Shown: positions 1 to 64,000 of the stretch, piece by piece
Position numbering within the stretch: position 1 is the stretch's first letter
Layout of the letters: each line of letters begins with the position of its first letter
DNA from: Clostridia bacterium
GTDB lineage: Bacteria > Bacillota > Clostridia > TANB77 > CAG-508
NCBI GenBank assembly: GCA_017430135.1
Contig: JAFRNM010000004.1
Coordinates: 5,499-69,498, forward strand
DNA length: 64,000 nt
Direction: 5' to 3'
Position numbers and translations under genes: made by a program
The notes under the pieces: model-generated
The model's input: the letters and a program-made list of their open reading frames with translations, nothing else
What the model was told of the DNA's origin: nothing
The model's database searches: none

Positions 1-54
1 ACAATAAAAATATCAGTTATTTAATAGGATCTTAAAAGAAAGGAAGAAAAGAAA

Positions 55-300
55 ATGGATGAAAAAACAATGGTAAATGACATTTTAGCAGGAGTTAAAT
101 CAGACTTAACTGCATATCAAACGGCAATAACAGAATGCGAAAACATGTCATTAAGACAAACATTTCAACAAATAAGAAACAATGATGAAAGCTTTCAATA
201 TGAACTATTCAAAGTTGCTCAATCAAAAGGATATTATCAACCAGCACAAAAAGCAACATCAACAGAAATAAATACAGTAAAAACACAAGTACAACAATAG
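55..300 (+). CDS. Spore coat protein F (CotF)-like small protein
   Basis: 81-aa ORF. Sequence pattern (DILAGVKSDLTAYQTAITEC...LRQTF) resembles the Coat_F domain family. Good size. Followed by the palindromic repeat. Confidence 0.55.
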   Translation: MDEKTMVNDILAGVKSDLTAYQTAITECENMSLRQTFQQIRNNDESFQYELFKVAQSKGYYQPAQKATSTEINTVKTQVQQ

Positions 301-318
301 TGAAAACTATTTGGAAAC

Positions 319-421
319 TTTTTGGGGACACCCTTGAATTGGGGGACACTCTTAAAAATCAAGGTTTTTCAAAAACCTTGATTTTTAAGAGTGTCCCCCA
401 ATTCAAGGGTGTCCCCAAAAA
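319..421. repeat. 103-bp near-perfect palindrome built from two nested inverted pairs of the REP-like unit
   Basis: tttggggacacccttgaattgggggacactcttaaaaatcaaggttttt / caaaaaccttgatttttaagagtgtcccccaattcaagggtgtccccaaa. The halves are exact reverse complements. Confidence 0.9.
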
Positions 422-599
422 GGTTGTTACAAAAACATAAGAAAAACGATAGAAATAAAAGAAAATAAGTAAAAATTAAAGATAATTATTATATTTAGGT
501 ATTACTACTTCTTGCAAAAAAACAAATATTACAATAATATTACAATAATAAAACAAATATTACAAAGATGTGGAAATTATATAAACAAGGAGTAGTAAT

Positions 600-1601
600 A
601 TGTTAAAAAAAATATTAGTACATACCAGAAGGTCGATGAAATTATTTATATTGCTAGCTTTTGCAATAGCTATAATTGCAGCAATAGTAATTTTTTTCTA
701 TAAACCAACATATAGTGTAACAATAAATGGAGAGCATGTAGGATATACTCAAAGCAAAAAGGAACTGCAAGAACGAATAAATAAATATATGGATAAAAAC
801 GAAGAAGAACACATTGCATTTATTCAAGTTCCCAATATGCCAGAATATGAAATATGCATGCTAAAAAGGGATGTAGAACCAAATGATGATGAAATTTTTG
901 AAAAAATAAAAGAAGAAGGAATAAAATATTATAGATATTATGCAATACTAGAAGACCAAGAAGAAAAACAATATGTAGCAACTTTTGAGGAAGCTGAAAA
1001 TGTTGTTAATGGCTTAAAAGAAAAAAATAGCAATAATATAGATAAAATATCAATTGTAGAAAAATATGAAACAGAATTGAAGGAATTAACAACAACAGAA
1101 GCAGCAGTAGCATCATTATATAAAGAAAAACCAAAAGTTGTGGTAGCCAAAAAAACATATACAACATACGCAGCATCAGGTTCTGTAAATACAGCAACAA
1201 CAACAGGTGGGGGAGCTCCAAGTATTGGAATATCATTAATTAGACCTGTATCAGGAATTATAACTTCAAGATTTGGAGAAAGAAGCAGTATAAGAAGTTC
1301 AGTACATACTGGTTTAGACTTAGCAACATCGTCGGGAACACCTATAGCCGCAGCAGCATCAGGGACAGTAACATTTTCTGGTTGGAAAGGTTCATATGGA
1401 AATTTACTTGTAGTATCACATGGGAATGGAGTTCAAACATATTACGCACATTGTAGCAAATTATATGTTTCAGCAGGAACACAAGTAAGTCAAGGCCAAA
1501 CAATTGCAGCAGTAGGGTCAACTGGAAATTCAACAGGCCCACACTTACATTTTGAGGTAAGAGTAAATGGTGTAGCATATAATCCGGAAAGGTATTTATA
1601 A
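600..1601 (+). CDS. Membrane-anchored M23 (LytM) family metallopeptidase, SpoIIQ-like architecture
   Basis: 333 aa. N-terminal TM segment. C-terminal M23 motifs HTGLDLA (HxxxD) and GPHLHFEV (HxH). RBS AAGGAG upstream. Confidence 0.85.
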   Translation: MLKKILVHTRRSMKLFILLAFAIAIIAAIVIFFYKPTYSVTINGEHVGYTQSKKELQERINKYMDKNEEEHIAFIQVPNMPEYEICMLKRDVEPNDDEIFEKIKEEGIKYYRYYAILEDQEEKQYVATFEEAENVVNGLKEKNSNNIDKISIVEKYETELKELTTTEAAVASLYKEKPKVVVAKKTYTTYAASGSVNTATTTGGGAPSIGISLIRPVSGIITSRFGERSSIRSSVHTGLDLATSSGTPIAAAASGTVTFSGWKGSYGNLLVVSHGNGVQTYYAHCSKLYVSAGTQVSQGQTIAAVGSTGNSTGPHLHFEVRVNGVAYNPERYL

Positions 1602-1602
1602 A

Positions 1603-1634
1603 ACAAAAAACTCAAGCATAGCTTGAGTTTTTTA
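1603..1634. terminator. Bidirectional rho-independent terminator (M23 gene / mecA)
   Basis: aaaaaactcaagcatagcttgagtttttt. A 7-bp GC-containing stem flanked by A-run and T-run. Confidence 0.8.
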
Positions 1635-1635
1635 G

Positions 1636-2244
1636 TTAAATAAAATATTTAATTCCAGTTTTTAAAGCATTTTGCTTAATTATAGGCTTTCCAAATTCCA
1701 AAATTTTTGCTTCAAAATGAGAAGGTTTAGAAACAGCTGTAGCAAATTCGCTAATTATACTAAATAATTTTTTAAAATTTCTATAAGATAAATTAAGCTT
1801 AGAAAATACTAAATAATATGTATTATTATATGAATATAAAGAAATTTTTTTACAAATATTAGTTATAGGTAAATTACTATTATCTACTAGCTCACAAAGG
1901 TTGCAGAACTCATCAAAAGAGTCAAATTTATAAACAGCATAGCTAGAAAAAGATTTATGCTTTTGCCTTTTCAATTTTAGAGTAGTTTTCTTCTTCTTTG
2001 GAGAAAATTTAGTAATAGTAAAAACATAGACTTCATCTAAAGAAGAAAAGGCTTCAATTAAAAGCTTACAATCCTTAGTGTAAAATCCAAAATCTTTTTC
2101 AGCTTTATTCAAAATATCTAAGAAAAATTTTTGAGTTTTTGGATCATTATTTATAAAATCAGATATATTTATATTATTATTAGAAAGCTCTTCTAAATTT
2201 AGAATAATTCTAATCTTATTATCAGTAATTTTTTCAATTTTCAT
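1636..2244 (-). CDS. mecA: Adaptor protein MecA-like
   Basis: 202-aa ORF starting MKIEKITDNKIRIILNLEEL, which resembles the MecA N-terminal signature (MEIERINE..). Convergent with the M23 gene and shares a bidirectional terminator. Confidence 0.5.
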   Translation of the reverse strand: MKIEKITDNKIRIILNLEELSNNNINISDFINNDPKTQKFFLDILNKAEKDFGFYTKDCKLLIEAFSSLDEVYVFTITKFSPKKKKTTLKLKRQKHKSFSSYAVYKFDSFDEFCNLCELVDNSNLPITNICKKISLYSYNNTYYLVFSKLNLSYRNFKKLFSIISEFATAVSKPSHFEAKILEFGKPIIKQNALKTGIKYFI

Positions 2245-2360
2245 TGTAAAAAACCATTCCTTTCAGGTAAAAATTAAATCATTTTCTATAATTATTATAC
2301 TACTTTATTTATTATATTTAAAGGAGTAATTTTTGGTAACCAAATTATTTAAAATAGTAC

Positions 2361-2389
2361 TTGAAAAATTTGCTAAATACATATATAAT
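2361..2389 (+). promoter_or_regulatory. Putative promoter of the radC-mreBCD-pbp2-minC cluster
   Basis: TTGAAA, 17 nt, TATAAT. Confidence 0.45.
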
Positions 2390-2467
2390 ACAAAAGAATA
2401 AAAAAGTAAATATCCGTAAGGAAAAAAGTAAAAAAAGGGCAATTAAAAACAAGAAAGGAAGAAAAAA

Positions 2468-3175
2468 TTGGCAATAAAAATGAAAGAAATGCCAGTGTCT
2501 GAAAGGCCTTATGAAAAGCTAGAATTACAAGGAGAAAAAACGCTTTCAAATGCAGAATTATTAGCAATAATAATAAAAACAGGCACAAAAAACGAAAGTT
2601 CAGTGGATTTGGCATATAAAATACTAAAACTAAATCCAAACACCAAAGAAGATAATCTAAGTTATTTAAAAAATATTAGCATAGAAGAATTTATGCAAAT
2701 AAAAGGAATAGGAAAAGTAAAAGCAATACAACTAAAGGCAATATGTGAGCTGGCTGTAAGAATGAATAAACCAATAAATTATAAAAACATTCAAATAAAG
2801 TCCCCAGAAGATATGGCAAAAGTTGTAATGAACGAATTAAAAAATGAAACAAAAGAAATAGTAAAACTTGTTATGCTGGACAACAGGAATAGAATAGTAA
2901 AAATGCAAAATATTGCTACGGGGGGAAGCAATTTCGCAAATTTTTCTATATCAGAAATTTTAGGAGAAGCACTAAAAACAAAGACACCTAAAATAATACT
3001 AATACATAACCACCCATCTGGAAATTCTGAACCAAGTAAAAGAGATATAGAAATAACATATTCAATATACAATGCATGTCAAACTGTAGGCTTAGAACTA
3101 ATAGATCATATAGTAATTGGAAATGCTGAATATACTAGCATAATGAGCAAGATTGCACATGAACTAGAAAAATAA
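2468..3175 (+). CDS. radC: RadC-family JAB/MPN domain protein (UPF0758)
   Basis: Contains the HhH-like segment ELLAIII and the JAMM motif HNHPSG..S..D. TTG start 7 nt after GGAAG; an alternative ATG start is at 2480. Confidence 0.85.
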   Translation: MAIKMKEMPVSERPYEKLELQGEKTLSNAELLAIIIKTGTKNESSVDLAYKILKLNPNTKEDNLSYLKNISIEEFMQIKGIGKVKAIQLKAICELAVRMNKPINYKNIQIKSPEDMAKVVMNELKNETKEIVKLVMLDNRNRIVKMQNIATGGSNFANFSISEILGEALKTKTPKIILIHNHPSGNSEPSKRDIEITYSIYNACQTVGLELIDHIVIGNAEYTSIMSKIAHELEK

Positions 3176-3257
3176 TAATACACAAAAAGTTATGTGTAAA
3201 AATAAACTAAAGAAAATAAATTAAAAACAGATAAATACAAAAAGGTGAGGAACAAAG

Positions 3258-4292
3258 ATGAAATTATTTAATTTTGCATCAAAAGATATAGGAATAGATT
3301 TAGGAACAGCAAACATTTTAGTAACAATAAAAGGAAGAGGAATAGTATTAAAAGAACCATCAGTTGTAGCGATTGAAAAGAAAACTGGAAATATACTTGC
3401 AACAGGAACAGAAGCAAAGGACATGCTTGGAAGAACACCAGATACAATAAAAGCAATTAGACCATTAAAAGATGGAGTAATAGCTGACTTTACAGCTACA
3501 CAACTAATGTTAAAAAATATAATAAAAAAAGTATCACAAAGATACAAAATAGGAAGACCGAGAGTTGTAGTAGGAGTACCATCAGGAATAACAGAAGTAG
3601 AAGAAAGAGCAGTAGAAGAATCTGTTTTATCAGCAGGAGCACGAGAAGTATATTTAATAGAAGAGCCAATGGCAGCCGCAATCGGTTCAGGCCTTGATGT
3701 TGGAGAACCTACAGGGAATATGGTAGTAGATATAGGCGGAGGAACAACAGAAGTAGCAGTAATATCACTTGGTGGAATAGTTCTAAGCCATTCACTAAGA
3801 ATAGCTGGAGACGAATTAGATGAAGATATTGTCAACTTTATAAAAAGAGAAGCTAACCTAATAATAGGTCCAACACAGGCAGAAACAATAAAATTGCAGG
3901 TTGGTTGTGCATTACCACTTATGTCTGAGGCAACAGTAACAATAAAAGGAAGAGACATTGCAACAGGTTTACCAAGAACAATAGCAGTGTCTTCAACAGC
4001 AATACAAATAGCAATGAAAGAATCAATAGATAAAATAGTAGATGTAGTAAAAACAACTTTAGAAAAAACTCCACCAGAACTAGCAGCAGATATAATGCAA
4101 AATGGAATAGTGTTAGCTGGAGGAGGAGCGCTAATCAAAAACTTAGATAAACTTTTAAATAGAGAAACTGGAATGCCAGTATATGCAACAGATGAACCAT
4201 TAGATGCGGTAGTTCGTGGAACAGAAAGAGTGCTTGAAAACATCGAAAAACTAAAAACAGTGCTAATCAACTCAAGGCGTAGACGTTTCTAA
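3258..4292 (+). CDS. mreB: Rod shape-determining protein MreB
   Basis: 344-aa actin-like ATPase with motifs DLGTANI, VVGVPSG and DIGGGTTE. Followed by mreC and mreD. Confidence 0.95.
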   Translation: MKLFNFASKDIGIDLGTANILVTIKGRGIVLKEPSVVAIEKKTGNILATGTEAKDMLGRTPDTIKAIRPLKDGVIADFTATQLMLKNIIKKVSQRYKIGRPRVVVGVPSGITEVEERAVEESVLSAGAREVYLIEEPMAAAIGSGLDVGEPTGNMVVDIGGGTTEVAVISLGGIVLSHSLRIAGDELDEDIVNFIKREANLIIGPTQAETIKLQVGCALPLMSEATVTIKGRDIATGLPRTIAVSSTAIQIAMKESIDKIVDVVKTTLEKTPPELAADIMQNGIVLAGGGALIKNLDKLLNRETGMPVYATDEPLDAVVRGTERVLENIEKLKTVLINSRRRRF

Positions 4293-4316
4293 AAATAAAA
4301 ATAAGAGGTATAAAAT

Positions 4317-5129
4317 ATGTATAAAGAAAAGAAAAAAGGAGTATGGGGAATAGTCCTTACAATTTTTATCTTAATTTTAATAGTTATTTTTTCTAATAGT
4401 GATGGAGAAAACTCATTTTTAGAAAATGCTGGTTCAAAAATAATAATGCCTATTCAAAATGGATTTACTTTTCTAGCAAATAAGCTAAGCGGAAACGAAG
4501 CTTTTTTTGCTGATGTAGACAGGCTAAAAGAAGAAAACGAAAAACTTTCAAGCAGAAACAAAGAACTAGAAAAGACACTAAAAGAAATGGAAAGTATTAA
4601 AACAGAAAATGAAACATTAAAAGAATACCTAGGCTTAACTGAAAAATACAAAAACTATAAAACAATTCCAGGAGACGTAATAAACAAAGACATTAGCAAT
4701 TATTCAAGAACCATAACAATAAATATTGGTGCCAAAGACGGAGTAAAAAAAGACATGACAGTAATCGCAGAAGAAGGGTTAGTAGGGCATGTAATTGCAG
4801 TAACAGATACAACAGCTAAAGTACAAACAATAATAGACCCAGCAAGTTCAGTAAGCACAATGCTAAGTACTACCAAAGAGGCAATAGTAAGTAAAGGAAC
4901 ACTAGAAAACAAACAAACATTAAAAGCAGTATATATACCAACAGAAGCAAGTGTTATACAAGGAGATGGAATACAAACATCAGGGCTTGGTGGAGTGTAC
5001 CCAAAAGGAATAAATGTTGGAACAATAAAAAAAGTAGTAGATACTGAAAACTTAACAGACAGATATGCGCTAGTAGAAGTAGCAGTGGATTTTAACAAGC
5101 TAAATAGTGTGCTTGTAATAAATCAATAA
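4317..5129 (+). CDS. mreC: Rod shape-determining protein MreC
   Basis: 270 aa. N-terminal TM, then a coiled-coil (LKEENEKLSSRNKELEK), then beta-rich C-terminal domains. Position in the mreBCD operon. Confidence 0.9.
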   Translation: MYKEKKKGVWGIVLTIFILILIVIFSNSDGENSFLENAGSKIIMPIQNGFTFLANKLSGNEAFFADVDRLKEENEKLSSRNKELEKTLKEMESIKTENETLKEYLGLTEKYKNYKTIPGDVINKDISNYSRTITINIGAKDGVKKDMTVIAEEGLVGHVIAVTDTTAKVQTIIDPASSVSTMLSTTKEAIVSKGTLENKQTLKAVYIPTEASVIQGDGIQTSGLGGVYPKGINVGTIKKVVDTENLTDRYALVEVAVDFNKLNSVLVINQ

Positions 5130-5206
5130 AAAGTTGGAAAAATTAAGATGCCAAAATTAAATTGTTTTCCAACTTGGTCCTATAATATTAAGGAAGGATA
5201 GCAAAG

Positions 5207-5740
5207 ATGAGAAAATTTGGGATAAATGTGGCATTGATTTTTATAGCCTTATTAGTATACTTTCTGCAAGAAAACTTCTTTAGCTGGTTTACAATAGCAG
5301 GAGTTATGCCAAACCTATTTGTAATGTTTACATTATTTATAGGTTTATTCTGTGGAAGAAACAAAGGAGTACTTTACGGAATGATAATAGGCTTAATATT
5401 AGATATTGTAGTAGGAAATAGAATTGGAATATATGCAGTTACTCTAGGCGGAGTAGGACTTGCAGCAGGAATTTTTGCAAAAAACTTTTCAAAAGACAGC
5501 AAACTAACAATAATGCTTATGGTAGCTGGTTTAACAGCTGCATTTGAATTGATAACATATCTATTAAATTATTTTATATTAGACACTAATATTGAAATAT
5601 TTATGTTTTTAAAAATATTAATAATCGAAGTAGTTTATAATGTAGTATTAACAATAATAATATATCCATTATTCAGAAAATTTGGATATTTCATCGAGCA
5701 CGAATACAAAGGTGATCAAATTTTAACAAGATATTTTTAA
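5207..5740 (+). CDS. mreD: Rod shape-determining protein MreD
   Basis: 177-aa polytopic membrane protein immediately after mreC. Confidence 0.8.
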   Translation: MRKFGINVALIFIALLVYFLQENFFSWFTIAGVMPNLFVMFTLFIGLFCGRNKGVLYGMIIGLILDIVVGNRIGIYAVTLGGVGLAAGIFAKNFSKDSKLTIMLMVAGLTAAFELITYLLNYFILDTNIEIFMFLKILIIEVVYNVVLTIIIYPLFRKFGYFIEHEYKGDQILTRYF

Positions 5741-5754
5741 ACTTATCTGTTTTT

Positions 5755-5806
5755 GGGGGACATTTCTCTCAAAATAGAAAAGACTTGATTTTGGAAAGTG
5801 TCCTCA
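5755..5806. repeat. Degenerate REP-like inverted pair between mreD and pbp2
   Basis: gggggacatttctc ... cttgattttggaaagtgtcctc. Confidence 0.5.
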
Positions 5807-5831
5807 AAAGCAAAAAGACTTAAATAGGGAG

Positions 5832-7949
5832 GTGAACTTTTTGCGTTCTAGGAAGAAGCGAATTAACAAAAATAACATAAATTTAAGATATAATTTAACA
5901 ACAGTATTAACTTATTTTGTAGGAATAATTCTGATAGGGCAATTGTTCAACCTTCAAATAGTTCATGGGAAAGAGTATAGAGAACAATCCAATACACGTC
6001 TAACGCGTGAAACAACGCTAGAAGCGGCAAGAGGAAAAATATTAGATAGAACGGGTTCAGTTCTAGTAACATCAGAAACAACATTTGCTCTAGAGCTATA
6101 TAAAAGTAAAGTAGATACACAAGTATTAAATGATTGTATGCTAGAAATAGTAAACACATTTAATAAATACCAAATAAAAGTACCAGACACATTTCCAATA
6201 GAAGTAAATCCATATAGATACACATTAGAAGGAGAAGCTTTACAAAAATGGCAAACAGCAAATGGTATAACAGTAGGAAAAACGCCAGAGCAAGTATTTA
6301 CAGAATTTAAAGAAAAATATGTAATATCAAACAATAGCTTAGAAGACGCGAGAAAAATAATAGGTCTAAGATATGAAATAAACAAAAATGGTTATAGTAG
6401 CACAAGAGCTTTTAGATTAGCAGATAATGTACCAAGAGAAGCAGTAGCAGAAATATCAGAAAAAAGCAATAAATTCCCAGGAGTAAATGTAGTAGTTGAA
6501 CCTAAAAGACAATACACATCAGGAACAGTAGCATCACACATATTAGGATATTCAGGTAGAATAACACAAGAAGAATACGAAAATAATAAAGAAATTTATG
6601 ATATAAATGATACAGTTGGAAAAACAGGTATAGAATACTCATTTGAAGGTTACCTAAAAGGAAAAAACGGAATAAAACAAATAGATATGGGAGTAGATGG
6701 AACAGCCTCTGGAGAATATGTAACACAAAATGCAATTGCAGGTTCAAATATAGTGCTAACAATAGATGCAAATCTTCAAAAAATAGTAGAAAATGCATTA
6801 GCGGCAAACATACAAAAAATATCAAGTGGAGGCTTTGGTAAAGTATATGATGCACAAGCAGGTTCAGTAGTAGTAATGAATGTAAAAACTGGGGAAGTGC
6901 TTGCGATGGCGAGTTATCCAGACTATGACCCAAGTAAATTCGTAGATGGAATAAGCGTAAAAGACTGGAACGAATACAATACCAACCCAAATCATCCACT
7001 AGTAAACAAAGCAATGCAGGTGTCATATTCACCAGGTTCAACCTTTAAAATGATATCAGCGATAGCAGCACTAGAAAGTGGAGTGGTTTCACCAACAGAG
7101 CAAATAAACGATACAGGATTATATAAATTAGGAAATAGAACGTGGAGTTGCTGGTTTTATACAGATTATCATGTTGGGCATGGACCATTAGATGTTACAG
7201 GAGCTATAAAACATTCATGTAACTACTACTTCTACGAAGTAGGAAACCGAATGGGAATAGACAATCTAGTGAAATTTGCAAAATATTTTGGATTAGGAAA
7301 TAAAACAGGAATAGAACTTAGAAACGAGACTAAAGGCGTTTTAGCAAGTAAAGAAGCAAAAACAGCATTAAAACAACAATGGGTACCTGGAGACATGCTA
7401 AACGCAGTAATAGGACAAGGTTTAAATGAATTCTCACCATTACAAATGGCCAAATATATCAGTACATTAGCAAATGGTGGAAAAAAAGTTGATGTAACAA
7501 TAGTAAAATCAATAATAAATGCAGATGGAACAGAAGTACCAAGAGAAAAAATTAACGAATATACAAATGCAAGGTTAAATATAGAACCAGAGCAAGATGA
7601 CGGAATAACATTAAACCAAGACTATCTAAGGCTTGTATTAGACGGAATGCAGTCAGTTACACAAGAAGCGGGAGGAACTGCTTACAACATATTTAGAGAC
7701 TTCCCAATAAAAGTAGGAGGAAAAACAGGGTCAGCCGAAGCACCAGGGAACAAGGTAAATGCATGGTTCGTAGGATTTGCACCATTTGATGACCCAGAAA
7801 TCGCAATAGTAGTAATGGTAGAAAATGGTGGACATGGAAACTACACAGCAGAAGTGGTAAGAGATGTAATGTCAGAATACTTTGGGATGAACACAAAAGA
7901 TATTCAAGAAGATATATCAGCTAAGGCATTGACACAATTGGATTTATAA
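5832..7949 (+). CDS. mrdA: Penicillin-binding protein 2 (elongation transpeptidase)
   Basis: 705 aa. N-terminal TM and PBP dimerisation domain. Transpeptidase motifs STFK, SCN and KTGS. GTG start. Synteny after mreBCD. Confidence 0.9.
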   Translation: MNFLRSRKKRINKNNINLRYNLTTVLTYFVGIILIGQLFNLQIVHGKEYREQSNTRLTRETTLEAARGKILDRTGSVLVTSETTFALELYKSKVDTQVLNDCMLEIVNTFNKYQIKVPDTFPIEVNPYRYTLEGEALQKWQTANGITVGKTPEQVFTEFKEKYVISNNSLEDARKIIGLRYEINKNGYSSTRAFRLADNVPREAVAEISEKSNKFPGVNVVVEPKRQYTSGTVASHILGYSGRITQEEYENNKEIYDINDTVGKTGIEYSFEGYLKGKNGIKQIDMGVDGTASGEYVTQNAIAGSNIVLTIDANLQKIVENALAANIQKISSGGFGKVYDAQAGSVVVMNVKTGEVLAMASYPDYDPSKFVDGISVKDWNEYNTNPNHPLVNKAMQVSYSPGSTFKMISAIAALESGVVSPTEQINDTGLYKLGNRTWSCWFYTDYHVGHGPLDVTGAIKHSCNYYFYEVGNRMGIDNLVKFAKYFGLGNKTGIELRNETKGVLASKEAKTALKQQWVPGDMLNAVIGQGLNEFSPLQMAKYISTLANGGKKVDVTIVKSIINADGTEVPREKINEYTNARLNIEPEQDDGITLNQDYLRLVLDGMQSVTQEAGGTAYNIFRDFPIKVGGKTGSAEAPGNKVNAWFVGFAPFDDPEIAIVVMVENGGHGNYTAEVVRDVMSEYFGMNTKDIQEDISAKALTQLDL

Positions 7950-8031
7950 ATAAAGAGAATTCAGCAAAAGCGAGTATTACTAGGCAAAATCGGACGAAGC
8001 TTTTCATGAATTTGAGAAAGGATGTAAAAAA

Positions 8032-8643
8032 ATGAGAAACTGCCTATCAATAAACTTAAAAAGAAATGAATTAGTGATAAGAATAAAAGATGATGCAAAA
8101 TATGAGGACATATTAGAAAGTTTTAGGAAAAAAATACCAGAACTAAAAAAACTATATCAAGATGATACAACACCAATAAGAATAACAGGAAAATTACTTA
8201 AAAATAAAGAAATAGATGAAATACAAGAAATGTTACAAGAAGAAATAGGGGTAGCCATAGAATTTGATACTCCTAAAAGTTTAGGATTAGCAAGCATCAG
8301 AAAAACATTTGACCAAAAAATTGCTACATCAGAAACAAAATTCCATAGAGGTTCATTAAGATCAGGTCAAAGAATGGAAACAGAAGGAAGCCTTGTAATA
8401 ATAGGAGATGTAAATTCAGGAGCGGAAGTTGTTGCTTCAGATAATATTGTAGTTCTTGGAAGCCTTAGGGGACTGGCACATGCAGGGGCTAAAGGAAATA
8501 AAAGTGCAGTTATTGCAGCTGGAACATTTGATGCAGTACAAGTTAGAATAGCAAACATAGTTAAAGAAATAAATAGAGATGAAGAACCATTACACAAAAA
8601 TAGCTATTTATATGTTGAAAACGACAAAATAATAATAGAATAA
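8032..8643 (+). CDS. minC: Septum site-determining protein MinC
   Basis: 203 aa. C-terminal beta-helix segment GSLVIIGDVNSGAEVVASDNIVVLGSLRGLAHAG is typical of MinC. No minD or minE follows. Confidence 0.85.
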   Translation: MRNCLSINLKRNELVIRIKDDAKYEDILESFRKKIPELKKLYQDDTTPIRITGKLLKNKEIDEIQEMLQEEIGVAIEFDTPKSLGLASIRKTFDQKIATSETKFHRGSLRSGQRMETEGSLVIIGDVNSGAEVVASDNIVVLGSLRGLAHAGAKGNKSAVIAAGTFDAVQVRIANIVKEINRDEEPLHKNSYLYVENDKIIIE

Positions 8644-8799
8644 TCAAGAAAAAAGCAGTAATAGCAACAGCAAAAACAACATCTGATCTTTAATACCTTC
8701 CATGTACATGGAAAACAAAATGCATAAAATTAAAATATCATCTGAATATAAATCAAAGCCCAAAATACTAAAAAAAGGAGCTTGGTTAAAAAAATTCAA

Positions 8800-8832
8800 T
8801 GAACGCTTCTCCTCAGGAGAAGCGTTTTTATC
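8800..8832 (+). terminator. Terminator after minC
   Basis: aacgcttctcctcaggagaagcgttttta. Confidence 0.75.
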
Positions 8833-8895
8833 TTCCAAATTTTCCATTATTTTACCTCTTTCTGTGTAGAAATCGTTGAATTTTTCGTAATAGTT

Positions 8896-9374
8896 TTATT
8901 GATTTTGAGGATTATTAAACGCATCTGCAATCTTAGAAAAATTCAATAAATTCGCATACTGATCAATTTTTTCCTGCCTAGATTCTCTTAAATAAGGTTT
9001 TAAAGAATTTAGCAATTTATAACTTGGATCATTTTTATTATTCATATTCTCCATAATAGACTTCATCTTCATCATAGTATTTATATCAATATTACTAAAA
9101 TCAAAACCAGAATTAGCAGAATTTGCAGTATCTTGTTGATATGATTGAGTATTATTCGTATTAGAATTTTGGGAATGATAAGACGAATTATTCATATTAC
9201 TTTTGTATGTAGAATTGCTAGGGTTCTGTTTACTTTGCGAAGATGAATTATTCATCATTTTAGAAAAACTTTCAATCATTTCAGGAGAAATCTGGGAAAT
9301 AGCGCCTTGAATATTTCCACTATCCACCATATTTTTAATATTATTCATCGTTCTTTCATCAAAATTATTAGCCA
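8896..9374 (-). CDS. Hypothetical N/S/Q-rich low-complexity protein
   Basis: 159-aa ORF (start MANNFDERT with GAGGTGG RBS 5 nt upstream). About 40% N+S+Q+M. No recognisable domain. Confidence 0.5.
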
Positions 9375-9430
9375 TATAAACCACCTCATTTAATTATATG
9401 TATGTTAAGATAATTTTGTTACACTTTTAA

Positions 9431-9528
9431 CCCGACTTTTTAGCGACTTTTTGGGACACTCTTAAAAATCAAGGTTATTTTGAATTTTAAGAGTGTCCCA
9501 AAAAGTCTTGAATTTTAAGAGTGTCCCA
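9431..9528. repeat. REP-like cluster (1 forward + 2 reverse units) between divergent promoters
   Basis: cgactttttagcgactttttgggacactcttaaaaatcaagg ... gaattttaagagtgtccc (x2). Confidence 0.9.
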
Positions 9529-9574
9529 AAAGTCAAAAGTTACATAAAAAGTTAATGAAATTTCACGAAAAAGG

Positions 9575-9603
9575 TTGAAAATTGAGAAAAAACAATGTAT
9601 AAT
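9575..9603 (+). promoter_or_regulatory. Consensus sigma-A promoter for the adhesin operon, followed by a ~200-nt leader
   Basis: TTGAAA, 17 nt, TATAAT (TG immediately upstream). The leader carries three TGTAACA repeats (9634, 9645, 9667) and a 7-bp inverted repeat (cagaaat/atttctg). Confidence 0.6.
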
Positions 9604-9803
9604 ATAAGGTAGGGTTATGTGTTATTTTTGCGTTGTAACAGAAATGTAACAAAAACTTAATATTTCTGTAACATACATGATGAAAATACTTCCGTAAATA
9701 TTAAAACATTATGAAAAAAACGAAAAGAAATAACATATTGACTTCTAAAGCTAAAAAAAGTTATTATAAAATTAAGTAATAAAGTTTTTAAGGAGGAAAA
9801 ATT

Positions 9804-12800
9804 ATGAAAGGAAAACTATTACAAAAAACAACAGCACTTATGCTAGTACTATGCATGACAATGGTAAACTTTATATTTGTTGCCACAAACATAGTATATG
9901 CGGTAAGCGAAAGCCAAGTTAGCATTGAAAGCGGAAAGATAACATTTGACGCTTATTTTAAAGACGCTAATGGAAACAAAATTTACACAAAAGAAGCAAA
10001 TATATCAGAAGGGGCTACTTTATATGCTAAAATTAAGCTACAAAGTGGTATTTTAAAAGATGCAAAAATCACAATAAACAATGCAAACTTTAAATTACCT
10101 GAAATAGTAAATAGCCCATATGTTGCAGGAGTAAACAATGCAACAAAAGAAATCAAATTCATAGAATTAGATGGAAGCCATGTAAATGATATAGAATTAG
10201 AAATTCCAGTAACATTTGAAAAGCAATCTACAATTGATGTAGGTTATTTTGACATGGAAAACGGAATTACCCTTTCAGGAGAATATAAAGCCTCTGAAAC
10301 ATTTAAATCAACAACAGCAACAATAAATACAAACCTAAAATGGAAAGAAGACGATTCAGCAAAAGCATTACCAACTGTTAATTATAAACAAGAAAAAGCA
10401 ATAAAAGACGGAAACAAAGCGCTTGTTCAAGAAAAATTAACAGTAAAAGGTGGACTTCTACCTAGATTAGAAGACCAATTAAATGTAACAATTCCAAAAA
10501 TAAATAACAAAGAACCAGATACAGTAACACTTTTAATAAATGGAGCAAAAGTTAACTTAAGTCCAAATAACATAACAACAGGAGAAACTCCAGCATTACA
10601 ATATACAAACACATTAAAAAATGGTAATACAATCAACTGGGGAACTGGAACAGATGTGTATACATTAATATATATATATGAAGATATAGAAAATATAGAT
10701 AGTGTAAAAACAGTTACAAGAGATATACAAACAGCACAAGTTAAGCTATCTGTATTAAATAAAACATTAGAAGACGATACAGTAAGATTACCAAAAGAAA
10801 GCAAAGGCCCAATGACAATCGAATTCAGTTACGGACACCATATTGTAAGTGTAGAAGCTACAAGTGTATCTAAAGAAGTATATAAAGGATTCATGTATGC
10901 AAATGCAAATAATGAAACAACATATACAGAAAAATATAATGTAGAAATATCAGATAAAACTAATATCAACAAAGTTGAACTAGAATTATTAAAAGATAAA
11001 TTTGAACATGTAGAAGTTGTAGAAGATAAAATCCAAGAAACAAACGTCCAAGAAACAAACAACCAAACAAAATACAAAACAATAAAAGTAGATTGGGATA
11101 GTGCAAGCAAAGTATTAGGATCAGATGGAACAATCAAAATAATAGATGATGAAGGAAAACAAATAGAAATAAATGCTTCATCAGAAAAAGAAGTTCAATT
11201 AAATTCACACAATATAACAATAACAACAAGCAAACCAGTAAATGAAGGAACAATAGAAATAGTTGCAGAAAAAACAATAATTGGAGATGCTGGACTAAGC
11301 AAAGAAACAATACAAAATATAAACGCAATAGTAACAAAAATGAGAGTTACAACAAACAAAGATGCTAATGGTTCATGGTTAGAGGCAATAACACAATTAA
11401 AAGAACCAACAACAAAACCAGCAACATTATCATTAACAAGTGGAAATGTATTTTCAACAAAAAATGTAAATGATGTAGAGTTCCAAGTTAAATTTCCAAC
11501 AGGAACACCAGATACATACTTATTTAAACAACCAAAAATAACATTAGAATTACCAGAAGATGTATCAGAAATATCAAACGTATCAGCAAAAGCATTATTT
11601 GCAGATAAAAATGAATTACAAGTTGAACAAAGTGATATAACAGTAGAAGGAAACAAAATAATAATTCCAATCAAAGGTGAACAAACAATGTTTGATAACC
11701 AAACAGTTGGAGGAATTGTAGTAACAATAAATGCAAAAGTAGCAGTAAAAGCTAACGTGCCAGAAGGAACAGAATTACCAGTAGCAAAAGCAGCAAAAGT
11801 AACAATGTCATACACAAACGAAAATGCTGCAACACAACCAGAATCTGTTTCAACAGATGTAATAATAGACATACAAAAACAAGAAACAGCAGAGCCAACA
11901 CAAGAACCAACACAAGAGCCAACTCAGGAACCAACCCAAGAACCAACACAAGAGCCAACACAAGAACCAACACCAGCTGTTGAAGAAAAAACAGATAAAA
12001 TAAAAGTTACAATGTCAGCAGTATCAGCTGGAGTAACATTAAAAGATGGAGACCAAATAAATGCAGGTCAAGCAGTAACATATACATATGTTGTAGAAAA
12101 TTTAACAAATTCTAATATAGAAAATTTAAAATTAACAGTAGACCATGATGGAACAGCAAAAATATATGAAGATGTAACAGAAAAAGACGAATTACAAAAA
12201 GACTATACATTTGAAAAATTAACAGAAAATACATCAAAAGAATTTAATTTACAAACATTATTAGCAGGAACAAAATCACAACCAATAGTATATCAAGTAA
12301 GAGTAAACGAAGATGCAACACAACTAAAATCTAAAGCAACAATTAGTGGAAAAAATATTGATATGGTTGAAATTAATAAAACAAATACAGTAAAACAAGC
12401 TGAATTAGAATTGGATTTACAAACAAATATAGCAAAAGAATATAGTGCTGAAAAAGATGTAATATCTTATAACATCTTAAAAATAGCAAATAAAACAGAA
12501 AACTTATTAGAAAATATTAAAGTAACAATAAAAGTACCAAAAGAATTCAAGATAGATAAATTAGAAGCAAATGTTGAAGGTAGCGAGGATTTTGTAATAA
12601 GCAATAATACAACAAATAGTAATACATTAACATTTACAATTAACAAATTAGCTGCTAAAAACAAAAAACAATACAAATTGTCACTATACATGCAAGAAGA
12701 GAAACCAACAAGAACAAATGTAGAATATAACTATTCAGCAACAGTTGGAGAAAACACATACTATTCAAATACAGTTTCTGTAAAATTGAGAGCAATGCCA

Positions 12801-14291
12801 GAATCAAAATTACAAATTGCTCAAACAGTTAATATAGCAAGTGGAAGCACAGTAAAAACAGGTGATGAACTAGTATATAAAATTGGAATGAAAAATATTG
12901 GAACAGACGCAGATGAATTCATATTCACAGACTATGTTCCAAACGCAGCTGTTGTACAAAAAGCTTCATATAAAATAGGAGAAAAAGAAACAGAAATTTC
13001 TGTAAAAGATAATACAATAATTCAAACAATAGTATTAAATCCAGGAGAAACAGCAATTGTGACAATTACAACAAAAATTGATGAAGAAAAAACTGGTAGA
13101 GAAGAAATAACAAATTATGCAACTATAGTAGGAAACCTATTAGAAAAAGAAGTAAAAACAACTGGAATAACACATGTATTAGCTGCAAATATTAGAGAAG
13201 AAGAACCACAAGAAGAACCAGAAGTGGATCCACAACAAGGGGAAAATCCAACAAATTCAGAAAATGATCCAACAATACCAGGAACAGTAACAACAAAAAA
13301 TTCAATTTCTGGTATGGCATGGATAGACACAAACAAAAATGGTATAAGAGAAAGCTCAGAAAAACCATTTGCAGGAATTACAGTAATGTTAGTAAACACA
13401 AAAACAAATAAATTTGTAACAGATGAAAATGGTTCAAAATTAACTATAACAACAGATTCAAAAGGTGCATACGAATTTGAAAACATAGAAGAAGGAAGTT
13501 ACATGGTAGTATTCACATATGACAATCTAAAATATAGAAATACAGAATACCAAGCAAAATCAGCAACAGAAACAACAAACTCAGACATAATAACAGGAAC
13601 AATAACAACAGATAGCAATTCAAAAGTGTATGCAATGACAGATAAATTAGTATTAACAAATAAAAGCTTAGAACATATAGATGCTGGATTTATCGAAAAC
13701 GAAGTATTTGATTTAAAAATAAACAAATACATAAGCAAAGTAACAATTCAAAATACTGCTGGAACAGTAGTAAAACAATACAATAAACAACAACTAGCAA
13801 AAGTTGAAATAGATGCCAAATTATTAGCATCATCAACAGTATTAGTAGAATACACACTAGAAGTAACAAACGAAGGCGAACTTGCAGGATATGCAAACGA
13901 ATTAGTAGACTATATGCCAAAAGATATGAGTTTCAACTCAGAAATAAACAAAGACTGGTATAAGTCAACAGATGGAAATGTTCATACAACAGCACTTTCA
14001 AAAGAATTAATAAACCCAGGAGAAACAAAGAAAGTTGTATTAACATTAACAAAAGCAATGACAGAAAACAACACAGGTGTAACAACAAACAAAGCAGAAA
14101 TTGCAAAATCAAGTAATGAATTATCAATACCAGACAAAGATACAGCAGATAACACAAGCTCAGCAGAATTAATTGTATCAATTAGAACAGGTGTTGAAGT
14201 ATCAATAGGAATTATAATTGCAATAATTGCAATGACTGCAACAGGAATAGTAGTATACACAAAGAAAAGAAAGGAGGCAAAACATGAGTAA
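9804..14291 (+). CDS. Large surface-anchored adhesin/pilin-like protein (Cna-B/SpaA-type and DUF11-like domains)
   Basis: 1495 aa. Signal peptide. (EPTQ)x7 linker. Prealbumin/Cna-B-like module (GITVMLVNTKTNKFVTDENGSKLTITTDSKGAYEFENIEEGSY). C-terminal SIRTG + TM + KKRK tail. Paralogous to the first half of the 22520 ORF. Confidence 0.85.
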   Translation: MKGKLLQKTTALMLVLCMTMVNFIFVATNIVYAVSESQVSIESGKITFDAYFKDANGNKIYTKEANISEGATLYAKIKLQSGILKDAKITINNANFKLPEIVNSPYVAGVNNATKEIKFIELDGSHVNDIELEIPVTFEKQSTIDVGYFDMENGITLSGEYKASETFKSTTATINTNLKWKEDDSAKALPTVNYKQEKAIKDGNKALVQEKLTVKGGLLPRLEDQLNVTIPKINNKEPDTVTLLINGAKVNLSPNNITTGETPALQYTNTLKNGNTINWGTGTDVYTLIYIYEDIENIDSVKTVTRDIQTAQVKLSVLNKTLEDDTVRLPKESKGPMTIEFSYGHHIVSVEATSVSKEVYKGFMYANANNETTYTEKYNVEISDKTNINKVELELLKDKFEHVEVVEDKIQETNVQETNNQTKYKTIKVDWDSASKVLGSDGTIKIIDDEGKQIEINASSEKEVQLNSHNITITTSKPVNEGTIEIVAEKTIIGDAGLSKETIQNINAIVTKMRVTTNKDANGSWLEAITQLKEPTTKPATLSLTSGNVFSTKNVNDVEFQVKFPTGTPDTYLFKQPKITLELPEDVSEISNVSAKALFADKNELQVEQSDITVEGNKIIIPIKGEQTMFDNQTVGGIVVTINAKVAVKANVPEGTELPVAKAAKVTMSYTNENAATQPESVSTDVIIDIQKQETAEPTQEPTQEPTQEPTQEPTQEPTQEPTPAVEEKTDKIKVTMSAVSAGVTLKDGDQINAGQAVTYTYVVENLTNSNIENLKLTVDHDGTAKIYEDVTEKDELQKDYTFEKLTENTSKEFNLQTLLAGTKSQPIVYQVRVNEDATQLKSKATISGKNIDMVEINKTNTVKQAELELDLQTNIAKEYSAEKDVISYNILKIANKTENLLENIKVTIKVPKEFKIDKLEANVEGSEDFVISNNTTNSNTLTFTINKLAAKNKKQYKLSLYMQEEKPTRTNVEYNYSATVGENTYYSNTVSVKLRAMPESKLQIAQTVNIASGSTVKTGDELVYKIGMKNIGTDADEFIFTDYVPNAAVVQKASYKIGEKETEISVKDNTIIQTIVLNPGETAIVTITTKIDEEKTGREEITNYATIVGNLLEKEVKTTGITHVLAANIREEEPQEEPEVDPQQGENPTNSENDPTIPGTVTTKNSISGMAWIDTNKNGIRESSEKPFAGITVMLVNTKTNKFVTDENGSKLTITTDSKGAYEFENIEEGSYMVVFTYDNLKYRNTEYQAKSATETTNSDIITGTITTDSNSKVYAMTDKLVLTNKSLEHIDAGFIENEVFDLKINKYISKVTIQNTAGTVVKQYNKQQLAKVEIDAKLLASSTVLVEYTLEVTNEGELAGYANELVDYMPKDMSFNSEINKDWYKSTDGNVHTTALSKELINPGETKKVVLTLTKAMTENNTGVTTNKAEIAKSSNELSIPDKDTADNTSSAELIVSIRTGVEVSIGIIIAIIAMTATGIVVYTKKRKEAKHE
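11892..11975 (+). repeat. 12-bp in-frame tandem repeat x7 encoding (EPTQ)7
   Basis: gagccaacacaa / gaaccaacacaa units with synonymous variation. Confidence 0.9.
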
Positions 14292-17200
14292 GATATTAAA
14301 TAAAACTAAAAAAATATCAGTATCAATGTTATTCTTTATAGCATTATTAGCTATAATAGTAACAAGCATAAATGCCTCAATTACAAGTGAAAAAACAACA
14401 GTAATGGACTTAATAAAAGAAGCACAAAATGATTCATGGTATAATTACTCACCATCAAAAGATATGATTGGTAAAAAAATAGGAATTACAGCATCAAATA
14501 GCTATAATTCAGCATATTGTATCGACGGACATACACCAAAAGATAATGGTAATTCTTGGGGAGGATACTATGACATAGTTAACGTATTTGATGTAAACAA
14601 CAATAAAAACACAGTTGTAGTATATAGTATAGAAAATCCAAATGGAACAGAATATTCTTTATCAGATGAAAGAATAAAACCAATCTTAATGCTTTCATAC
14701 TTAACACAAAAAGCAACTGAAAATTCATCAGATTTAACTGCATTTGGATATAAAGATGTACTATCAAGAATATTCTGGAATGCTACATGGATAAGAGATT
14801 TAAAAGCAGTTGGATTATCAAGTTCATTCCATGCACCATATACTTTGAATAATGGAAACCTTGTAAATGCTGCCAGAAAAATAGCAGAAGCAAAACAATA
14901 TGCAGAAAATATGATGGCACAAGGAGCAATAGAAACAGCAGAATTAAGTGATTCTGTTATGACAGAAGCTGAAAAAAGCAGAGTAAGTGTAACAAAAATA
15001 AATGGAAAAACATTTATAGGACCATATAGAATAAACTTAAAAGCAACAAAAGTTGGAGAAATAAAAGTAAATGGAGAAAATGCTATAGGAATATCTACTG
15101 ATATGAAAACAGTTGAAAGTTTTGATAAAATAGTAGATGCAAAAGAGTTCTATATAGTAACAGAAAAAGATTATAATGAAATTAAAAGTATTACAGTAAA
15201 AGCAAATAAAACAATTTCAACAATGAAATCTAGAATGGTATTATTAGGAAATTCACCTAGCCAAAACTTCTTAGTTTGGAAATCTGAAGAAACAACAATA
15301 ACACCAGAAGTAGAATTAGAAACTCCAAAAACAGGAACACTAGAAATCCAAAAAGTAGACGAAAACAAAGACTCAACAATAAGCCTAAAAGACATAGAAT
15401 TCAAAGTATATGCTGAGAAAAAAGGATGGGTAGAACAAAATGGAGAAAACATTACATTCAACAATGAAAAGAATGCATTTGACAAAGTAAAACCATTCAA
15501 AACAGACTCAAAAGGAAAAATATCAATCAAAAACTTACCAACAGGATACTATTGGATTTATGAAACAGGCTTACCAGAGAACTTACAAGGAATCTACCAA
15601 TTAGGAGAAACAAAAGTACCTGGAAAAGACGATTTTGTAAAAGCAAAAAGAGTTGTTATGAAAAAAGGAACAACAGAGAATGATACAATTATGAATTTAA
15701 AATTTAGTGTATCAGCAGGTCAAACAGCAACAGTAACAGCAGTAAATAGCAGAGCATATACTGATGTAACTGTTCACAAAACAGATAAAGATACAGGAAA
15801 AGCCTTAAACGGATACGTATTCAGACTATACAGAATAGATGGAAACGAACAAGGTTGGGTAAGAGCCGAAAATAATGTAGTATTAGAGAAAGACACATAC
15901 ACAAAAGACTTTAGAGACGCAAAAATTGCAGATCTAACTACAACAAATGGAATAACACAAACACTTAAAAAACTTCCAGTAGGAACATATGAATTATATG
16001 AAACTGAAGAAGGTGAAAATGGAGAAGTTTACGATCTAGGAAAATTCAAAAAAGACAATAATGAATATGATGGTAAACTAATCGACACACAAGAAGTAAA
16101 AGCAAATGCAACAGGAGTATTCACTTTCGAAGTTGAAAACGTACCAGTATTCATCAAAATCTCTGGAAAAGTTTGGGAAGATGTTGAACAACTTGTAAAA
16201 AATGAGTATAGAAGAGATAATAAATATACACAAAGTAATGATAAACTAGTTGGTGGAATAGAAGTTATACTATTTAACCTACAGACTCAAGAAAGAAGAA
16301 CAACTTATACAAGCACAGATGCTGAAAACTTTGGTGAATATACATTTGAAAATGTAAGAATAAGAAAATCAGAAAAATCAGGAACAGCTGACTTATTACA
16401 ATACTATGTAATACAATTCAAATATGATGGATTCATCTATCAAAGTACAATAAATTCAGATGCTGAAGTTAAAAAATTCAACGATGATGGAACAATAAAT
16501 GTAACAGATTCAAAAGCATTTGACGACCAAGAAGAAAGAAATAAACTAAACAACAAATTTAAAAATGTAACAGGAGAAGATGAAGGATTAAAATACCAAA
16601 AAGACCAAAATAGGGTAGTATCATTACAAAACACTTCAACATTAACAGAAACTGAAAAAGGTGTAAAAGTAGAAGGAGAAACAGACTTTAAAATAACAGC
16701 ACGTTCAACAGGTAACACCATAAAAGCCTACTATGATAAACTAAAAGACAATGGAGATGTAGTAACAGAAATACAACACATCGATTTAGGTGTATATCGT
16801 AGAAAAATGACAGATATATCATTAACAAATTCTGTATACAATGCAGAAGTAAGTGTAAATGATTTTACATATACATATAGATATGATAGAACAGCAAAAG
16901 ATCCTAAAAAAACAGTAACAGGTGCGGTATTCGATTCAAAATATCCATTCCCACTATATGAAGCAGATGTTGAATATAAACCAGCAGATGAAAGCAAAAA
17001 ATTACATGCAGCAGTAACATATAGAATTACATTAAGCAATCATACACAAAACCTATACACAACAGTAAATGGTATAGACGAATGGTTCTCAAAGAATTAC
17101 TCTCTTGCTAAAGAAGATGGTCAATACGCTATATATGTAAGCGATAGTGAAACAGAAACAACATTTGACAAAACAAATAGAGTAAGCGTAAAAGTAGATA

Positions 17201-19110
17201 CAAATAATGATGACACAACATACAACAAGGCAAGAATAATATTTGAAAATCCAATTGGAATTTCACCAAGAGAAGCAAGTGGAGAAACTTTAAAATATCT
17301 ATATATTAAATTAGATATAAATAACATAACAGAAATATACAATAAAGAAGCAAACTTGGAGAATTTTGCAGAAATAAATAGTTACACAACATATTCAGAT
17401 AGTGAACACAAAAACATATATGCAGCAATAGACGAAACATCAATTCCAAGAAACATGGATCCAAAAAGATTTGTTGAAACAGATGAAGACGATTCAGATA
17501 AAGCAAGAGGATTACATTTAGTAGATGCTGGACAAAGAACAGTTTCAGGAACAGTATTCGAAGATGAAGTATTACAAGATAAATTAAATAACAACAATGA
17601 AAGAATAGGAAATGGTATATTTGATGTTGATGCCGGAGAAAAAACAATAAAAGATGTTAAAGTACAACTAGTAGACAATAACGGAAATAAAGTCCAAGTA
17701 TATAACGGAAGCGATTGGGTAGATGCAGTTGCAACATCAACAGATGAAAAAGGTAGCTTCACAATCTCTGGATTCTTACCAGGAGCATACAGATTAGTAT
17801 ATACATGGGGAGATGGAAATGGCTACAAAGTAGAAGACTACAAAGGAACAATCTATGTAAATTCTGAAAGAGCAAACGATGTAAAATGGTATAAAGATGA
17901 AGGAAATAGATACTCAGATGCAATAGATAATTACAACATGAGATTAGCAATAGATTACGATGCATTAGGATTAGCTACAGAAAATTATACTCCAGCTGAA
18001 ATGGAAAAAATAAATACAATAAAAGCTGCTTATGGAGAAAAAATCAACGAAATGAAATCAACAACTCCAGCCTTCGAAATAGGAATTGAAAAAGACGAAT
18101 ATACTCAAACACCAGAAGGAAATGGATTCAAATTTGAAGTTAAAAACATCGACTTTGGTATTATAGAAAGACCTCGTCAAGTAATGAACATCAAAAAAGA
18201 CCTAAGAGGAATTGTATTAACAACAAACGATGGTCAACAAGTTGTAAATGCTGAAATTGACAAAGACGGAAAACTAAATGTTAGAACAGGTGAAAAATAC
18301 GTTTCTGGTGGAAATGGATTACCTTACATTTGGGTACAAGTAGATAAAAACATAACAACAGGAATGGCAGCAAAATTAAAATATGCAATTACAGTAAGCA
18401 ACGATAGTGAAAAAGATTACGATGATGAAAAATACTACAAATTTGGTACAAGTGATGAAAGCAAAGCAGTAAAAATGAAATTAAAAGCACAAGACGTATA
18501 TGATATCTGTAGTGGAGCGGTATTAGCTAAAGATCAAGTAAATACAAATACATGGACAACAGTAGGAACAGATGAATTCAAGAACTCAGCAGAAACTATG
18601 ACAGAAAAATACTTTACAGAGAACTTGATAACAGATGAAGATGGCTACATTACAGGTGGAAACTGGGAAAAATCATCAGTAATTTCAACAGAAATATTAA
18701 ATGAATGGATGGAAAACATCACATCAACAAAGACTGTAAGAAGTGTAAGAATTCCACAAAATGCAGTAATAATGAAATATGCTTCAGAAGATGGAAAACT
18801 ACTTAGAGAAATGGAACCAGGAGAAAGCGAAACAGCCGAAATAGTTACATCAAAAGAACTTTCAAATGGAGACAATATTAGATTTGATAATGATGTAGAA
18901 ATAACAAACATTGTATATTCTACAACTCAAAAAACAGGAAGAAAACCAAGTGCAAACACATCAAGAACATACGATAGAGCTGAATGGACAACAGTAACAC
19001 CAGCAACAGGTGAAGATAGAGACTACACATGGATAATAATCACAGCAGTATCTGCAATAGCAGTACTTGGAGCAGGAATAATAATCATAAAGAAAAAAGT
19101 TCTTAAATAA
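14284..19110 (+). CDS. Large surface protein (Cna-B/SpaA-type folds), co-transcribed partner of the upstream adhesin
   Basis: 1608 aa. Start overlaps the upstream stop by 8 nt and uses an RBS embedded in the upstream tail. N-terminal signal/anchor. Contains TGTLEIQKVDENKD..ISIKNLPTGYYWIYETGLPENL. C-terminal TPATGEDRDY + TM + KKK tail. Paralogous to the second half of the 22520 ORF. Confidence 0.85.
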   Translation: MSKILNKTKKISVSMLFFIALLAIIVTSINASITSEKTTVMDLIKEAQNDSWYNYSPSKDMIGKKIGITASNSYNSAYCIDGHTPKDNGNSWGGYYDIVNVFDVNNNKNTVVVYSIENPNGTEYSLSDERIKPILMLSYLTQKATENSSDLTAFGYKDVLSRIFWNATWIRDLKAVGLSSSFHAPYTLNNGNLVNAARKIAEAKQYAENMMAQGAIETAELSDSVMTEAEKSRVSVTKINGKTFIGPYRINLKATKVGEIKVNGENAIGISTDMKTVESFDKIVDAKEFYIVTEKDYNEIKSITVKANKTISTMKSRMVLLGNSPSQNFLVWKSEETTITPEVELETPKTGTLEIQKVDENKDSTISLKDIEFKVYAEKKGWVEQNGENITFNNEKNAFDKVKPFKTDSKGKISIKNLPTGYYWIYETGLPENLQGIYQLGETKVPGKDDFVKAKRVVMKKGTTENDTIMNLKFSVSAGQTATVTAVNSRAYTDVTVHKTDKDTGKALNGYVFRLYRIDGNEQGWVRAENNVVLEKDTYTKDFRDAKIADLTTTNGITQTLKKLPVGTYELYETEEGENGEVYDLGKFKKDNNEYDGKLIDTQEVKANATGVFTFEVENVPVFIKISGKVWEDVEQLVKNEYRRDNKYTQSNDKLVGGIEVILFNLQTQERRTTYTSTDAENFGEYTFENVRIRKSEKSGTADLLQYYVIQFKYDGFIYQSTINSDAEVKKFNDDGTINVTDSKAFDDQEERNKLNNKFKNVTGEDEGLKYQKDQNRVVSLQNTSTLTETEKGVKVEGETDFKITARSTGNTIKAYYDKLKDNGDVVTEIQHIDLGVYRRKMTDISLTNSVYNAEVSVNDFTYTYRYDRTAKDPKKTVTGAVFDSKYPFPLYEADVEYKPADESKKLHAAVTYRITLSNHTQNLYTTVNGIDEWFSKNYSLAKEDGQYAIYVSDSETETTFDKTNRVSVKVDTNNDDTTYNKARIIFENPIGISPREASGETLKYLYIKLDINNITEIYNKEANLENFAEINSYTTYSDSEHKNIYAAIDETSIPRNMDPKRFVETDEDDSDKARGLHLVDAGQRTVSGTVFEDEVLQDKLNNNNERIGNGIFDVDAGEKTIKDVKVQLVDNNGNKVQVYNGSDWVDAVATSTDEKGSFTISGFLPGAYRLVYTWGDGNGYKVEDYKGTIYVNSERANDVKWYKDEGNRYSDAIDNYNMRLAIDYDALGLATENYTPAEMEKINTIKAAYGEKINEMKSTTPAFEIGIEKDEYTQTPEGNGFKFEVKNIDFGIIERPRQVMNIKKDLRGIVLTTNDGQQVVNAEIDKDGKLNVRTGEKYVSGGNGLPYIWVQVDKNITTGMAAKLKYAITVSNDSEKDYDDEKYYKFGTSDESKAVKMKLKAQDVYDICSGAVLAKDQVNTNTWTTVGTDEFKNSAETMTEKYFTENLITDEDGYITGGNWEKSSVISTEILNEWMENITSTKTVRSVRIPQNAVIMKYASEDGKLLREMEPGESETAEIVTSKELSNGDNIRFDNDVEITNIVYSTTQKTGRKPSANTSRTYDRAEWTTVTPATGEDRDYTWIIITAVSAIAVLGAGIIIIKKKVLK

Positions 19111-19122
19111 AGCATAAATCAT

Positions 19123-19152
19123 AACAAAAACCTAGGCAATGCCTAGGTTTTT
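19123..19152 (+). terminator. Terminator after the 14284 adhesin gene
   Basis: aaaacctaggcaatgcctaggtttttt. Confidence 0.85.
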
Positions 19153-19159
19153 TGCATCA

Positions 19160-19228
19160 AACTTTTTGGGACACTCTTAAAATTCAAGGTTGAATTTTAA
19201 GAGTGTCCCAAAAATCAAGAGTATCCCC
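19160..19228. repeat. REP-like cluster (forward + reverse + degenerate unit)
   Basis: ctttttgggacactcttaaaattcaagg ttgaattttaagagtgtccc ... caagagtatcccc. Confidence 0.9.
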
Positions 19229-19246
19229 AAAAGCTCAATTCACCAA

Positions 19247-19301
19247 AGTCGAATTTTGTCGAACGATTTATGTTGACAAAAGCTAAAACGCATGATATAG
19301 T
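19247..19301 (+). promoter_or_regulatory. Conserved promoter module: tandem TGTCGAA-like (Spo0A-box-like) motifs + TTGACA-17-TATAGT, upstream of abiEi
   Basis: aGTCGAAtttTGTCGAAcgatttatgTTGACA. 34 nt are identical to the module at 52581-52614. Confidence 0.5.
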
Positions 19302-19475
19302 ATATTTAGATTATAATCAAAGAGTTTAAGCTTTAAAAAACTAATATTATCTTTGCGAAATAATTTATAAATTATTCAAAAAATTTTTATCTAAAAAATC
19401 ATGAAAATCCAAAAAACAAAATATAAATTTGACTTACTTATACATTTTGTATATAATATGTATAGGAGGGTCAAA

Positions 19476-20057
19476 ATGAAAAAAACAGATATTTTAAAAA
19501 ATTTTATTGAAAAAAATAATGGAGTATTATTAACAAGTGATGTTGTAAATATGAATATTCATAAGCAATATATAAAAATATTATGTAATGAGGGCTATAT
19601 TAGAAAAGTTGAAAAAGGGGTTTATGTAAAAAAAGGAAAGAACATAAATGATTTCTTTTTATTGCAACAAAGATATAAAAGTGGAATTTTTTCACACAAT
19701 ACAGCTCTGTATTTTTATCACCTAACAGATAGAACTCCTCAAAAAATAGATCTAACATTTAAAAACAAAATAAGGTTACAAAACAAACTTATTAATTCTC
19801 ATTATGTAAAAGAAGAATATTTAAATATTGGATTAACAAGCTTAAAATTTAATGATAATACAAATGTGCAATGTTATGATATTGAAAGGACAATAATTGA
19901 TATTATTAGAGATAGAAATAAAATAGATATTCAGATTTTTAATACAGCAATTAAAGAATACATGAAAATGAAAGATAAAAATTTAATTAGATTGGCTAAA
20001 TACGCAAAAATATTTAAAGTTGAAAAAATATTAAAGCAGTATATGGAGGTTTTATAA
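19476..20057 (+). CDS. abiEi: Type IV toxin-antitoxin antitoxin, AbiEi family (wHTH transcriptional regulator)
   Basis: About 193 aa from MKKTDIL (RBS AGGAGGG). The N-terminal pattern GVLLTSDVV..GYIRKVEKGVYV matches the AbiEi_4 family. 1-nt overlap (TAATG) with the downstream AbiEii gene. Confidence 0.6.
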   Translation: MKKTDILKNFIEKNNGVLLTSDVVNMNIHKQYIKILCNEGYIRKVEKGVYVKKGKNINDFFLLQQRYKSGIFSHNTALYFYHLTDRTPQKIDLTFKNKIRLQNKLINSHYVKEEYLNIGLTSLKFNDNTNVQCYDIERTIIDIIRDRNKIDIQIFNTAIKEYMKMKDKNLIRLAKYAKIFKVEKILKQYMEVL

Positions 20058-31500: not shown

Positions 31501-33700
31501 TAATGTAAACATTGAAGATATAAAACCTTATTATAAAGATAATAGTATTTATGAAATAGGCAAATGTAATCTAAAAAATGTTGCAGAAATTTCTTCATAT
31601 AGTGTAACAAAAAATAATAAAAAATATGCTCATGTAGATTATACTTCAATACCAGGTAATGCAGACATAATAAGATTATTTAATTATACAGCATATAATG
31701 GAGAAGATGATGACGACAAAGCACCAGGCTTAAAAGTAATAAAACCAAGCCAAAGAAATATTACGGGAGTTGTATTTGAAGATGCACCGGTACAATGCGA
31801 GGATAAAAATAACAATGGAATATGTGATTCAGATGAAAAAAATTATGATATTAATAATAGTAAAACAATAGATCCGGGAGAAGAAAGAATTGGTAATGGA
31901 ATTTTAAATGGTCCAATTAAGGCTGATATAGGTTCTGATGGCTATATTTCAGGCATAAAAGTAAAACTTGTAGATTCAGATGGAAATTATGCACAATTTT
32001 ATGATGAGAGCTCACATGCATGGAAAGAACAAACATATGAAATAAGCGGAAGCAACGGAATATTTAAAATGTCAGGCTTTATTCCAGGCGATTATAGAGT
32101 AGAATTTGTATGGGGTGAAGGCGCAGGAGGTAAAGATGTATCTCGTTATAAATGTACAATACTTTCAAATCCAAACATTACAAATAAAGATACAGTTCAA
32201 TATGATGGAGAAATTGAGTACAATGCGGGTTATGATTGGCTAACTGAGAATAAAAATTATTCAGATGCAAAAGATGACTATATAAGAAGGTTGGCAATTG
32301 ACAAGCTTAATCTGAAAGTTGATGATAGCGCTTATGATGGACTAACAGCTTCAGATGGAACAACACCATTATTAGATAAGGTAAATGAATATATAAATAA
32401 ATTCGGTACAGATGGAGAGGACGACAATTCATTGAAATACATGCATTCTTTAACATCTAAGATTTCAATAGAAGTTGAAAAAAATGGTACAAAAGATGCA
32501 CAAGGATATGTTAATTCACCAAGAACTGAAATAGATAAGCTTATAAAAAAAGATAGTGAGATTTCGGCTTTCAAAGGACTTGGCTTCGATATTAAGAAAG
32601 TCGACTTCGGTATTATAGAAAGACCAAAACGTGCAATGAGCGTCCAAAAACGTATCAAATCAATAAAAATCACAACACCAGAAGGAAGACCGGTAGTAAT
32701 TGCAACAATAGGAATAGACGGAAAAGTAAATGCAATAGCTGGAGAACAATATATATCAGGTGGATACAAATTAGGATATTTATATGCACAGATAGATAAA
32801 AACTTACTACAATCTATGAAAGTCGAAGTTGAATACGAAGTAGCAGTATCAGGATTAAGCGAACTAGACTATGATTATGTAGGATACTATTTATATGCTA
32901 TACCAAAGGATGGAACAGAATTGAAGTTAAAAGCAACCAACCTATATGATTATGTAGGAGGAGCAACTATAACAACAGACAGCAAGGATGAAGATAGATG
33001 GCAGAGTGCTGAACTTACAGATGAATATTTAAAAGTTCCAACAGTAGGAGAAATAAATAGTGTTACAGCAACAGAAAAATTGATAATGGATATATTCAAC
33101 TATGTGCCAAGTTGGGACACTCAAAAAGTCGGTAAGCAAAATAGTGAAAAAGAGGTTATAAAAGTTATAGATGAAATGGGACTATATGATAATGTTGACA
33201 CATTGACTAATACAATAACTGCAAAAGAAGCAAAAGAAACACTTGCTAAAATCTATACAAAGCTTATTGATGATTGGGATAATAGCGAATATGAAAACCA
33301 AAATGAATTAAACGAAAAAATAATAAGAGCATTAAAATTAAAGAACAGAGAGGTTGTTCAGGGTGATCCTAATACAAATACATTAGTAAAAGACTATTAT
33401 GAATCAACAGAAACACGTGTAGGAAAAATAAAGATTTCAAAAATAATTTCAAATGGTGAAAATATAGACTTAAATAACGATATAGAAATTGCTTCAGTTG
33501 CAGTAGACACAACACAAAAAACAGGAGCAAATGCAGACCCAACATATGCACCATTATACGATAGAGCAGAATATGTAACAGTATCTCCTGCACAAGGTGA
33601 AGATAAAGATTATGTAGGTAAAGCAATTGTTGGAATAGGAATATTAACTGTTCTAGCATCTGGAATAATACTAATCAAACGCTATGTAAGCTCAAAATAA
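22520..33700 (+). CDS. Giant 3726-aa surface protein: in-frame fusion of paralogs of the 9804 and 14284 genes
   Basis: Signal peptide. The first half is homologous to the 9804 protein, including a PD(E/T)P linker and an internal SISTG + TM + KFK segment at about aa 1335-1365. That is followed by a second hydrophobic signal-like segment. The second half is homologous to the 14284 protein. C-terminal SPAQGEDKDY + TM + KRY tail. Confidence 0.8.
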   Translation: MKEKLNKIRGLIILLLLVVLSANSNLLFSIAKESEQSINTENIVATSNVVLEKYINYESETEKGLLMQYSVDVGTEYKNDENHVPLVATGLLFNAPKVENEFPETVNIIAKSTLLTNGSDEGKDYKFVYRKETGAIAIVTSNNQNEEGNIYEEYKQNAKDSFSIILNYGENAYNSENKERNLSVTGRIVEILNTEEKTRIENSFENTQIVKENISKLVSTKVENTNVYNGYIKSNVVNGTNYETAYKENVQINISKDNLGTQKIDLTQKFINKNGEAIETENIVFKSSKMEKQNILDVLGEEGTLKILDNQEQVLAEINKDTESNEDGTIKIDYPEGTTKITLELSNAIKTGNITIQNEKEIKAEEKNLELSKIQEIYNQDEITNIEIQDSKTEVTIEPSLTTWTNEKQNEVEFKVSLHNNSSKYNLFKNPVIAIQLPEETEKVLLNETATLTNANGLKIKNTEYNTENRTIRVELEGEQTKYLSPALEDGTIIKIPAVIILSNNIESKEIDLKSAYQNENNYTGNTETEVIKNKIILENFNQTLMPENTIQKMTRSLASAAPTSGTEETQENVVPTAQGISISVKPVIGDVTRDTVYEGEFIKYEITATNTTNQDIDNVKILATLPEGVTYGELVREDHEPFVESYYDFEKQLQPIEIGTIKAGKTESSYFEVKVNDLADGENNKNITTKIQAFVGDGLIDEKEITHQANKAEYKVFLSSYVYRAHVFKYKLKIIGEGTEKQNVKISLPECMEAYKLENEDYSDSDAMTFENVSEVSANLAPGNYLIYANVNSNKIPYQKGKASTEVKAVATINDIYKSNENRIYLEYEAVTIKMSSDNEGKLVKYGDEVNYKIDITNIGKSNYGSENSSYIQVVLTDKLPEQLIPIEATYNYYVINRDYDANNTESIPYTEKTDGKYSLTDKEVDENGNEKSFKINQLYIPYGKTITIQIKAKANIVYDKMVISNEAVVSQESLVMYGTTYNTPINPIVSNKISHTIVPLNYKESNIPDEPDTPDTPDEPGTPDTPDTPDEPGIPDTPDQQEVKKYNINGYVWNDKNEDGEKQNDEQSLSGIQTYLLNAKGDIAKETKTDNNGNYIFADIENGEYNVVFKYNTNQYRITKYKVSRVSESANSNATKQEVVINGEKITAGVTEQITLNKDIENINLGLIENKKFDFKVDNYISKITVKTKNGTTEIPYSNANLAKAEINAKEIEGAVVTVEYKIVVTNNGEINGTVGRIIDYIPEGVNLTQDMTSEWINNNDGSYVNNSLANKIIKPGKSEEITLKITRELTENSTGLYKNSVKIDSIKNQLEIEELSLQNNTSNADFIISISTGALTYILFIVLIISIIVIVLNYKFNIINKFKISILTIIGSIFIVIIMQVSYPSKAADIDWSKYSETRHIYLTAAHISEGDRLRDTKETLTGIIYSDSHKVNLHTKWYLKFFGSDLYEIPSRHSTKEKGNVIEYNMDTSDIYQLINNYNFDTGASISRSENVVFFNHDWRAFFELDDDAGEKIYYQDGEYYLDGTPRFFGRCIDETKDGGPFAINITNLGWDAEILVRNNVYDYNVNAYYPIYATWTCTGNWWDLYYDGDGEYGYFVENETPTPEFNITGNGNETIRIKDFDNSNYLIGPFSITRNDQNTDYTFEIIGSNGNIGQSDFLTCDANGNYKRVKGRCPEFYLKVNKNKIKNINRILKVELTTEDVEYTYDCDITAVGKKIYSCPGYQEVAGDTPYIPFEPEQRKIHSNYEWNYFPGAITIQKSDEIGKDENGNTLSMEGINFIVNKFKDGWAVYDNQGNITYGDIDSNHKPVIFTTDATGRTQTIVGFDTVSNTTVALEDGTTKEIMQNIDGSTYMAFEIIDDNYNGDGNYYGLPNDDRHLSDYYKATYSAGQLWGCPYSLKSLGNGNLKNFDGSNDSVYDDFDMSRQYYNPDTYPVEYFGEFLNGNSPIHFIYSGEFETFNVTNTRDYVSLQIDKKDHYNGTFDNNYAGIRFKVCKLDEDGTYKWVHKVNPSDPHSEVTYGSFNGAYELTTDKYGKTGVLKKLDNGGTYWIVETYIPPQLEEYYTLHSANDVYRVAGSNSTLYKYFFDQYNIDLKDSQNRDNKIKLLSSTSNEFTLLQPKKIYVKKPQGETATNVVDTGYGKFSWQGWNPRDYFAIQIYKQNERNTNGNTTHDPLNDIEFAILEESKDSTESNYKGGWVATDNNGIYNSSLIPNYDSISNIRTARYITGENGENGYTRMVRRIPMPPLGQVKKYSIFEINASDYEDLYKLGQFRFNGTLKDGKCIETITINNEFKKDLWKEPTRTTNTNVKIYNVKLVNYTNIQDYGSLQIQKVDELTKTPLNNIGLRIRMQTGKWLIINDKKSGVINSNDTSKKEVTGFTDDIYEATEIRTNAQGYTDTIYKVPIDGYQMMNTYSAYETYIPENLRSYYALNSDFTKYAPSNCTAAQYRSFENAAIYELKATTVRSYLNTINSLRSQAGAAPIANLALTDVARLVAYGKITRDIDKNDITKPVITEFEAQNEQNYINISGYVWEDAKPAGKVTDIDNKRSSIGTGEYKDKNLNNITVKLVKRINGASLTITSVVTGSIKDSNNNPINGYYRFEKLKLKDLANYYIEFTYDGITYESVVPEYTTENARLDVKKYITNTNSWVDATRTVQIPNSKTSKATEVASGRDALNNAFGEIKGEGQTINYKNSNITLKYTTKNEIVYLDNTYAPYLTTSGANTTVDNTKSYNYLITSRIDEYQSGRTVLEYFYNYMANNQTALGTDGYENNRKTLLTEIPNLNLGLYRREQPNLTLQKDVYKAEMQINGKKYVYRYDRVLEKDPANYSEVEQNTGILGVNFDGRYTLPMYEADMFYGDESAYSPTVSNTVSDDEKLKASVTYKIKLQNTASELDTKIHEIHEVYSKEYSIARNASNKPLIYLIDKPNATNADFNEENRINIIENTTTYKLDKNYTIGTAYKESNIRFETPITIEKHSGNNVRYLYIVFNVNIEDIKPYYKDNSIYEIGKCNLKNVAEISSYSVTKNNKKYAHVDYTSIPGNADIIRLFNYTAYNGEDDDDKAPGLKVIKPSQRNITGVVFEDAPVQCEDKNNNGICDSDEKNYDINNSKTIDPGEERIGNGILNGPIKADIGSDGYISGIKVKLVDSDGNYAQFYDESSHAWKEQTYEISGSNGIFKMSGFIPGDYRVEFVWGEGAGGKDVSRYKCTILSNPNITNKDTVQYDGEIEYNAGYDWLTENKNYSDAKDDYIRRLAIDKLNLKVDDSAYDGLTASDGTTPLLDKVNEYINKFGTDGEDDNSLKYMHSLTSKISIEVEKNGTKDAQGYVNSPRTEIDKLIKKDSEISAFKGLGFDIKKVDFGIIERPKRAMSVQKRIKSIKITTPEGRPVVIATIGIDGKVNAIAGEQYISGGYKLGYLYAQIDKNLLQSMKVEVEYEVAVSGLSELDYDYVGYYLYAIPKDGTELKLKATNLYDYVGGATITTDSKDEDRWQSAELTDEYLKVPTVGEINSVTATEKLIMDIFNYVPSWDTQKVGKQNSEKEVIKVIDEMGLYDNVDTLTNTITAKEAKETLAKIYTKLIDDWDNSEYENQNELNEKIIRALKLKNREVVQGDPNTNTLVKDYYESTETRVGKIKISKIISNGENIDLNNDIEIASVAVDTTQKTGANADPTYAPLYDRAEYVTVSPAQGEDKDYVGKAIVGIGILTVLASGIILIKRYVSSK
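25548..25641 (+). repeat. In-frame PD(E/T)P proline-rich tandem repeats (9/18-bp periodicity)
   Basis: ccagatgaacca / ccagatacacca units encoding PDEPDTPDTPDEPGTPDTPDTPDEPGIPDTPD. Confidence 0.85.
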
Positions 33701-33741
33701 AAAATAAAATCACGGCAAAACCGTGATTTTATTTTATTTAA
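33701..33741. terminator. Bidirectional terminator (giant adhesin / kinase-like gene)
   Basis: aaaataaaatcacggcaaaaccgtgattttatttt. Confidence 0.85.
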
Positions 33742-34499
33742 ATATGGTATTTAATCTCATTAAAAATCTCTTCATGAATATCATCAATAGTTCTAATATT
33801 ATCATTATCGTCAACACAATTAATTTCAAACCAATCATACTTTTTAGCAACATAACATGCAGCCTTGTGAGCATCTTTTAAGTGGTTAACATCACTTTCG
33901 TGAATATCTTTTTTAGAGTCATTTGTAAATTTATTATCTCTATTTTTCATCAATTCCAAAGATTTTTCAACTGGCATATTTAAGAAAAATACCTCAGTTG
34001 GAACAGGCAAACCATAAAGATTGAACTCAAAGTCCCAAAGCCAATTAAGGAAATTTTCCAATTCTTCCTTATCCTCAATTTTTCCAGCTTGGTGAACCAT
34101 ATTTGCAGTAGTATATCTGTCAGCTAATATAATTCCACCATTTTCATAAAATTCCTTGTATTCTTTTTGGTATGTAGCATATCTGTCAGCAGCATAGAAA
34201 GTAGAAGCGATATAAGGGCTAACCTCTTTAGCATTTTTACCAAATTCACCAGAAAGATACATCTTAACTAAACTAGAGCTTGGGCTATCATAATTTGGGA
34301 AACTTACAGTTTTATACTCAATTCCCTCTTTATCTAATCTTTCTTGTAACTTTTGAAATTGAGTCTGTTTACCACTTCCGTCAGTTCCATCAATTACAAA
34401 AAGCTTACCTTTTTCGTCTTTTTTATTAAGCATGTTGTTTATAGATTTTAAAATATCGTCAGCATTTTCATCAAATTCATCTTTTACCAAATTAAACAT
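33738..34499 (-). CDS. dTMP kinase-like nucleoside/nucleotide kinase
   Basis: 253 aa from MFNLVKDE (GGAGGT RBS). P-loop DGTDGSGKQTQ and a DRY-containing lid. The ORF-track N-terminal extension is probably not translated. Confidence 0.55.
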   Translation of the reverse strand: MFNLVKDEFDENADDILKSINNMLNKKDEKGKLFVIDGTDGSGKQTQFQKLQERLDKEGIEYKTVSFPNYDSPSSSLVKMYLSGEFGKNAKEVSPYIASTFYAADRYATYQKEYKEFYENGGIILADRYTTANMVHQAGKIEDKEELENFLNWLWDFEFNLYGLPVPTEVFFLNMPVEKSLELMKNRDNKFTNDSKKDIHESDVNHLKDAHKAACYVAKKYDWFEINCVDDNDNIRTIDDIHEEIFNEIKYHI

Positions 34500-34629
34500 A
34501 TCAATTACCTCCATTTTTTTTATACCCCTTTTTATGCACAATGTCAATGATTTTGACAAAAAACTTGCAAGATAAAAAAAAATATGATATAGTATTGGCA
34601 AATCAAAACTTTGGAAAGGAATGATAAAC

Positions 34630-36156
34630 ATGGCAAGAAGTAGAGGAAGAAGATATGAAGAAGAACCAAAGCTAAATATGAAAAAAGTATTTGCAGTAGC
34701 AATAGCAATTGCAGTGGTAATAATGTTTGTATTTATAATAAAAGGAATACTAAAAAAAGGCACAGATAAAGGGAAAATCACAAGCGAGAACTACTACACA
34801 ATGTTTAAAGATAACAAGTGGGGAGTATTAAACTCAAAAGGAGAAACAATAATAGACCCATCTTATGCTGAAATGATTGTAATTCCAGACAATAAAAAAG
34901 ATGTGTTCATTTGCACTTATGATGTAAATTATGAAAATGGAGACTACAAAACAAAAGCTCTAAACAGCAAAAATGAGCAAATTTTTAAAGAATATACTCA
35001 AATAGAAGCACTACAAAATAGTGACGAAAACAACAACCTATGGTATGAGGCGAATGTTTTAAGAGTAGAAAAAAACGGAAAATATGGTTTAATAAACTTA
35101 GATGGAAGAGAAATTCTTTCATGTAATTATGACGAAATAACTGCTATTAAAGGAATAAGTAATTCTTTAAAAACAAAAAAAGATGAAAAAATTGGAATTG
35201 CAAATGCTGAAGGAAAAGTTATAATAGAAAACAAATTTGCAGATATAGAAACACTTGGAAATGACGACAAATCAGGATTTATAGTAAAAGGTGATGACGG
35301 AAAATTCGGAGTTGTAAATTACTTAGGGATACAAGTGTTAGAACCAAAATATGAAAAAATAGAAAAAGTTTCTGGAAACGATATGTATGTTATAGTAGAA
35401 GGAACAGCACAAAAACTAATTGACAAAGATGGAAAAGTAATATTAGAACAAGGATATGACAAAATAAAAGAAATACTAAAAAACAAAGAAAATGGCGTAA
35501 TATTTGAAAAAGACGGAAAATTTGGAGTTATGAATCTTCAAGGAGAAGTAAAAATAAATCCAGAATATCAAGACTTACACGAAGCAAAAGATGGAATTCT
35601 AATTGCAAAAAAAGATGATAAATATGGAATAATAAACCTTGAAAACGAAGCCAAAATAGGATTTGAAAATAAATCAATAAAATATGTAGAAAGTGCAGAC
35701 ATCTATGTATTAGAAGACGAAAACGCATCAGCAAAAATACTAGATAGCAATTTTGAAGTAAAACTAACAGGAATAGTAAACGAAATAAACGAAGATAAAG
35801 GCTATGTAAAAATGAGAATAGGCGAAGAATACAAATACTATAACTTCAAATTTGAAGAAAAAAATGCAAGTGATGTATTAGTATCAAACAACCTATTCCT
35901 AAGCAAAAAAGACGGAAAATACGGATATGTAGACAAAGAAGGAAAAGTAGTAGTAGACTATAAATACGATGATGCAAAAGAGCAAAACTCATGTGGATTT
36001 GCAGCAGTAAAAAAAGACGGAAAATGGGGAGCAATAGACAACAAAGGCAATGTAGCAGTAGAACCAACATACAACTTAGACAATTACTTATTCGTAGATT
36101 TTATAGGAAAATGGCACTTAGGCCAAGATATGAACTTAAACTATTACATACAATAG
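34630..36156 (+). CDS. Membrane-anchored WG-repeat (KWG-type beta-propeller) protein
   Basis: About 508 aa. N-terminal TM. At least 7 repeats of the K(W/Y/F)G(V/L/I)(I/V/M)N..G..(I/V)..P.Y type. Confidence 0.7.
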   Translation: MARSRGRRYEEEPKLNMKKVFAVAIAIAVVIMFVFIIKGILKKGTDKGKITSENYYTMFKDNKWGVLNSKGETIIDPSYAEMIVIPDNKKDVFICTYDVNYENGDYKTKALNSKNEQIFKEYTQIEALQNSDENNNLWYEANVLRVEKNGKYGLINLDGREILSCNYDEITAIKGISNSLKTKKDEKIGIANAEGKVIIENKFADIETLGNDDKSGFIVKGDDGKFGVVNYLGIQVLEPKYEKIEKVSGNDMYVIVEGTAQKLIDKDGKVILEQGYDKIKEILKNKENGVIFEKDGKFGVMNLQGEVKINPEYQDLHEAKDGILIAKKDDKYGIINLENEAKIGFENKSIKYVESADIYVLEDENASAKILDSNFEVKLTGIVNEINEDKGYVKMRIGEEYKYYNFKFEEKNASDVLVSNNLFLSKKDGKYGYVDKEGKVVVDYKYDDAKEQNSCGFAAVKKDGKWGAIDNKGNVAVEPTYNLDNYLFVDFIGKWHLGQDMNLNYYIQ

Positions 36157-36162
36157 AACGAG

Positions 36163-36190
36163 AAAAAGCTGCCATCGGTAGCTTTTTTCT
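36163..36190 (+). terminator. Terminator after the WG-repeat gene
   Basis: aaaaagctgccatcggtagctttttt. Confidence 0.8.
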
Positions 36191-36195
36191 TGCAA

Positions 36196-36255
36196 ACTTT
36201 TTGGGACACTCTTAAAAATCAAGGATGGAATTTTGGGACACTCTTAAAAAGTTTG
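36196..36255. repeat. REP-like cluster (2 forward units) upstream of tatD
   Basis: ctttttgggacactcttaaaaatcaagg ... ttttgggacactcttaaaaagtttg. Confidence 0.9.
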
Positions 36256-36276
36256 AAGAGTTAGGAGGAGGTAAAC

Positions 36277-37056
36277 ATGGAATTTTTTGATTCACACTCT
36301 CATTTAAATGATGAGAAGTTTGACGAGGATAGATATAATTTAATAGAGCAATTCAAAAAAGAGAATATAACAAGATTTTTAACGTGTGGCTATAATTTAG
36401 AAGGGTCAAAAAAAGCAATTGAGATAGCAGAAGAGTGCGATTTTACTTATGCAACAGCTGGTATTTCTCCAAATGATATTCCACAAAATGAAGATGAATT
36501 GTGGAAAGAAATCGATGAAATTGAAGATTTAGCTAAAAATAAAAAAGTAGTTGCAATAGGTGAAATAGGGTTAGACTTCTATTGGAACAAAGAAAATAGA
36601 GAACTTCAGCTAAAAGCTTTTAAGAAACAAATAGAAATTGCAAATAAACTAAATCTGCCAATAGTAATTCATACAAGGGAAGCTGTGATGGATACTTTGC
36701 AGGTATTAAAAGAAAACAATGTGATAAATAAAGGTGTTTTTCATTGTTGCCCATTAAATAGAGAACTGGTAAAAGAGGCATTAAAACTAGGTTTCTACAT
36801 TTCATTTTCAGGAGTAGTAACATTTAAAAACGCCAAAAATGCAGAAGAAATAATAAATATGGTTCCACTAGATAGAATTCTAATAGAAACAGACAGCCCA
36901 TACTTAGCGCCAGAACCAGTCCGTGGAACAAGGAATACACCAATAAATGTAAAATTTATAGCGGGAAAAATTGCGCAAACAAGAAAAATATCAATAGAAG
37001 AAGTCGCAAAACAAACCTACGAAAATGCTTGTCGACTTTTTGGACTCTTGGGATGA
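36277..37056 (+). CDS. tatD: TatD family metal-dependent DNase/hydrolase
   Basis: 259 aa. N-terminal FDSHSHL and the conserved TatD fold motifs. The 3' end runs into a REP-like repeat cluster. Confidence 0.9.
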   Translation: MEFFDSHSHLNDEKFDEDRYNLIEQFKKENITRFLTCGYNLEGSKKAIEIAEECDFTYATAGISPNDIPQNEDELWKEIDEIEDLAKNKKVVAIGEIGLDFYWNKENRELQLKAFKKQIEIANKLNLPIVIHTREAVMDTLQVLKENNVINKGVFHCCPLNRELVKEALKLGFYISFSGVVTFKNAKNAEEIINMVPLDRILIETDSPYLAPEPVRGTRNTPINVKFIAGKIAQTRKISIEEVAKQTYENACRLFGLLG

Positions 37057-37186
37057 CTTTTTTGGCGACTTTTTGGGACACTCTTAAAAATCAAAACTTT
37101 TTGGGACACTCTTGATTTTCAAGGGTGTCCCAAAAAGTCTCCCCAAAAGTCATCCTTGATTTTTAAGAGTGTCCCAAAAAGTTTGT
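37030..37186. repeat. REP-like cluster (4-5 units in both orientations) overlapping the tatD 3' end
   Basis: cgactttttggactcttggga tgacttttttgg cgactttttgggacactcttaaaaatcaaaactttttgggacactcttgattttcaagggtgtccc ... ccttgatttttaagagtgtcccaaaaagtttg. Confidence 0.9.
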
Positions 37187-37323
37187 AAAAAATAGAATAA
37201 ATTAAATTTTTTAATCATATAATATATTAAAGCTTTATTTTAAAAGAGGTTCGAACAATAATTACATAATGTGAAAAATGGACAAAGCTTATTTCCGTAA
37301 GTTTTGATAAATTGTACCAAAAT

Positions 37324-37352
37324 TTGACAAAATAGAAAAAATATAGTATAAT
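37324..37352 (+). promoter_or_regulatory. Putative promoter of the G5/transglycosylase-like gene
   Basis: TTGACA, 17 nt, TATAAT. Confidence 0.45.
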
Positions 37353-37384
37353 AAAGATGTTGCCAAAGGAGGTAATAAAATTAT

Positions 37385-38344
37385 ATGAAAAAAAATATTC
37401 AAGAAAAAGCTTCGTTATCAATAATGAAGATAATTTGCATAAGCATAATACTAATACTTATGTCAGGGATAGGAGTATTAGCAGTAAATAAAAAATTAAA
37501 CAATGTTAAAATTTTACTTCGTAATGGATATGAAATGACAGTTTTAACATCAAAAACTAAGGTATCAGAAATATTGGAAGAAAATAACATCTTATTAGAA
37601 GAAAACGAAAAAGTTGTACCTGGTGTAGATGAAGAAGTTGAAGACAATCAAACAATAGAAATAAAAGATAAATCTGAAAGAGAAATTCAAATATCAAAAG
37701 TATCAGAAGAAACAATAGAAACATCTCTAGAAGATTTGTTAGACACATATGCTCCAATTACAGAAAAAATCGTAGTTGAGCAAGTTGCTATACCATTTGA
37801 AACAATAACAAAAGAAGCAACAGGAACAGGCGACGAAACAAGAAACAAAGTAATTCAAAATGGTCAAGAAGGATTAAAAGAAATTACTTACAAAATAAAA
37901 TATCAAAAAGATGTAGAAATTGAAAAAACAGTTTTATCAGAGGTTGTTGTAAAAGAACCAGTTAATAAAATTGTGCAAGTACAAAAAATCACATCAAGAG
38001 CTGCAGTTGAAAGAGATATACCAACATCAGTATCAGGAACAGTTGCAGACTACCAAGCTTATGCAAAACAAAGATGTTATGATTATGGATGGTCAGATTA
38101 CGATTTCAATTGTTTAGTAAAACTTTGGAATAGAGAAAGTGGATGGAGAGTAACTGCATGCAATAGATCATCTGGAGCATACGGAATTCCACAAGCATTA
38201 CCTGCAAGTAAAATGGCATCTGCAGGACCAGAATACAGAACAAACTATATGACTCAAATAAATTGGGGATTAAGTTACATTAGTGGAAGATATGGTTCAC
38301 CATCTTCAGCATGGAATCATTCACAATCAAAAGGATGGTATTAA
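37385..38344 (+). CDS. YabE-like protein: TM + DUF348/G5 region + C-terminal transglycosylase-like (RPF-like) domain
   Basis: 319 aa. The C-terminus (NRESGWRVTACNRSSGAYGIPQALP...WGLSYISGRYGSPSSAW) matches the Transglycosylase-like domain pattern. The middle region is G5-like. Confidence 0.6.
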   Translation: MKKNIQEKASLSIMKIICISIILILMSGIGVLAVNKKLNNVKILLRNGYEMTVLTSKTKVSEILEENNILLEENEKVVPGVDEEVEDNQTIEIKDKSEREIQISKVSEETIETSLEDLLDTYAPITEKIVVEQVAIPFETITKEATGTGDETRNKVIQNGQEGLKEITYKIKYQKDVEIEKTVLSEVVVKEPVNKIVQVQKITSRAAVERDIPTSVSGTVADYQAYAKQRCYDYGWSDYDFNCLVKLWNRESGWRVTACNRSSGAYGIPQALPASKMASAGPEYRTNYMTQINWGLSYISGRYGSPSSAWNHSQSKGWY

Positions 38345-38365
38345 AAATAAATATTGAATTAAATC

Positions 38366-38398
38366 AAAGTTGCTAGACATCAGTTTAGCAACTTTTTT
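38366..38398 (+). terminator. Terminator after the G5/transglycosylase-like gene
   Basis: caaagttgctagacatcagtttagcaactttttt. Confidence 0.75.
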
Positions 38399-38432
38399 AA
38401 AAAAGAGTAATTAAAAAAGTAGGAGAAAAAAT

Positions 38433-39188
38433 ATGAAGTTAATATCATGGAATGTAAATGGAATAAGAGCGTGTGTAAACAAAGGGTTTGCAGATTTTTT
38501 CAAAAAAATAGATGCAGACATATTTTGCATACAAGAAACAAAATGTCAAGAGGGACAAATAGAGCTAGAATTTGAAGGCTATACAAGCTATTGGAATAGC
38601 GCAGAGAAAAAAGGATATTCAGGAACAGCAATATTTACAAAGAAAAAACCAATGTCTGTAAAATACGGAATAGGAATAGAAGAACATGATAAAGAAGGAA
38701 GAGTAATAACTTTAGAATTTGAGAAATATTATGTGGTAACAATCTATACTCCAAACTCAAAAAGAGAGTTGGAACGCCTAGAATACAGATGCGTTTGGGA
38801 AGACGAAATAAGAAAATACCTGTTAGAACTAAACAAGAAAAAGCCGGTAATAATGTGTGGGGACTTAAATGTAGCACATAAGGAAATTGACCTAAAAAAT
38901 CCAAAAACAAATCACCACAATGCTGGTTTCACAGATGAAGAAAGAAACAAAATGACAGAACTTTTAGATGCAGGATTTACAGATACATTTAGATATCTAT
39001 ATCCAGAAAAAGAGGAACAATACACATGGTGGTCATATATGGGGCATGCTAGAGAAAAAAATATAGGTTGGAGAATAGACTATTTTATTGTATCAAACGA
39101 TGCACAAAAAAACATAAAAGATGCTTACATATTCCCAGATGTGTTGGGAAGTGACCACTGCCCTGTTGGATTAGAAATTGAAAAATAA
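38433..39188 (+). CDS. xth: Exodeoxyribonuclease III
   Basis: 251 aa. Starts MKLISWNVNGIRA; contains CIQETK and GSDHCPV. Canonical ExoIII/APE motifs. Confidence 0.92.
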   Translation: MKLISWNVNGIRACVNKGFADFFKKIDADIFCIQETKCQEGQIELEFEGYTSYWNSAEKKGYSGTAIFTKKKPMSVKYGIGIEEHDKEGRVITLEFEKYYVVTIYTPNSKRELERLEYRCVWEDEIRKYLLELNKKKPVIMCGDLNVAHKEIDLKNPKTNHHNAGFTDEERNKMTELLDAGFTDTFRYLYPEKEEQYTWWSYMGHAREKNIGWRIDYFIVSNDAQKNIKDAYIFPDVLGSDHCPVGLEIEK

Positions 39189-39220
39189 TTTACGAATTTT
39201 GTTATTGAACTGCATTTGAA

Positions 39221-39295
39221 TTTTTTTGGGGGGAAACTTTTTAAGAGTGTCCCAAAATTCCAGCCTTGATTTTTAAGAGTGTCCCAAAAAGTTTG
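39221..39295. repeat. REP-like cluster (2 reverse units) upstream of the AI-2E transporter gene
   Basis: ctttttaagagtgtcccaaaattccagccttgatttttaagagtgtcccaaaaagtttg. Confidence 0.9.
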
Positions 39296-39316
39296 ATTGG
39301 AAAGGAGAAAGAGAAA

Positions 39317-40456
39317 ATGAACGAAATAAAGAAAAATGGCAAAAAATGGTTTTATTGGTTCATATTAGGAGTTGCAATAATAACTTTTTATAAGTTGTTA
39401 GATAATTTCCCTGAAATAATGAAAGGTATAGTAGACTTTTTAAAAATTCTAAAACCATTCTTTATAGGAATATTGATTGCGTATATTTTGTATATGCCAA
39501 GCAAAACAATAGAGAAGAAATTAAGAAAATCTAAAGTGAGACTAATAAAAAGAAAAGCGAGAACACTAAGTATATTAGCGAGCTACATAATATTTGCTCT
39601 AATACTTGTAATAATCTTTAACTGGATATTTCCAGTGCTAGTGCAAAGCGTGACAGAGCTTGTAACAAACTTACAAGGGTATATTGAAGGAACAATTCAA
39701 AAATACAATGAGTTGCCACAAGATTCAATCTTAAAAAGTGAAGCAGTAACAAATACAATAAACGACATATTACAAAGTGCAAAAAGCATAGATTTTAAAC
39801 AATATATAAATATGGATACAATAGGCCAATATGCAAAAGGCGCAGTAAGCTTTGTAAATAGCATAATTGACGTGTTTGTAGCATTTATAGTTTCAGTATA
39901 TTTACTATCTGGAAGAACCAAAATAATGGCATTTTTAGAAAGATTTACTAAAGCAGTATTTAAAGAAAAAACATATCAAAATCTTTCAAAATATTTTAAT
40001 GATACAAACGAAATCTTTTTCAAATTTTTAAGTAGTCAGCTAATAGATGCGGTCGTAGTAGGAGTTATAACAACAATTGCAATGAGTATAATGGGCATAA
40101 AATACGCACCATTACTAGGTTTTATAATAGGACTATTTAATATAATTCCGTATGTTGGAGCAATAATTGCGGTAATAATAGCAGCAATTATCACACTAAT
40201 TACAGGCGGAATATCTCAAGCAATATGGATGCTTATTGTAGTAATAATATTGCAACAAATAGATGCAAATATAATAAATCCGAAAATTGTAGGAGACAAC
40301 TTAAAAATAAGTCCATTAGTAGTAATATTTGCAATAACTATAGGTGGAGCATATTTTGGAATGTGGGGAATATTCTTGTCAGTTCCAATTTCCGCTGTGG
40401 TCAAGATTTTAGTAGAAGATTTTATAAAATATAAAAATTCCCAAAAGGCAGAATAA
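39317..40456 (+). CDS. AI-2E family transporter (PerM/YdiK-like permease)
   Basis: About 380-aa polytopic membrane protein starting MNEIKKNGKKW with an AAGGAGAAAG RBS. The longer ORF in the track would begin inside REP repeats. Confidence 0.8.
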   Translation: MNEIKKNGKKWFYWFILGVAIITFYKLLDNFPEIMKGIVDFLKILKPFFIGILIAYILYMPSKTIEKKLRKSKVRLIKRKARTLSILASYIIFALILVIIFNWIFPVLVQSVTELVTNLQGYIEGTIQKYNELPQDSILKSEAVTNTINDILQSAKSIDFKQYINMDTIGQYAKGAVSFVNSIIDVFVAFIVSVYLLSGRTKIMAFLERFTKAVFKEKTYQNLSKYFNDTNEIFFKFLSSQLIDAVVVGVITTIAMSIMGIKYAPLLGFIIGLFNIIPYVGAIIAVIIAAIITLITGGISQAIWMLIVVIILQQIDANIINPKIVGDNLKISPLVVIFAITIGGAYFGMWGIFLSVPISAVVKILVEDFIKYKNSQKAE

Positions 40457-40532
40457 ATTCTGCCTTTTGACATTTAGACACTTGAAAAAACTGGAAAATA
40501 GTGTATAATAGAAGAGGAAAAGAGGTGAGAAA

Positions 40533-41204
40533 ATGAACAAAGAAGAACTAGAAAAAAATATAGGATATTCATTTAAAAACAAGGAACTTCTAAACCAGGC
40601 ATTAACACACACATCATATGCATATGAAAATGGAATAGAAAGCAACGAAAAACTAGAATTCTTAGGAGATAGCATATTAGAATTTATATCAAGTAACTAT
40701 ATTTATAATACATACCCAAACCTTAAAGAAGGAGAAATGACTAAAGTTAGAGCTAGCGTGGTGTGCGAAACAAGCCTACACAAAGTAGCGAAAAAGCATG
40801 ATTTTAGTGATTTCTTAAACTTGGGAAAATCTGAAAGAACAACCTGCAAAGGGGGAAGACCGGCTATATTAGCAGATAGCGTGGAAGCCGTAATAGCTGC
40901 AATGTACATAGATGGTGGCTTACAATATGCCGAAAAGTTCATAATAGAAAATCTAAAAGACGATATAGAAATTGCAGTTCATCATGTTGGAGAAAAAGAT
41001 TATAAAACTGTGCTACAAGAAATGTTACAAGTGCATGGAAATGTAAAAATAGAATACAATGTTTTAAGAGAATTTGGTCCAGACCATGCAAAACAATTTG
41101 AAGTTGAAGTTAGATGCAATAACAAATTATTGGCAAATGGAACAGGAAAAAGTAAAAAACTTGCAGAAATGGATGCAGCAAAAAAAGCGATAGAAGTTTT
41201 GTAA
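40533..41204 (+). CDS. rnc: Ribonuclease III
   Basis: 223 aa. RNase III signature ERLEFLGDS plus a C-terminal dsRBD. Confidence 0.92.
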   Translation: MNKEELEKNIGYSFKNKELLNQALTHTSYAYENGIESNEKLEFLGDSILEFISSNYIYNTYPNLKEGEMTKVRASVVCETSLHKVAKKHDFSDFLNLGKSERTTCKGGRPAILADSVEAVIAAMYIDGGLQYAEKFIIENLKDDIEIAVHHVGEKDYKTVLQEMLQVHGNVKIEYNVLREFGPDHAKQFEVEVRCNNKLLANGTGKSKKLAEMDAAKKAIEVL

Positions 41205-41206
41205 AT

Positions 41207-41238
41207 TAAAAATGAGAAGCGAGTGCTTCTCATTTTTA
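41207..41238. terminator. Bidirectional terminator (rnc / radical-SAM gene)
   Basis: aaaatgagaagcgagtgcttctcattttt. Confidence 0.85.
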
Positions 41239-41275
41239 CATTAAATTCTATCTTTTGCAATTAGCATAATGTTCG

Positions 41276-42337
41276 CTATTGTTCTTCTTCTTTAAAATCA
41301 GCAAATGTTTTTACAATTTCAATTTTAGATTTTCCTTGTTTTATTTCTTTATTTGGTTTTACTCTTAAACGTACATTGTATATATCTTTTAGCTTTTCAA
41401 CATTTTCTTTTTTATGGCCTATTACATTGTTTACATCTTGTGGATTTACTTCTACTTGAACCTCTTGTACTTTTACATTTAATTTTTTTATTTTATTTAC
41501 AATTGCGTCATACCACAAGCTAGATTCTACAAGTTGCCTGAATGCTGGATGATAAGGCCCTGCAAGCACTTCACTGCTTTCTTGTTCTGGACTTGTTATT
41601 TCATCTGTGTTTTGTAATCCAATTCTTATTATATCTATATTTTTACTATTAAACATTGAAACTAATTCTTTGCAAACCTCAACAGCTTGTACTACTGTAA
41701 GGGGCTTGTATGTACCATCTTCATATTCTTTTGCAAGTTTTGTTCCTTTAATTACCAAAACAGGATAAATTCTTACCATCTTTGGTTTTAGTTTTATCAA
41801 TGCTTTTGCAGTATTTATTTCATCTATTTTTGTAGAGTCTTGTAAGCCCACCATCATTTGATGTCCAAGTGTGAAGCCATATCTTCTAATTAGTTTTGAG
41901 GCTTTTTTTACATCTGCAAAAGTGTGACCTCTCTCTGCCTTTTTTAGTATATAATCATTTGTTGATTGAACTCCAAGTTCTATTGTTTTTACTTTATATT
42001 TTTTTAGTCTTTTCAAAATGTCTTTACTTATATAATCAGGCCTTGTAGAAATTCGTATGCTATCAACTTTTCCCTTTCGAATGTAGCTGTATGCTGCCTC
42101 TAATAGTTCGTTCTGAACTTTTTCTTCTATTCCTGTAAAACTGCCACCAAAAAACGCTACCTCAATGTTTCCATCAGGATCTTTAATATGGTCTAAATAA
42201 TAATCTATTGTTCTATTAACATCTTCTTTTGTAACTTGATTTTTTTCTCCACTTATTTTGTTTTGATTGCAAAATGAGCAATCATGTGGGCAACCTAAGT
42301 GTGGTACAAATATAGGGATAACGTATTTTTTGGTCAT
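41276..42337 (-). CDS. Radical SAM protein (TIGR01212/ELP3-like catalytic core, no GNAT domain)
   Basis: 353 aa. CPHDCSFC (CxxxCxxC) at the N-terminus. Convergent with rnc and shares a bidirectional terminator. Confidence 0.75.
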   Translation of the reverse strand: MTKKYVIPIFVPHLGCPHDCSFCNQNKISGEKNQVTKEDVNRTIDYYLDHIKDPDGNIEVAFFGGSFTGIEEKVQNELLEAAYSYIRKGKVDSIRISTRPDYISKDILKRLKKYKVKTIELGVQSTNDYILKKAERGHTFADVKKASKLIRRYGFTLGHQMMVGLQDSTKIDEINTAKALIKLKPKMVRIYPVLVIKGTKLAKEYEDGTYKPLTVVQAVEVCKELVSMFNSKNIDIIRIGLQNTDEITSPEQESSEVLAGPYHPAFRQLVESSLWYDAIVNKIKKLNVKVQEVQVEVNPQDVNNVIGHKKENVEKLKDIYNVRLRVKPNKEIKQGKSKIEIVKTFADFKEEEQ

Positions 42338-42731
42338 TCTACTTCATTCCTTTCTCAAGTTTTAATTTCGACATTTTTATTAATCTTATTATACACTAAT
42401 TATTAAATTTTTCAAGTGTTTTCAATACAAAAATTTTTTTGCTTTTTTATAAAAATAACTTGATTTTTCGAACTATCTTTCCGATTACAGAAAGTAAGTT
42501 AAATAATTCTATAAAAAACTAAATCCTTTTTTTTTATTTCATGTTCTTTTATGATATAATATTAAAAATAATATATGGATGTTGATTTTTGATTAAAAAC
42601 AGGACATTACAGGATATAAAAATGCCATAACACTCGTCTTATAAAAAAATTAAAAAATATGAGACAAAAGAGATAAGTAAAAGTATCTAATATATGAATC
42701 GATTATATGTACATATAAAAAAGGAGGAAAA

Positions 42732-43253
42732 ATGGAAAGCAAATTAATTGAACTAGTTACTTGTGCAAAAAATGGTAATATGGAAGCTTTTTCAGAATTG
42801 ATAATGGGTTATGAACAAGATTTGTATAGAATTGCAAGTATCAGAGGATTGTCCGAAAATGATATAGATGATGTAATTCAGATTACAATAGAAAAAGCTT
42901 TGAAAAATATCAAAAAATTAAGGCGCCCTGAATTTGCAAAGACATGGCTTATTAAAATTTTAATTAATAATTGCAATAAATTTTATCAGAGAAGAAAATA
43001 TAAAGAAGAAAATGTAGAGGATTTTGAAAATCAAACTTCAGAAAAATTTTGTGAAGAGATACATTCAAAATTAGACTTTTATAATTTAATTAAAGATTTA
43101 AATTATGATGAAAGAGTAGTTTTAACTTTATATTATTCTGAAGATTTAACTACAAAAGAAATTAGTCAAATATTAAAAGAACGTGAAAGTACGATCAGAA
43201 ATAGAAAGGCAAGAGCATTGAGTAAGCTCAAAGAAAGATTTATTAGGGGGTAG
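42732..43253 (+). CDS. ECF-type sigma-70 family RNA polymerase sigma factor
   Basis: 173 aa. Region 2 (DLYRIASIRGLSENDIDDVIQ) and region 4 HTH (LTTKEISQILKERESTIRNRKARALSKL). Confidence 0.75.
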   Translation: MESKLIELVTCAKNGNMEAFSELIMGYEQDLYRIASIRGLSENDIDDVIQITIEKALKNIKKLRRPEFAKTWLIKILINNCNKFYQRRKYKEENVEDFENQTSEKFCEEIHSKLDFYNLIKDLNYDERVVLTLYYSEDLTTKEISQILKERESTIRNRKARALSKLKERFIRG

Positions 43254-43260
43254 GAATATA

Positions 43261-44439
43261 ATGAACGAAAATAATGAAAAGAAGATAGAAAAAATTTTTA
43301 GGCAAGAAATTGAGATACCTTATCATGTAAAAAATACTATTAAAAAAACATTAAATATAGCTTCAAATAAAAATAAATTACTAAAAAATAACATAATAAA
43401 AACGGTATTAGCAACTTCAACATGTTGTTTAATGTTAACAAGAATAGTTTTTGCTAAGGATATAAAGAATTATGTTTCTTCACTTTTGAAAATAAATAAA
43501 GGTGTTGATACAGCAATTGAAAATGGATATGTATATAAAAATGATGAACCAGAAACTACACTAGATACAGGTGATATTAAGGTTAATTTTAGAATATTAG
43601 AAATTGTTATGGATGATTATAATTTAGATATACAATTATCACTGGATTCATTTTATACATTAAATTTTAAGGAATATAATAAAATCACTCTACAGGATAT
43701 GGTTGTTTATGATGAAAATTACAATATTATATTTTTTGATAATATAGAAGTACTTAAGGAATTTTTAAAGGGACAAGATAAAGAATATAGTGAAAAAGAA
43801 TTAAAGGAAAAGTGTATAAATGCATCTATGAATTGCTTTATGGAATATCCAGGAAAAGGTGGAGTGGATATAAAGTGTAAATTGTCCGGAACTACATTTC
43901 CTAAGAGCAAAAAAATAAATATAATGATTAAGACTATAAATGCATATAAAGATGGTGGGAATAAAGAAGATGTTAAGACAGTTACAGGAGAATGGAATGC
44001 TAGTACATCAATTCCAGAGGAATTTTACAAAAGAGAAAACACGTTATATAAATGTACTTATTGTAGTGAACCAGGAATAGATAAAAATAAAGTAACTGGA
44101 ATATTGTCAAATACAGCTTTTAAAGTTAAAATTGACGAAATAAAAACTGACAAGATTGACTTTGGACTTCTAAATAATACAACTAATCCTAAAAAAATTT
44201 CCGATTTAATAGCTATTCAGAAGGAATATATAGAAACTTCTGACGGAAGAAAATTTGAAACAGAAAACGCTGATGGAAATGCAGGATATAGTGTAGGTAT
44301 TGGAGAAGATGTAGTAAATGGATATCATCAAACATTTTCTTTGACTAAATTTGATGCAGTAGATGATATAAAAATCCATATGTTTACTAATAAAAATGAA
44401 GAAATTACTATAATATTAAATAAAGAAGATACAAAATAA
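43261..44439 (+). CDS. Putative membrane anti-sigma factor (single TM, extracytoplasmic domain)
   Basis: 392 aa. Starts 7 nt after the sigma gene. Cytoplasmic N-terminus, a TM at about aa 45-65, and a large extracellular domain. The call rests mainly on genetic linkage. Confidence 0.4.
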   Translation: MNENNEKKIEKIFRQEIEIPYHVKNTIKKTLNIASNKNKLLKNNIIKTVLATSTCCLMLTRIVFAKDIKNYVSSLLKINKGVDTAIENGYVYKNDEPETTLDTGDIKVNFRILEIVMDDYNLDIQLSLDSFYTLNFKEYNKITLQDMVVYDENYNIIFFDNIEVLKEFLKGQDKEYSEKELKEKCINASMNCFMEYPGKGGVDIKCKLSGTTFPKSKKINIMIKTINAYKDGGNKEDVKTVTGEWNASTSIPEEFYKRENTLYKCTYCSEPGIDKNKVTGILSNTAFKVKIDEIKTDKIDFGLLNNTTNPKKISDLIAIQKEYIETSDGRKFETENADGNAGYSVGIGEDVVNGYHQTFSLTKFDAVDDIKIHMFTNKNEEITIILNKEDTK

Positions 44440-44455
44440 TGTATCTTCTTTTCAG
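44418..44455 (+). terminator. Terminator after the anti-sigma gene
   Basis: aagaagatacaaaataatgtatcttcttttc. Confidence 0.7.
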
Positions 44456-44584
44456 TAAGTAACCAAATTGTTTTATAAATTATGCTAAATCAACCCATGT
44501 ATGGACATCTGCGCGCCTGAATCCACCAAAATATAGCACATTTATTTTTATATTTCAATATTTTTTAAATTTTGCTCTAAACCA

Positions 44585-44613
44585 TTGACTTCCGTAAGAA
44601 AAAATGATAAAAT
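44585..44613 (+). promoter_or_regulatory. Putative rpoB promoter with a ~230-nt leader
   Basis: TTGACT, 17 nt, TAAAAT. Contains the recurring TTCCGTAAG motif in the spacer. Confidence 0.45.
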
Positions 44614-44846
44614 AGATAAGATATTTATGGTTGTAAATTTTTGAAAACAACCAATTCAATTTATTATATTCAATTAAAGTATTTTAAAAAGAGGAATTAT
44701 TTGTAGAAAACTATAGCAGAAATTAAATGTCAGAGCAGTCATTTAAAAGTAACTAAAAGAGCTACAAAATAAGAAGGACTTTTTAAGATATTGTACCGAA
44801 TAGGTAATTTAAAATCTGCTTAAAATATTTTTAAGGAGTGATTTTT

Positions 44847-47800
44847 TTGAAACTAAAAGACATCAATTTTGAAAAGACAACAAGAAAGAATTTCGCAAAA
44901 GTTGGCGATTACATCGAAATGCCAAATCTTATCAAAGTACAAAAAGATTCATATGACTGGTTTGTAGAAGAAGGCTTAGGAGAAGTATTAAAAGATATTT
45001 CACCAATAGAAGACTATTCTGGAAACCTTGTTTTAGAGTTCTTTGATTACTATATGGAGGACAAAACAAAATATACTCTTGAAGAATCAAAAGAAAGAGA
45101 CGCAACATATGCAACAAGATTACATGTAAAAGTAAGATTAATAAACCGTGAAACAGGCGAAATTAAAGAGCAAGAAATCTATTTAGGAGATTTCCCACTA
45201 ATGACAGATAGTGGAACATTCGTAATTAACGGGGCAGAAAGAGTTGTAGTAAGCCAATTAGTACGTTCACCTGGATGCTACTATGCAGAAGAATTTGATA
45301 CAAAAACAGGAAAAAGAACATACACATCTACAGTAATGCCACTAAGAGGAGCATGGATAGAATACGAAACAGACGGAAACGACATATTCTATGTACGTGT
45401 AGATAGAACAAGAAAAATCCCTGTAACATTACTATTAAGAGCAATTGGAATAATTTCAGATGACCAAATAAGAGACCTATTTGGAGATGAAGAATTATTA
45501 AACACAACAATAGCCAAAGACACAATAAAAGACCAAGACGAAGCTTTAATAGAAATCTACAAAAAATTAAGACCTGGAGAATTACCAACAGCAGAAGCAG
45601 CAAGAACATTATTCAATGGATTATTCTTCGATAACAGAAGATATGACCTAGCAAAAGTTGGAAGATTCAAATTCAACCAAAAACTAGCAATAGCTGGAAG
45701 AATTACAGACAAAGTAGCTGCAAAAGATATTATAGATCCTGAAACAGGCGAAGTATTTGTAACAGCTGGAGAAACAATCACTGAAGAAATAGCAGAAAAC
45801 ATACAAAACGCAGGAATAAATGTAGTAGATATTACATATAACGATAGAACAATAAGAGTAATAGGAAATGGAACAGTAAATATCCACAAAGTATTACCAA
45901 ATGTGGATTTAAGCAAACTACATTTCAAAGAATTAGTAAATTACTCAGCATTAAAAAATATAATGGACAACACATCTGAAAAAGATTTAGTAAAAACATT
46001 AAAAGAAAGATATGACGAATTAGTACCAAAAACAGTAACAACAGAAGACATTATCGCATCTGTAAACTTCCTATTAAACCTATCACATGGATTAGGAAAA
46101 CCAGACGACATAGACCACTTATCAAATCGTAGAATTCGTTGTGTTGGAGAACTTTTACAAAATCAATTCAGAATTGGTTTAGCAAGACTTGAAAGAGTTG
46201 TAAGAGAAAGAATGACAATCCAAGACTTAGATGTTGTAACACCACAAACATTAATCAATACAAAACCAATAACATCAGCAATAAGAGAATTCTTTGGAAG
46301 CTCACAACTTTCACAATTCATGGATCAAACAAACCCACTTTCAGAATTAACACATAAAAGAAGAATTTCAGCATTAGGACCTGGAGGATTAACAAGAGAA
46401 AGAGCAGGTTTTGAGGTTCGTGACGTTCACTATACACACTATGGTAGATTATGCCCAATAGAATCTCCAGAAGGACCAAACATTGGATTAATCTCAGCAT
46501 TATCATCATTTGCAAGCATAAACGAATATGGATTTATCGAAACACCATATAGAAAAATAGATCCAGAAACACATAGAGCAACAGATACAGTAGAATACAT
46601 GAGCGCAGATGTAGAAGACAACTACATAATAGCTCAAGCATCTGAGCCAATGGATGAAAATGGAGAATTTTTAAATGACAGAATAAGAGTTAGATACAAA
46701 AATGAAGTAATAGAAGTTGACAAAGAAAAAGTTCAATACATAGATGTATCTCCAAAACAACTTGTATCAGTAGCTGCTGCCATGATACCATTCTTAGAGC
46801 ACGATGACGCAAAAAGAGCTCTAATGGGATCAAACATGCAACGTCAAGCAGTTCCACTATTGATATCAGAAAGCCCAATAGTTGGAACAGGAATAGAATA
46901 CAGAGCTGCAAAAGACTCTGGAATCTTAGTTCTAGCTGAAGATGATGGAGAAATAGTAAAAGTATCAGCTGACGAAATAAAAGTAAAATATAAAAACGGA
47001 AAAACAATTTCACACAAACTTCGTAAATTCAAGAGAACAAATGGTGGAACATGTATAAACCAAAGACCAATAGTTAAAAAAGGTGAAATAGTTAAAAAAG
47101 GCCAAACAATAGCAGATGGACCAGCAACAAAAGATGGAGAAATGGCTTTAGGTAAAAACGTATTAGTAGCATTCTCAACATGGGAAGGTTACAACTACGA
47201 GGACGCTATCCTAATCAACGAAAAATTGGTAAAAGAAGATGTGTTCACATCAATTCACATTGAAGAATACGACTGCGAATGCCGTGATACAAAACTTGGA
47301 CCAGAAGAAATTACAAGAGATATTCCAAACGTTGGAGATGACCAATTAAAAGACTTAGACGAAAATGGAATAATCAGAATAGGTGCAGAAGTAAGACCTG
47401 GAGATATCTTAGTTGGAAAAGTTACTCCAAAAGGAGAAACAGAACTAACAGCTGAAGAAAGATTATTAAGAGCTATCTTTGGTGAAAAAGCTAGGGAAGT
47501 AAGAGATACATCACTTAGAGTACCACATGGAGAAGCTGGAACAATAGTAGATGTAAAAATCTTCACAAGAGATAATTCAGACGAATTAGCACCTGGAGTA
47601 AACCAAGTAATTAGATGCTATATAGCAACAAAAAGAAAAATCTCAGTTGGAGATAAAATGGCAGGTCGTCACGGAAACAAAGGTGTTATTTCAAGAGTAT
47701 TACCAGAAGAAGACATGCCATTCATGCCAGACGGAACACCAGTAGATATCTTATTAAACCCACTTGGAGTACCTTCACGTATGAACCTTGGACAAATCCT

Positions 47801-48599
47801 AGAAGTTCACTTAGGTGGAGCTGCAAAAGCACTTGGATGGAAAATCTCAACACCAGTTTTCGATGGTGCAACAGAGGAAGACGTTAGAGAAGTGTTAAAA
47901 CAAGCAGGAATGAGCGAAGATGGTAAAACAATTCTATATGATGGTAGAACTGGAGAACCATTCGATAAGCCAATTACAGTTGGTATAATGTACATGTTAA
48001 AACTACACCACTTAGTAGATGACAAAATCCATGCTCGTTCAACTGGACCATACTCATTAGTTACACAACAACCTCTTGGAGGTAAAGCACAATTCGGTGG
48101 ACAACGTTTCGGAGAGATGGAAGTTTGGGCATTAGAGGCTTATGGTGCAGCATACACACTACAAGAAATGTTAACAGTTAAATCAGACGATGTTGTAGGA
48201 AGAGTAAAAACTTACGAAGCAATCGTAAAAGGTGAAAATATTCCAGAACCAGGAATTCCAGAAGGATTCAAAGTTCTAGTAAAAGAACTTCAATCATTAG
48301 GACTAGACATCAGACTATATTCACATGACAATCAAGAACTTGAAATAAAAGAAAACATCGAAGATGGAATCGAATACGATCCAGAAAGAGATAAAAAACT
48401 TTTAGAAGAAGAAGCAATCGGAGACGAAGAGCTTCCAGACGGATATAGTGAAGAAGGCGAAATGTTATTAGATGATGAAGATGACGAAGAAGATAGCGAT
48501 GAGCTATTTGAAGACTTAGGGGACGAAGGAGAAGAAGATATTTTTGATAATGATTTAGCTAATGACAATCTTGATAATGACGATGATATAATTGAATAA
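44847..48599 (+). CDS. rpoB: DNA-directed RNA polymerase subunit beta
   Basis: About 1250 aa, unmistakably RpoB. TTG start 8 nt after AAGGAG. About 70-aa acidic D/E-rich C-terminal tail. Confidence 0.97.
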
Positions 48600-48863
48600 T
48601 AATAACTGAAATATATGAATTTTCAAACCCTTGGTGTCGCAATTTCCAGATTTTAAAATTACTAGTCTGTAAATTGCTCCAGTCGCCCTGCGCTTCGCTA
48701 CGGTTGGTCGCTTACGCGGGTATTGAAAATTAATATATTTCAGACCTTATAATTGAATATACTTCATATAAAAAAATGATTGACGGAAAAGTTTGCAAGA
48801 GCGGTGGCTAAATCATTTATAAAAATGGAGTAACCCAAAAAAATAAAATTAGGGGGAAAAAAC

Positions 48864-51800
48864 GTGGACGAAAACGAAATTTTTGATAAATTAAAAATAG
48901 GAATCGCATCAGATGAGCAAATAAGAGAATGGTCAAAAGGTGAAGTAAAAAAACCAGAGACAATTAATTATAGAACTCTTAAACCAGAAAAAGATGGTTT
49001 ATTCTGTGAAAAAATATTTGGACCAACAAAAGACTGGGAATGCCATTGTGGTAAATATAAAAGAGTAAGATATAAAGGAATAGTTTGCGATAGATGTGGT
49101 GTAGAAGTAACAAAATCTAAAGTAAGAAGAGAAAGAATGGGGCACATTGAATTAGCAGCTCCAGTAGCACACATTTGGTATTTCAAAGGAATACCAAGCA
49201 GAATAGCACTAATGCTGGACATCTCTCCAAGAGATTTGGAAAAAGTAATATACTTTGCATCTTACATAGTAACAGACAAAGGAACATCAGGATTAGAACA
49301 ATGCCAAATCTTAACAGAAAAAGAATATCACGAAGCTGTTGAAAAATATGGTAGAGGGTCATTCAAAGCAAGAATGGGTGCAGAAGCATTAAGAGAATTA
49401 CTAGAAAAAATAGACATTGACAAATTATATGAACAACTAAGAAAAGAAATAGAAAAATCATCAGAACAAAAAAGACTAAAACTAGTAAAAAGACTTGACA
49501 CAGTAGAATCATTTAGAGCATCTGGAAACAGACCAGAATGGATGGTAATGAATGTAATTCCAGTAATACCACCAGATTTAAGACCAATGGTACAATTAGA
49601 TGGTGGAAGATTTGCAACATCAGACTTAAACGACTTATATAGAAGAGTTATAAACAGAAATAACAGATTAAAAAGATTACTAGAATTGGGAGCACCAGAA
49701 ATAATTGTAAGAAATGAAAAAAGAATGTTACAAGAATCTGTAGATGCCCTAATAGATAATGGAAGAAGAGGAAAACCAGTAACAGGAGCTGGAAACAGAC
49801 CTTTAAAATCATTATCAGACATGTTAAAAGGAAAACAAGGTAGATTCCGTCAAAACTTACTAGGAAAGCGTGTTGACTACTCTGGACGTTCAGTTATCGT
49901 AGTTGGACCAGAACTAAAATTATATCAATGCGGACTTCCAAAAGAAATGGCTGTTGAATTATTCAAACCATTTGTAATGAGAGAATTAGTAGGAAGAGGA
50001 ATTGCCCAAAACATCAAAAATGCAAAAAGAATGGTAGAAAGATTAAGACCAGAAGTATGGGAAATATTAGAGGATGTTATAAAAGACCACCCTGTAATGT
50101 TAAACCGTGCTCCAACACTACACAGACTTGGTATTCAAGCATTTGAACCAGTTCTAGTAGAAGGTAGAGCAATAAAACTTCACCCACTTGTTTGTGAAGC
50201 CTTCAATGCCGACTTCGACGGTGACCAAATGGCAGTTCACTTACCACTATCTCCAGAAGCACAAGCAGAAGCAAGATACTTAATGCTTGCAACAAACAAC
50301 TTACTAAAACCACAAGATGGTAAACCAGTTGCAACACCAAGACTTGACATGATTTTAGGAAGTTACTACCTAACAATGGTACTAGATGGTGAAAAGGGAG
50401 AAGGAATGTACTTCAAAGACCCAGATGAAGCTATAATGGCACACGAAAACCACGAAGTATCAACACATGCTAAAATATTCGTAAGAATAGAAAAAGAAAT
50501 AAATGGCGAATTAAAACATGGAAAAATCGAAACAAGCGTAGGAAGAATTATCTTCAACCAAGGAATTCCACAAGATTTAGGATATATCAATAGAGAAGAA
50601 GATCCATTCCAATACGAAATCAATTTCCCAGTTATGAAAAAATCAATGGGAGATATAATCGAAAGAGTAATTAGAACACATGGCTTAACAGAATCAGCAG
50701 AAGTAATAGACTATATCAAAGCCCTAGGATACAAATACTCTACTGTTGCAGGTATTACATACTCAATGGACGACGTAAAAGTGCCAGCTAAAAAGAAAGA
50801 ATTATTAGCAGAAGCAGACAAGAAAATCGAAACAATTCGTAAACAATATGCAAGAGGTTTAATAACAGACAATGAAAGATATATTGCAACAATTAATGTT
50901 TGGGAACAAACAACAAAAGATGTTTCTAAGGCCATGGAAGATAACTTCGACGACCTAAACCCAGTTTACATGATGGTTAAATCAGGTGCCCGTGGTAACA
51001 TGAACCAATTACGTCAAATCGCTGGTATGCGTGGACTTATGGCAAGTACAACAGGTAAAGCGGTAGAAATACCAATCAAATCATCATTTGCTGAAGGTCT
51101 AGATGCCCTAGAATACTTCATTTCAACACACGGTGCTAGAAAGGGACTTTCAGATACAGCTCTAAGAACAGCCGATTCAGGATACCTAACAAGAAGACTT
51201 GTAGACGTTTCACAAGACATAATTGTTAGAGAACATGATTGTGGAACAGACGACGGAATTATCATTTATGATATTAAAGACGGAAACCAAATAATTGAAA
51301 AAATGCATGAAAGACTACTTGGAAGATTCTCAGTAGAAGATGTAGTTAATCCAACAACTGGTGAACTAATTGTGGATAACAACACAATGATTAACGATGA
51401 AATTGCAGATAAAATTATAGATGCAGGAATCGAAAAATTAAAAGTTCGTTCAGCATTAGGATGTAGAACAAAACATGGTGTTTGTCAAAAATGCTATGGT
51501 ATGGGATTAGCAAGAAGAAGCCTAGTTTCAATAGGAGAAGCAGTTGGTATAATTGCAGCTCAATCAATAGGAGAGCCAGGTACACAGCTTACAATGAGAA
51601 CTATCCACTCTGGTGGTGTAGCAGGTGTAGCAGATATTACACAAGGTCTTCCTAGAGTTGAAGAATTATTCGAAGCTAGAAAACCAAAGGGATTAGCAAT
51701 AATTACTGAAATCGATGGAAAAGTAAAAATCAAAGAATCAAAGAAGAAGAAAGAAGTTGTTGTAACATCAGATGATGATGCAAGAACATACACAATACCA

Positions 51801-52439
51801 TTTGGTTCAAAAATGAAAGTTAAAAACGGAGATTTAGTAGAAGCTGGAGATCCACTTATCGAAGGATCAATAAATCCAAATGACATCCTTGCAGTAAAAG
51901 GAGCAGAAGGAGTTTACGAATACCTAATCTCAGAAGTACAAAAAGTATATAGAAACCAAGGTGTTGATATAAACGACAAACACATCGAAGTAATTGGTAG
52001 ACAAATGCTTAAGAAAGTAAAAGTTGGAGACAACGGAGATACAACATTACCAGCTGGAGCTTTAGTAGACATGTACGACTATGAAGAAGCAAACAAGAAA
52101 GCAGAAGAATTAGGTGTAAGAAAAGCAGACGGAAAACGTGTACTACTAGGAATAACAAAAGCATCACTTGCAACAGACAGCTTCTTATCAGCAGCATCAT
52201 TCCAAGAAACAACAAGAGTTCTAACAGATGCAGCAATAAAAGGAAAAGAAGACGACCTACTAGGATTAAAAGAAAATGTTATCATAGGTAAACTAATCCC
52301 AGCAGGAACAGGAATGCAAGTATACCAAAACACAAAAATAAATACAGAGCAAGATGAAGAAGAAACAAACTCAGAAGACATTCAAGAAAAAGCAGAAAAA
52401 ATAAGAGAAACAGAAACAGTAGAAACAGCAGAAGAATAA
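48864..52439 (+). CDS. rpoC: DNA-directed RNA polymerase subunit beta'
   Basis: 1191 aa. GTG start after AGGGGG. Zn-finger CHCGKYK..CDRCG and catalytic NADFDGD. Confidence 0.97.
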
Positions 52440-52440
52440 A

Positions 52441-52468
52441 AAAAGACGAGCAATGCTCGTCTTTTTTA
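52441..52468 (+). terminator. Terminator after rpoC
   Basis: aaaagacgagcaatgctcgtctttttt. Confidence 0.9.
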
Positions 52469-52484
52469 AATTAACTTTTTAGAA

Positions 52485-52575
52485 TTTTGGGATGGAATTT
52501 TGGGACACTCTTAAAAATCCAGACTTTTTGGGACACTCTTAAAATTCTAAACTTTTTAAGAGTGTCCCAAAAAGT
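52485..52575. repeat. REP-like cluster (2 forward + 1 reverse unit) between the rpoC terminator and the TA/RAYT islet
   Basis: gggacactcttaaaaatcc ... ctttttgggacactcttaaaattc ... ctttttaagagtgtcccaaaaagtt. Confidence 0.9.
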
Positions 52576-52579
52576 TAGA

Positions 52580-52634
52580 TGTCGAATTTTGTCGAACGAT
52601 TTATGTTGACAAAATGCAAAAAAAGTTATATGAT
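52580..52634 (+). promoter_or_regulatory. Second copy of the conserved promoter module upstream of the AbrB/PIN TA pair
   Basis: TGTCGAAttttGTCGAAcgatttatgTTGACA, 17 nt, TATGAT. Confidence 0.5.
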
Positions 52635-52759
52635 TATGACAACTTTAGAATCTTTATTATTTATTTTCTAAAAAATTCCCAAAAAATATTGATAAAATTC
52701 CAAAAATATCATATAATATAAGTAAGGAAAGTAAGGAATGTAAGAAAAGAGGTGATACT

Positions 52760-53017
52760 ATGGAATTAGCAAGAGTAACTACAAAAGGACAGATAACAAT
52801 TCCAAAATCAATTAGAGAAATGTTAAACATAAAGGAAGGAAGTCAAATAATATTTCTTCAAAAAGGAAATGACATAATAATAAAAAATTCAGCTATGATA
52901 GCTTTAGAAAAAATACAAGATGCATTTGAGGGAGAAGCGGAAAGATTAGGATTAGAAAACGAAGAAGATGTAGTAAAGATGATAAAGGAATTTAGGAAGA
53001 GCAGAAAGAAGGAATAA
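52760..53017 (+). CDS. AbrB/MazE/SpoVT-family antitoxin
   Basis: 85 aa. Contains VTTKGQITIPKSIREMLNIKEGSQI, a SpoVT/AbrB swapped-hairpin domain. The stop abuts the PIN gene start. Confidence 0.7.
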   Translation: MELARVTTKGQITIPKSIREMLNIKEGSQIIFLQKGNDIIIKNSAMIALEKIQDAFEGEAERLGLENEEDVVKMIKEFRKSRKKE

Positions 53018-53018
53018 C

Positions 53019-53420
53019 ATGAAAGTAATGCTAGACACTAATATTCTAATATCAGCATTTATTTTTAAAAGTAATAAAATGAATAATTTAATTTATGAAT
53101 TATCAAAAAAACATGAAATTGTTATATGTTCATACACGATAGAAGAATTAAAGGAATTATTTGAAAATAAATTTAATGTTAGTCTAAAAACATTAAATTT
53201 ATTTTTGAAAAATTTTCCTTTTACATTGGTAAAATCACCTAATAATCCACAAGAAAATCTTTTCAATATTCGAGATAAAGATGATTATATAATATTATAT
53301 ACTGCGATAGTTGAAAATGTGGATGTTTTTATAACGGGAGATAAAGATTTTGATGATGTTGAAATTAAAAAACTGGAAATTTTAAAACCTTCAGAATTTA
53401 TTCAGAAATATTTAAATTAG
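53019..53420 (+). CDS. PIN-domain (VapC-like) toxin
   Basis: 133 aa. Starts MKVMLDTNILISA with later acidic residues, consistent with a PIN nuclease. Sits 2 nt after the antitoxin. Confidence 0.65.
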   Translation: MKVMLDTNILISAFIFKSNKMNNLIYELSKKHEIVICSYTIEELKELFENKFNVSLKTLNLFLKNFPFTLVKSPNNPQENLFNIRDKDDYIILYTAIVENVDVFITGDKDFDDVEIKKLEILKPSEFIQKYLN

Positions 53421-53500
53421 ATTTTTAAATCTTAAATAAAAAATTAAGTCATAAATAAATTCCAAAATAATATTGATAAAATTATGAAATAGGAGGAGTA

Positions 53501-54262
53501 ATGCCTAGAATAGCGAGAAAAAGTATAGAAACGCCATTTTTGCATGTAATGGTTCAAGGCGTGAATAAGGAATATATCTTTAACAATGATGAATATATAA
53601 AGATGTATTTAGAATTAATTGAAAAAAATAAAGTTGAATATGATGTCACAATACTGGCGTATTGCGTAATGAATAATCACGCGCATTTTTTAATGTATAT
53701 AGAAGATAAGGAAAAATTTGGTAAATTCATGCATCAAATTAATTTTAAGTATGCCAAAATGTATAATAAGATTGAGAAACGATGTGGAGTTTTGTTCAGA
53801 AACAGATATCAATCTGAACAAATATGTGATAGAAAATATTTGATTAATTGCATAAAATACATACATGAAAATCCTGTAAAGGCGGGAATAGTTAGGGACG
53901 CAGGGGATTTTAAATATTCTTCATATAATAATTATATAAATAATGTTGGTGAATGTCAGAGTCCAATTATGAAAGAAATTTTTGGAGAAAATTGCGATTA
54001 CCAGAAAATCTTCAAAAAAGTTCAAGATATGAGATTTATGGATAATGAAAAAAAACGAGATGATTTAGAATATTACATGAAAGCGGCTATAAATGAATTT
54101 ATGGTTATAAATAAAGTAGATCTTGTTGACATATTTGCAGATAGAAAGATTTTGAAATTGATGATAAGAGATTTAAAGAAAAAATACAATTATAGTTATG
54201 CGGAAATTTGTGAATTCTTCGAAATAACAAAAAGCAGGTTGGAGAGTTTAAAAAAAATTTAA
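53501..54262 (+). CDS. IS200-like Y1 HUH transposase, REP-associated tyrosine transposase (RAYT)-like, with a C-terminal extension
   Basis: 253 aa. HuH motif NNHAHFLM and a C-terminal catalytic-Tyr motif IKYIHENPVKAG (YIxNP). No IS ends or tnpB. Flanked by REP-like repeat clusters (52485-52575 upstream, 54266-54340 four nt downstream). The last ~100 aa are extra and possibly an HTH. Confidence 0.65.
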   Translation: MPRIARKSIETPFLHVMVQGVNKEYIFNNDEYIKMYLELIEKNKVEYDVTILAYCVMNNHAHFLMYIEDKEKFGKFMHQINFKYAKMYNKIEKRCGVLFRNRYQSEQICDRKYLINCIKYIHENPVKAGIVRDAGDFKYSSYNNYINNVGECQSPIMKEIFGENCDYQKIFKKVQDMRFMDNEKKRDDLEYYMKAAINEFMVINKVDLVDIFADRKILKLMIRDLKKKYNYSYAEICEFFEITKSRLESLKKI

Positions 54263-54265
54263 TAT

Positions 54266-54340
54266 TGAATTTTAAGAGTGTCCCAAAAATCAATTTAACC
54301 TTGAATTTTAAGAGTGTCCCCAAAATCATCCCAAAAATCA
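54266..54340. repeat. REP-like cluster (2 reverse units) 4 nt downstream of the RAYT stop
   Basis: tgaattttaagagtgtccc ... ccttgaattttaagagtgtcccc aaaatcatcccaaaaatcaa. Confidence 0.9.
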
Positions 54341-54405
54341 AAAAAATTCCCAATAGAGTATATTATATATTTAAAGTGTAAATAATTATTAGTAAAAGAG
54401 CATTC

Positions 54406-54519
54406 ATTACGAAAAAAATACGTAAACGGAAAAAATTCGTAATAAATTATTGATTTAATTGCTTTTTTGATGTATAATAAAATTACGAAAAAGTTCCGTA
54501 AACGGAAAAAATTCGTAAT
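54406..54519 (+). promoter_or_regulatory. Promoter (TTGATT-17-TATAAT at 54450-54478) bracketed by two 38-bp palindromic operator-like repeats
   Basis: ATTACGAAaaaaatacgtaaacggaaaaaaTTCGTAAT (54406-54443) and ATTACGAAaaagttccgtaaacggaaaaaaTTCGTAAT (54481-54519). The second overlaps the TSS/RBS region of the DUF4143 ATPase gene. Confidence 0.55.
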
Positions 54520-54530
54520 GGAGGTTGGAA

Positions 54531-55775
54531 ATGGAAATTAAAAGAGATTTTTATTTAAAAAAACTTATAGAAGGATTAGATAATGGACTTGTAAAGATTG
54601 TTACAGGAATTAGAAGATGTGGTAAATCATATCTATTAGATCCAATATTTAAAAACTATCTTTTAGAACAAGGAGTTAAAGAGAATCATATAATAAAATT
54701 AGATTTAGATGAAAGAGAAAACTTTAAATATCATAATCCAGATGAATTAAATAAATATGTAAAAGACAGAATTATTGATAAAGATAAATATTATGTTATT
54801 CTTGATGAAGTTCAAAAGGTTGAAGAGTTTGAATCTGTTTTAATAGGTTTTTTGCATATGAAAAATGTAGAAATATATGTTACAGGAAGTAATTCAAAAT
54901 TTTTATCATCAGATATTATTACAGAATTTAGAGGAAGAGGTTCTGAAATAAAAGTATATCCTCTTACGTTTAGTGAATATTATTCTGTATATAATGGTTC
55001 TGAGGAAAAGGCATTAAATGAATATTATACTTATGGAGGATTGCCATTGTGTATTCTAGCAAAAACGGATGATGCTAAAATTAGCTATTTAAAGGAACAA
55101 AAAGACAATGTTTATTTAAATGATATTGTTGAAAGAAATAAAGTACAAAATCAAGAAGAACTAGAAATGTTGGTTCAAATAATTGCATCTAACATTGGTT
55201 CACTTACAAACCCTTTGAAATTATCAAATTGTTTTAAAGAAAGAGATAAATCATCCACAATGACTGATAAAACTATCTATAATTATTTAAAATATTTACA
55301 AGATGCATTTATGATAGAAAAAGCACGAAGATTCGATGTAAGGGGAAAGAAATTTATAGAAACACCACAAAAATATTATTTTACTGATATGGGAATAAGA
55401 AATTCTTTTTTGGATTTCAGACAAAGCGAAGAGATATCACATACAATGGAAAATGTTATATATTTAGAACTAAGGAAGAGAGGCTATAATGTTGATGTTG
55501 GTTCTGTTGAGATAAGAGAAGGAGATAAAAAGAAACAATTAGAAATTGATTTTGTTGCAAATAAAGGCAATAATAAAATTTATATTCAATCTGCTTTGGA
55601 AATGAAAACAAAAGAAAAAGTTGAACAAGAACAAAAATCTTTAATAAATGTTAATGATTTCTTTAAGAAAATAATAATTGTAGGTGATAACATAAAAAGA
55701 TCTAGGTATGATAATGGTATTATTATAATGAGCATATATGATTTCCTTTTAGACCAAAGTAGTTTGGAATACTAA
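54531..55775 (+). CDS. AAA+ ATPase with DUF4143 (ATP-binding protein, defense-island associated)
   Basis: About 415 aa. Walker A GIRRCGKSYLL and Walker B YVILDEVQ. C-terminal DUF4143-like region. The promoter is bracketed by two 38-bp palindromic repeats. Confidence 0.75.
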   Translation: MEIKRDFYLKKLIEGLDNGLVKIVTGIRRCGKSYLLDPIFKNYLLEQGVKENHIIKLDLDERENFKYHNPDELNKYVKDRIIDKDKYYVILDEVQKVEEFESVLIGFLHMKNVEIYVTGSNSKFLSSDIITEFRGRGSEIKVYPLTFSEYYSVYNGSEEKALNEYYTYGGLPLCILAKTDDAKISYLKEQKDNVYLNDIVERNKVQNQEELEMLVQIIASNIGSLTNPLKLSNCFKERDKSSTMTDKTIYNYLKYLQDAFMIEKARRFDVRGKKFIETPQKYYFTDMGIRNSFLDFRQSEEISHTMENVIYLELRKRGYNVDVGSVEIREGDKKKQLEIDFVANKGNNKIYIQSALEMKTKEKVEQEQKSLINVNDFFKKIIIVGDNIKRSRYDNGIIIMSIYDFLLDQSSLEY

Positions 55776-55778
55776 AAT

Positions 55779-55815
55779 ACAACTCAAAAGCTACGCAAGT
55801 ACAAATTGCGTAGCT
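55779..55815 (+). terminator. Terminator after the DUF4143 ATPase gene
   Basis: aaaagctacgcaagtacaaattgcgtagcttttcc. The stem resembles those at 21118 and 63557. Confidence 0.75.
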
Positions 55816-55832
55816 TTTCCTTTTTGAAAAAA

Positions 55833-55860
55833 CTTGATTTTTAAGAGTGTCCCAAAAAGT
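55833..55860. repeat. Single REP-like unit (reverse)
   Basis: cttgatttttaagagtgtcccaaaaagtttg. Confidence 0.85.
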
Positions 55861-56030
55861 TTGTTACAAAAATGTAAAATAAAAATAATTTAATTGCAAA
55901 AAACGACAAAAAATAGCTTCCCTAGTTGGATAGAGGGCAATCCCCCAAAGTGGCAAAAACCGGTATTGATTTTATATATATAAGTAAGTAAAATAGGACT
56001 TGAATTATACTTTAATAAAAGCAAAAGGCA

Positions 56031-56100
56031 ACCTTGAATTTTAAGAGTGTCCCCAAAAGTTAAAGGCAACCTTGAATTTTAAGAGTGTCCCAAAAAGTTT
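56031..56100. repeat. REP-like tandem pair (2 reverse units) upstream of the giant surface protein gene
   Basis: caaccttgaattttaagagtgtcccc aaaagttaaagg caaccttgaattttaagagtgtcccaaaaagtttg. Confidence 0.9.
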
Positions 56101-56130
56101 GCAAAAGTATTTACAAAGGAGAGGCTGGTT

Positions 56131-59100
56131 ATGAAATTGCCAAATTGTTTGAAGAATTTGAATTCTAGGAAGGGAAACGAAAAGGGTAGTGTTACTTTGT
56201 TCGTTCTTATTGCGATGCTATTTTTCCTTATGATTGGTATGATGATTTTTATTATCAACATGAATACTGAAACTTCGCAAAAAAGAGATGTGGAGAAGAT
56301 TAAAAGTGAATATAACGCAAACACAAGCGAAACAGACCTAGATCAATTATACCAAGAAGCTAAACAACGTCAAATAGGCACTTTTATGATTAAGTTAATA
56401 GACAAGTATGGCACAATTTATAACAGTGGCGAGTGGGTTAATGAAAAATGGCTAGCAGAAGGCAGATTACCATTAACAGTGCAACCAAACTTTCCAGAAG
56501 GTTTGAAAGATATTAGTGTTACGGTAAAAGACGATACATATGGTGGTTCTACTATTATAACAAAAACAGCAGACTTAGCTACAATGGAAATTAGAGCTGA
56601 TAAGGATTGCCAATACACAATAGAAAACACTTTAGATAATACAAATCAAGTAAAAATTAACATAGATACAACAAAGCCAACAATTGATGAACTAAAAGGT
56701 GGAACAATTTGGAAAGGAACAGAGGAAGAAGAAATTACTGGAACAGACGCAGGTGGAACAGTAACTATAACAGCAAGAGATAACTTAAGTGGAGTAAAAG
56801 AATTAAAATATATAATAAATAATAGTCCGGAAGCTCCATCAGCAGATGCTGAGTGGACAACAGTAGAAGGAGCAACAGCACAAGTTACAATAAATAATGA
56901 AAATGATTTAGGAGTATACTACATTCATGCAATGGCAACAGATGTTGCAGGAAATGTAAGAGATGTAGTAACATCAGGACCATATGAGGTAAAACAAGCA
57001 AATTACAAAATTACAACAACAACAGGTACAACATATTCAGAAACATTAAAAGACGCAGCAGAAAAACCAGGAGCAATGGTAATAAAAGTATTAAATACAT
57101 TTACAGATGAAGTACCTGCAACAATAGCACAAAATGTAACAATAGACACAAATGGTAAAACATTAACAATGGCAGAAACAATAACAGTAGCAGGTGGTGC
57201 AACAACAACATTTGTAGGTACAGGAACAATACAAAGAAATGTAGCAGATGGAGTTAGAGGAGATTTAATAACAAATAATGGAACAGTTGTAGTTGGTGTT
57301 GAAAATTCAGACAATGGGCCAACATTAACATCAAAAGATGTTGTTATTAATAATGGTACTGTAACAGTTTATAGTGGGAATATAGCATCTCAAGGACAAT
57401 CCGTTTTTGCTCCTAATGCAGGTATTTATAGTAAAACTATAAATGTTTATGGGGGAAATATTACAAATGATAGTGGCGCTTATGGAATAGTTATTAATCT
57501 TGCTGGAATATGTAATATAACAGGAGGAAGAATAACAGGAAACAAAGCAATTTGCCCTCAAAATGGAACTTTGAATATAAGTGGTTCAGCTACAATAGAA
57601 GGAAATGCCGCAATAGGTAGTTCTGCTAGTACGAACCATAATTATACATTAAATATAAGTGGAGGTGTAATTAGATCAACAAGTAGATTTGCAATAAATG
57701 CAGATACACCAGAAACCAATATTACAATAACAGGTGGAACTATAACAGGTGCAACAGATGGTATTAGTATTACAGGCGCAAACAGTACATTAACAATAGG
57801 AGACAACACAAATGCTCTAAATAGAGAGTCACCAGTAATTACAGGAACAAATGGAAAAGGAATAAACATAGCAGGTGCAACATCTACATTAAATTATTAT
57901 GACGGAACAATAATAGGAAAAACAAAAGGAACAAAAACATTTAATGGAAGAGAAGTAGCATTCAATGTAGCAAACGACACAACTGTAAACTTCCTAACAG
58001 AAACAGAAGAAGGAAATGTAACAAGATATTACAGACCATATACAAGAGAAAATACACAAACACATTTATTTGAAACAGTATTAGAAAAACAAGTAAATGT
58101 AACATTTAATCCAGGCGAAGGAGCAACAGTTGCAGAAAGCAATAGAAATGTATTGACAAATGTGGAATACAAAGAAAAAGCAGAAGATGCAACAATAGTA
58201 TCATTACCAACACCAGAAAAAACAGGGTATACATTTAAAGGATGGAATGGAAAAAACTTGTTGAACTTGGCAGGAAGAACTGAACAATATATTGGAGCTT
58301 GGTCAAATACAGCTAAGAGAAACTTTACAGGTAATGGAATTTATAAAGGATTAGCATCTAATAATTACTATATTCAAACAAATGCAAGTTATGAAATTAA
58401 CGAAAACACTAATACGGTTAAGGTTACAAGCTATAATGATGGATATGGTGTGGGATTTGATGTAAGAGTTAAGCCAGATACTCAATATACGTTAAATAAT
58501 TCTGATAATAATGTTAGAGCAGCATTATATAAATTTGATGGAACGTTTACTAAAAGTGTTACAGGAAGCTTTACAACGACACAAGATACATATTGGTTAG
58601 TTATAGTTGTAATTTCAAATAAAGGTATAGAAAACATAGCTTCTAACATCCAACTAGAACAAGGCTCAACAGCCACACCATACGAACCATACTACATCAC
58701 GGACGAAACAAAAGTAGTCCAAGACCAAGACCACACATTAAATGCAATATGGGAAGCAAATGAATACACAGTACACTTCAATGGAGATGGTTCAACAGCA
58801 GGAACAGTAGAAGACCAAAAATTCAAATACGACGAAGAAAAAGCATTAAATGAAAATAAATTTGAAAGAAAATACACAGTAACATATGACGGAAACGAAG
58901 GAACATCAGCAAAAACAGATGATACAGCAACATACACATTTGCAAACTGGATAAATAAAACAAATAACTTAACATACCAAGACAAAGCAGTAGTTAAAAA
59001 CCTTACATCAGAGCCAAATGGCGAAGTAACACTATACGCAGTATGGACACCACATGAAGTAACATTACCAACAGCAACAAGAGAAGGATACATCTTCAAT

Positions 59101-62100
59101 GGTTGGTACGATGCAAAAACAGGCGGAAACAAAATAGGAAATGCAGGAGACAAATACATCCCAGAAGCAAACACAGAACTACATGCACAATGGAGACAAG
59201 TGCATTACACAGTTTCAGTAGGAGAAGAAACTCTTCCAGCTGAAACTCTAGCAGAAGCAGTAGGACTTGCAGAAGAGAGAATAACAGGGGCAGTAACAAC
59301 TGCAACAATTACGCCAACAATGAGTTATGCAGATAGCTCAACAGCAACAATAAGTAAAAACATAACATTAGATTTAAAGGGTAATACACTAACGATGTCA
59401 AACACAATAACAAATAAAGGAACATTAGAAATAAAAGATACAGCAACAGGTGGAACAATAACAAGAGCAGGAGATGTTATTACAAATAATGCAAGTACTT
59501 CTATAGTAACAGTAAAAAGTGGATCAATAACTGCAACAAATGGAATTGCTATAAAAAATAATTCAACTGGTACTATAAATGTAAGTGGCGGAACAATATC
59601 AGGAGGAAATGGAATTTACAATAATGCAAATGGTACAATAAATGTTAGTGGAGCAACTACATCAATTACAGGAACAACAGACCAAGGTATTAGAGGACTC
59701 TCAGGAAATGTTACTGTATCAGATGGAACAATAACAGGGGCAACAAATGGAATTGCTGTTAGAAATGATGCAAATAATAATTCAGGTTCAATTATAATAA
59801 CAGGTGGAACAATAACAGGAAATCAATATGGTCTATATGCAACTGGAAATGCAACAATTACATTAGGAAATAATGATGGAACTGTAAGTAAGATATCACC
59901 AGAAATAATATCAAATGCAACAAGTTCTCATGCAGGTGTATATACAGACGGTAATACAACATTTAATTTCTATGACGGTAAAGTAGTTGCAAGAGATGGT
60001 TGGTCATTGAATACAGTCAATTTAAACAAACCAGACCATTATCAAGTAGTTAAGAGAACAGACAATGGCAAAGAAACTGCAGTTCTTGAAAAAGAAATTA
60101 CAGTAACATTTGAACCAAACCCAGGCAATACAACAGGTGGAACAGTTTCAGAAGCATCAAGAAAAGTATTAACAAATGTAGAATATCAATACGATGCAGC
60201 TGCTGGAACAAACAGAACATTGCCAACACCAACAAAAACAGGGTATACATTTAAAGGATGGCAACCAGCTGACAATCTAATTTCAACAAATCCAAGTGAT
60301 TGGCAACAAGGTGGACTTGCTGATGTAAATGGAGTAGAGGGTGACAGAACAACAAGAATAAGAACAGATTATATAAGAGTTTCTCCAAATACGAAATATA
60401 AACTTAGTGTTAATAATTCAAATGGTATATTTATAAGATATGTATGGTTTTATAATAATGAAAAGTCATATATTGATAAAATTGAAGAGCATCATATAAA
60501 TAATACGGAATTTACTACGCCAAATGATTGCTATTATATTAGAACAGTTTTACAATATAATAATATTAATGGTGAAACTGATATTACTCCAAGCAATGTT
60601 ACAGATGCCAATATTTATTTAACAGAAACAGTAACTGATTCAACAATTGTTACACAAGACCAAGACCACACTTTAAATGCAGTATGGGAAGCAAACCCAT
60701 ATACAGTAACATTAAATGCGGGAGATAATGGAACAATAGATGCAGGAGATGACGGCTGGGCAAGAGCTGGAGATAACAAAACAGCAACAAAAGACATAAC
60801 TTACGATAGTAATTATGGAACATTACCAACAGCATCAAGAACAGGTTACACATTTGAGGGATGGTTCACTGAGGCAACAGGTGGAACTCAAATAACAGAC
60901 ACAACAAAAATGCAAACAGCAAGTGCTCAAACACTTTATCCACATTGGACAGCAAACAACTACACAGTAACAGCCAACGCAAATGGTGGAGCAATAGCTT
61001 CAACAACAGGTTGGTCAGGTACAGGAGAGTCAGCAATAAAACAAGTTACTTATGATAGCGCTTATGGTACATTACCAGAAGTAACAAAAACAGGGTATAC
61101 ATTCAAGGGATGGAATGGAAAGAATTTGTTTGAGTTAAAAGAAAATGTTGATTGGAAATTGGGAGCGACAACATACAATGTAAATACATCGGAAAATAGT
61201 ATAAGTATTGATACTAAAGGTGGCTGGGGACTTGTGCAATATTATTTACCAGTATTAAAGGCAAACACAACATATACAATAAGTGGAAATGTTGAATTAA
61301 TTAATCATACTTCTACATATGTAAGAATTTCAAAGGAAAGAAACAAACAGAATGGCAATATATTTATCTTCCGAAATGATACATTAAGTGATGGATATTT
61401 TAGTTCAACGTTTACAATTGGCGAAAATGATGAAACAACAGCAAGTCTATGCTTATATGGAAACCTAGGTTCTAATGAAGAAACTGGGGCAATATTCAGC
61501 AACATCCAAATCGAAGAAGGCTCTACAGCCACACCATACGAACCATACTACATCACAGAAGATACAAAAGTAACAACAGCATCAGACCACACATTAAAAG
61601 CAGTATGGGAAACAATACCTTATACAATTTCTTATGAATTGAATAAAGGTACAAATAATAGTAGTAACCCAACTGGTTACACAGTAGAAAGTGAAAACAT
61701 TACATTACAAAATCCAACAAGAAATGGTTATACATTTATTGGATGGACAGGAAGTAATGGTGATACACCACAAACTACTGTTACAATTCCAAAAGGTAGC
61801 ACAGGAAATAGAACATACACAGCAAATTGGGAAGAAAAAACTTATACATTGACAATTAAGCCAAATGGAGGTGCAGTAGATGGTTCTACAACAGATGTTG
61901 TAAGGAACTTAAAGTATTCTGATGTTTCTAACATAAATGACCCTACTAGAACAGGTTATTTATTTGGCGGATATAATGAGTTGAGTGGAGCTGCCTTTAG
62001 TAATGAATTAGCAAGTATAACAAGATATTCTAACTCAAATCTAACACAAATTACAATTGCACGACAAGAAAAAAGTGCAGATAACCCAATTTCTGGTATG

Positions 62101-64000: not shown

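Follow-up and report, generated by a model that had tools for sequence, protein, structure and literature searches.

Candidate LPXTG-class sorting signals on two giant surface proteins of a gut Clostridia bacterium and on their fused paralogue

Comparison with known C-terminal sorting signals

Cell-wall sorting signals of the LPXTG class (TIGR01167, PF00746), known from Gram-positive sortase substrates, occur on proteins with an N-terminal signal peptide. In them, a pentapeptide with T-G as its last two residues precedes a hydrophobic segment and a basic tail. In C. difficile, the substrates of SrtB carry (S/P)PXTG motifs, and NVQTG has been proposed for CbpA (PMC4155245, PMC5569036, PMC5118464). 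SrtB left a Pro-less NVQTG peptide uncleaved in vitro (PMC4155245), and two C. difficile proteins with SPSTG and SPQTG motifs are unprocessed in vivo (PMC5569036). These cases together indicate that a motif alone is no proof of processing. A motif, a transmembrane (TM) segment and a basic cluster also make up the CTERM signals of the exosortase, archaeosortase and rhombosortase systems (PEP-CTERM, PGF/PEF-CTERM, GlyGly-CTERM).

We compared these systems to four elements encoded in a 64-kb stretch of DNA (the window), which lies on a 256-kb metagenome contig of an uncultured low-GC gut Clostridia bacterium. The elements belong to proteins A and B and to a fused protein that contains a paralogue of each; all features described below are on the plus strand. 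By inspection, the N-termini of the three proteins combine a K-rich n-region with a hydrophobic core and an AxA-like site. TM segments of 21-22 residues, located no more than ~35 residues from the C-termini, are followed by KKRK, KKK or KR tails, and in the internal signal of the fused protein the TM segment is followed by a K-rich loop. An earlier note on this DNA had described tripartite ends of motif, TM segment and basic tail, and translation reproduced them together with all quoted sequences. The pentapeptides are SIRTG in A, TPATG in B, and SISTG and SPAQG in the fused protein, so that, as the note had recognized, none is a literal L-P-x-T-G. From LPxTG, B keeps P, T and G, A keeps T and G alone, and the fused C-terminus only P and G.

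Like LPxTGE, the B signal has the canonical Pro and continues with an acidic residue behind the Gly, but its Leu is replaced by Thr. In the A signal, 'LP' is replaced by [STG][IVL], and no spacer separates the Gly from the TM segment. The fused protein differs from LPXTG substrates in carrying one internal signal and one signal without Thr, and the cognate sortase is putative. TPATG had been placed near the clostridial (S/P)PXTG type, and our comparison supports this assignment: Pro, Thr and Gly are kept, and TPATG and SPAQG, as well as SPATG in a few relatives (P0117, P0143), share with the SrtB substrates the clostridial x-P-x-T-G pattern with a small polar residue for Leu. The protein family is, however, unrelated, position 1 of B is mostly Thr rather than Ser or Pro, and a strict [SP]-P-x-T-G is found neither in TPATG nor in SPAQG, which has S-P without the Thr. 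The Pro-less SIRTG of A resembles NVQTG in its polar-aliphatic-x-T-G pattern, a weak precedent because that peptide remained uncleaved. A short C-terminal domain with x-x-x-T-G beside a TM segment is also shared with the srtB_sig_QVPTGV, Rumino_NPXTG and srtB_target classes. Neither the A nor the B type belongs to these, as all scores are below cutoff: 18.5 bits for a relative's A-type tail with TIGR03065 (cutoff 21.35), 14.6 bits for the B tail with NF033846 (cutoff 23.5), and values under 18.15 with TIGR03063.

The tails of proteins A and B

Gene A (9804..14291, 1495 aa; ORF list, translation, Pfam and NCBIfam) encodes a giant surface protein that is predicted to be secreted. It comprises DUF11/DUF7927 repeats, an EPTQ repeat, an SdrD_B domain, a terminal Ig-like domain and a terminal A-type signal. 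A PDB sequence search with protein A returned a match to SdrD only. The translated C-terminus reads ...NTSSAELIVSIRTG-VEVSIGIIIAIIAMTATGIVVY-TKKRKEAKHE, with the pentapeptide S-I-R-T-G at 14178..14192 (aa 1459-1463, inside the originally flagged interval 14150-14300), the TM segment VEVSIGIIIAIIAMTATGIVVY at 14193-14258 and the basic tail at 14259-14288, followed by a stop codon that ends the element at 14291. Genes A and B overlap by 8 nt, and the codons for KEAKHE and the stop also contain the ATG of gene B together with its Shine-Dalgarno sequence, AAGGAGG (14271..14286). Part of the tail conservation thus stems from the gene overlap.

In an AF2 model of the A tail (pLDDT 89.6), S-I-R lies in the last β-strand of an Ig-like sandwich, and T-G is a two-residue linker between this strand and the TM helix. 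The conserved upstream context had been taken to suggest recognition by a dedicated processing enzyme. It has a simpler origin, and this interpretation is not needed: NTSxAE-LIVSI of A corresponds to the final β-strand of the Ig-like domain, which the model predicts with confidence, and the corresponding context in B is, by sequence comparison, shared family sequence. With S-I-R placed in a folded strand, it is probably structural rather than a recognition sequence, and only T-G of the A motif serves as linker. The folded S-I-R would leave little unfolded A substrate for sortase binding, an observation that speaks against a sortase reading. It is conceivable, though on the unlikely side, that the elements are plain, uncleaved C-terminal membrane anchors, which would tether A and B side by side and join the fused halves by a TM hairpin. 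T-G would then owe its conservation to a structural role at the membrane surface, where it would act between the last β-strand and the TM helix as hinge or as helix N-cap, or would be what is left of an ancestral LPXTG signal. The modeled succession of strand, T-G and helix with no free linker agrees with such anchors, as do the unprocessed motif-bearing proteins of C. difficile (PMC5569036).

Gene B (14284..19110, 1608 aa; ORF list, translation and Pfam) encodes a second giant surface protein, likewise predicted to be secreted, with SpaA/CnaB-type domains, a conserved C-terminal module of ~330 aa and a terminal B-type signal. Its translated C-terminus is ...YDRAEWTTVTPATG-EDRDY-TWIIITAVSAIAVLGAGIIII-KKKVLK. 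The pentapeptide T-P-A-T-G is located at 18997..19011 (aa 1572-1576), and the acidic spacer EDRDY, the TM segment TWIIITAVSAIAVLGAGIIII, the basic tail KKKVLK and the stop codon occupy 19012..19110.

Both tails exceed the NCBI curated cutoff (15.9 bits) of the LPXTG_anchor model TIGR01167, with 18.3 bits for A and 18.6 bits for B; the family-consensus TPPTG tail scores 21.3 bits and an LPSTG member 23.8 bits. The model aligns P-A-T-G of B to its P-x-T-G positions and the A tail from T-G onward only. With the Pfam model PF00746 (Gram_pos_anchor), we obtained 15.2 bits for the A tail, under the gathering cutoff of 20, and no match for the B tail. These sub-cutoff Pfam scores, and the fact that TIGR01167 matches neither the internal nor the C-terminal signal of the fused protein, weigh against a sortase reading.

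Non-sortase CTERM models gave matches for the A tail only, all of them sub-cutoff: 17.1 bits for Heimdall-CTERM (cutoff 24), 13.7 for PEF-CTERM (23) and 10.7 for Loki-CTERM (19.9). None of the PEP-, PEF-/PGF-, GlyGly-, Heimdall- or Loki-CTERM models reached its cutoff on the tails scored. We consider it highly improbable that a dedicated non-sortase system encoded elsewhere, such as a rhomboid/rhombosortase-like enzyme, an exosortase/archaeosortase analogue or another membrane peptidase, reads x-T-G beside the TM segment. The A motif is Pro-less and abuts the TM segment as in GlyGly-CTERM and PEP-CTERM-type signals, and the weak matches to archaeal models (Heimdall-CTERM, PEF-CTERM) point the same way, but these matches are driven by the TM segment and basic tail. 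The T-G chemistry is that of sortase signals, and B, whose tail passes the LPXTG model, carries a PxTG signal of a straightforward kind.

We investigated how far the motifs are conserved among relatives. A profile of the B C-terminal module matched 963 representatives, and a sample of 150 of these, from clusters at 50% identity or less, contained 149 complete tails. The pattern xxxTG is present in 142 of the 149, with the Gly in all and the Thr in 142. The consensus is T-P-[PSAN]-T-G-[ED]-N, with Thr at position 1 in 112 of 141 scored motifs and Pro at position 2 in 79% of them. The spacer (consensus [ED]-N-x-[ND]-Y) and the IKKKVL tail recur throughout the family, and literal LPxTG occurs rarely (P0160, LPSTG; P0164, LPHTG). 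A-type signals conform to [STG]-[IVL]-x-T-G in every complete tail examined. Their T-G is kept in all complete tails of 77 related loci from metagenome-assembled genomes (MAGs) and of 51 profile matches, and it accounts for two of the six invariant columns among 194 in a 16-sequence tail alignment. Judged from these alignments, the tail motif pattern is far beyond chance, family-wide and selected, which supports the earlier note in treating the motifs as genuine elements of sorting-signal type and not as incidental sequence. It also bears on the uncleaved anchors considered above: a hinge would accept Ser, Asn or Asp for Thr and Ala, Ser or Asn for Gly, yet both residues are essentially invariant in hundreds of sequences that diverge to <40% identity. 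In addition, B has the Pro, acidic spacer and KKK tail of cleaved LPXTG signals and passes TIGR01167.

Two related MAG loci encode further, unrelated proteins with signals of this class. At L014, a cohesin protein with NLPKTG, a TM segment and YKK is located directly downstream of the B gene, and at L047 a Big_2 protein ends in VAPTG, a TM segment and RYK. The canonical LPKTG of the cohesin protein suggests that a sortase pathway exists in the lineage, which again does not favor uncleaved anchors. The tails scoring over the TIGR01167 cutoff, the literal LPxTG relatives and the LPKTG cohesin neighbor together argue for LPXTG-class variants. We thus favor, with moderate confidence, an explanation in which the four elements represent variants, specific to this lineage, of the Gram-positive LPXTG-class sorting signal; they are carried by the A/B pair and the fused paralogue and would be served by an ordinary sortase encoded elsewhere. 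We appear to be dealing with a known kind of sorting signal in a new flavor, and not with a new sorting system. The unusual sortase or other C-terminal sorting system proposed in the earlier note is then unneeded, given that no CTERM model reaches its cutoff and that no candidate enzyme is conserved in the neighborhood of the genes in 77 related loci.

In this LPXTG-class scheme, the precursors would be exported via their N-terminal signal peptide, and the C-terminal TM segment and basic tail would hold them in the membrane. A putative housekeeping-type sortase would then cut between Thr and Gly and link the Thr to peptidoglycan. The B-type signal (T-P-x-T-G, acidic spacer, TM segment, KKK) may represent a near-canonical substrate with Thr for Leu, and the A-type signal (φ-x-T-G abutting the TM segment) a stripped-down form from which Pro and spacer have been lost. 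The A type is probably read by the same enzyme as B, although this is less certain. Alternatively, B-type TPxTG tails could be wall-linked by a sortase and A-type φ-xTG tails remain uncleaved membrane anchors, with the pair bridging membrane (A) and wall (B). The different extent of the two TIGR01167 alignments, the spacerless A signal at the end of a folded strand, and the Pro-less NVQTG left uncleaved by C. difficile SrtB (PMC4155245) are all consistent with such a split. We regard it as very unlikely, however: T-G is as invariant in A as in B, which would be difficult to account for if the two had no reader in common, and the A tail exceeds the TIGR01167 cutoff as well.

Search for a processing enzyme

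In agreement with the earlier note, we found no sortase in the 64-kb window. No Pfam sortase domain was detected in the scanned window ORFs of at least 100 aa (antisense ORFs nested in larger genes excluded), and neither phmmer searches with S. aureus SrtA and SrtB nor a TLxTC-type regular expression revealed one among all window stop-to-stop ORFs of at least 100 aa. A sortase is likewise lacking from the 10 kb that adjoin the window on its left, and none is linked to the genes in the 77 related loci, which comprise 1.385 Mb in total and in which ~0.8 matches would be expected, assuming one randomly placed sortase per ~1.8-Mb genome. These negatives count against a sortase reading. They exclude a linked sortase, and the presence of one elsewhere in the genome is compatible with the data; a sortase need not adjoin its substrates, as with C. 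difficile SrtB. The lack of a sortase in the window and the 77 loci would also fit a non-sortase system, and its lack in the loci would fit uncleaved anchors. Exosortase, archaeosortase and rhombosortase domains are, however, absent from the window and from conserved neighbors. Across the 77 loci, the conserved neighbors of the genes include no exosortase, rhomboid or other candidate enzyme, which argues against a dedicated non-sortase system. The neighbors in these loci are MinC, SpoIIE, a WG-repeat protein, ACPS, TatD, and LemA with an M48 peptidase.

The fused A+B gene

The fused gene (22520..33700, 3726 aa) encodes an A paralogue (aa 1-1336) that is joined to a B paralogue by a membrane hairpin. 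In BLASTP comparisons, its product is 26% identical to A (E=2e-69) and 31% identical to B (E=3e-124); the window paralogues thus share 26-31% identity overall, yet about 74% across the B signal. Residues 1331-1355 translate as ...NTSNADFIISISTG-ALTYILFIVLIISIIVIVL and hold SISTG-TM. The internal A-type signal and hairpin (26513..26689) start with S-I-S-T-G (26513-26527), directly followed by a first TM segment (26528-26584), the K-rich loop NYKFNIINKFK (26585-26617), a second TM segment equivalent to the signal peptide of B (26618-26665), and QVSYPSKA with an AxA-like site (to 26689). The earlier note had the first half of the protein end in this signal; SISTG and the TM segment are indeed present, but they are internal and lead into the K-rich loop and second TM segment.

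The C-terminus of the fused protein is ...YDRAEYVTVSPAQG-EDKDY-TM-KRYVSSK by translation, which also confirmed that SPAQG lacks the Thr. This degenerate B-type signal (S-P-A-Q-G, 33584-33598) has no TIGR01167 match; together with the spacer EDKDY, the TM segment, the tail KRYVSSK and the stop codon it forms the end of the gene (33584..33700). PAQG is restricted to five close representatives (P0018-21, P0025), and their nearest relatives have PATG. SPAQG is a derived form in which Gln replaces the Thr; it is probably uncleavable, and the sequence suggests that the fused protein, without a scissile Thr, is most likely left membrane-anchored. That the Thr can be lost also favors uncleaved anchors.

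Similar A+B fusions, about 32 in number, are found in related MAG loci. They keep an internal [SG]-[IV]-x-T-G with a TM segment and basic loop. Retention of the A signal in this non-C-terminal position favors uncleaved anchors, and it also raises the possibility of polyprotein-like processing. Here, an enzyme (sortase or sortase-like) with its specificity reduced to x-T-G at the membrane face would act on fusions of 2,700-3,700 aa as true polyproteins, which we consider doubtful. Cleavage at the internal S-x-T-G would anchor the A half in the wall, and the basic loop and second TM segment would act as signal peptide of the B half. In this way, a single translation product would yield two surface proteins, split extracellularly and anchored separately. 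This would account for the free interchange of split and fused forms in the clade and for the constant internal T-G. The second TM segment was detected in about one third of the fused proteins from other loci.

Large surface proteins and their C-terminal tails

The window is a low-GC Firmicute chromosome segment (GC about 29%), in which three very large genes lie between the minC side and the rpoB/rpoC side. The genes mreB-mreC-mreD, a PBP2-type transpeptidase gene and minC occupy 600-8643, with rpoB and rpoC found further on. Gene A (9804-14291) encodes a protein of 1495 amino acids, and gene B (14284-19110) one of 1608 amino acids. The third gene (22520-33700) encodes 3726 amino acids, and BLASTP aligned its product to A with 26% identity (E=2e-69) and to B with 31% identity (E=3e-124); judged from these alignments, it is an A paralogue joined to a B paralogue. 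The AAGGAGG Shine-Dalgarno sequence and the ATG of gene B (14271-14291) lie within the final codons of gene A (KEAKHE, stop), and the resulting 8-nt overlap with its embedded ribosome binding site implies translational coupling of the two genes. The ribosome binding site and start codon of B at this point also explain why the unusual ...K(E/G)A(K/S/N)HE ending of A is retained by close relatives.

Protein A ends in ...AELIVSIRTG, a transmembrane segment and TKKRKEAKHE, with SIRTG encoded at 14178-14192, and protein B in ...TVTPATG-EDRDY, a transmembrane segment and KKKVLK (TPATG at 18997-19011). The fused protein carries an internal ...ADFIISISTG followed by a transmembrane segment (26513-26584) and ends in ...TVSPAQG-EDKDY, a transmembrane segment and KRYVSSK (SPAQG at 33584-33598). 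All four tails were reproduced exactly as quoted in the earlier note. Further upstream, residues 693-723 of protein A (11880-11970) form a perfect (EPTQ)n/PT-type repeat linker, and related linkers (PDEPDTPDTP...) recur in the A portion of the fusion.

We scanned the tails alone with the NCBIfam LPXTG_anchor model TIGR01167, which has a curated cutoff of 15.9 bits. The A tail (SIRTG) scored 18.3 bits and the B tail (TPATG) 18.6 bits, and the tails of the family-consensus TPPTG form and of an LPSTG member reached 21.3 and 23.8 bits, respectively. In the B tail, P-A-T-G is placed on the P-x-T-G of the model; the A tail aligns from T-G onward only. By this standard annotation criterion, the A and B tails would be placed in the LPXTG class. 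Neither signal of the fused protein was matched by TIGR01167, the tails fell below the gathering score of the Pfam Gram_pos_anchor model, and the QVPTGV, Rumino_NPXTG, srtB_target and archaeal CTERM models yielded sub-threshold matches only. An NCBIfam scan of the full-length proteins reported DUF11 repeats only; as the short anchor model appears only with isolated tails, this full-length negative is a filter effect.

Conservation and structure of the motifs

An exhaustive search of 1.84 billion cluster representatives with a profile of the B C-terminal module returned 963 proteins at E<=0.001, 152 of them at E<=1e-30. Clustered at 50% identity, the family has 963 clusters or more. A word-indexed search with the B tail had only 2 matches, and the exhaustive profile search was thus needed. 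We inspected the C-termini of the best 150 of the 963 B-type proteins, 149 of which have complete tails: the Gly is present in 149/149 and the preceding Thr in 142/149. The 141 motifs scored give a pentapeptide consensus of T (112/141), P (111/141), then P/S/A/N, T and G. Among the same best 150, the pentapeptide is followed by [ED]-N-x-[ND]-Y, a transmembrane segment and IKKKVL; the TPATG of the window is the second commonest variant, and a literal LPxTG occurs in few members (LPSTG, LPHTG). PAQG is limited, within this set, to five closely related representatives, the nearest relatives of which have PATG, and the Thr-to-Gln change is therefore a derived state of a small subclade. We gathered A tails by word-indexed search, by profile search and then from the open reading frames of 77 related loci. 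Every complete A tail found has the form [S/T/G]-[I/V/L]-x-T-G followed by a transmembrane segment and a basic tail, and in an alignment of 16 sequences the T and G are two of just six invariant columns in 194. The earlier note had allowed that the motifs could be incidental should no other proteins share them; both signal types are family-wide, and the motifs are therefore not incidental.

AlphaFold2 predicted an Ig-like sandwich for the A tail (mean pLDDT 89.6, from the 16-sequence alignment). A fold search with this terminal domain gave generic Ig-like or CARDB-type matches only, and a sequence search of the PDB led from A to SdrD/UafA B-domains only and had no match for B. The last strand of the model spans residues 150-160 of the 194-residue query (amino acids 1451-1460 of protein A, TSSAELIVSIR), and the transmembrane helix starts at residue 163. 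T161-G162 (amino acids 1462-1463) are the only non-regular residues. The conserved context upstream of the motifs had been put forward as a recognition sequence. In A, NTSxAE-LIVSI and S-I-R sit in the last predicted beta-strand and thus appear to be domain structure, which leaves T-G as the only signal-like residues and speaks against that proposal. Under the main rival explanation, no tail would be cleaved, and T-G would be a structural hinge. T-G is near-invariant across sequences of less than 40% identity, which makes a hinge less likely. For the B C-terminal module, AlphaFold2 reached a pLDDT of 34.5 with a 3-sequence alignment, a model that has no bearing on whether TPATG lies in a linker. 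Distant B relatives end in ...PGN...DDSMAETTIVTPATGEN..., which lines up with the ...PGN..GEDDxSSAELIISIRTG of A. The A signal thus reads as a reduced B signal and looks like one that is missing the Pro and the acidic spacer.

Genomic setting and the search for a sortase

A scan of GTDB with one genome per species returned 246 confirmed relatives with the B C-terminal module. We kept 77 distinct loci, all from metagenome-assembled genomes of uncultured gut or rumen Clostridia such as Clostridium sp. CAG:343, CAG:440 and 28_17. The best GTDB representative match is 58% identical, and the species of the window itself is therefore missing from the GTDB representatives. The A-B family is known almost entirely from metagenomes and metagenome-assembled genomes. 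The exact B protein is present on 10 metagenome contigs, and an exact match to the first gene of the window assigns the region to a 256-kb metagenome contig. Across loci, A and B lie side by side or overlap, often in multiple tandem pairs. Clustering of the flanking genes placed MinC upstream and SpoIIE, a WG-repeat protein, ACPS, TatD and LemA with an M48 peptidase downstream. MinC is the upstream neighbor in 24 related loci, and in the window the pair directly follows mreBCD-PBP2-minC (compare L001, L078-L083 and other related loci); neither minD nor minE comes after minC in the window. These recurrent flanks indicate that, in this clade, the A-B pair is a fixed part of the chromosome and no mobile island. 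In these organisms it probably serves as a core structure of the envelope or of adhesion.

The earlier note had suggested that a dedicated enzyme, possibly of a non-sortase system, processes these tails. The flanking-gene clustering returned housekeeping genes only; no candidate processing enzyme travels with the pair in the 77 loci, and we found no positive evidence for such a system. The absence of a sortase from the 64 kb was borne out: a Pfam scan of the non-nested open reading frames of at least 100 amino acids found no sortase domain among them, and phmmer and a TLxTC-type regular expression, which also covered nested antisense frames, gave no match and no plausible match, respectively. 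The phmmer queries were S. aureus SrtA and SrtB. Across the 77 loci and the window (1.385 Mb), phmmer had no match at E<=10, and none of six regular-expression matches was plausible, two of them being proteins of about 200 amino acids without a Pfam domain. One randomly placed sortase per genome of about 1.8 Mb would give about 0.8 matches in 1.385 Mb; finding none excludes linkage to the pair but not presence. Unrelated proteins in related genomes bear PxTG signals, the canonical one included. In locus L014, a B gene ending in ...VTSPTGENRQY, a transmembrane segment and KKK is followed directly by two tandem genes for cohesin-domain proteins (1880-3254). The adjoining one encodes a protein of 235 amino acids that combines a signal peptide and a Pfam Cohesin domain with a ...NLPKTG-LSTW tail, a transmembrane segment and YKKIC; its paralogue has a transmembrane tail only. 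A Big_2 protein in locus L047 (5957-7243) ends in ...VAPTG-K, a transmembrane segment and RYKNLK. The LPKTG and VAPTG proteins are evidence for a putative ordinary sortase pathway in the lineage.

The best-supported reading is that the signals would be variants of the LPXTG sorting signal specific to this lineage, and that the sortase reading them would be encoded elsewhere; here we infer the sortase and the cleavage steps from sequence. C. difficile SrtB cleaves SPKTG, PPKTG, SPSTG and SPQTG at the T-G bond and left NVQTG uncleaved in vitro (PMC4155245). Two SPKTG proteins are anchored to the wall in vivo, and the SPSTG and SPQTG proteins went unprocessed there (PMC5569036). Because of these results, we rate the B-type signal as a likely sortase substrate and the A-type signal as a possible one; the SPAQG variant is probably a non-substrate that would stay membrane-anchored. 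We would expect a sortase of the lineage to cleave after the Thr in VTVTPATGEDRD, probably also in LIVSIRTGVEVS and IISISTGALTY, and not to cleave the SPAQG peptide VTVSPAQGEDKD. The concept of an LPXTG-type sorting signal is already known, and we found no paper describing a TPxTG form. If the TPxTG tails and the A-type tails are real substrates, the motif range of clostridial sortases is wider, and surfaceome predictions based on LPXTG or (S/P)PXTG would overlook the largest surface proteins in a widespread lineage of uncultured Clostridia from gut and rumen. In practical terms, the significance stays modest until a sortase and cleavage are shown.

Fused proteins and neighboring features

In the fused protein, a K-rich loop comes after the internal signal and leads to a second hydrophobic segment, which extends to about 26665 and matches the signal peptide of B; the whole element spans 26513-26689. 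With this loop and second segment, the fusion is topologically consistent in its predicted order of outside, membrane, loop, membrane and outside. About 32 fused open reading frames of 2,700-3,200 amino acids in loci L002-L077 all keep the internal [SG]-[IV]-x-T-G, transmembrane segment and basic loop; the second transmembrane segment is detectable in about one-third of them and also in the window copy. Such retention of an internal signal is unusual, and the recurrent fusions provide a natural test of sortase action on internal sites. Split and fused forms occur side by side within loci, which indicates that fusion and fission are frequent in the clade.

In one metagenome scaffold, locus L078, an apparent frameshift in gene A (about 9697-9730, corresponding to about 13980-14010 in the window) would remove the anchor (1435 + 77 amino acids). 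The sequence departs abruptly from that of the window here and seems to be a chimeric join in the assembly, not a true frameshift or phase variation. Gene A of L079 is also split (878 + 533 amino acids). Some 70-80 residues into B (14284-14800; cluster representatives P0017-P0040), 36 of the 83 full-length members share a [YF]-C-I-[DEQ] motif, which recalls the Cys of thioester adhesin domains. A thioester (TQXA) domain at the N-terminus of B was not upheld, as TQxA shows no conservation and the TED models gave no match.

Inserted between the split A-B pair and the fused gene is a type IV toxin-antitoxin/abortive infection pair (19401-20911), made up of an AbiEi-like antitoxin and the nucleotidyltransferase toxin AbiEii. 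In the closest loci, L002 and L003, the fused gene is found about 1.2 kb past B, without this insertion. Just upstream of the fused gene, 21458-22180 encodes a predicted lipoprotein of 240 amino acids (signal ending in ...VAACG) that contains a long low-complexity region rich in Thr, Ala and Glu and has no match in Pfam. A protein of 2474 amino acids (56131-63555) contains at least 11 Listeria-Bacteroides (Flg_new) repeats and ends in ...WSVRLLDIINK without a transmembrane segment or sorting signal; the x-T-G anchor is thus not used by every giant surface protein here. Its exact sequence is absent from the metagenome contig index. Downstream of rpoC, a PIN-domain protein, an IS200-like Y1 transposase and an AAA_14/DUF4143 ATPase (53019-55775) form a small mobile or defence-like cluster.

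Follow-up and report, generated by a model that had tools for sequence, protein, structure and literature searches.

The 34-nucleotide sequence GTCGAATTTTGTCGAACGATTTATGTTGACAAAA is present as exactly two exact copies in the window (the whole stretch of 64 kb that was analysed), at 19248-19281 and 52581-52614, both on the forward strand, and no match to it was obtained in 100 dinucleotide-preserving shuffles, even when up to three mismatches were allowed. The initial annotation had reported the identity of the two sites, with the first copy starting one nucleotide too far downstream, at 19249. In each copy a TTGACA is followed, 17 nt further on, by the -10 hexamer that had been pointed out previously (TATAGT and TATGAT, respectively). 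Both cores score 11/12 against the -35/-10 consensus, and the promoter so formed, designated P1, is predicted to start transcription at about 19307-19309 at the first site and at about 52640-52642 at the second. The downstream genes are those already named, abiEi/abiEii and an AbrB-antitoxin/PIN pair, and Pfam domains were found in them. The features of the two sites, and of the other places where the heptamer TGTCGAA was found, are the following:

19164-19213 (no strand): inverted pair of REP units following the terminator (19126-19152) of the surface-protein gene upstream; context, outside the module
19247-19253 (+): box 1 of site 1, AGTCGAA, 6/7 against the 0A-box core TGTCGAA, about -61 to -55 from the predicted start
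19257-19263 (+): box 2 of site 1, TGTCGAA, perfect 0A-box core, about -51 to -45
19273-19278 and 19296-19301 (+): P1 core of site 1, TTGACA, 17 nt, TATAGT; 11/12, TG before the -10
19429-19457 (+): P2 of the abiE operon, TTGACT, 17 nt, TATAAT
19476-20057 (+): abiEi, PF13338, weak match
20057-20911 (+): abiEii, PF08843, 1.2e-35
21270-21276 (+), 21305-21311 (-) and 21337-21365 (+): variant site, TGTCGAA, inverted TGTCGAC and TTGACT-17-TATAAT
42367-42373 (-): perfect TGTCGAA heptamer, intergenic
52498-52572 (no strand): three-unit REP cluster following the rpoC terminator (52439-52467); context, outside the module
52580-52586 and 52590-52596 (+): boxes 1 and 2 of site 2, both TGTCGAA, 3 bp between them
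52606-52611 and 52629-52634 (+): P1 core of site 2, TTGACA, 17 nt, TATGAT; 11/12
52689-52717 (+): P2 of the antitoxin/PIN operon, TTGATA, 17 nt, TATAAT
52760-53017 (+): MazE/AbrB-fold antitoxin gene, PF04014, 3.4e-12
53019-53420 (+): PIN-domain toxin gene, PF13470, 2.3e-11; also PF01850

The upstream part of the module consists of two direct heptamers whose starts are 10 bp apart at both sites, box 2 ending 9 nt before the -35 hexamer. The heptamers are one helical turn apart, as first described, but they had been placed directly upstream of the -35, which the 9-nt gap does not allow. Three of the four boxes are perfect 0A cores and the fourth, AGTCGAA, keeps G2, C4 and G5 and still qualifies as one; the direct repeat with a 3-bp separation that characterizes a dimer site is present at both positions. 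Both P1 promoters show the two hexamers, a spacer within the range of 16-18 nt and the gene-facing orientation of a sigma-A promoter. UP elements are A/T-only, and the module does not have the A/T-rich segment from -40 to -60, free of conserved G or C, by which such an element is recognised: G and C are its most informative upstream positions, and a TTTTT tract at about -41 to -37 is the sole part compatible with an UP element. A LexA/Cheo box (GAAC-N4-GTTC) was rejected by eye, the spacing here being 7, as were a CcpA cre site and a third direct box between box 2 and the -35. No Rfam family reached its gathering score in the window, the leaders between P1 and P2 included.

The window holds five perfect TGTCGAA heptamers, all intergenic and near promoters, although intergenic DNA makes up only about 10% of it. 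The third site indicated by the initial annotation, near 21270, is real; its build, with a direct and an inverted heptamer, is different from that of the 34-mer module, and it precedes an unannotated ORF of 240 aa (21458-22180). The heptamer at 42367-42373 lies, by eye, just 3' of a putative promoter, an abrB-like placement that would suggest repression.

The genes behind the two modules are paired antitoxin and toxin genes, abiEi and abiEii forming a type IV system and the antitoxin/PIN pair a VapBC-like type II system. Each operon has, in addition, a consensus-like proximal promoter, P2, absent from the initial annotation. As each operon owns its P2, the module is a distal promoter, separated from the start codon by a leader of about 120-170 nt. 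The two leaders are not significantly homologous (P ~0.07); a patch TCTAAAAAAT..CCAAAAAA common to both resembles a decayed REP repeat. Directly 3' of abiEii, in the region 20919-21112, a REP-like palindrome ATATTGGGACACTCCCAATAT has the appearance of a terminator-like hairpin, and it is followed by what appears to be the 3' remnant of a DUF2442 gene, which strain L147 has intact after abiE.

A scan for the pattern GTCGAA-N4-GTCGAA-N9-TTGACA in one genome per species (185,579 species) gave at least 119 matching loci, almost all of them in low-GC Clostridia. Among the 80 loci with listed titles, 74 belonged to MAGs of Clostridia, Lachnospiraceae, Oscillospiraceae or related Firmicutes. The flanks differ at every matched locus; the few matches in high-GC genomes fall within coding sequence and have the look of chance occurrences. 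At 80 of the sites in L001-L119 an ORF of 45 aa or more begins no further than 450 nt downstream, and neither tRNA genes (ARAGORN) nor a 16S 5' motif were found downstream of the module at 123 sites.

Conservation was evaluated on 93 distinct sites from genomes with less than 36% G+C. Both boxes (as GTCGAA) and the -35 were forced by the pattern, and their conservation in this set is therefore by construction. The free position before the box is T in 83% (box 1) and 88% (box 2) of the 93 sites, so that both boxes read TGTCGAA, the Spo0A "0A box". The 9-nt spacer CGATTTTTC is conserved as C (57%), G (70%), A (73%), five T residues (84-88%) and C/G, the CGA after box 2 lying outside the published 0A core, and TATAAT follows exactly 17 nt past TTGACA (T 84%, A 85% at its beginning, A 83%, T 74% at its end). 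The geometry, the free positions and the -10 at 17 nt thus recur at no fewer than 93 low-GC sites, in agreement with the promoter-like module with two 0A heptamers described at the outset, and this comparative evidence supports the reading of the 34-mer as a promoter with 0A boxes.

The exact 34-mer recurs in L043 and L055, which represent two other species, and in a metagenome contig, L131, the contexts being unrelated; L131, of 1 kb, was the single match in the JGI metagenomes, which is too little for a species-wide census. In L055 the 34-mer is followed by about 150 nt, a second promoter and a small ORF (HicA-like by eye, with no Pfam match), so that the succession of P1 and P2 before a toxin-antitoxin-like operon recurs there. 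When the consensus was compared by BLAST with phage records, the matches came mainly from phages of spore-formers (Bacillus 39, Paenibacillus 5), with single or paired records for hosts of the Lachnospiraceae group; the same comparison with plasmid records gave only chance-level matches in unrelated taxa. The copy in Bacillus phage BCP78 was discarded as promoter evidence, since it lies between convergent genes, has no -10 and is uninformative on promoter function.

The geometry of the module is specific. Among the IMG/VR contigs the spacing N4/N9 was counted 11 times, N5/N9 once, N4/N10 twice and N4/N8 not at all, and permuted boxes gave two matches. A selection-free set was assembled from five TraC-like homologues picked by protein sequence, not by motif, whose contigs were then fetched. 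Tandem boxes 10 bp apart were present in 5/5 of the intergenic regions between gyrB and the TraC-like gene, with 11 to 14 of 14 positions matching and each with P<=0.0055 against shuffles. The distance from box 2 to TTGACA was 9 nt in one of the five lineages and 19, 20, 29 and 37 nt in the others. As the gap to the promoter varies while the boxes are kept, the tandem boxes themselves are the conserved element, and the module with its fixed 9-nt gap is a common form of the tandem-box arrangement. The stepping of the gaps by about 10 bp could reflect activation from one face of the helix as readily as repression, or simply the gain and loss of 10-bp box units.

The commonest gene downstream of the at least 119 matches, at 22 loci, encodes a TraC-like protein of 180-196 aa (PF26593, precomputed annotation). 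A VirB4/TraG-type ATPase gene follows it, and the pair stands directly after gyrB in at least 16 species. The locus after gyrB (2133-6447 in L043, with at least 15 others, e.g. L014, L062 and L063) comprises the tandem-box promoter and genes for the TraC-like protein, the VirB4/TraG-type ATPase, a ParA/CpaE-like ATPase and unknown proteins. It is unusual to find a type IV secretion-like operon as a syntenic chromosomal feature beside gyrB. About 8-10 kb to the left of the window a gene for a VirD4/TraG-type coupling protein (PF02534, PF10412, PF12696; L179 173-1744) was observed, from which it follows that the source genome also has type IV secretion components. Rpn-type PD-(D/E)XK nucleases are the first downstream ORF at 8 of the at least 119 loci by Pfam and at 11 by clustering, the remaining first ORFs at matched loci including sortases (4), pilin-like surface proteins and single housekeeping genes. 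The association of the module with toxin-antitoxin genes, which the initial annotation had noted, extends to other species, where HicB, Phd, MazE, DUF4160, ToxN and a SocA/Panacea antitoxin were found downstream; with many other classes also present, this association is recurrent and not exclusive.

At three of the module loci (L036 2081-2317, L046 6663-6896 and L073 3344-3571, the last on the reverse strand) the gene directly downstream encodes a small protein of 75-78 aa with a sub-threshold match to Spo0A_C (PF08769; E-value 1.3e-4 for L036, 1.6e-5 for the best member). The hosts are higher-GC genomes of the Oscillospiraceae type. These proteins may be autoregulated Spo0A-like DNA binders.

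The module can be compared with promoters at which Spo0A has been studied experimentally. Dimers of Spo0A~P bind TGTCGAA, and the footprinted sites consist of two boxes separated by 3 bp (PMC2731898). In region 0A-3 of phage phi29 the A2b -35 is preceded, at a distance of 26 bp, by a consensus box whose partner is on the promoter side, and Spo0A represses A2b by blocking access of the alpha-subunit C-terminal domain (alpha-CTD) to the UP element (PMC2731898). Box 1 of the module likewise starts 26 bp upstream of the -35, with box 2 after 3 bp, which is the phi29 A2b geometry. The module has in common with 0A-3/A2b and 0A-1/A2c the two direct TGTCGAA-type boxes 3 bp apart, the distal box from 26 bp upstream of the -35, the strong sigma-A promoter and the occupied alpha-CTD space; as in phi29, it is also carried by accessory or mobile genetic material (PMC2731898). 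In phi29, unlike in the module, one of the boxes is an imperfect copy and a divergent late promoter is served by the site as well; binding and repression, putative at the module, are experimental there (PMC2731898). The module differs further in its setting, that of uncultured gut Clostridia, before chromosomal toxin-antitoxin, nuclease and secretion genes.

At abrB, tandem boxes 10 bp apart are located downstream of the transcription start, and at spoIIG, where the promoter depends on activation and its spacer measures 22 bp, they overlap the -35. The boxes of the module, unlike these, end 9 nt short of a consensus -35 that is separated from the -10 by 17 bp. The 7-bp TGTCGAA core is also what C. 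difficile Spo0A binds (PMC3485338), and this core is common to the module and to the Spo0A promoters of Bacillus and Clostridioides (abrB, spoIIG, spo0A, sigH; PMC3485338). Those promoters are under the sporulation master regulator, as the module putatively is (PMC3485338); its targets, in contrast to theirs, are not sporulation genes.

One of the low-GC MAGs among the matches, L025, encodes a full-length Spo0A with a conserved recognition helix, TASRVERAIRHAIEV, 36.5% identical to the B. subtilis sequence used for the comparison, and has tandem boxes about 115-130 nt upstream of its spo0A gene. The homologues listed for this protein, at least 120, belong to another lineage ("Bacilli bacterium") and could not be tied to the source MAG; neither the window nor the 10 kb to its left contains a recognisable spo0A gene. 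The initial annotation had also relied on sporulation genes in this organism, a claim that is weakly supported: an ORF at 55-300 carries a Coat_F domain (80 bits), but the matches to other families, SpoIIQ, SpoVD and YtvI, fall below the curated cut-offs. After minC, where minD/minE and spoIVF would normally stand, none of them is present; in the region 8032-9384 minC is followed instead by an unannotated gene of 162 aa on the opposite strand.

From these comparisons we consider it fairly probable that the 34-mer is a local copy of a widespread, stereotyped sigma-A promoter under Spo0A-type regulation in low-GC Clostridia and their phages. At such a promoter the near-consensus core (TTGACA, 17 nt, TATAAT-like) would let RNA polymerase start about 7 nt past the -10, and the two direct TGTCGAA boxes, at about -61 to -45, are arranged as in the sites to which phosphorylated Spo0A binds as a dimer. 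A Spo0A-type regulator would then occupy the boxes where the alpha-subunit C-terminal domains otherwise sit, and the output of P1 would be coupled to the decision between stationary phase and sporulation. The distal P1 would read through the leader of about 120-170 nt and through the P2 of each toxin-antitoxin operon, adding an input presumably independent of antitoxin autoregulation. The sign of the regulation is the least certain step. We lean towards Spo0A~P switching P1 off, since a near-consensus core promoter should need no activator and the geometry is that of phi29 A2b.

A strong sigma-A promoter could also have its upstream part read by a factor other than Spo0A, the 0A match being coincidental or the result of a takeover, although this appears unlikely. 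RNA polymerase itself would be one candidate; another direct-repeat-binding regulator, for example a stand-alone Spo0A_C-like protein or one of OmpR type, would be the other. The absence of spo0A from the window and from the adjoining 10 kb, the small Spo0A_C-like proteins encoded directly behind three modules, and the conserved CGATTTTTC spacer, which the published 0A core does not explain, all speak in its favour. They are set against the coincidence of heptamer, 10-bp direct repeat and distance to the -35 with footprinted Spo0A sites (PMC2731898) and the concentration of the matches in Firmicutes and phages of spore-formers. The small proteins, moreover, have by eye not retained the recognition-helix residues of Spo0A, and the conserved positions of the module are G and C, UP elements being A/T-only.

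The variation within the species bears on how the copies arose. The module and the toxin-antitoxin genes are constant in about 20 further contigs of this species spanning the region, and the upstream REP region is variable; in L148 and L153 the module is separated from rpoC by an extra gene. A third copy of the 34-mer is present in strain L148, where it follows the Y1 transposase gene and precedes an unrelated gene for an Rpn-like nuclease. This copy and the abiE leader of the window have 58 further nt in common (92 nt in total; alignment score 130 against a null of 28 +/- 6), which indicates that promoter-leader segments are exchanged between cassettes of a strain-variable island. That island, 3' of rpoC (52440-56130 in the window; also in L148, L149, L150 and L155), was seen to consist of short cassettes split by REP clusters, in an order that varies: the antitoxin/PIN pair, a Y1 transposase, a DUF4143 ATPase, the Rpn-like nuclease and DUF4160/DUF2442 pairs. 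Two strains have a PIN shortened to 52 aa, and one strain carries an upstream insertion of the IS3 family.

Putative mobile promoters have been defined as stretches longer than 50 nt and at least 80% identical that lie upstream of non-homologous genes, with flanking genes that do not align (PMC3488235). By this definition the window abiE leader and the L148 Rpn leader form such a pair, and the two copies in the window, with 34 nt in common, do not. There is a small chance that the identity of the 34-mers reflects nothing beyond recent recombinational copying of a promoter-leader between accessory cassettes, without selection for a regulator site. The L148 arrangement (34-mer and 58 nt of abiE leader before an unrelated gene, within the mobile-promoter definition of PMC3488235) and the rearrangement of the island downstream of rpoC between strains speak for it. 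The two window copies, however, share the 34 nt only, their leaders being not significantly alike (P ~0.07), and copying alone cannot explain the 34-mer and its near-variants in other species, in unrelated contexts and with conservation confined to functional positions. The module thus resembles mobile promoters in that one genome has an identical promoter sequence before non-homologous genes, and differs from them in being conserved position by position across many species, in the fashion of a binding site and not of a copied block (PMC3488235). Copying is compatible with the Spo0A-type reading, as the route by which copies arise.

The initial annotation had proposed that a repeat element delivers the promoter to the adjacent genes. 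The repeat, TTTTGGGACACTCTTAAAA, forms 26 units in the window, all intergenic, and these are real REP-type elements. Like REP/REPIN sequences with their RAYT, they are palindromic intergenic clusters with a Y1-transposase gene nearby (PMC8049555). This gene, at 53501-54262 (PF01797, 3.5e-10; 77 bits to the NCBIfam REP-associated tyrosine transposase, cut-off 80), is RAYT-like, lies among REP clusters and probably mobilises the TTTTGGGACACTCTTAAAA repeats. Both module copies do lie 3' of REP units, as had been stated, but the junctions differ, with gaps of 34 nt (site 1) and 8 nt (site 2) and unrelated filler. Of the 18 intergenic gaps that measure 100 nt or more, 11 carry REP units, and adjacency to a module is therefore expected by chance (about 0.37 for both modules falling in REP-bearing gaps). 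Of these 11 gaps two contain the module, one the variant and eight neither.

That the 34-bp module travels as an outward promoter on a REP or REP-derived mobile unit, which deposits it before cargo such as toxin-antitoxin genes, is largely refuted, and we regard it as very improbable. In its favour, both window copies, the 21270 variant, the third copy in L148 and the metagenome match L131 are all just 3' of REP or REP-like units, a RAYT-like Y1 transposase is encoded in the same island, and the last REP unit, module and toxin-antitoxin genes stay joined while the upstream content varies among strains. Against it, the REP core was found in none of the 130 loci fetched by the motif scans, no REP-like sequence surrounds the exact 34-mer in L043 and L055, and the empty gaps, the chance level of the adjacency and the differing junctions are as given above. 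The module shows neither the fixed junction nor the absence from repeat-free genomes of a REP/BIME constituent: unlike the parts of a REP/REPIN, it stands outside the repeat unit and occurs in genomes without the repeat (PMC8049555). It is no part of the REP element, and REPs fill most of the inter-operon gaps in this genome. The main value of the result as written is corrective, since with the link between REP and promoter coincidental there is no evidence here for a promoter-spreading repeat element.

The comparison supports the assignment of the module to a known class, the Spo0A-type tandem-box promoters, with accessory genes and the TraC/VirB4-like operon as its apparent recurrent targets. 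It is tempting to speculate, albeit with considerable doubt, that the tandem-box promoter could be a common control of much of the flexible genome in uncultured low-GC gut Clostridia, wiring defence and mobile functions to Spo0A, or alternatively that these genomes, being reduced, have lost Spo0A and another regulator inherited the 0A boxes. The flexible genome would in that case include toxin-antitoxin and abortive-infection systems, Rpn-type nucleases, the TraC/VirB4-like operon by gyrB, sortase and pilin genes and phage genes. If the Spo0A-type reading is confirmed, the motif would be a sequence signature predicting part of the Spo0A regulon in uncultured gut Clostridia not yet open to genetics, and their toxin-antitoxin, nuclease, secretion and pilus genes would be tied to the switch from growth to dormancy. 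Phage phi29 senses the sporulation of its host by the same logic. Among the IMG/VR viral contigs, L126 has at about 10200-10330, apart from its tandem-box promoter, an array of TTGTCGAAT-like repeats with irregular spacing, which may be a multi-site Spo0A-binding region like those of the phi29 genome ends.

Follow-up and report, generated by a model that had tools for sequence, protein, structure and literature searches.

A probable MITE-like family of structured palindromic repeats, with one copy between rpoB and rpoC in an uncultured Clostridia bacterium

The spacer between rpoB and rpoC in the window (the whole 64,000-nt stretch of Clostridia bacterium DNA analysed) holds one copy of a dispersed, structured, non-coding repeat family. 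Compared with close relatives, this copy has been inserted and does not belong to the conserved make-up of the rpoB-rpoC locus. Comparisons among copies and among relatives demonstrate family membership, mobility, and a structure with covariation. It seems likely that the family is a previously undescribed, MITE-like one of small non-coding palindromic interspersed repeats, and that this copy entered rpoB-rpoC recently. An odd feature of an essential operon would thereby be explained as a mobile passenger rather than a regulator. A repeat family, with a working covariance model (R1), is also defined for poorly known rumen and gut bacteria, where it breaks metagenome assemblies and marks strain-level differences.

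Results

The rpoB and rpoC ORFs, typed by NCBIfam, are separated by 264 nt, which is unusually long compared with the 11, 15, 20, 113, and 187 nt at related loci. As the first-pass annotation had described, this long spacer contains 18-nt inverted repeats, an internal hairpin, and a GC-rich core. GC content peaks at 0.53 at 48670-48729, with 0.2-0.45 in the surroundings. The features of the region are as follows.

44838-48599, + strand: rpoB (NCBIfam), upstream neighbour, its stop codon within the extended left arm
48587-48598, + strand: left copy of a perfect 12-nt direct repeat, TATAATTGAATA (last rpoB codons and first two stop-codon bases)
48606-48743, + strand: the element, 138 nt between inverted-arm ends (inverted repeats; model R1, 163.9 bits, E = 1e-30)
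48606-48630, + strand: left arm, 5' strand of closing stem P1, CTGAAATATATGAATTTTCAAACCC, pairing with 48718-48743
48630-48639, + strand: junction P1/P2, CTTGGTGTCG, near-invariant in 32 copies
48639-48677, + strand: P2 hairpin, GCAATTTCCAGA, loop, TCTGTAAATTGC (inverted repeat and covariation)
48678-48717, + strand: GC-rich conserved core including putative P3, TCCAGTCGCCCTGCGCTTCGCTACGGTTGGTCGCTTACGCG (copy alignment)
48718-48743, + strand: right arm, 3' strand of P1, GGGTATTGAAAATTAATATATTTCAG (inverted-repeat search)
48748-48759, + strand: right copy of the direct repeat, TATAATTGAATA, resembling a target-site duplication
48760-48832, + strand: piece B, a second palindromic hairpin unrelated to the element family and common to relative L001 (inverted-repeat search)
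48864-52439, + strand: rpoC, downstream neighbour, with its ribosome-binding site AGGGGGAAAAAAC intact

The arms are 25 nt long with one mismatch and one bulge, and include the 18-nt pair CTGAAATATATGAATTTT (48606-48623, as annotated earlier) and its inverse AAAATTAATATATTTCAG with one mismatch; the latter lies at 48726-48743, one base off the 48727-48744 given for it before. The 21-mer CTGAAATATATGAATTTTCAA occurs in the window at two sites only, both of them in the arms (expected 0.06). With mismatches allowed, the inverted repeat extends to 36 nt at 83% (48591-48626 and 48723-48758) and overlaps the rpoB stop codon; the R1 match spans 48598-48751. From the outside inwards, AT-only arms lead to an inner stem (TTTTCAA.CCC with GGG.TT.AAAA), then CTTGGTGTCG, and then P2, whose inner hairpin halves are at 48639-48650 and 48666-48677. 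After P2 come CTCCAG, the putative P3 (CAGTCG at 48680-48685 with CGGTTG at 48701-48706, with G-U and U-G pairs adjacent), its loop CCCTGCGCTTCGCTN, and CGCTTACGCGG. The architecture is thus a long AT-only closing stem P1, a three-way junction, the inner hairpins P2 and P3, and a GC-rich, conserved junction and loops. The fold has a predicted energy of -48.8 kcal/mol (z = -5.6 against shuffles), and either strand is far more stable than its shuffles.

Known RNA classes do not account for the element. ARAGORN found no tRNA or tmRNA, and Rfam 15 gave no match at the gathering score in the window, with only noise at E ≤ 10 for the window copy and two variant copies, so that the Rfam search proposed earlier turned up no known RNA. 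The earlier exclusion of both REP and tRNA is upheld. No terminator-like site was found within 48400-49000, and promoter-like matches there were at chance level. The only ATG ORF in the element has 13 codons and no ribosome-binding site; coding of a small peptide was rejected on this latter ground and because insert lengths vary between copies.

The relatives compared, with rpoB homologues of 87-97% identity, were uncultured 'Clostridia bacterium' MAGs together with metagenome assemblies of gut and other origin. The element is missing from all eight of the related rpoB-rpoC loci.

L001 (97%): spacer of 113 nt, without the element
L002 (92%): spacer of 15 nt, without the element
L003 (88%): spacer of 187 nt of other sequence, without the element
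L004 (97%): spacer of 11 nt, without the element
L005-L008 (91%): spacers of 20 nt, without the element

Only the 3' part of the window spacer, including the hairpin at 48760-48832, is common to L001, and the best alignment to that locus removes 48599-48759 (161 nt, one direct-repeat copy included). An identical 264-nt spacer is present in two other samples (L009 and L010), both with identical rpoC, so the element is not an assembly artefact; contigs encoding the identical rpoC number six on record, with spacers read in these two.

Other hairpins occupy the same spacer. Piece B forms a perfect 22-bp AT-rich stem in L001 (5243-5314, z = -5.4) and is degraded in the window; no further copies of it were found among the loci examined. 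The 187-nt spacer of L003 (5254-5440) has another long hairpin, with AAAAGTTT..CAAGAG..GCGGTGG in common with piece B. Hairpin elements seem to accumulate in the rpoB-rpoC spacer of this lineage. The acidic C-terminal tail of rpoB also differs in length among close relatives, at 1211-1259 aa for the protein (48400-48599 in the window and the 3' ends of L001-L008); L001 rpoB stops six codons early, and L004 has lost the end of the tail along with the entire spacer.

A scan of one genome per species with a 20-mer from the core matched two other contigs, both of MAG RGIG8360 from water buffalo rumen. The ~110-nt core is present at both loci, one flanked by genes for polysaccharide synthesis and for a DegT aminotransferase, the other by a ROK gene and one for a class II aminoacyl-tRNA synthetase (named lysS here); the rpoB-rpoC spacer of the same MAG is only 11 nt. 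A metagenome scan with another core 18-mer gave 120 loci, about 90 of which were rejected as chance matches to the GC-rich 18-mer; filtering with blastn and the model kept about 30 copies on 29 loci, and 32 copies were aligned. The family is known from AT-rich, small-genome uncultured Clostridia in ruminant guts and other metagenome samples. No copies were found by blastn in phage and plasmid collections, and three viral-contig scans gave either zero matches or chance matches that the model rejected. A literature search for the core sequence found no paper containing it.

Copies are about 138-250 nt long and complete, with the same ends, and all full copies have arms of 24-30 nt or more; the consensus signature reads ...CCTTGGTGTCG-P2-CTCCAGTCGCCCTGCGCTTCGCTNCGGTTG..CGCTTACGCGG... 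They usually begin 0-20 nt from a stop codon and nearly fill short spacers within operons. Several contigs carry two copies within 4-14 kb, and density reaches one copy per 3-10 kb on some. Many copies lie at contig ends, as expected of a repeat that breaks assemblies. Relative to their neighbours, 10 well-flanked copies are co-oriented and 7 opposite (about 17:12 overall), and in the short subfamily, to which the window copy belongs, 12 copies share the orientation of the flanking genes and 2 do not, all by crude ORF calls. The copies do not share a promoter. In L072 (1914-2115), a family copy reduced to its right half adjoins a tRNA gene fragment.

Alignment under R1 showed 93.8% of cells paired across the 32 copies; shuffles gave 76.8% and slid partners 36-50%. 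With MAFFT, blind to structure, the figures for 12 copies were similar (95% paired against 82%, and 36-44% for slid partners). Changes on both sides were seen in 29 of the 41 predicted pairs, so that the check for covariation proposed in the first-pass annotation came out in favour of a structure. Of the 18 outer pairs of P1, 16 have double-sided changes, which could also arise by DNA-level copying between arms. P2 shows swaps from U-A to C-G (6 versus 6 copies) and from G-C to U-A; its insert varies from 12 to 70 nt among copies, with longer replacement hairpins in some subfamilies. P3 may carry a nested hairpin of about 52 nt and shows no covariation in any copy comparison, and the conservation of its region is partly ascertainment, the seed of the metagenome search lying inside it.

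Conservation is concentrated inside the element. Junctions and loops vary least. Between copies, identity is 81-87% in core blocks that lie outside the search seed and 60-62% in the arms, and within single copies the arms pair 96% Watson-Crick. Counts of G-U versus A-C were 27:5 for P2, 57:1 for P3, and 4:5 for P1, so that the inner hairpins fold on one particular strand and P1 is a plain DNA-style palindrome.

Presence or absence of the element varies among genomes that are 93-97% identical in the flanking genes, and filled and empty alleles were found among close relatives at three loci: rpoB-rpoC, DegT, and ROK-lysS. In the window, the 12-nt direct repeats are set off from the arms by 7 and 4 nt rather than abutting them, and a target duplication of fixed length was not found at 20 copies. 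At the DegT site the empty allele has 26 nt and neither arm, and the filled allele 183 nt. At the ROK-lysS site (L144 empty, L140 filled), the empty allele reads TAA followed directly by CTAATATAATATAGCTTTTT, so that the right arm is already present straight after the stop codon. In the filled allele the sequence is TAA-CTATATA-GCTATATTATATTAG-(core)-CTAATATAATATAGCTTTTT, its left arm being an exact 15-nt inverted copy of the right arm. The direct repeat here is CTA only, or none; a deletion between two CTA triplets is the alternative to insertion at this site. In an 89% relative that site is occupied by another repeat, TTTAAGAGTGTCCC, and does not discriminate between the two. Insertion into a pre-existing palindrome was rejected, the empty sites L133 and L144 having none. 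The window copy and the L013 copy, at different loci, have arm sequence in common apart from two compensated changes at the tips, so that arms are at least partly inherited.

A GC-rich patch at 55916-55974 had been put forward as a second member of a family of small structured elements. Such a family is borne out by the dispersed copies; the patch offered as evidence for it is not part of it. The covariance model, with filters off and E ≤ 10, did not match the patch, though it gave the spacer copy 163.9 bits; the patch lacks every conserved block of the family as well as a flanking inverted repeat, and is less structured than its own shuffles (z = +2.0). Its resemblance to the 5' end of the element requires a 2-nt gap, and its local alignment score of 16 is equalled by 2.6% of all 59-nt windows in the same 64 kb. 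We therefore rejected the patch as a family member. The strings proposed as shared termini do exist, although GGTATTGA occurs in only 3 of the 32 family copies (the window, L011, and L012), and the 3' 'terminus' of the patch, TTGATT, coincides with the -35 hexamer of a promoter-like sequence (TTGATT, 17 nt, TAAAAT at 55966-55994) upstream of a giant, repeat-rich ORF of 2474 aa at 56131-63555.

Discussion

The option of a miniature insertion element, listed in the first-pass annotation, agrees best with these results, the element belonging to a dispersed repeat family and being inserted relative to close relatives. Taking the features of MITEs from PMC10969869, the family is below 500 bp and non-coding, its terminal inverted repeats are within the range of about 4-30 bp, and its many dispersed copies differ in presence or absence between related genomes. 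As to target-site duplication, there is the 12-nt TATAATTGAATA in the window, CTA at ROK-lysS, and none that is consistent elsewhere. Against a MITE, the direct repeats have no fixed length, an autonomous partner with matching ends did not turn up in ~1 Mb of loci, the phage and plasmid collections, or viral contigs, the arms are less conserved than the core, which is the reverse of transposase-bound terminal repeats, and conserved junctions, covarying stems, and hairpins of variable length are the signature of a functional RNA.

On the MITE-like reading, insertion into the rpoB-rpoC spacer would be a recent event in the lineage of this strain, immediately behind the rpoB stop codon. Propagation would need the single-stranded fold of one particular strand, as ssDNA or RNA, and such a need would account for covarying stems and conserved junctions alongside drifting arm sequence. 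In place, the element would be co-transcribed with rpoB and rpoC and fold into a 25-40-bp hairpin. By analogy with Correia elements, which are cut by RNase III (PMC2649163), this hairpin could be an RNase III substrate; RNase III is encoded by a close relative. The element is probably a passenger in the rpoBC operon; it probably affects rpoC little or not at all, given that close relatives lack it.

Chief among the rivals is the idea that the copies are true genes for small structured RNAs (such as ribozymes, protein-binding RNAs, or guide-like RNAs belonging to a mobile system) that have spread; the conserved three-way junction core would then do the work, with P1 as a processing or closing stem. 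The compensatory changes in stems exceed shuffled and slid controls, as a structured RNA should; the junctions and loops are the best conserved positions, P2 and P3 have extensions of varying length, and their G-U pairs are strongly strand-specific. Diverged subfamilies within one genome (L012b and L086b) retain the same blocks, and the short subfamily is mostly co-oriented with its neighbours. However, a consistent orientation or an own promoter or terminator, which would also be expected of such RNAs, was not found: overall orientation is mixed, and the copies have no promoter in common. Presence and absence among genomes with 93-97% identical flanks, like the copy density and the broken assemblies, is the behaviour of selfish repeats. 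P1 is Watson-Crick only, without the G-U bias, as expected of DNA-level copying, and P3 lacks covariation. We consider RNA genes unlikely.

Tentatively, and with about the same low likelihood, the family might represent a new kind of mobile element, structured and strand-specific, or a new RNA class. Activity would then reside in the conserved three-way junction core, and every new insertion site would itself supply the sequence for the closing hairpin, as at ROK-lysS, where the empty allele has the right arm and the filled one gains just the core and the inverted 15-nt arm. This would imply inverted duplication of the target, or a choice of target by pairing with the element's own arm. A target-derived arm would explain arms that are copy-specific and purely Watson-Crick without a regular target-site duplication. 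Conserved junctions, covarying arms, a single folding strand, and an arm present at an empty site are all unusual for a MITE, and this unusual pattern of conservation makes the mode of spread and a possible RNA-level role testable.

Among known bacterial repeats, the Correia elements (CREE/nemis) of Neisseria are non-coding repeats of ~100-155 bp with terminal inverted repeats around a conserved core, dispersed intergenically and co-transcribed into long hairpins that are bound or cut by RNase III (PMC2649163, PMC10969869). The present element is likewise a small non-coding repeat with inverted arms around a conserved core, dispersed intergenically near genes. In Correia elements, which are unrelated to it in sequence, the 26-bp terminal repeats are conserved and a TA duplication is present. 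The arms of the present element differ between copies and covary, no fixed duplication was seen, and the core folds as a three-way junction in which G-U pairs are strand-specific.

The pneumococcal BOX, RUP, and SPRITE and enterobacterial ERIC sequences are small interspersed repeats that form stable stem-loops in transcripts, and BOX is modular with a varying number of modules (PMC3049150, PMC2229807). Such modules are not unlike the variable inserts in P2 and P3. There is no sequence relation to any of these repeats, which are defined by conserved sequence along their whole length. To our knowledge, covarying arms with a conserved junction core have not been described for them.

Likeness to a generic MITE lies in size, terminal repeat length, AT-rich intergenic placement, a predicted stable stem-loop transcript, many copies, and the absence of an ORF, as in QMITE2 of Coxiella, which has direct repeats of 7-9 bp, terminal repeats of 23-29 bp, and a core of 113-145 bp (PMC10969869). 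Unlike QMITE2, the present family has a GC-rich core and no regular direct repeats, no parent insertion sequence was found, and conservation is inverted, being higher in the core than in the arms.

REP sequences and REPINs are non-autonomous hairpin repeats thought to move single-stranded via RAYT (Y1) proteins, for which the hairpin matters and not terminal-repeat sequence (PMC3116915, PMC3337134). The element resembles them in forming hairpins, and a RAYT-like gene is present in the window. REPINs, however, are pairs of REP units of about 20-40 nt, whereas here a 112-nt conserved core and arms form three helices, and the RAYT-like ORF is flanked by TTTAAGAGTGTCCC repeats and not by the element.

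These comparisons bear on whether the element could be the scar of another mobile element, i.e., an insertion-sequence end, a prophage attachment site, or a REP cluster served by the RAYT-like gene. Such a scar is very improbable despite the Y1/RAYT-like ORF 4.7 kb downstream (53501-54262), since that ORF is flanked by a different repeat with 28 copies, the R1 score on those repeats is only palindrome-level (about 30 bits, on both strands), no RAYT homologue was found in the other family loci examined, the copies are complete (138-250 nt) with the same ends, and there were no phage, plasmid, or viral matches. The earlier suggestion of a recombination-site remnant is likewise unsupported: copies retain their full length and structure, and neither an integrase nor a prophage adjoins them. 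A role for the RAYT-like gene in serving the element was rejected, R1 seeing only generic palindromes at the TTTAAGAGTGTCCC repeats and no homologue of the gene occurring at the other family loci examined.

Least probable of all is a locus-specific cis-regulator of rpoBC, be it an attenuator, a processing site, or an internal rpoC promoter: its position between rpoB and rpoC, the strong fold (z = -5.6), and a TTGAAA, 19 nt, TATAAT readable across the right arm and flank speak for it, but the spacing is outside the usual 16-18 nt, promoter-like matches are at chance level, there is no terminator-like site, and the element is missing from eight related rpoB-rpoC loci and recurs at unrelated ones in both orientations, which also tells against the attenuator or ncRNA of the rpoBC operon proposed in the first-pass annotation. 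The E. coli rplL-rpoB spacer contains an RNase III site and an attenuator, structured RNA inside the rpoBC transcription unit. The present element has such a placement in common with it; the E. coli feature lies in a different spacer and is conserved and locus-specific, in contrast to the recent insertion of a dispersed repeat here.

The window contains a second and far more abundant intergenic repeat, TTTAAGAGTGTCCC(A/C)AAA, present 28 times in 64 kb where 0.01 occurrences are expected. It is found in either orientation and frequently forms inverted pairs (such as the 55-nt arms, 98% alike, at 315-369 and 371-425), and it also fills the ROK-lysS spacer of relative L148. Its sites are at 315-425, 9449-9531, 19164-19213, 21198-21263, 36199-36248, 37071-37179, 39240-39289, 52498-52572, 54271-54324, 55840-56095, and 63822-63839, and the population looks like REP/REPIN. 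The Y1 transposase/RAYT-like ORF (53501-54262, + strand, 253 aa) scores 77.1 bits for NCBIfam REP_Tyr_transpos, for which the cutoff is 80; in L009 the identical gene carries a Pfam Y1_Tnp annotation. Its position between the TTTAAGAGTGTCCC clusters at 52498-52572 and 54271-54324 makes it the probable cognate mobiliser of these repeats. A pair of genes for an AbrB/MazE-type antitoxin (52760-53017, + strand) and a PIN-domain toxin (53019-53420, + strand) immediately follows rpoC and precedes this ORF. Two related bidirectional terminator-like hairpins, AAAAGCTACGC...GCGTAGCTTTT, are found at 55786-55818 and 21109-21154.

What the first reader, a model, noticed from the sequence alone, without database searches (positions are those of the whole stretch)
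52485..54340. REP/BIME-like intergenic repeat family with a cognate RAYT-type Y1 transposase in a low-GC Firmicute
A 22-26-nt unit (CGAC)TTTTTGGGACACTCTTAAAA(A/T)TCAAGG occurs in both orientations in at least 13 intergenic clusters across 64 kb: 319-421, about 5755, 9431-9528, 19160-19228, 21190-21259, 36196-36255, 37030-37186, 39221-39295, 52485-52575, 54266-54340, 55833-55860, 56031-56100 and 63788-63845. Units are usually paired into hairpin-forming inverted arrangements. The only transposase-like gene in the window (53501-54262) is an IS200-like HUH/Y1 protein (HAH motif, C-terminal YIxNP tyrosine motif). It lacks IS ends and tnpB, and is directly flanked by two of these clusters. That is the arrangement defined for REP-associated tyrosine transposases (RAYTs). 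RAYT/REP systems are characterised mainly in Proteobacteria. This would be a distinct family with a longer unit and no obvious 5'-GTAG, and with a RAYT carrying a ~100-aa C-terminal extension that is possibly HTH-like.
Basis: partly seen in the sequence, partly recalled or inferred. Interest (0 to 1): 0.8.

Follow-up and report, generated by a model that had tools for sequence, protein, structure and literature searches.

The report
Clostridial TIRYT gene with amplified repeats
A rumen Clostridia genome carries a single domesticated-transposase-like gene bracketed by inverted copies of a 28-base repeat that is also scattered between neighbouring genes; this is a new example of an already described but never experimentally tested system (TIRYT/TIRtron).

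Summary
The core GGGACACTCTTAAAA occurs 25 times (0.28 expected) in 13 clusters, all intergenic. ORF 53501-54262 is a Y1/HUH protein whose best solved relative is E. coli TnpA-REP.

The protein aligns from residue 1 with the TIR-associated tyrosine transposases (TIRYTs) of Di Nocera 2013, which are TnpAY1 subclass 2.1 (Quentin 2018) and Bertels group 1. It scores 60-99 bits against them and 17-34 bits against canonical RAYTs. The repeat carries their published GGGGWSAS motif instead of GTAG. The C-terminal 107 residues form a lineage-specific helical domain; its best fold matches are DnaA domain IV and ParB-type HTH domains (modest Z).

In 48 of 57 homologous loci the gene is bracketed by GGGAC upstream and GTCCC downstream (0.4% in mock placements). 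The repeat sequence and its hairpin stem change with lineage.

Relatives show 0-7 dispersed copies per roughly 20 kb. This genome has 21 in 64 kb, so the family is amplified here. An AbrB/PIN toxin-antitoxin pair lies between the upstream repeats and the gene.

Genome-wide spread and enzymatic mobilisation remain untested.

Verdict: real, a new member of a known kind, moderately interesting.

The parts
52485..52575 (.). Upstream repeat cluster of the TIRtron. It holds a partial unit (TTTTGGGATGGA), two + oriented units (cores at 52502 and 52530) and one - oriented unit (52554). The last two form a 23-bp hairpin. It lies just after the rpoC terminator (52440-52467).
   Evidence: aligns with the reverse complement of the downstream cluster
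52576..52759 (+). Leader/promoter region (TGTCGAATTTTGTCGAA ... TTGACA ... TTGATA-17-TATAAT). It is conserved with the closest relative, L109, although the genes that follow differ.
52760..53017 (+). AbrB/MazE-type antitoxin gene, cargo between the upstream repeats and the Y1 gene
   Evidence: MazE_antitoxin 46.5 bits; AbrB family 55.5 bits
53019..53420 (+). PIN-domain toxin gene (PIN_3 / TIGR00305), second gene of the cargo pair
53501..54262 (+). TIRYT-type Y1/HUH gene (253 aa). The HUH/Tyr core spans residues 1-~146: N59-H60-A-H62, catalytic Y120 in YIHENP, S140-S141 tail motif. Residues ~147-253 form a lineage-specific helical C-terminal domain with weak HTH-type fold matches.
54266..54340 (.). 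Downstream repeat cluster: two - oriented units (cores 54270, 54306) plus an outer partial unit (TCATCCCAAAA). It is the inverted image of the upstream cluster.
322..418 (.). Dispersed cluster: two nested inverted unit pairs, about 50-bp perfect hairpin (RNA MFE -95 kcal/mol)
5745..5812 (.). Degenerate inverted pair (TTTTTGGGGGACATTTCTC ... GGAAAGTGTCCTCAAAA)
9450..9530 (.). Dispersed cluster: an inverted pair plus one extra - unit
19165..19212 (.). Dispersed cluster: inverted pair, 55 nt after a giant surface-protein gene
21197..21262 (-). Dispersed cluster: two - units in tandem
36200..36249 (+). Dispersed cluster: two + units in tandem between two genes (44 nt after a stop codon, 28 nt before the tatD start)
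37072..37178 (.). Dispersed cluster: four units forming nested hairpins (-73 kcal/mol)
39239..39288 (-). Dispersed cluster: two - units in tandem, ending 29 nt before the start codon (39317) of the AI-2E transporter gene
55839..55856 (-). Single - unit, 64 nt after the AAA_14/DUF4143 gene
56039..56094 (-). Dispersed cluster: two - units in tandem, 37 nt before the 2474-aa surface-protein gene
63793..63838 (.). One intact - unit (core 63821) facing a degenerate + unit

Best explanation
Region 52485-54340 is a 'TIRtron'. It holds a single-copy chromosomal gene for a TIR-associated tyrosine transposase (TIRYT; TnpAY1 subclass 2.1; Bertels group 1). The gene is bracketed by inverted copies of its cognate ~28-nt repeat, which carries a GGGGWSAS-type motif, here (T/G)GGGACAC. 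In this Clostridia genome the same repeat is amplified into a REP/BIME-like family of intergenic singletons, tandem pairs and inverted pairs.

Proposed mechanism, inferred by analogy with E. coli TnpA-REP and IS608/ISDra2 TnpA:
1. The HUH/Tyr core binds the unit as folded single-stranded DNA, for example at the replication fork. It reads the conserved GGGAC motif at the top of the 5' arm or loop.
2. It cuts through a covalent Tyr120-DNA link and rejoins strands. This copies or rearranges units.
3. The gene itself stays put.
4. The C-terminal domain, if it is an HTH as the fold matches suggest, probably adds duplex-DNA binding to the same repeats, for targeting or autoregulation.

Shown here: the anatomy, the family membership, the conserved gene-repeat linkage and co-variation across lineages, and the local amplification.
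Inferred only: catalysis, the single-stranded substrate, and the claim that the enzyme causes the amplification.
For: Repeat family:
- 25 core hits against 0.28 expected, all intergenic.
- The units flanking the gene are inverted images of each other over about 75 nt.

Protein:
- Pfam Y1_Tnp 40.5 bits. NCBIfam REP_Tyr_transpos 77.1 bits (cutoff 80). All 40 family members hit that model; only 11 hit the IS200 model, and weakly.
- 4er8 (TnpA-REP) is the only significant PDB sequence hit and the best fold hit, ahead of IS608 and ISDra2 TnpA. The AF2 model has pLDDT 86.
- The family profile scores 60-99 bits over residues 1-150 against published TIRYTs. It scores 17-34 bits against canonical RAYTs.
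- HUH, Tyr and the SS motif are invariant or nearly so in 40 homologues.

Linkage between gene and repeat:
- 48 of 57 distinct homologous loci have GGGAC within 400 nt upstream and GTCCC within 400 nt downstream. Mock placements in the same loci give 0.4%.
- Repeat sequence differs by lineage. Stems of >=9 bp enclosing the motif occur in 30% of 184 distinct units, against 4.9% of shuffles, and the stem sequences are unrelated between lineages.
- Lineage-specific units also occur away from the gene in about 15 loci.
- The closest relative (71% identity) has GGGACACCCTAAAAA units. That variant is also a minority form in the window.

Literature:
- TIRYT/TIRtron, GGGGWSAS, amplified TIR families in dimers or clusters (PMC3733652).
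- Subclass 2.1 features (PMC6006769).
Against: - No enzymatic test exists for any TIRYT, so the mechanism is by analogy only.
- Single units in this genome have weak hairpins (at best about 7 A-T pairs). This differs from many relatives and from canonical REPs.
- Ten strain-level contigs (99.8-100% identical) show no gain or loss of units, so there is no sign of current activity.
- The 9.4 kb to the left of the window has no unit. Genome-wide spread is extrapolated.
- Quentin et al. found no REP-like structures for subclass 2.1.
Confidence: 0.8

Rival explanations
1. The repeats are duplex-DNA binding sites for the C-terminal HTH-like domain (or for another host protein). On this view the Y1-HTH protein is a domesticated DNA-binding or regulatory factor. 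The flanking sites are autoregulatory operators. The dispersed copies spread by other means or mark a regulon or nucleoid-organising sites, and HUH catalysis plays no part in their spread.
For: - A conserved C-terminal domain is always fused to the core, and its best fold matches are duplex-binding HTH domains (DnaA domain IV, ParB, KorB).
- In many relatives only the two flanking sites exist.
- The upstream site sits at a fixed 110-280 nt, next to the promoter.
- Several dispersed clusters lie 28-37 nt before start codons.
Against: - HUH and the catalytic Tyr are invariant in all 40 homologues, which suggests selection on catalysis.
- Stems co-vary, which points to a folded single strand rather than a duplex operator.
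- Many clusters lie just after stop codons, and many are tandem or inverted multimers typical of REP/BIME amplification.
- 22 of 25 cores are identical, which suggests recent copying.
Confidence: 0.12
2. The locus is an autonomous IS200/IS605-type insertion sequence. The gene plus its ends moves as a unit, and the dispersed repeats are its non-autonomous MITE/PATE derivatives.
For: - The gene sits in different neighbourhoods in different species: after rpoC here; next to uvrA, addAB, gap or Big_2 genes elsewhere.
- It is bracketed by repeats and carries cargo (a toxin-antitoxin pair) between the repeats.
Against: - The Y motif is Y-x-x-x-N-P, not the Y-x-x-x-Q of IS200 transposases. The window protein has no hit to the NCBIfam IS200 model.
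- There is one copy per locus everywhere. The exact protein lies in the same context in all places shown, from 16 contigs.
- The flanks are inverted copies, not the asymmetric left and right ends of IS200/IS605.
- There is no tnpB.
- The published subclass 2.1 has low copy number and low identity between copies.
Confidence: 0.06
3. The repeats are an independent intergenic repeat family, for example RNA elements or terminators, that lies next to the Y1 gene by chance.
For: Repeats occur next to many unrelated genes in the window. No biochemical link has been demonstrated.
Against: - The gene-repeat bracket recurs in 84% of homologous loci against 0.4% of controls, with lineage-specific repeat sequences.
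- The units lack a downstream T-run, and rpoC has its own terminator before the cluster.
- There is no Rfam match.
Confidence: 0.02

Closest known systems
TIRYT / TIRtron (Di Nocera, De Gregorio & Rocco 2013, PMC3733652). Examples: S. maltophilia ORFs 1152 and 4509, G. bemidjiensis gbm_2474, P. carbinolicus pca_3049, D. audaxviator dau_2153. Equivalent to TnpAY1 subclass 2.1 (Quentin et al. 2018, PMC6006769) and Bertels group 1 (PMC5581495).
   Same: - N-terminal MPR-x-AR ... H-V-x-Q-G-x-N motif, N-H-u-H, Y-I/V-x-x-N-P and the SS tail motif.
- About 220-250 aa with a C-terminal HTH-like domain.
- 27-32% identity over residues 1-150, aligned from residue 1.
- Gene bracketed at a fixed distance by inverted repeats carrying GGGGWSAS.
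- In some genomes the repeats are amplified as singles, dimers and clusters.
- Low gene copy number.
   Different: - The C-terminal 107 aa has no sequence similarity to the published TIRYT tails or to Pfam Bac_DnaA_C, HTH_23 or HTH_28. It is confined to 111 clusters among 1.84 billion representatives.
- HUH is H-A-H, and Ala is not among the listed 'u' residues.
- The W motif is F-R.
- The host is an uncultured rumen Clostridia lineage.
- Across the clade the repeat is a hairpin with a co-varying stem, whereas Quentin et al. found no REP-like structure for subclass 2.1.
- A toxin-antitoxin pair lies inside the bracket.
E. coli TnpA-REP (RayT/YafM, PDB 4er8) with REP/BIME elements; REPIN-RAYT systems of Pseudomonas
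   Same: - A single-copy Y1/HUH gene bracketed by inverted copies of a short repeat.
- The repeat is dispersed in intergenic DNA as singles, inverted dimers (REPIN-like) and clusters (BIME-like).
- This is the closest solved structure.
   Different: - No 5' GT[AG]G. The residues that read GTAG in 4er8 (W94, Q95 and others) align with F99 and R100 here.
- The score is just under the NCBIfam equivalog cutoff (77.1 against 80).
- The protein is 90 aa longer, with an extra domain.
- Tandem direct pairs are as common as inverted pairs.
IS200/IS605 transposases (IS608 and ISDra2 TnpA)
   Same: HUH/Tyr fold. Recognition of DNA hairpins is the expected mode of action.
   Different: - Y-x-x-x-Q in those proteins, Y-x-x-x-N-P here.
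- They are multi-copy, with asymmetric ends and often a tnpB partner. None of that is seen here.

Membership tests
TIRYT / TnpAY1 subclass 2.1 | Y1 core with N-H-u-H and Y-[IV]-x-x-N-P motifs | tested here: met
   N59-H60-A61-H62 and Y120-I-H-E-N124-P125. H60, H62, Y120, N124 and P125 are invariant in 40 homologues and align with the HUH and Tyr of 4er8. 'u' = Ala is unusual.
TIRYT / TnpAY1 subclass 2.1 | Closer in sequence to reference TIRYTs than to canonical RAYTs | tested here: met
   The family profile scores 60-99 bits (positions 1-~150) against 11 TIRYTs from Di Nocera's Additional file 5. It scores 17-34 bits against RAYTs including E. coli b228.
TIRYT / TnpAY1 subclass 2.1 | Proximal tail 'SS' motif after the core | tested here: met
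   Y139-S140-S141-Y142. S140 is invariant and S141 is >=90% conserved. Table 1 of PMC6006769.
TIRYT / TnpAY1 subclass 2.1 | C-terminal HTH domain (Bac_DnaA_C, HTH_23 or HTH_28-like) | tested here: inconclusive
TIRYT / TnpAY1 subclass 2.1 | Gene bracketed by inverted repeats carrying GGGGWSAS | tested here: met
   Window units read (T/G)GGGACAC; the upstream cluster holds + oriented units (plus one inverted unit) and the downstream units are - oriented. 48 of 57 homologous loci show the same bracket, against 0.4% of controls.
TIRYT / TnpAY1 subclass 2.1 | Low copy number of the gene per genome | tested here: inconclusive
   One copy in the window plus 9.4 kb. The exact protein lies in the same context in all places shown, from 16 contigs. 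The whole genome was not available.
Canonical RAYT / REPtron (TnpA-REP, subclasses 2.2 and 2.5) | Cognate REP has a 5' GT[AG]G at the foot of the hairpin | tested here: not met
   No GTAG or GTGG in the unit consensus acTTTTTGGGACACTCTTAAAAaTCAAg. The conserved motif is GGGAC.
Canonical RAYT / REPtron (TnpA-REP, subclasses 2.2 and 2.5) | Protein reaches the NCBIfam REP_Tyr_transpos equivalog cutoff | tested here: not met
   77.1 bits against a cutoff of 80.
Canonical RAYT / REPtron (TnpA-REP, subclasses 2.2 and 2.5) | Inverted cognate repeats flank the gene, and the same repeats are dispersed in many intergenic copies | tested here: met
   25 units in 13 intergenic clusters over 64 kb. Genome-wide count not testable.
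IS200/IS605 insertion sequence (TnpA-IS200, subclass 1.1) | Y-x-x-x-Q motif and a match to the IS200 transposase model | tested here: not met
   The motif is YIHENP. The window protein has no hit to NF033573 at E<=0.01; 11 of 40 homologues hit it only weakly (best E 1.4e-4).
IS200/IS605 insertion sequence (TnpA-IS200, subclass 1.1) | Multiple near-identical copies; asymmetric subterminal hairpins | tested here: not met
   A single copy, with flanks that are inverted images of each other. The whole genome was not examined.

The most novel reading that the evidence does not exclude
The GGGGWSAS 'terminal inverted repeats' of subclass-2.1 Y1 proteins would in fact be REP-like single-strand hairpins. 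Their stems co-vary across more than 40 Clostridia lineages. They can be amplified to REP-like density (about 0.4 units per kb) in a Gram-positive genome. This runs against the published conclusion that subclass 2.1 has no REP-like structures.

The bracket may also act as a small platform that holds exchangeable two-gene toxin-antitoxin cassettes between a conserved promoter/leader and the Y1 gene. The window carries AbrB/PIN there, and the 71%-identical relative carries DUF4160/DUF2442.
Probability: 0.3. Interest if true: 0.55.

Novelty: new member of a known kind. Interest (0 to 1): 0.4.

Why it matters
No TIRYT (subclass-2.1 Y1 protein) has been studied biochemically. Their role and the status of their flanking repeats are open questions.

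This clade offers a compact comparative data set:
- dozens of gut and rumen Clostridia lineages, each with a single gene and its own co-varying hairpin repeat;
- one genome in which that repeat has multiplied.

That gives defined substrate and enzyme pairs for cleavage and binding tests. It also shows that REP-like amplification is not limited to Proteobacteria.

For annotation, the protein is currently labelled only 'transposase' in the NCBI MAG. The repeats also break metagenome assemblies at these sites.

Tried and rejected
- Genome-wide count. A scan of 185,579 species-representative genomes with the 19-mer TTTTGGGACACTCTTAAAA gave only 9 single matches. None lies next to a homologue. One unit-like copy is in a buffalo-rumen Clostridia MAG. 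The window's species is therefore not represented, or no representative has the amplified family. Viral contigs gave 0 matches.
- Extending the window. The left side added 9.4 kb with no unit. The right-edge look-up failed because the exact product is not on record.
- Insertion polymorphism among strains. Ten contigs are 99.8-100% identical. The only difference in a unit is one SNP, with no gain or loss.
- C-terminal domain by sequence. No credible Pfam, NCBIfam or PDB match. Foldseek against PDB was not significant. The afdb50 library was unavailable.
- Terminator or known RNA reading. No Rfam family and no tRNA in the window. The units lack a T-run.
- IS200 reading: rejected on motifs and models.
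- PHROGs gave only a weak hit to a family of unknown function.
Full report
**Observation**

The window has 30.4% G+C and about 89% of it lies in long ORFs. The 15-mer GGGACACTCTTAAAA occurs 25 times at <=2 mismatches, 22 of them exact. Shuffles give 0.28 expected.

The one at ~5750 is a degenerate pair. Every unit lies between ORFs.

The clusters fall into these types:
- Inverted pairs that fold into 20-50 bp hairpins: 322-418, 9450-9502, 19165-19212, 37072-37178, 52527-52571.
- Tandem direct pairs: 21197/21245, 36200/36232, 39239/39271, 54270/54306, 56039/56077.
- Singletons: 55839, 63821.
- One degenerate pair at ~5750.

Most clusters sit 8-66 nt after a stop codon or 28-37 nt before a start codon. 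They lie among ordinary chromosomal genes: mreBCD, PBP2, minC, tatD, RNase III, rpoB and rpoC, and giant surface proteins. rpoC has its own terminator (52440-52467) before the cluster. No Rfam family or tRNA overlaps the repeats.

**The gene**

ORF 53501-54262 encodes 253 aa.
- Pfam Y1_Tnp scores 40.5 bits (residues 15-124).
- NCBIfam REP_Tyr_transpos scores 77.1 bits against a cutoff of 80, and there is no IS200 hit.
- In an alignment of 40 homologues, H60, H62, Y120, N124 and P125 are invariant.
- A profile search of PDB sequences finds only 4er8 (E. coli TnpA-REP), with HUH and Tyr aligned.
- The AlphaFold model (pLDDT 86, pTM 0.81) matches 4er8 best (E 2.9e-6, TM 0.66 on the target). IS608 and ISDra2 TnpA follow.

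It is the only copy in the window. The exact protein is recorded on 16 contigs from several rumen samples, and every place shown has the same context. The source is an NCBI MAG labelled 'Clostridia bacterium', where the protein is annotated 'transposase'.

**The bracket**

The downstream cluster starts 8 nt after the stop codon. The upstream cluster lies about 930 nt before the start codon. An AbrB/MazE antitoxin gene and a PIN toxin gene (52760-53420) lie between them.

The two clusters are inverted images of each other over about 75 nt. Each has an outer partial unit (TTTTGGGATGA) and two full units. The GGGACAC strand is the + strand upstream and the - strand downstream.

**Relatives**

The protein has at least 442 homologues. 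The best 120 have about 232-292 aa and nearly all cover 99-100% of the query, and those that carry a source name come from Clostridia MAGs. I fetched 6 loci by exact look-up and 80 from metagenomes.

- In 48 of 57 distinct loci with both flanks available, GGGAC lies within 400 nt upstream and GTCCC within 400 nt downstream. Typical distances are 110-280 nt upstream and 12-100 nt downstream. Mock placements in the same loci give 0.4%.
- The repeat differs by lineage. Examples are AACTTTTGGGGACACTTCCCAAAAGTT, GGTGTTTTTGGGGACACCTTTCAAAAACACC, TTTTAGGGACGCGTCCCTAAAA, ATGATTTTGGGGACGGAGCAAAAAATCAT, ATGAGACAGTAGGGACAGGTCTTAATTGTCTCAT and TGAACTTTGGGGACGTTCTTTAAAGTTCA.
- Only the GGGAC core is constant. 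It sits at the top of the 5' arm or in the loop of a hairpin whose stem sequence changes.
- Uninterrupted stems of >=9 bp enclosing the motif occur in 56 of 184 distinct units. After shuffling the 3' half the figure is 4.9%.
- About 15 loci also carry their own unit away from the gene, with 1-7 such copies per locus. The window has 21 in 64 kb.
- The closest relative (71% identity, L109) has GGGACACCCTAAAAA units. The window holds a few GGGACACCCTTGAA variants.

So the gene-repeat linkage is a property of the clade. The repeat co-evolves with the gene, and this genome shows an unusually large amplification.

**What it is called**

This arrangement is published.
- Di Nocera et al. 2013 (PMC3733652) described RAYT-like genes flanked not by GTAG REPs but by inverted repeats. 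These lie at a roughly constant distance from the gene and share GGGGWSAS. The authors named them TIRYTs and TIRtrons. They noted that some TIR families are moderately abundant and organised in dimers or clusters, and that some TIRs are self-complementary.
- Quentin et al. 2018 (PMC6006769) placed 20 of those 26 TIRYTs in TnpAY1 subclass 2.1, which equals Bertels group 1. Its features are a median length of 238 aa, NHuH, Y[IV]xxNP, an 'SS' tail motif, a C-terminal HTH related to Bac_DnaA_C, HTH_23 or HTH_28, and low copy number. They found no REP-like secondary structures for it.
- Bertels et al. 2017 (PMC5581495) noted group 1 in Clostridia, associated with only modestly repeated 16-mers.

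I rebuilt the TIRYT and RAYT sequences from Di Nocera's Additional file 5 and scored them with the family profile.
- The main TIRYT group scores 60-99 bits, aligned from residue 1 to ~150. It includes gbm_2474, pca_3049, dau_2153, sml_1152, sml_4509 and pfs_148A.
- Canonical RAYTs score 17-34 bits, and E. coli b228 scores 23.

The window unit (T/G)GGGACAC fits GGGGWSAS. The protein is therefore a TIRYT of subclass 2.1, not a new family.

**C-terminal domain**

Residues ~147-253 have no Pfam or PDB sequence match. A profile of this domain finds only 111 cluster representatives among 1.84 billion. All are either ~250-aa proteins with the domain at 148-251 or fragments.

**Mechanism**

Nothing here tests catalysis. 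The following rests on published work on TnpA-REP and on IS608 and ISDra2 TnpA, cited from my own knowledge. The likely action is binding of the unit as a folded single strand, reading of the conserved motif, Tyr-mediated cleavage, and strand transfer.

- The residues that read GTAG in 4er8 align with different residues here (F99, R100). That fits a different motif.
- Invariant catalytic residues and co-varying stems favour this view over a pure duplex-operator role.
- The duplex-operator role remains the main rival. The C-terminal domain may be an HTH, and many relatives have only the two flanking sites.
- An autonomous IS200-like element is unlikely on motifs, copy number and end structure.

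**Limits**

- Genome-wide spread could not be shown. The 19-mer gave only 9 singletons among 185,579 representative genomes and none in viral contigs.
- The 9.4 kb to the left of the window has no unit.
- Ten strain contigs show no gain or loss of units.
- Indirect support for high copy number: contigs from other assemblies end inside or next to the clusters, at about 298, 410, 52543 and 54326.

**Verdict**

This is a new, well-documented member from rumen Clostridia, with a strongly amplified repeat family, a lineage-specific C-terminal domain and a toxin-antitoxin cargo.

Noticed in passing
window 52576-53500; L109 1-965: The closest relative (71% identity) has a different two-gene cassette, DUF4160 + DUF2442. 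It sits where the window has AbrB/PIN: after a conserved leader (TGTCGAATTTTGTCRA ... TTGACA ... TATAAT) and before the Y1 gene. DUF4160/DUF2442 also lies just downstream of the Y1 gene in L015 and L016. This may be cassette exchange at the locus.
   Followed up: partly
window 52672-52705 and 53458-53485: A promoter-like segment of about 30 nt, AAATTCC(C)AAAA.AATATTGATAAAATT, occurs before the toxin-antitoxin pair and again just before the Y1 gene. The second copy lacks a -10 box. The Y1 gene is probably co-transcribed with the toxin-antitoxin pair.
   Followed up: no
L032, L038, L064 (flanks of the Y1 gene): There are two tiers of repeats. The units nearest the gene on both sides are a second type (TTTTGGGGACAGGT, no hairpin). 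The hairpin-type units lie outside them.
   Followed up: no
L082, L086, L087, L091, L093, L095, L098, L100-L102 (human gut, ~40% identity): This lineage has flanking inverted repeats without GGGAC (TGGCAATTTATTGCCACTGGTTCCGGGTTT, with its own small hairpin). The motif is therefore not universal in the clade.
   Followed up: no
window, all unpaired units: Units that are not part of an inverted pair are 11 on the - strand and 3 on the + strand. GC and AT skews are positive throughout and most long ORFs (29 of 32 in the ORF map) are on +, so + is probably the leading strand. At cluster level (7 against 2) the bias is not significant.
   Followed up: partly
window ~298, ~410, 52543, 54326: Contigs from other samples' assemblies start or end inside or next to repeat clusters. 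The repeats break metagenome assemblies.
   Followed up: partly
window 19401-20911: There is a second toxin-antitoxin-like pair: an AbiEii nucleotidyltransferase toxin (20057-20911) preceded by a 218-aa ORF with no Pfam match. Repeat clusters lie on both sides of it (19165-19212, 21197-21262).
   Followed up: no
window 9804-19110, 22520-33700, 56131-63555: Giant surface proteins of 1495, 1608, 3726 and 2474 aa. The 2474-aa protein hits Pfam Flg_new and holds long internal DNA repeats (for example 60728-60993 and 62573-62838, 92% identical). P/T/E/D-rich tandem linkers lie at 11878-11976 and 25534-25659.
   Followed up: no
L020 2340-2400 (Clostridia MAG RGIG8360, buffalo rumen): A single well-formed unit (ACTTTTTGGGACACTCTTAAAAAACAAGG) lies in another rumen Clostridia genome that otherwise lacks the family.
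   Followed up: no
window 54525-55775: An AAA_14/DUF4143 ATPase gene lies immediately downstream of the TIRtron. One strain contig (L005) has an 11-nt indel relative to the window, and in it the called product is 399 aa instead of 414; the position of the indel was not determined.
   Followed up: no
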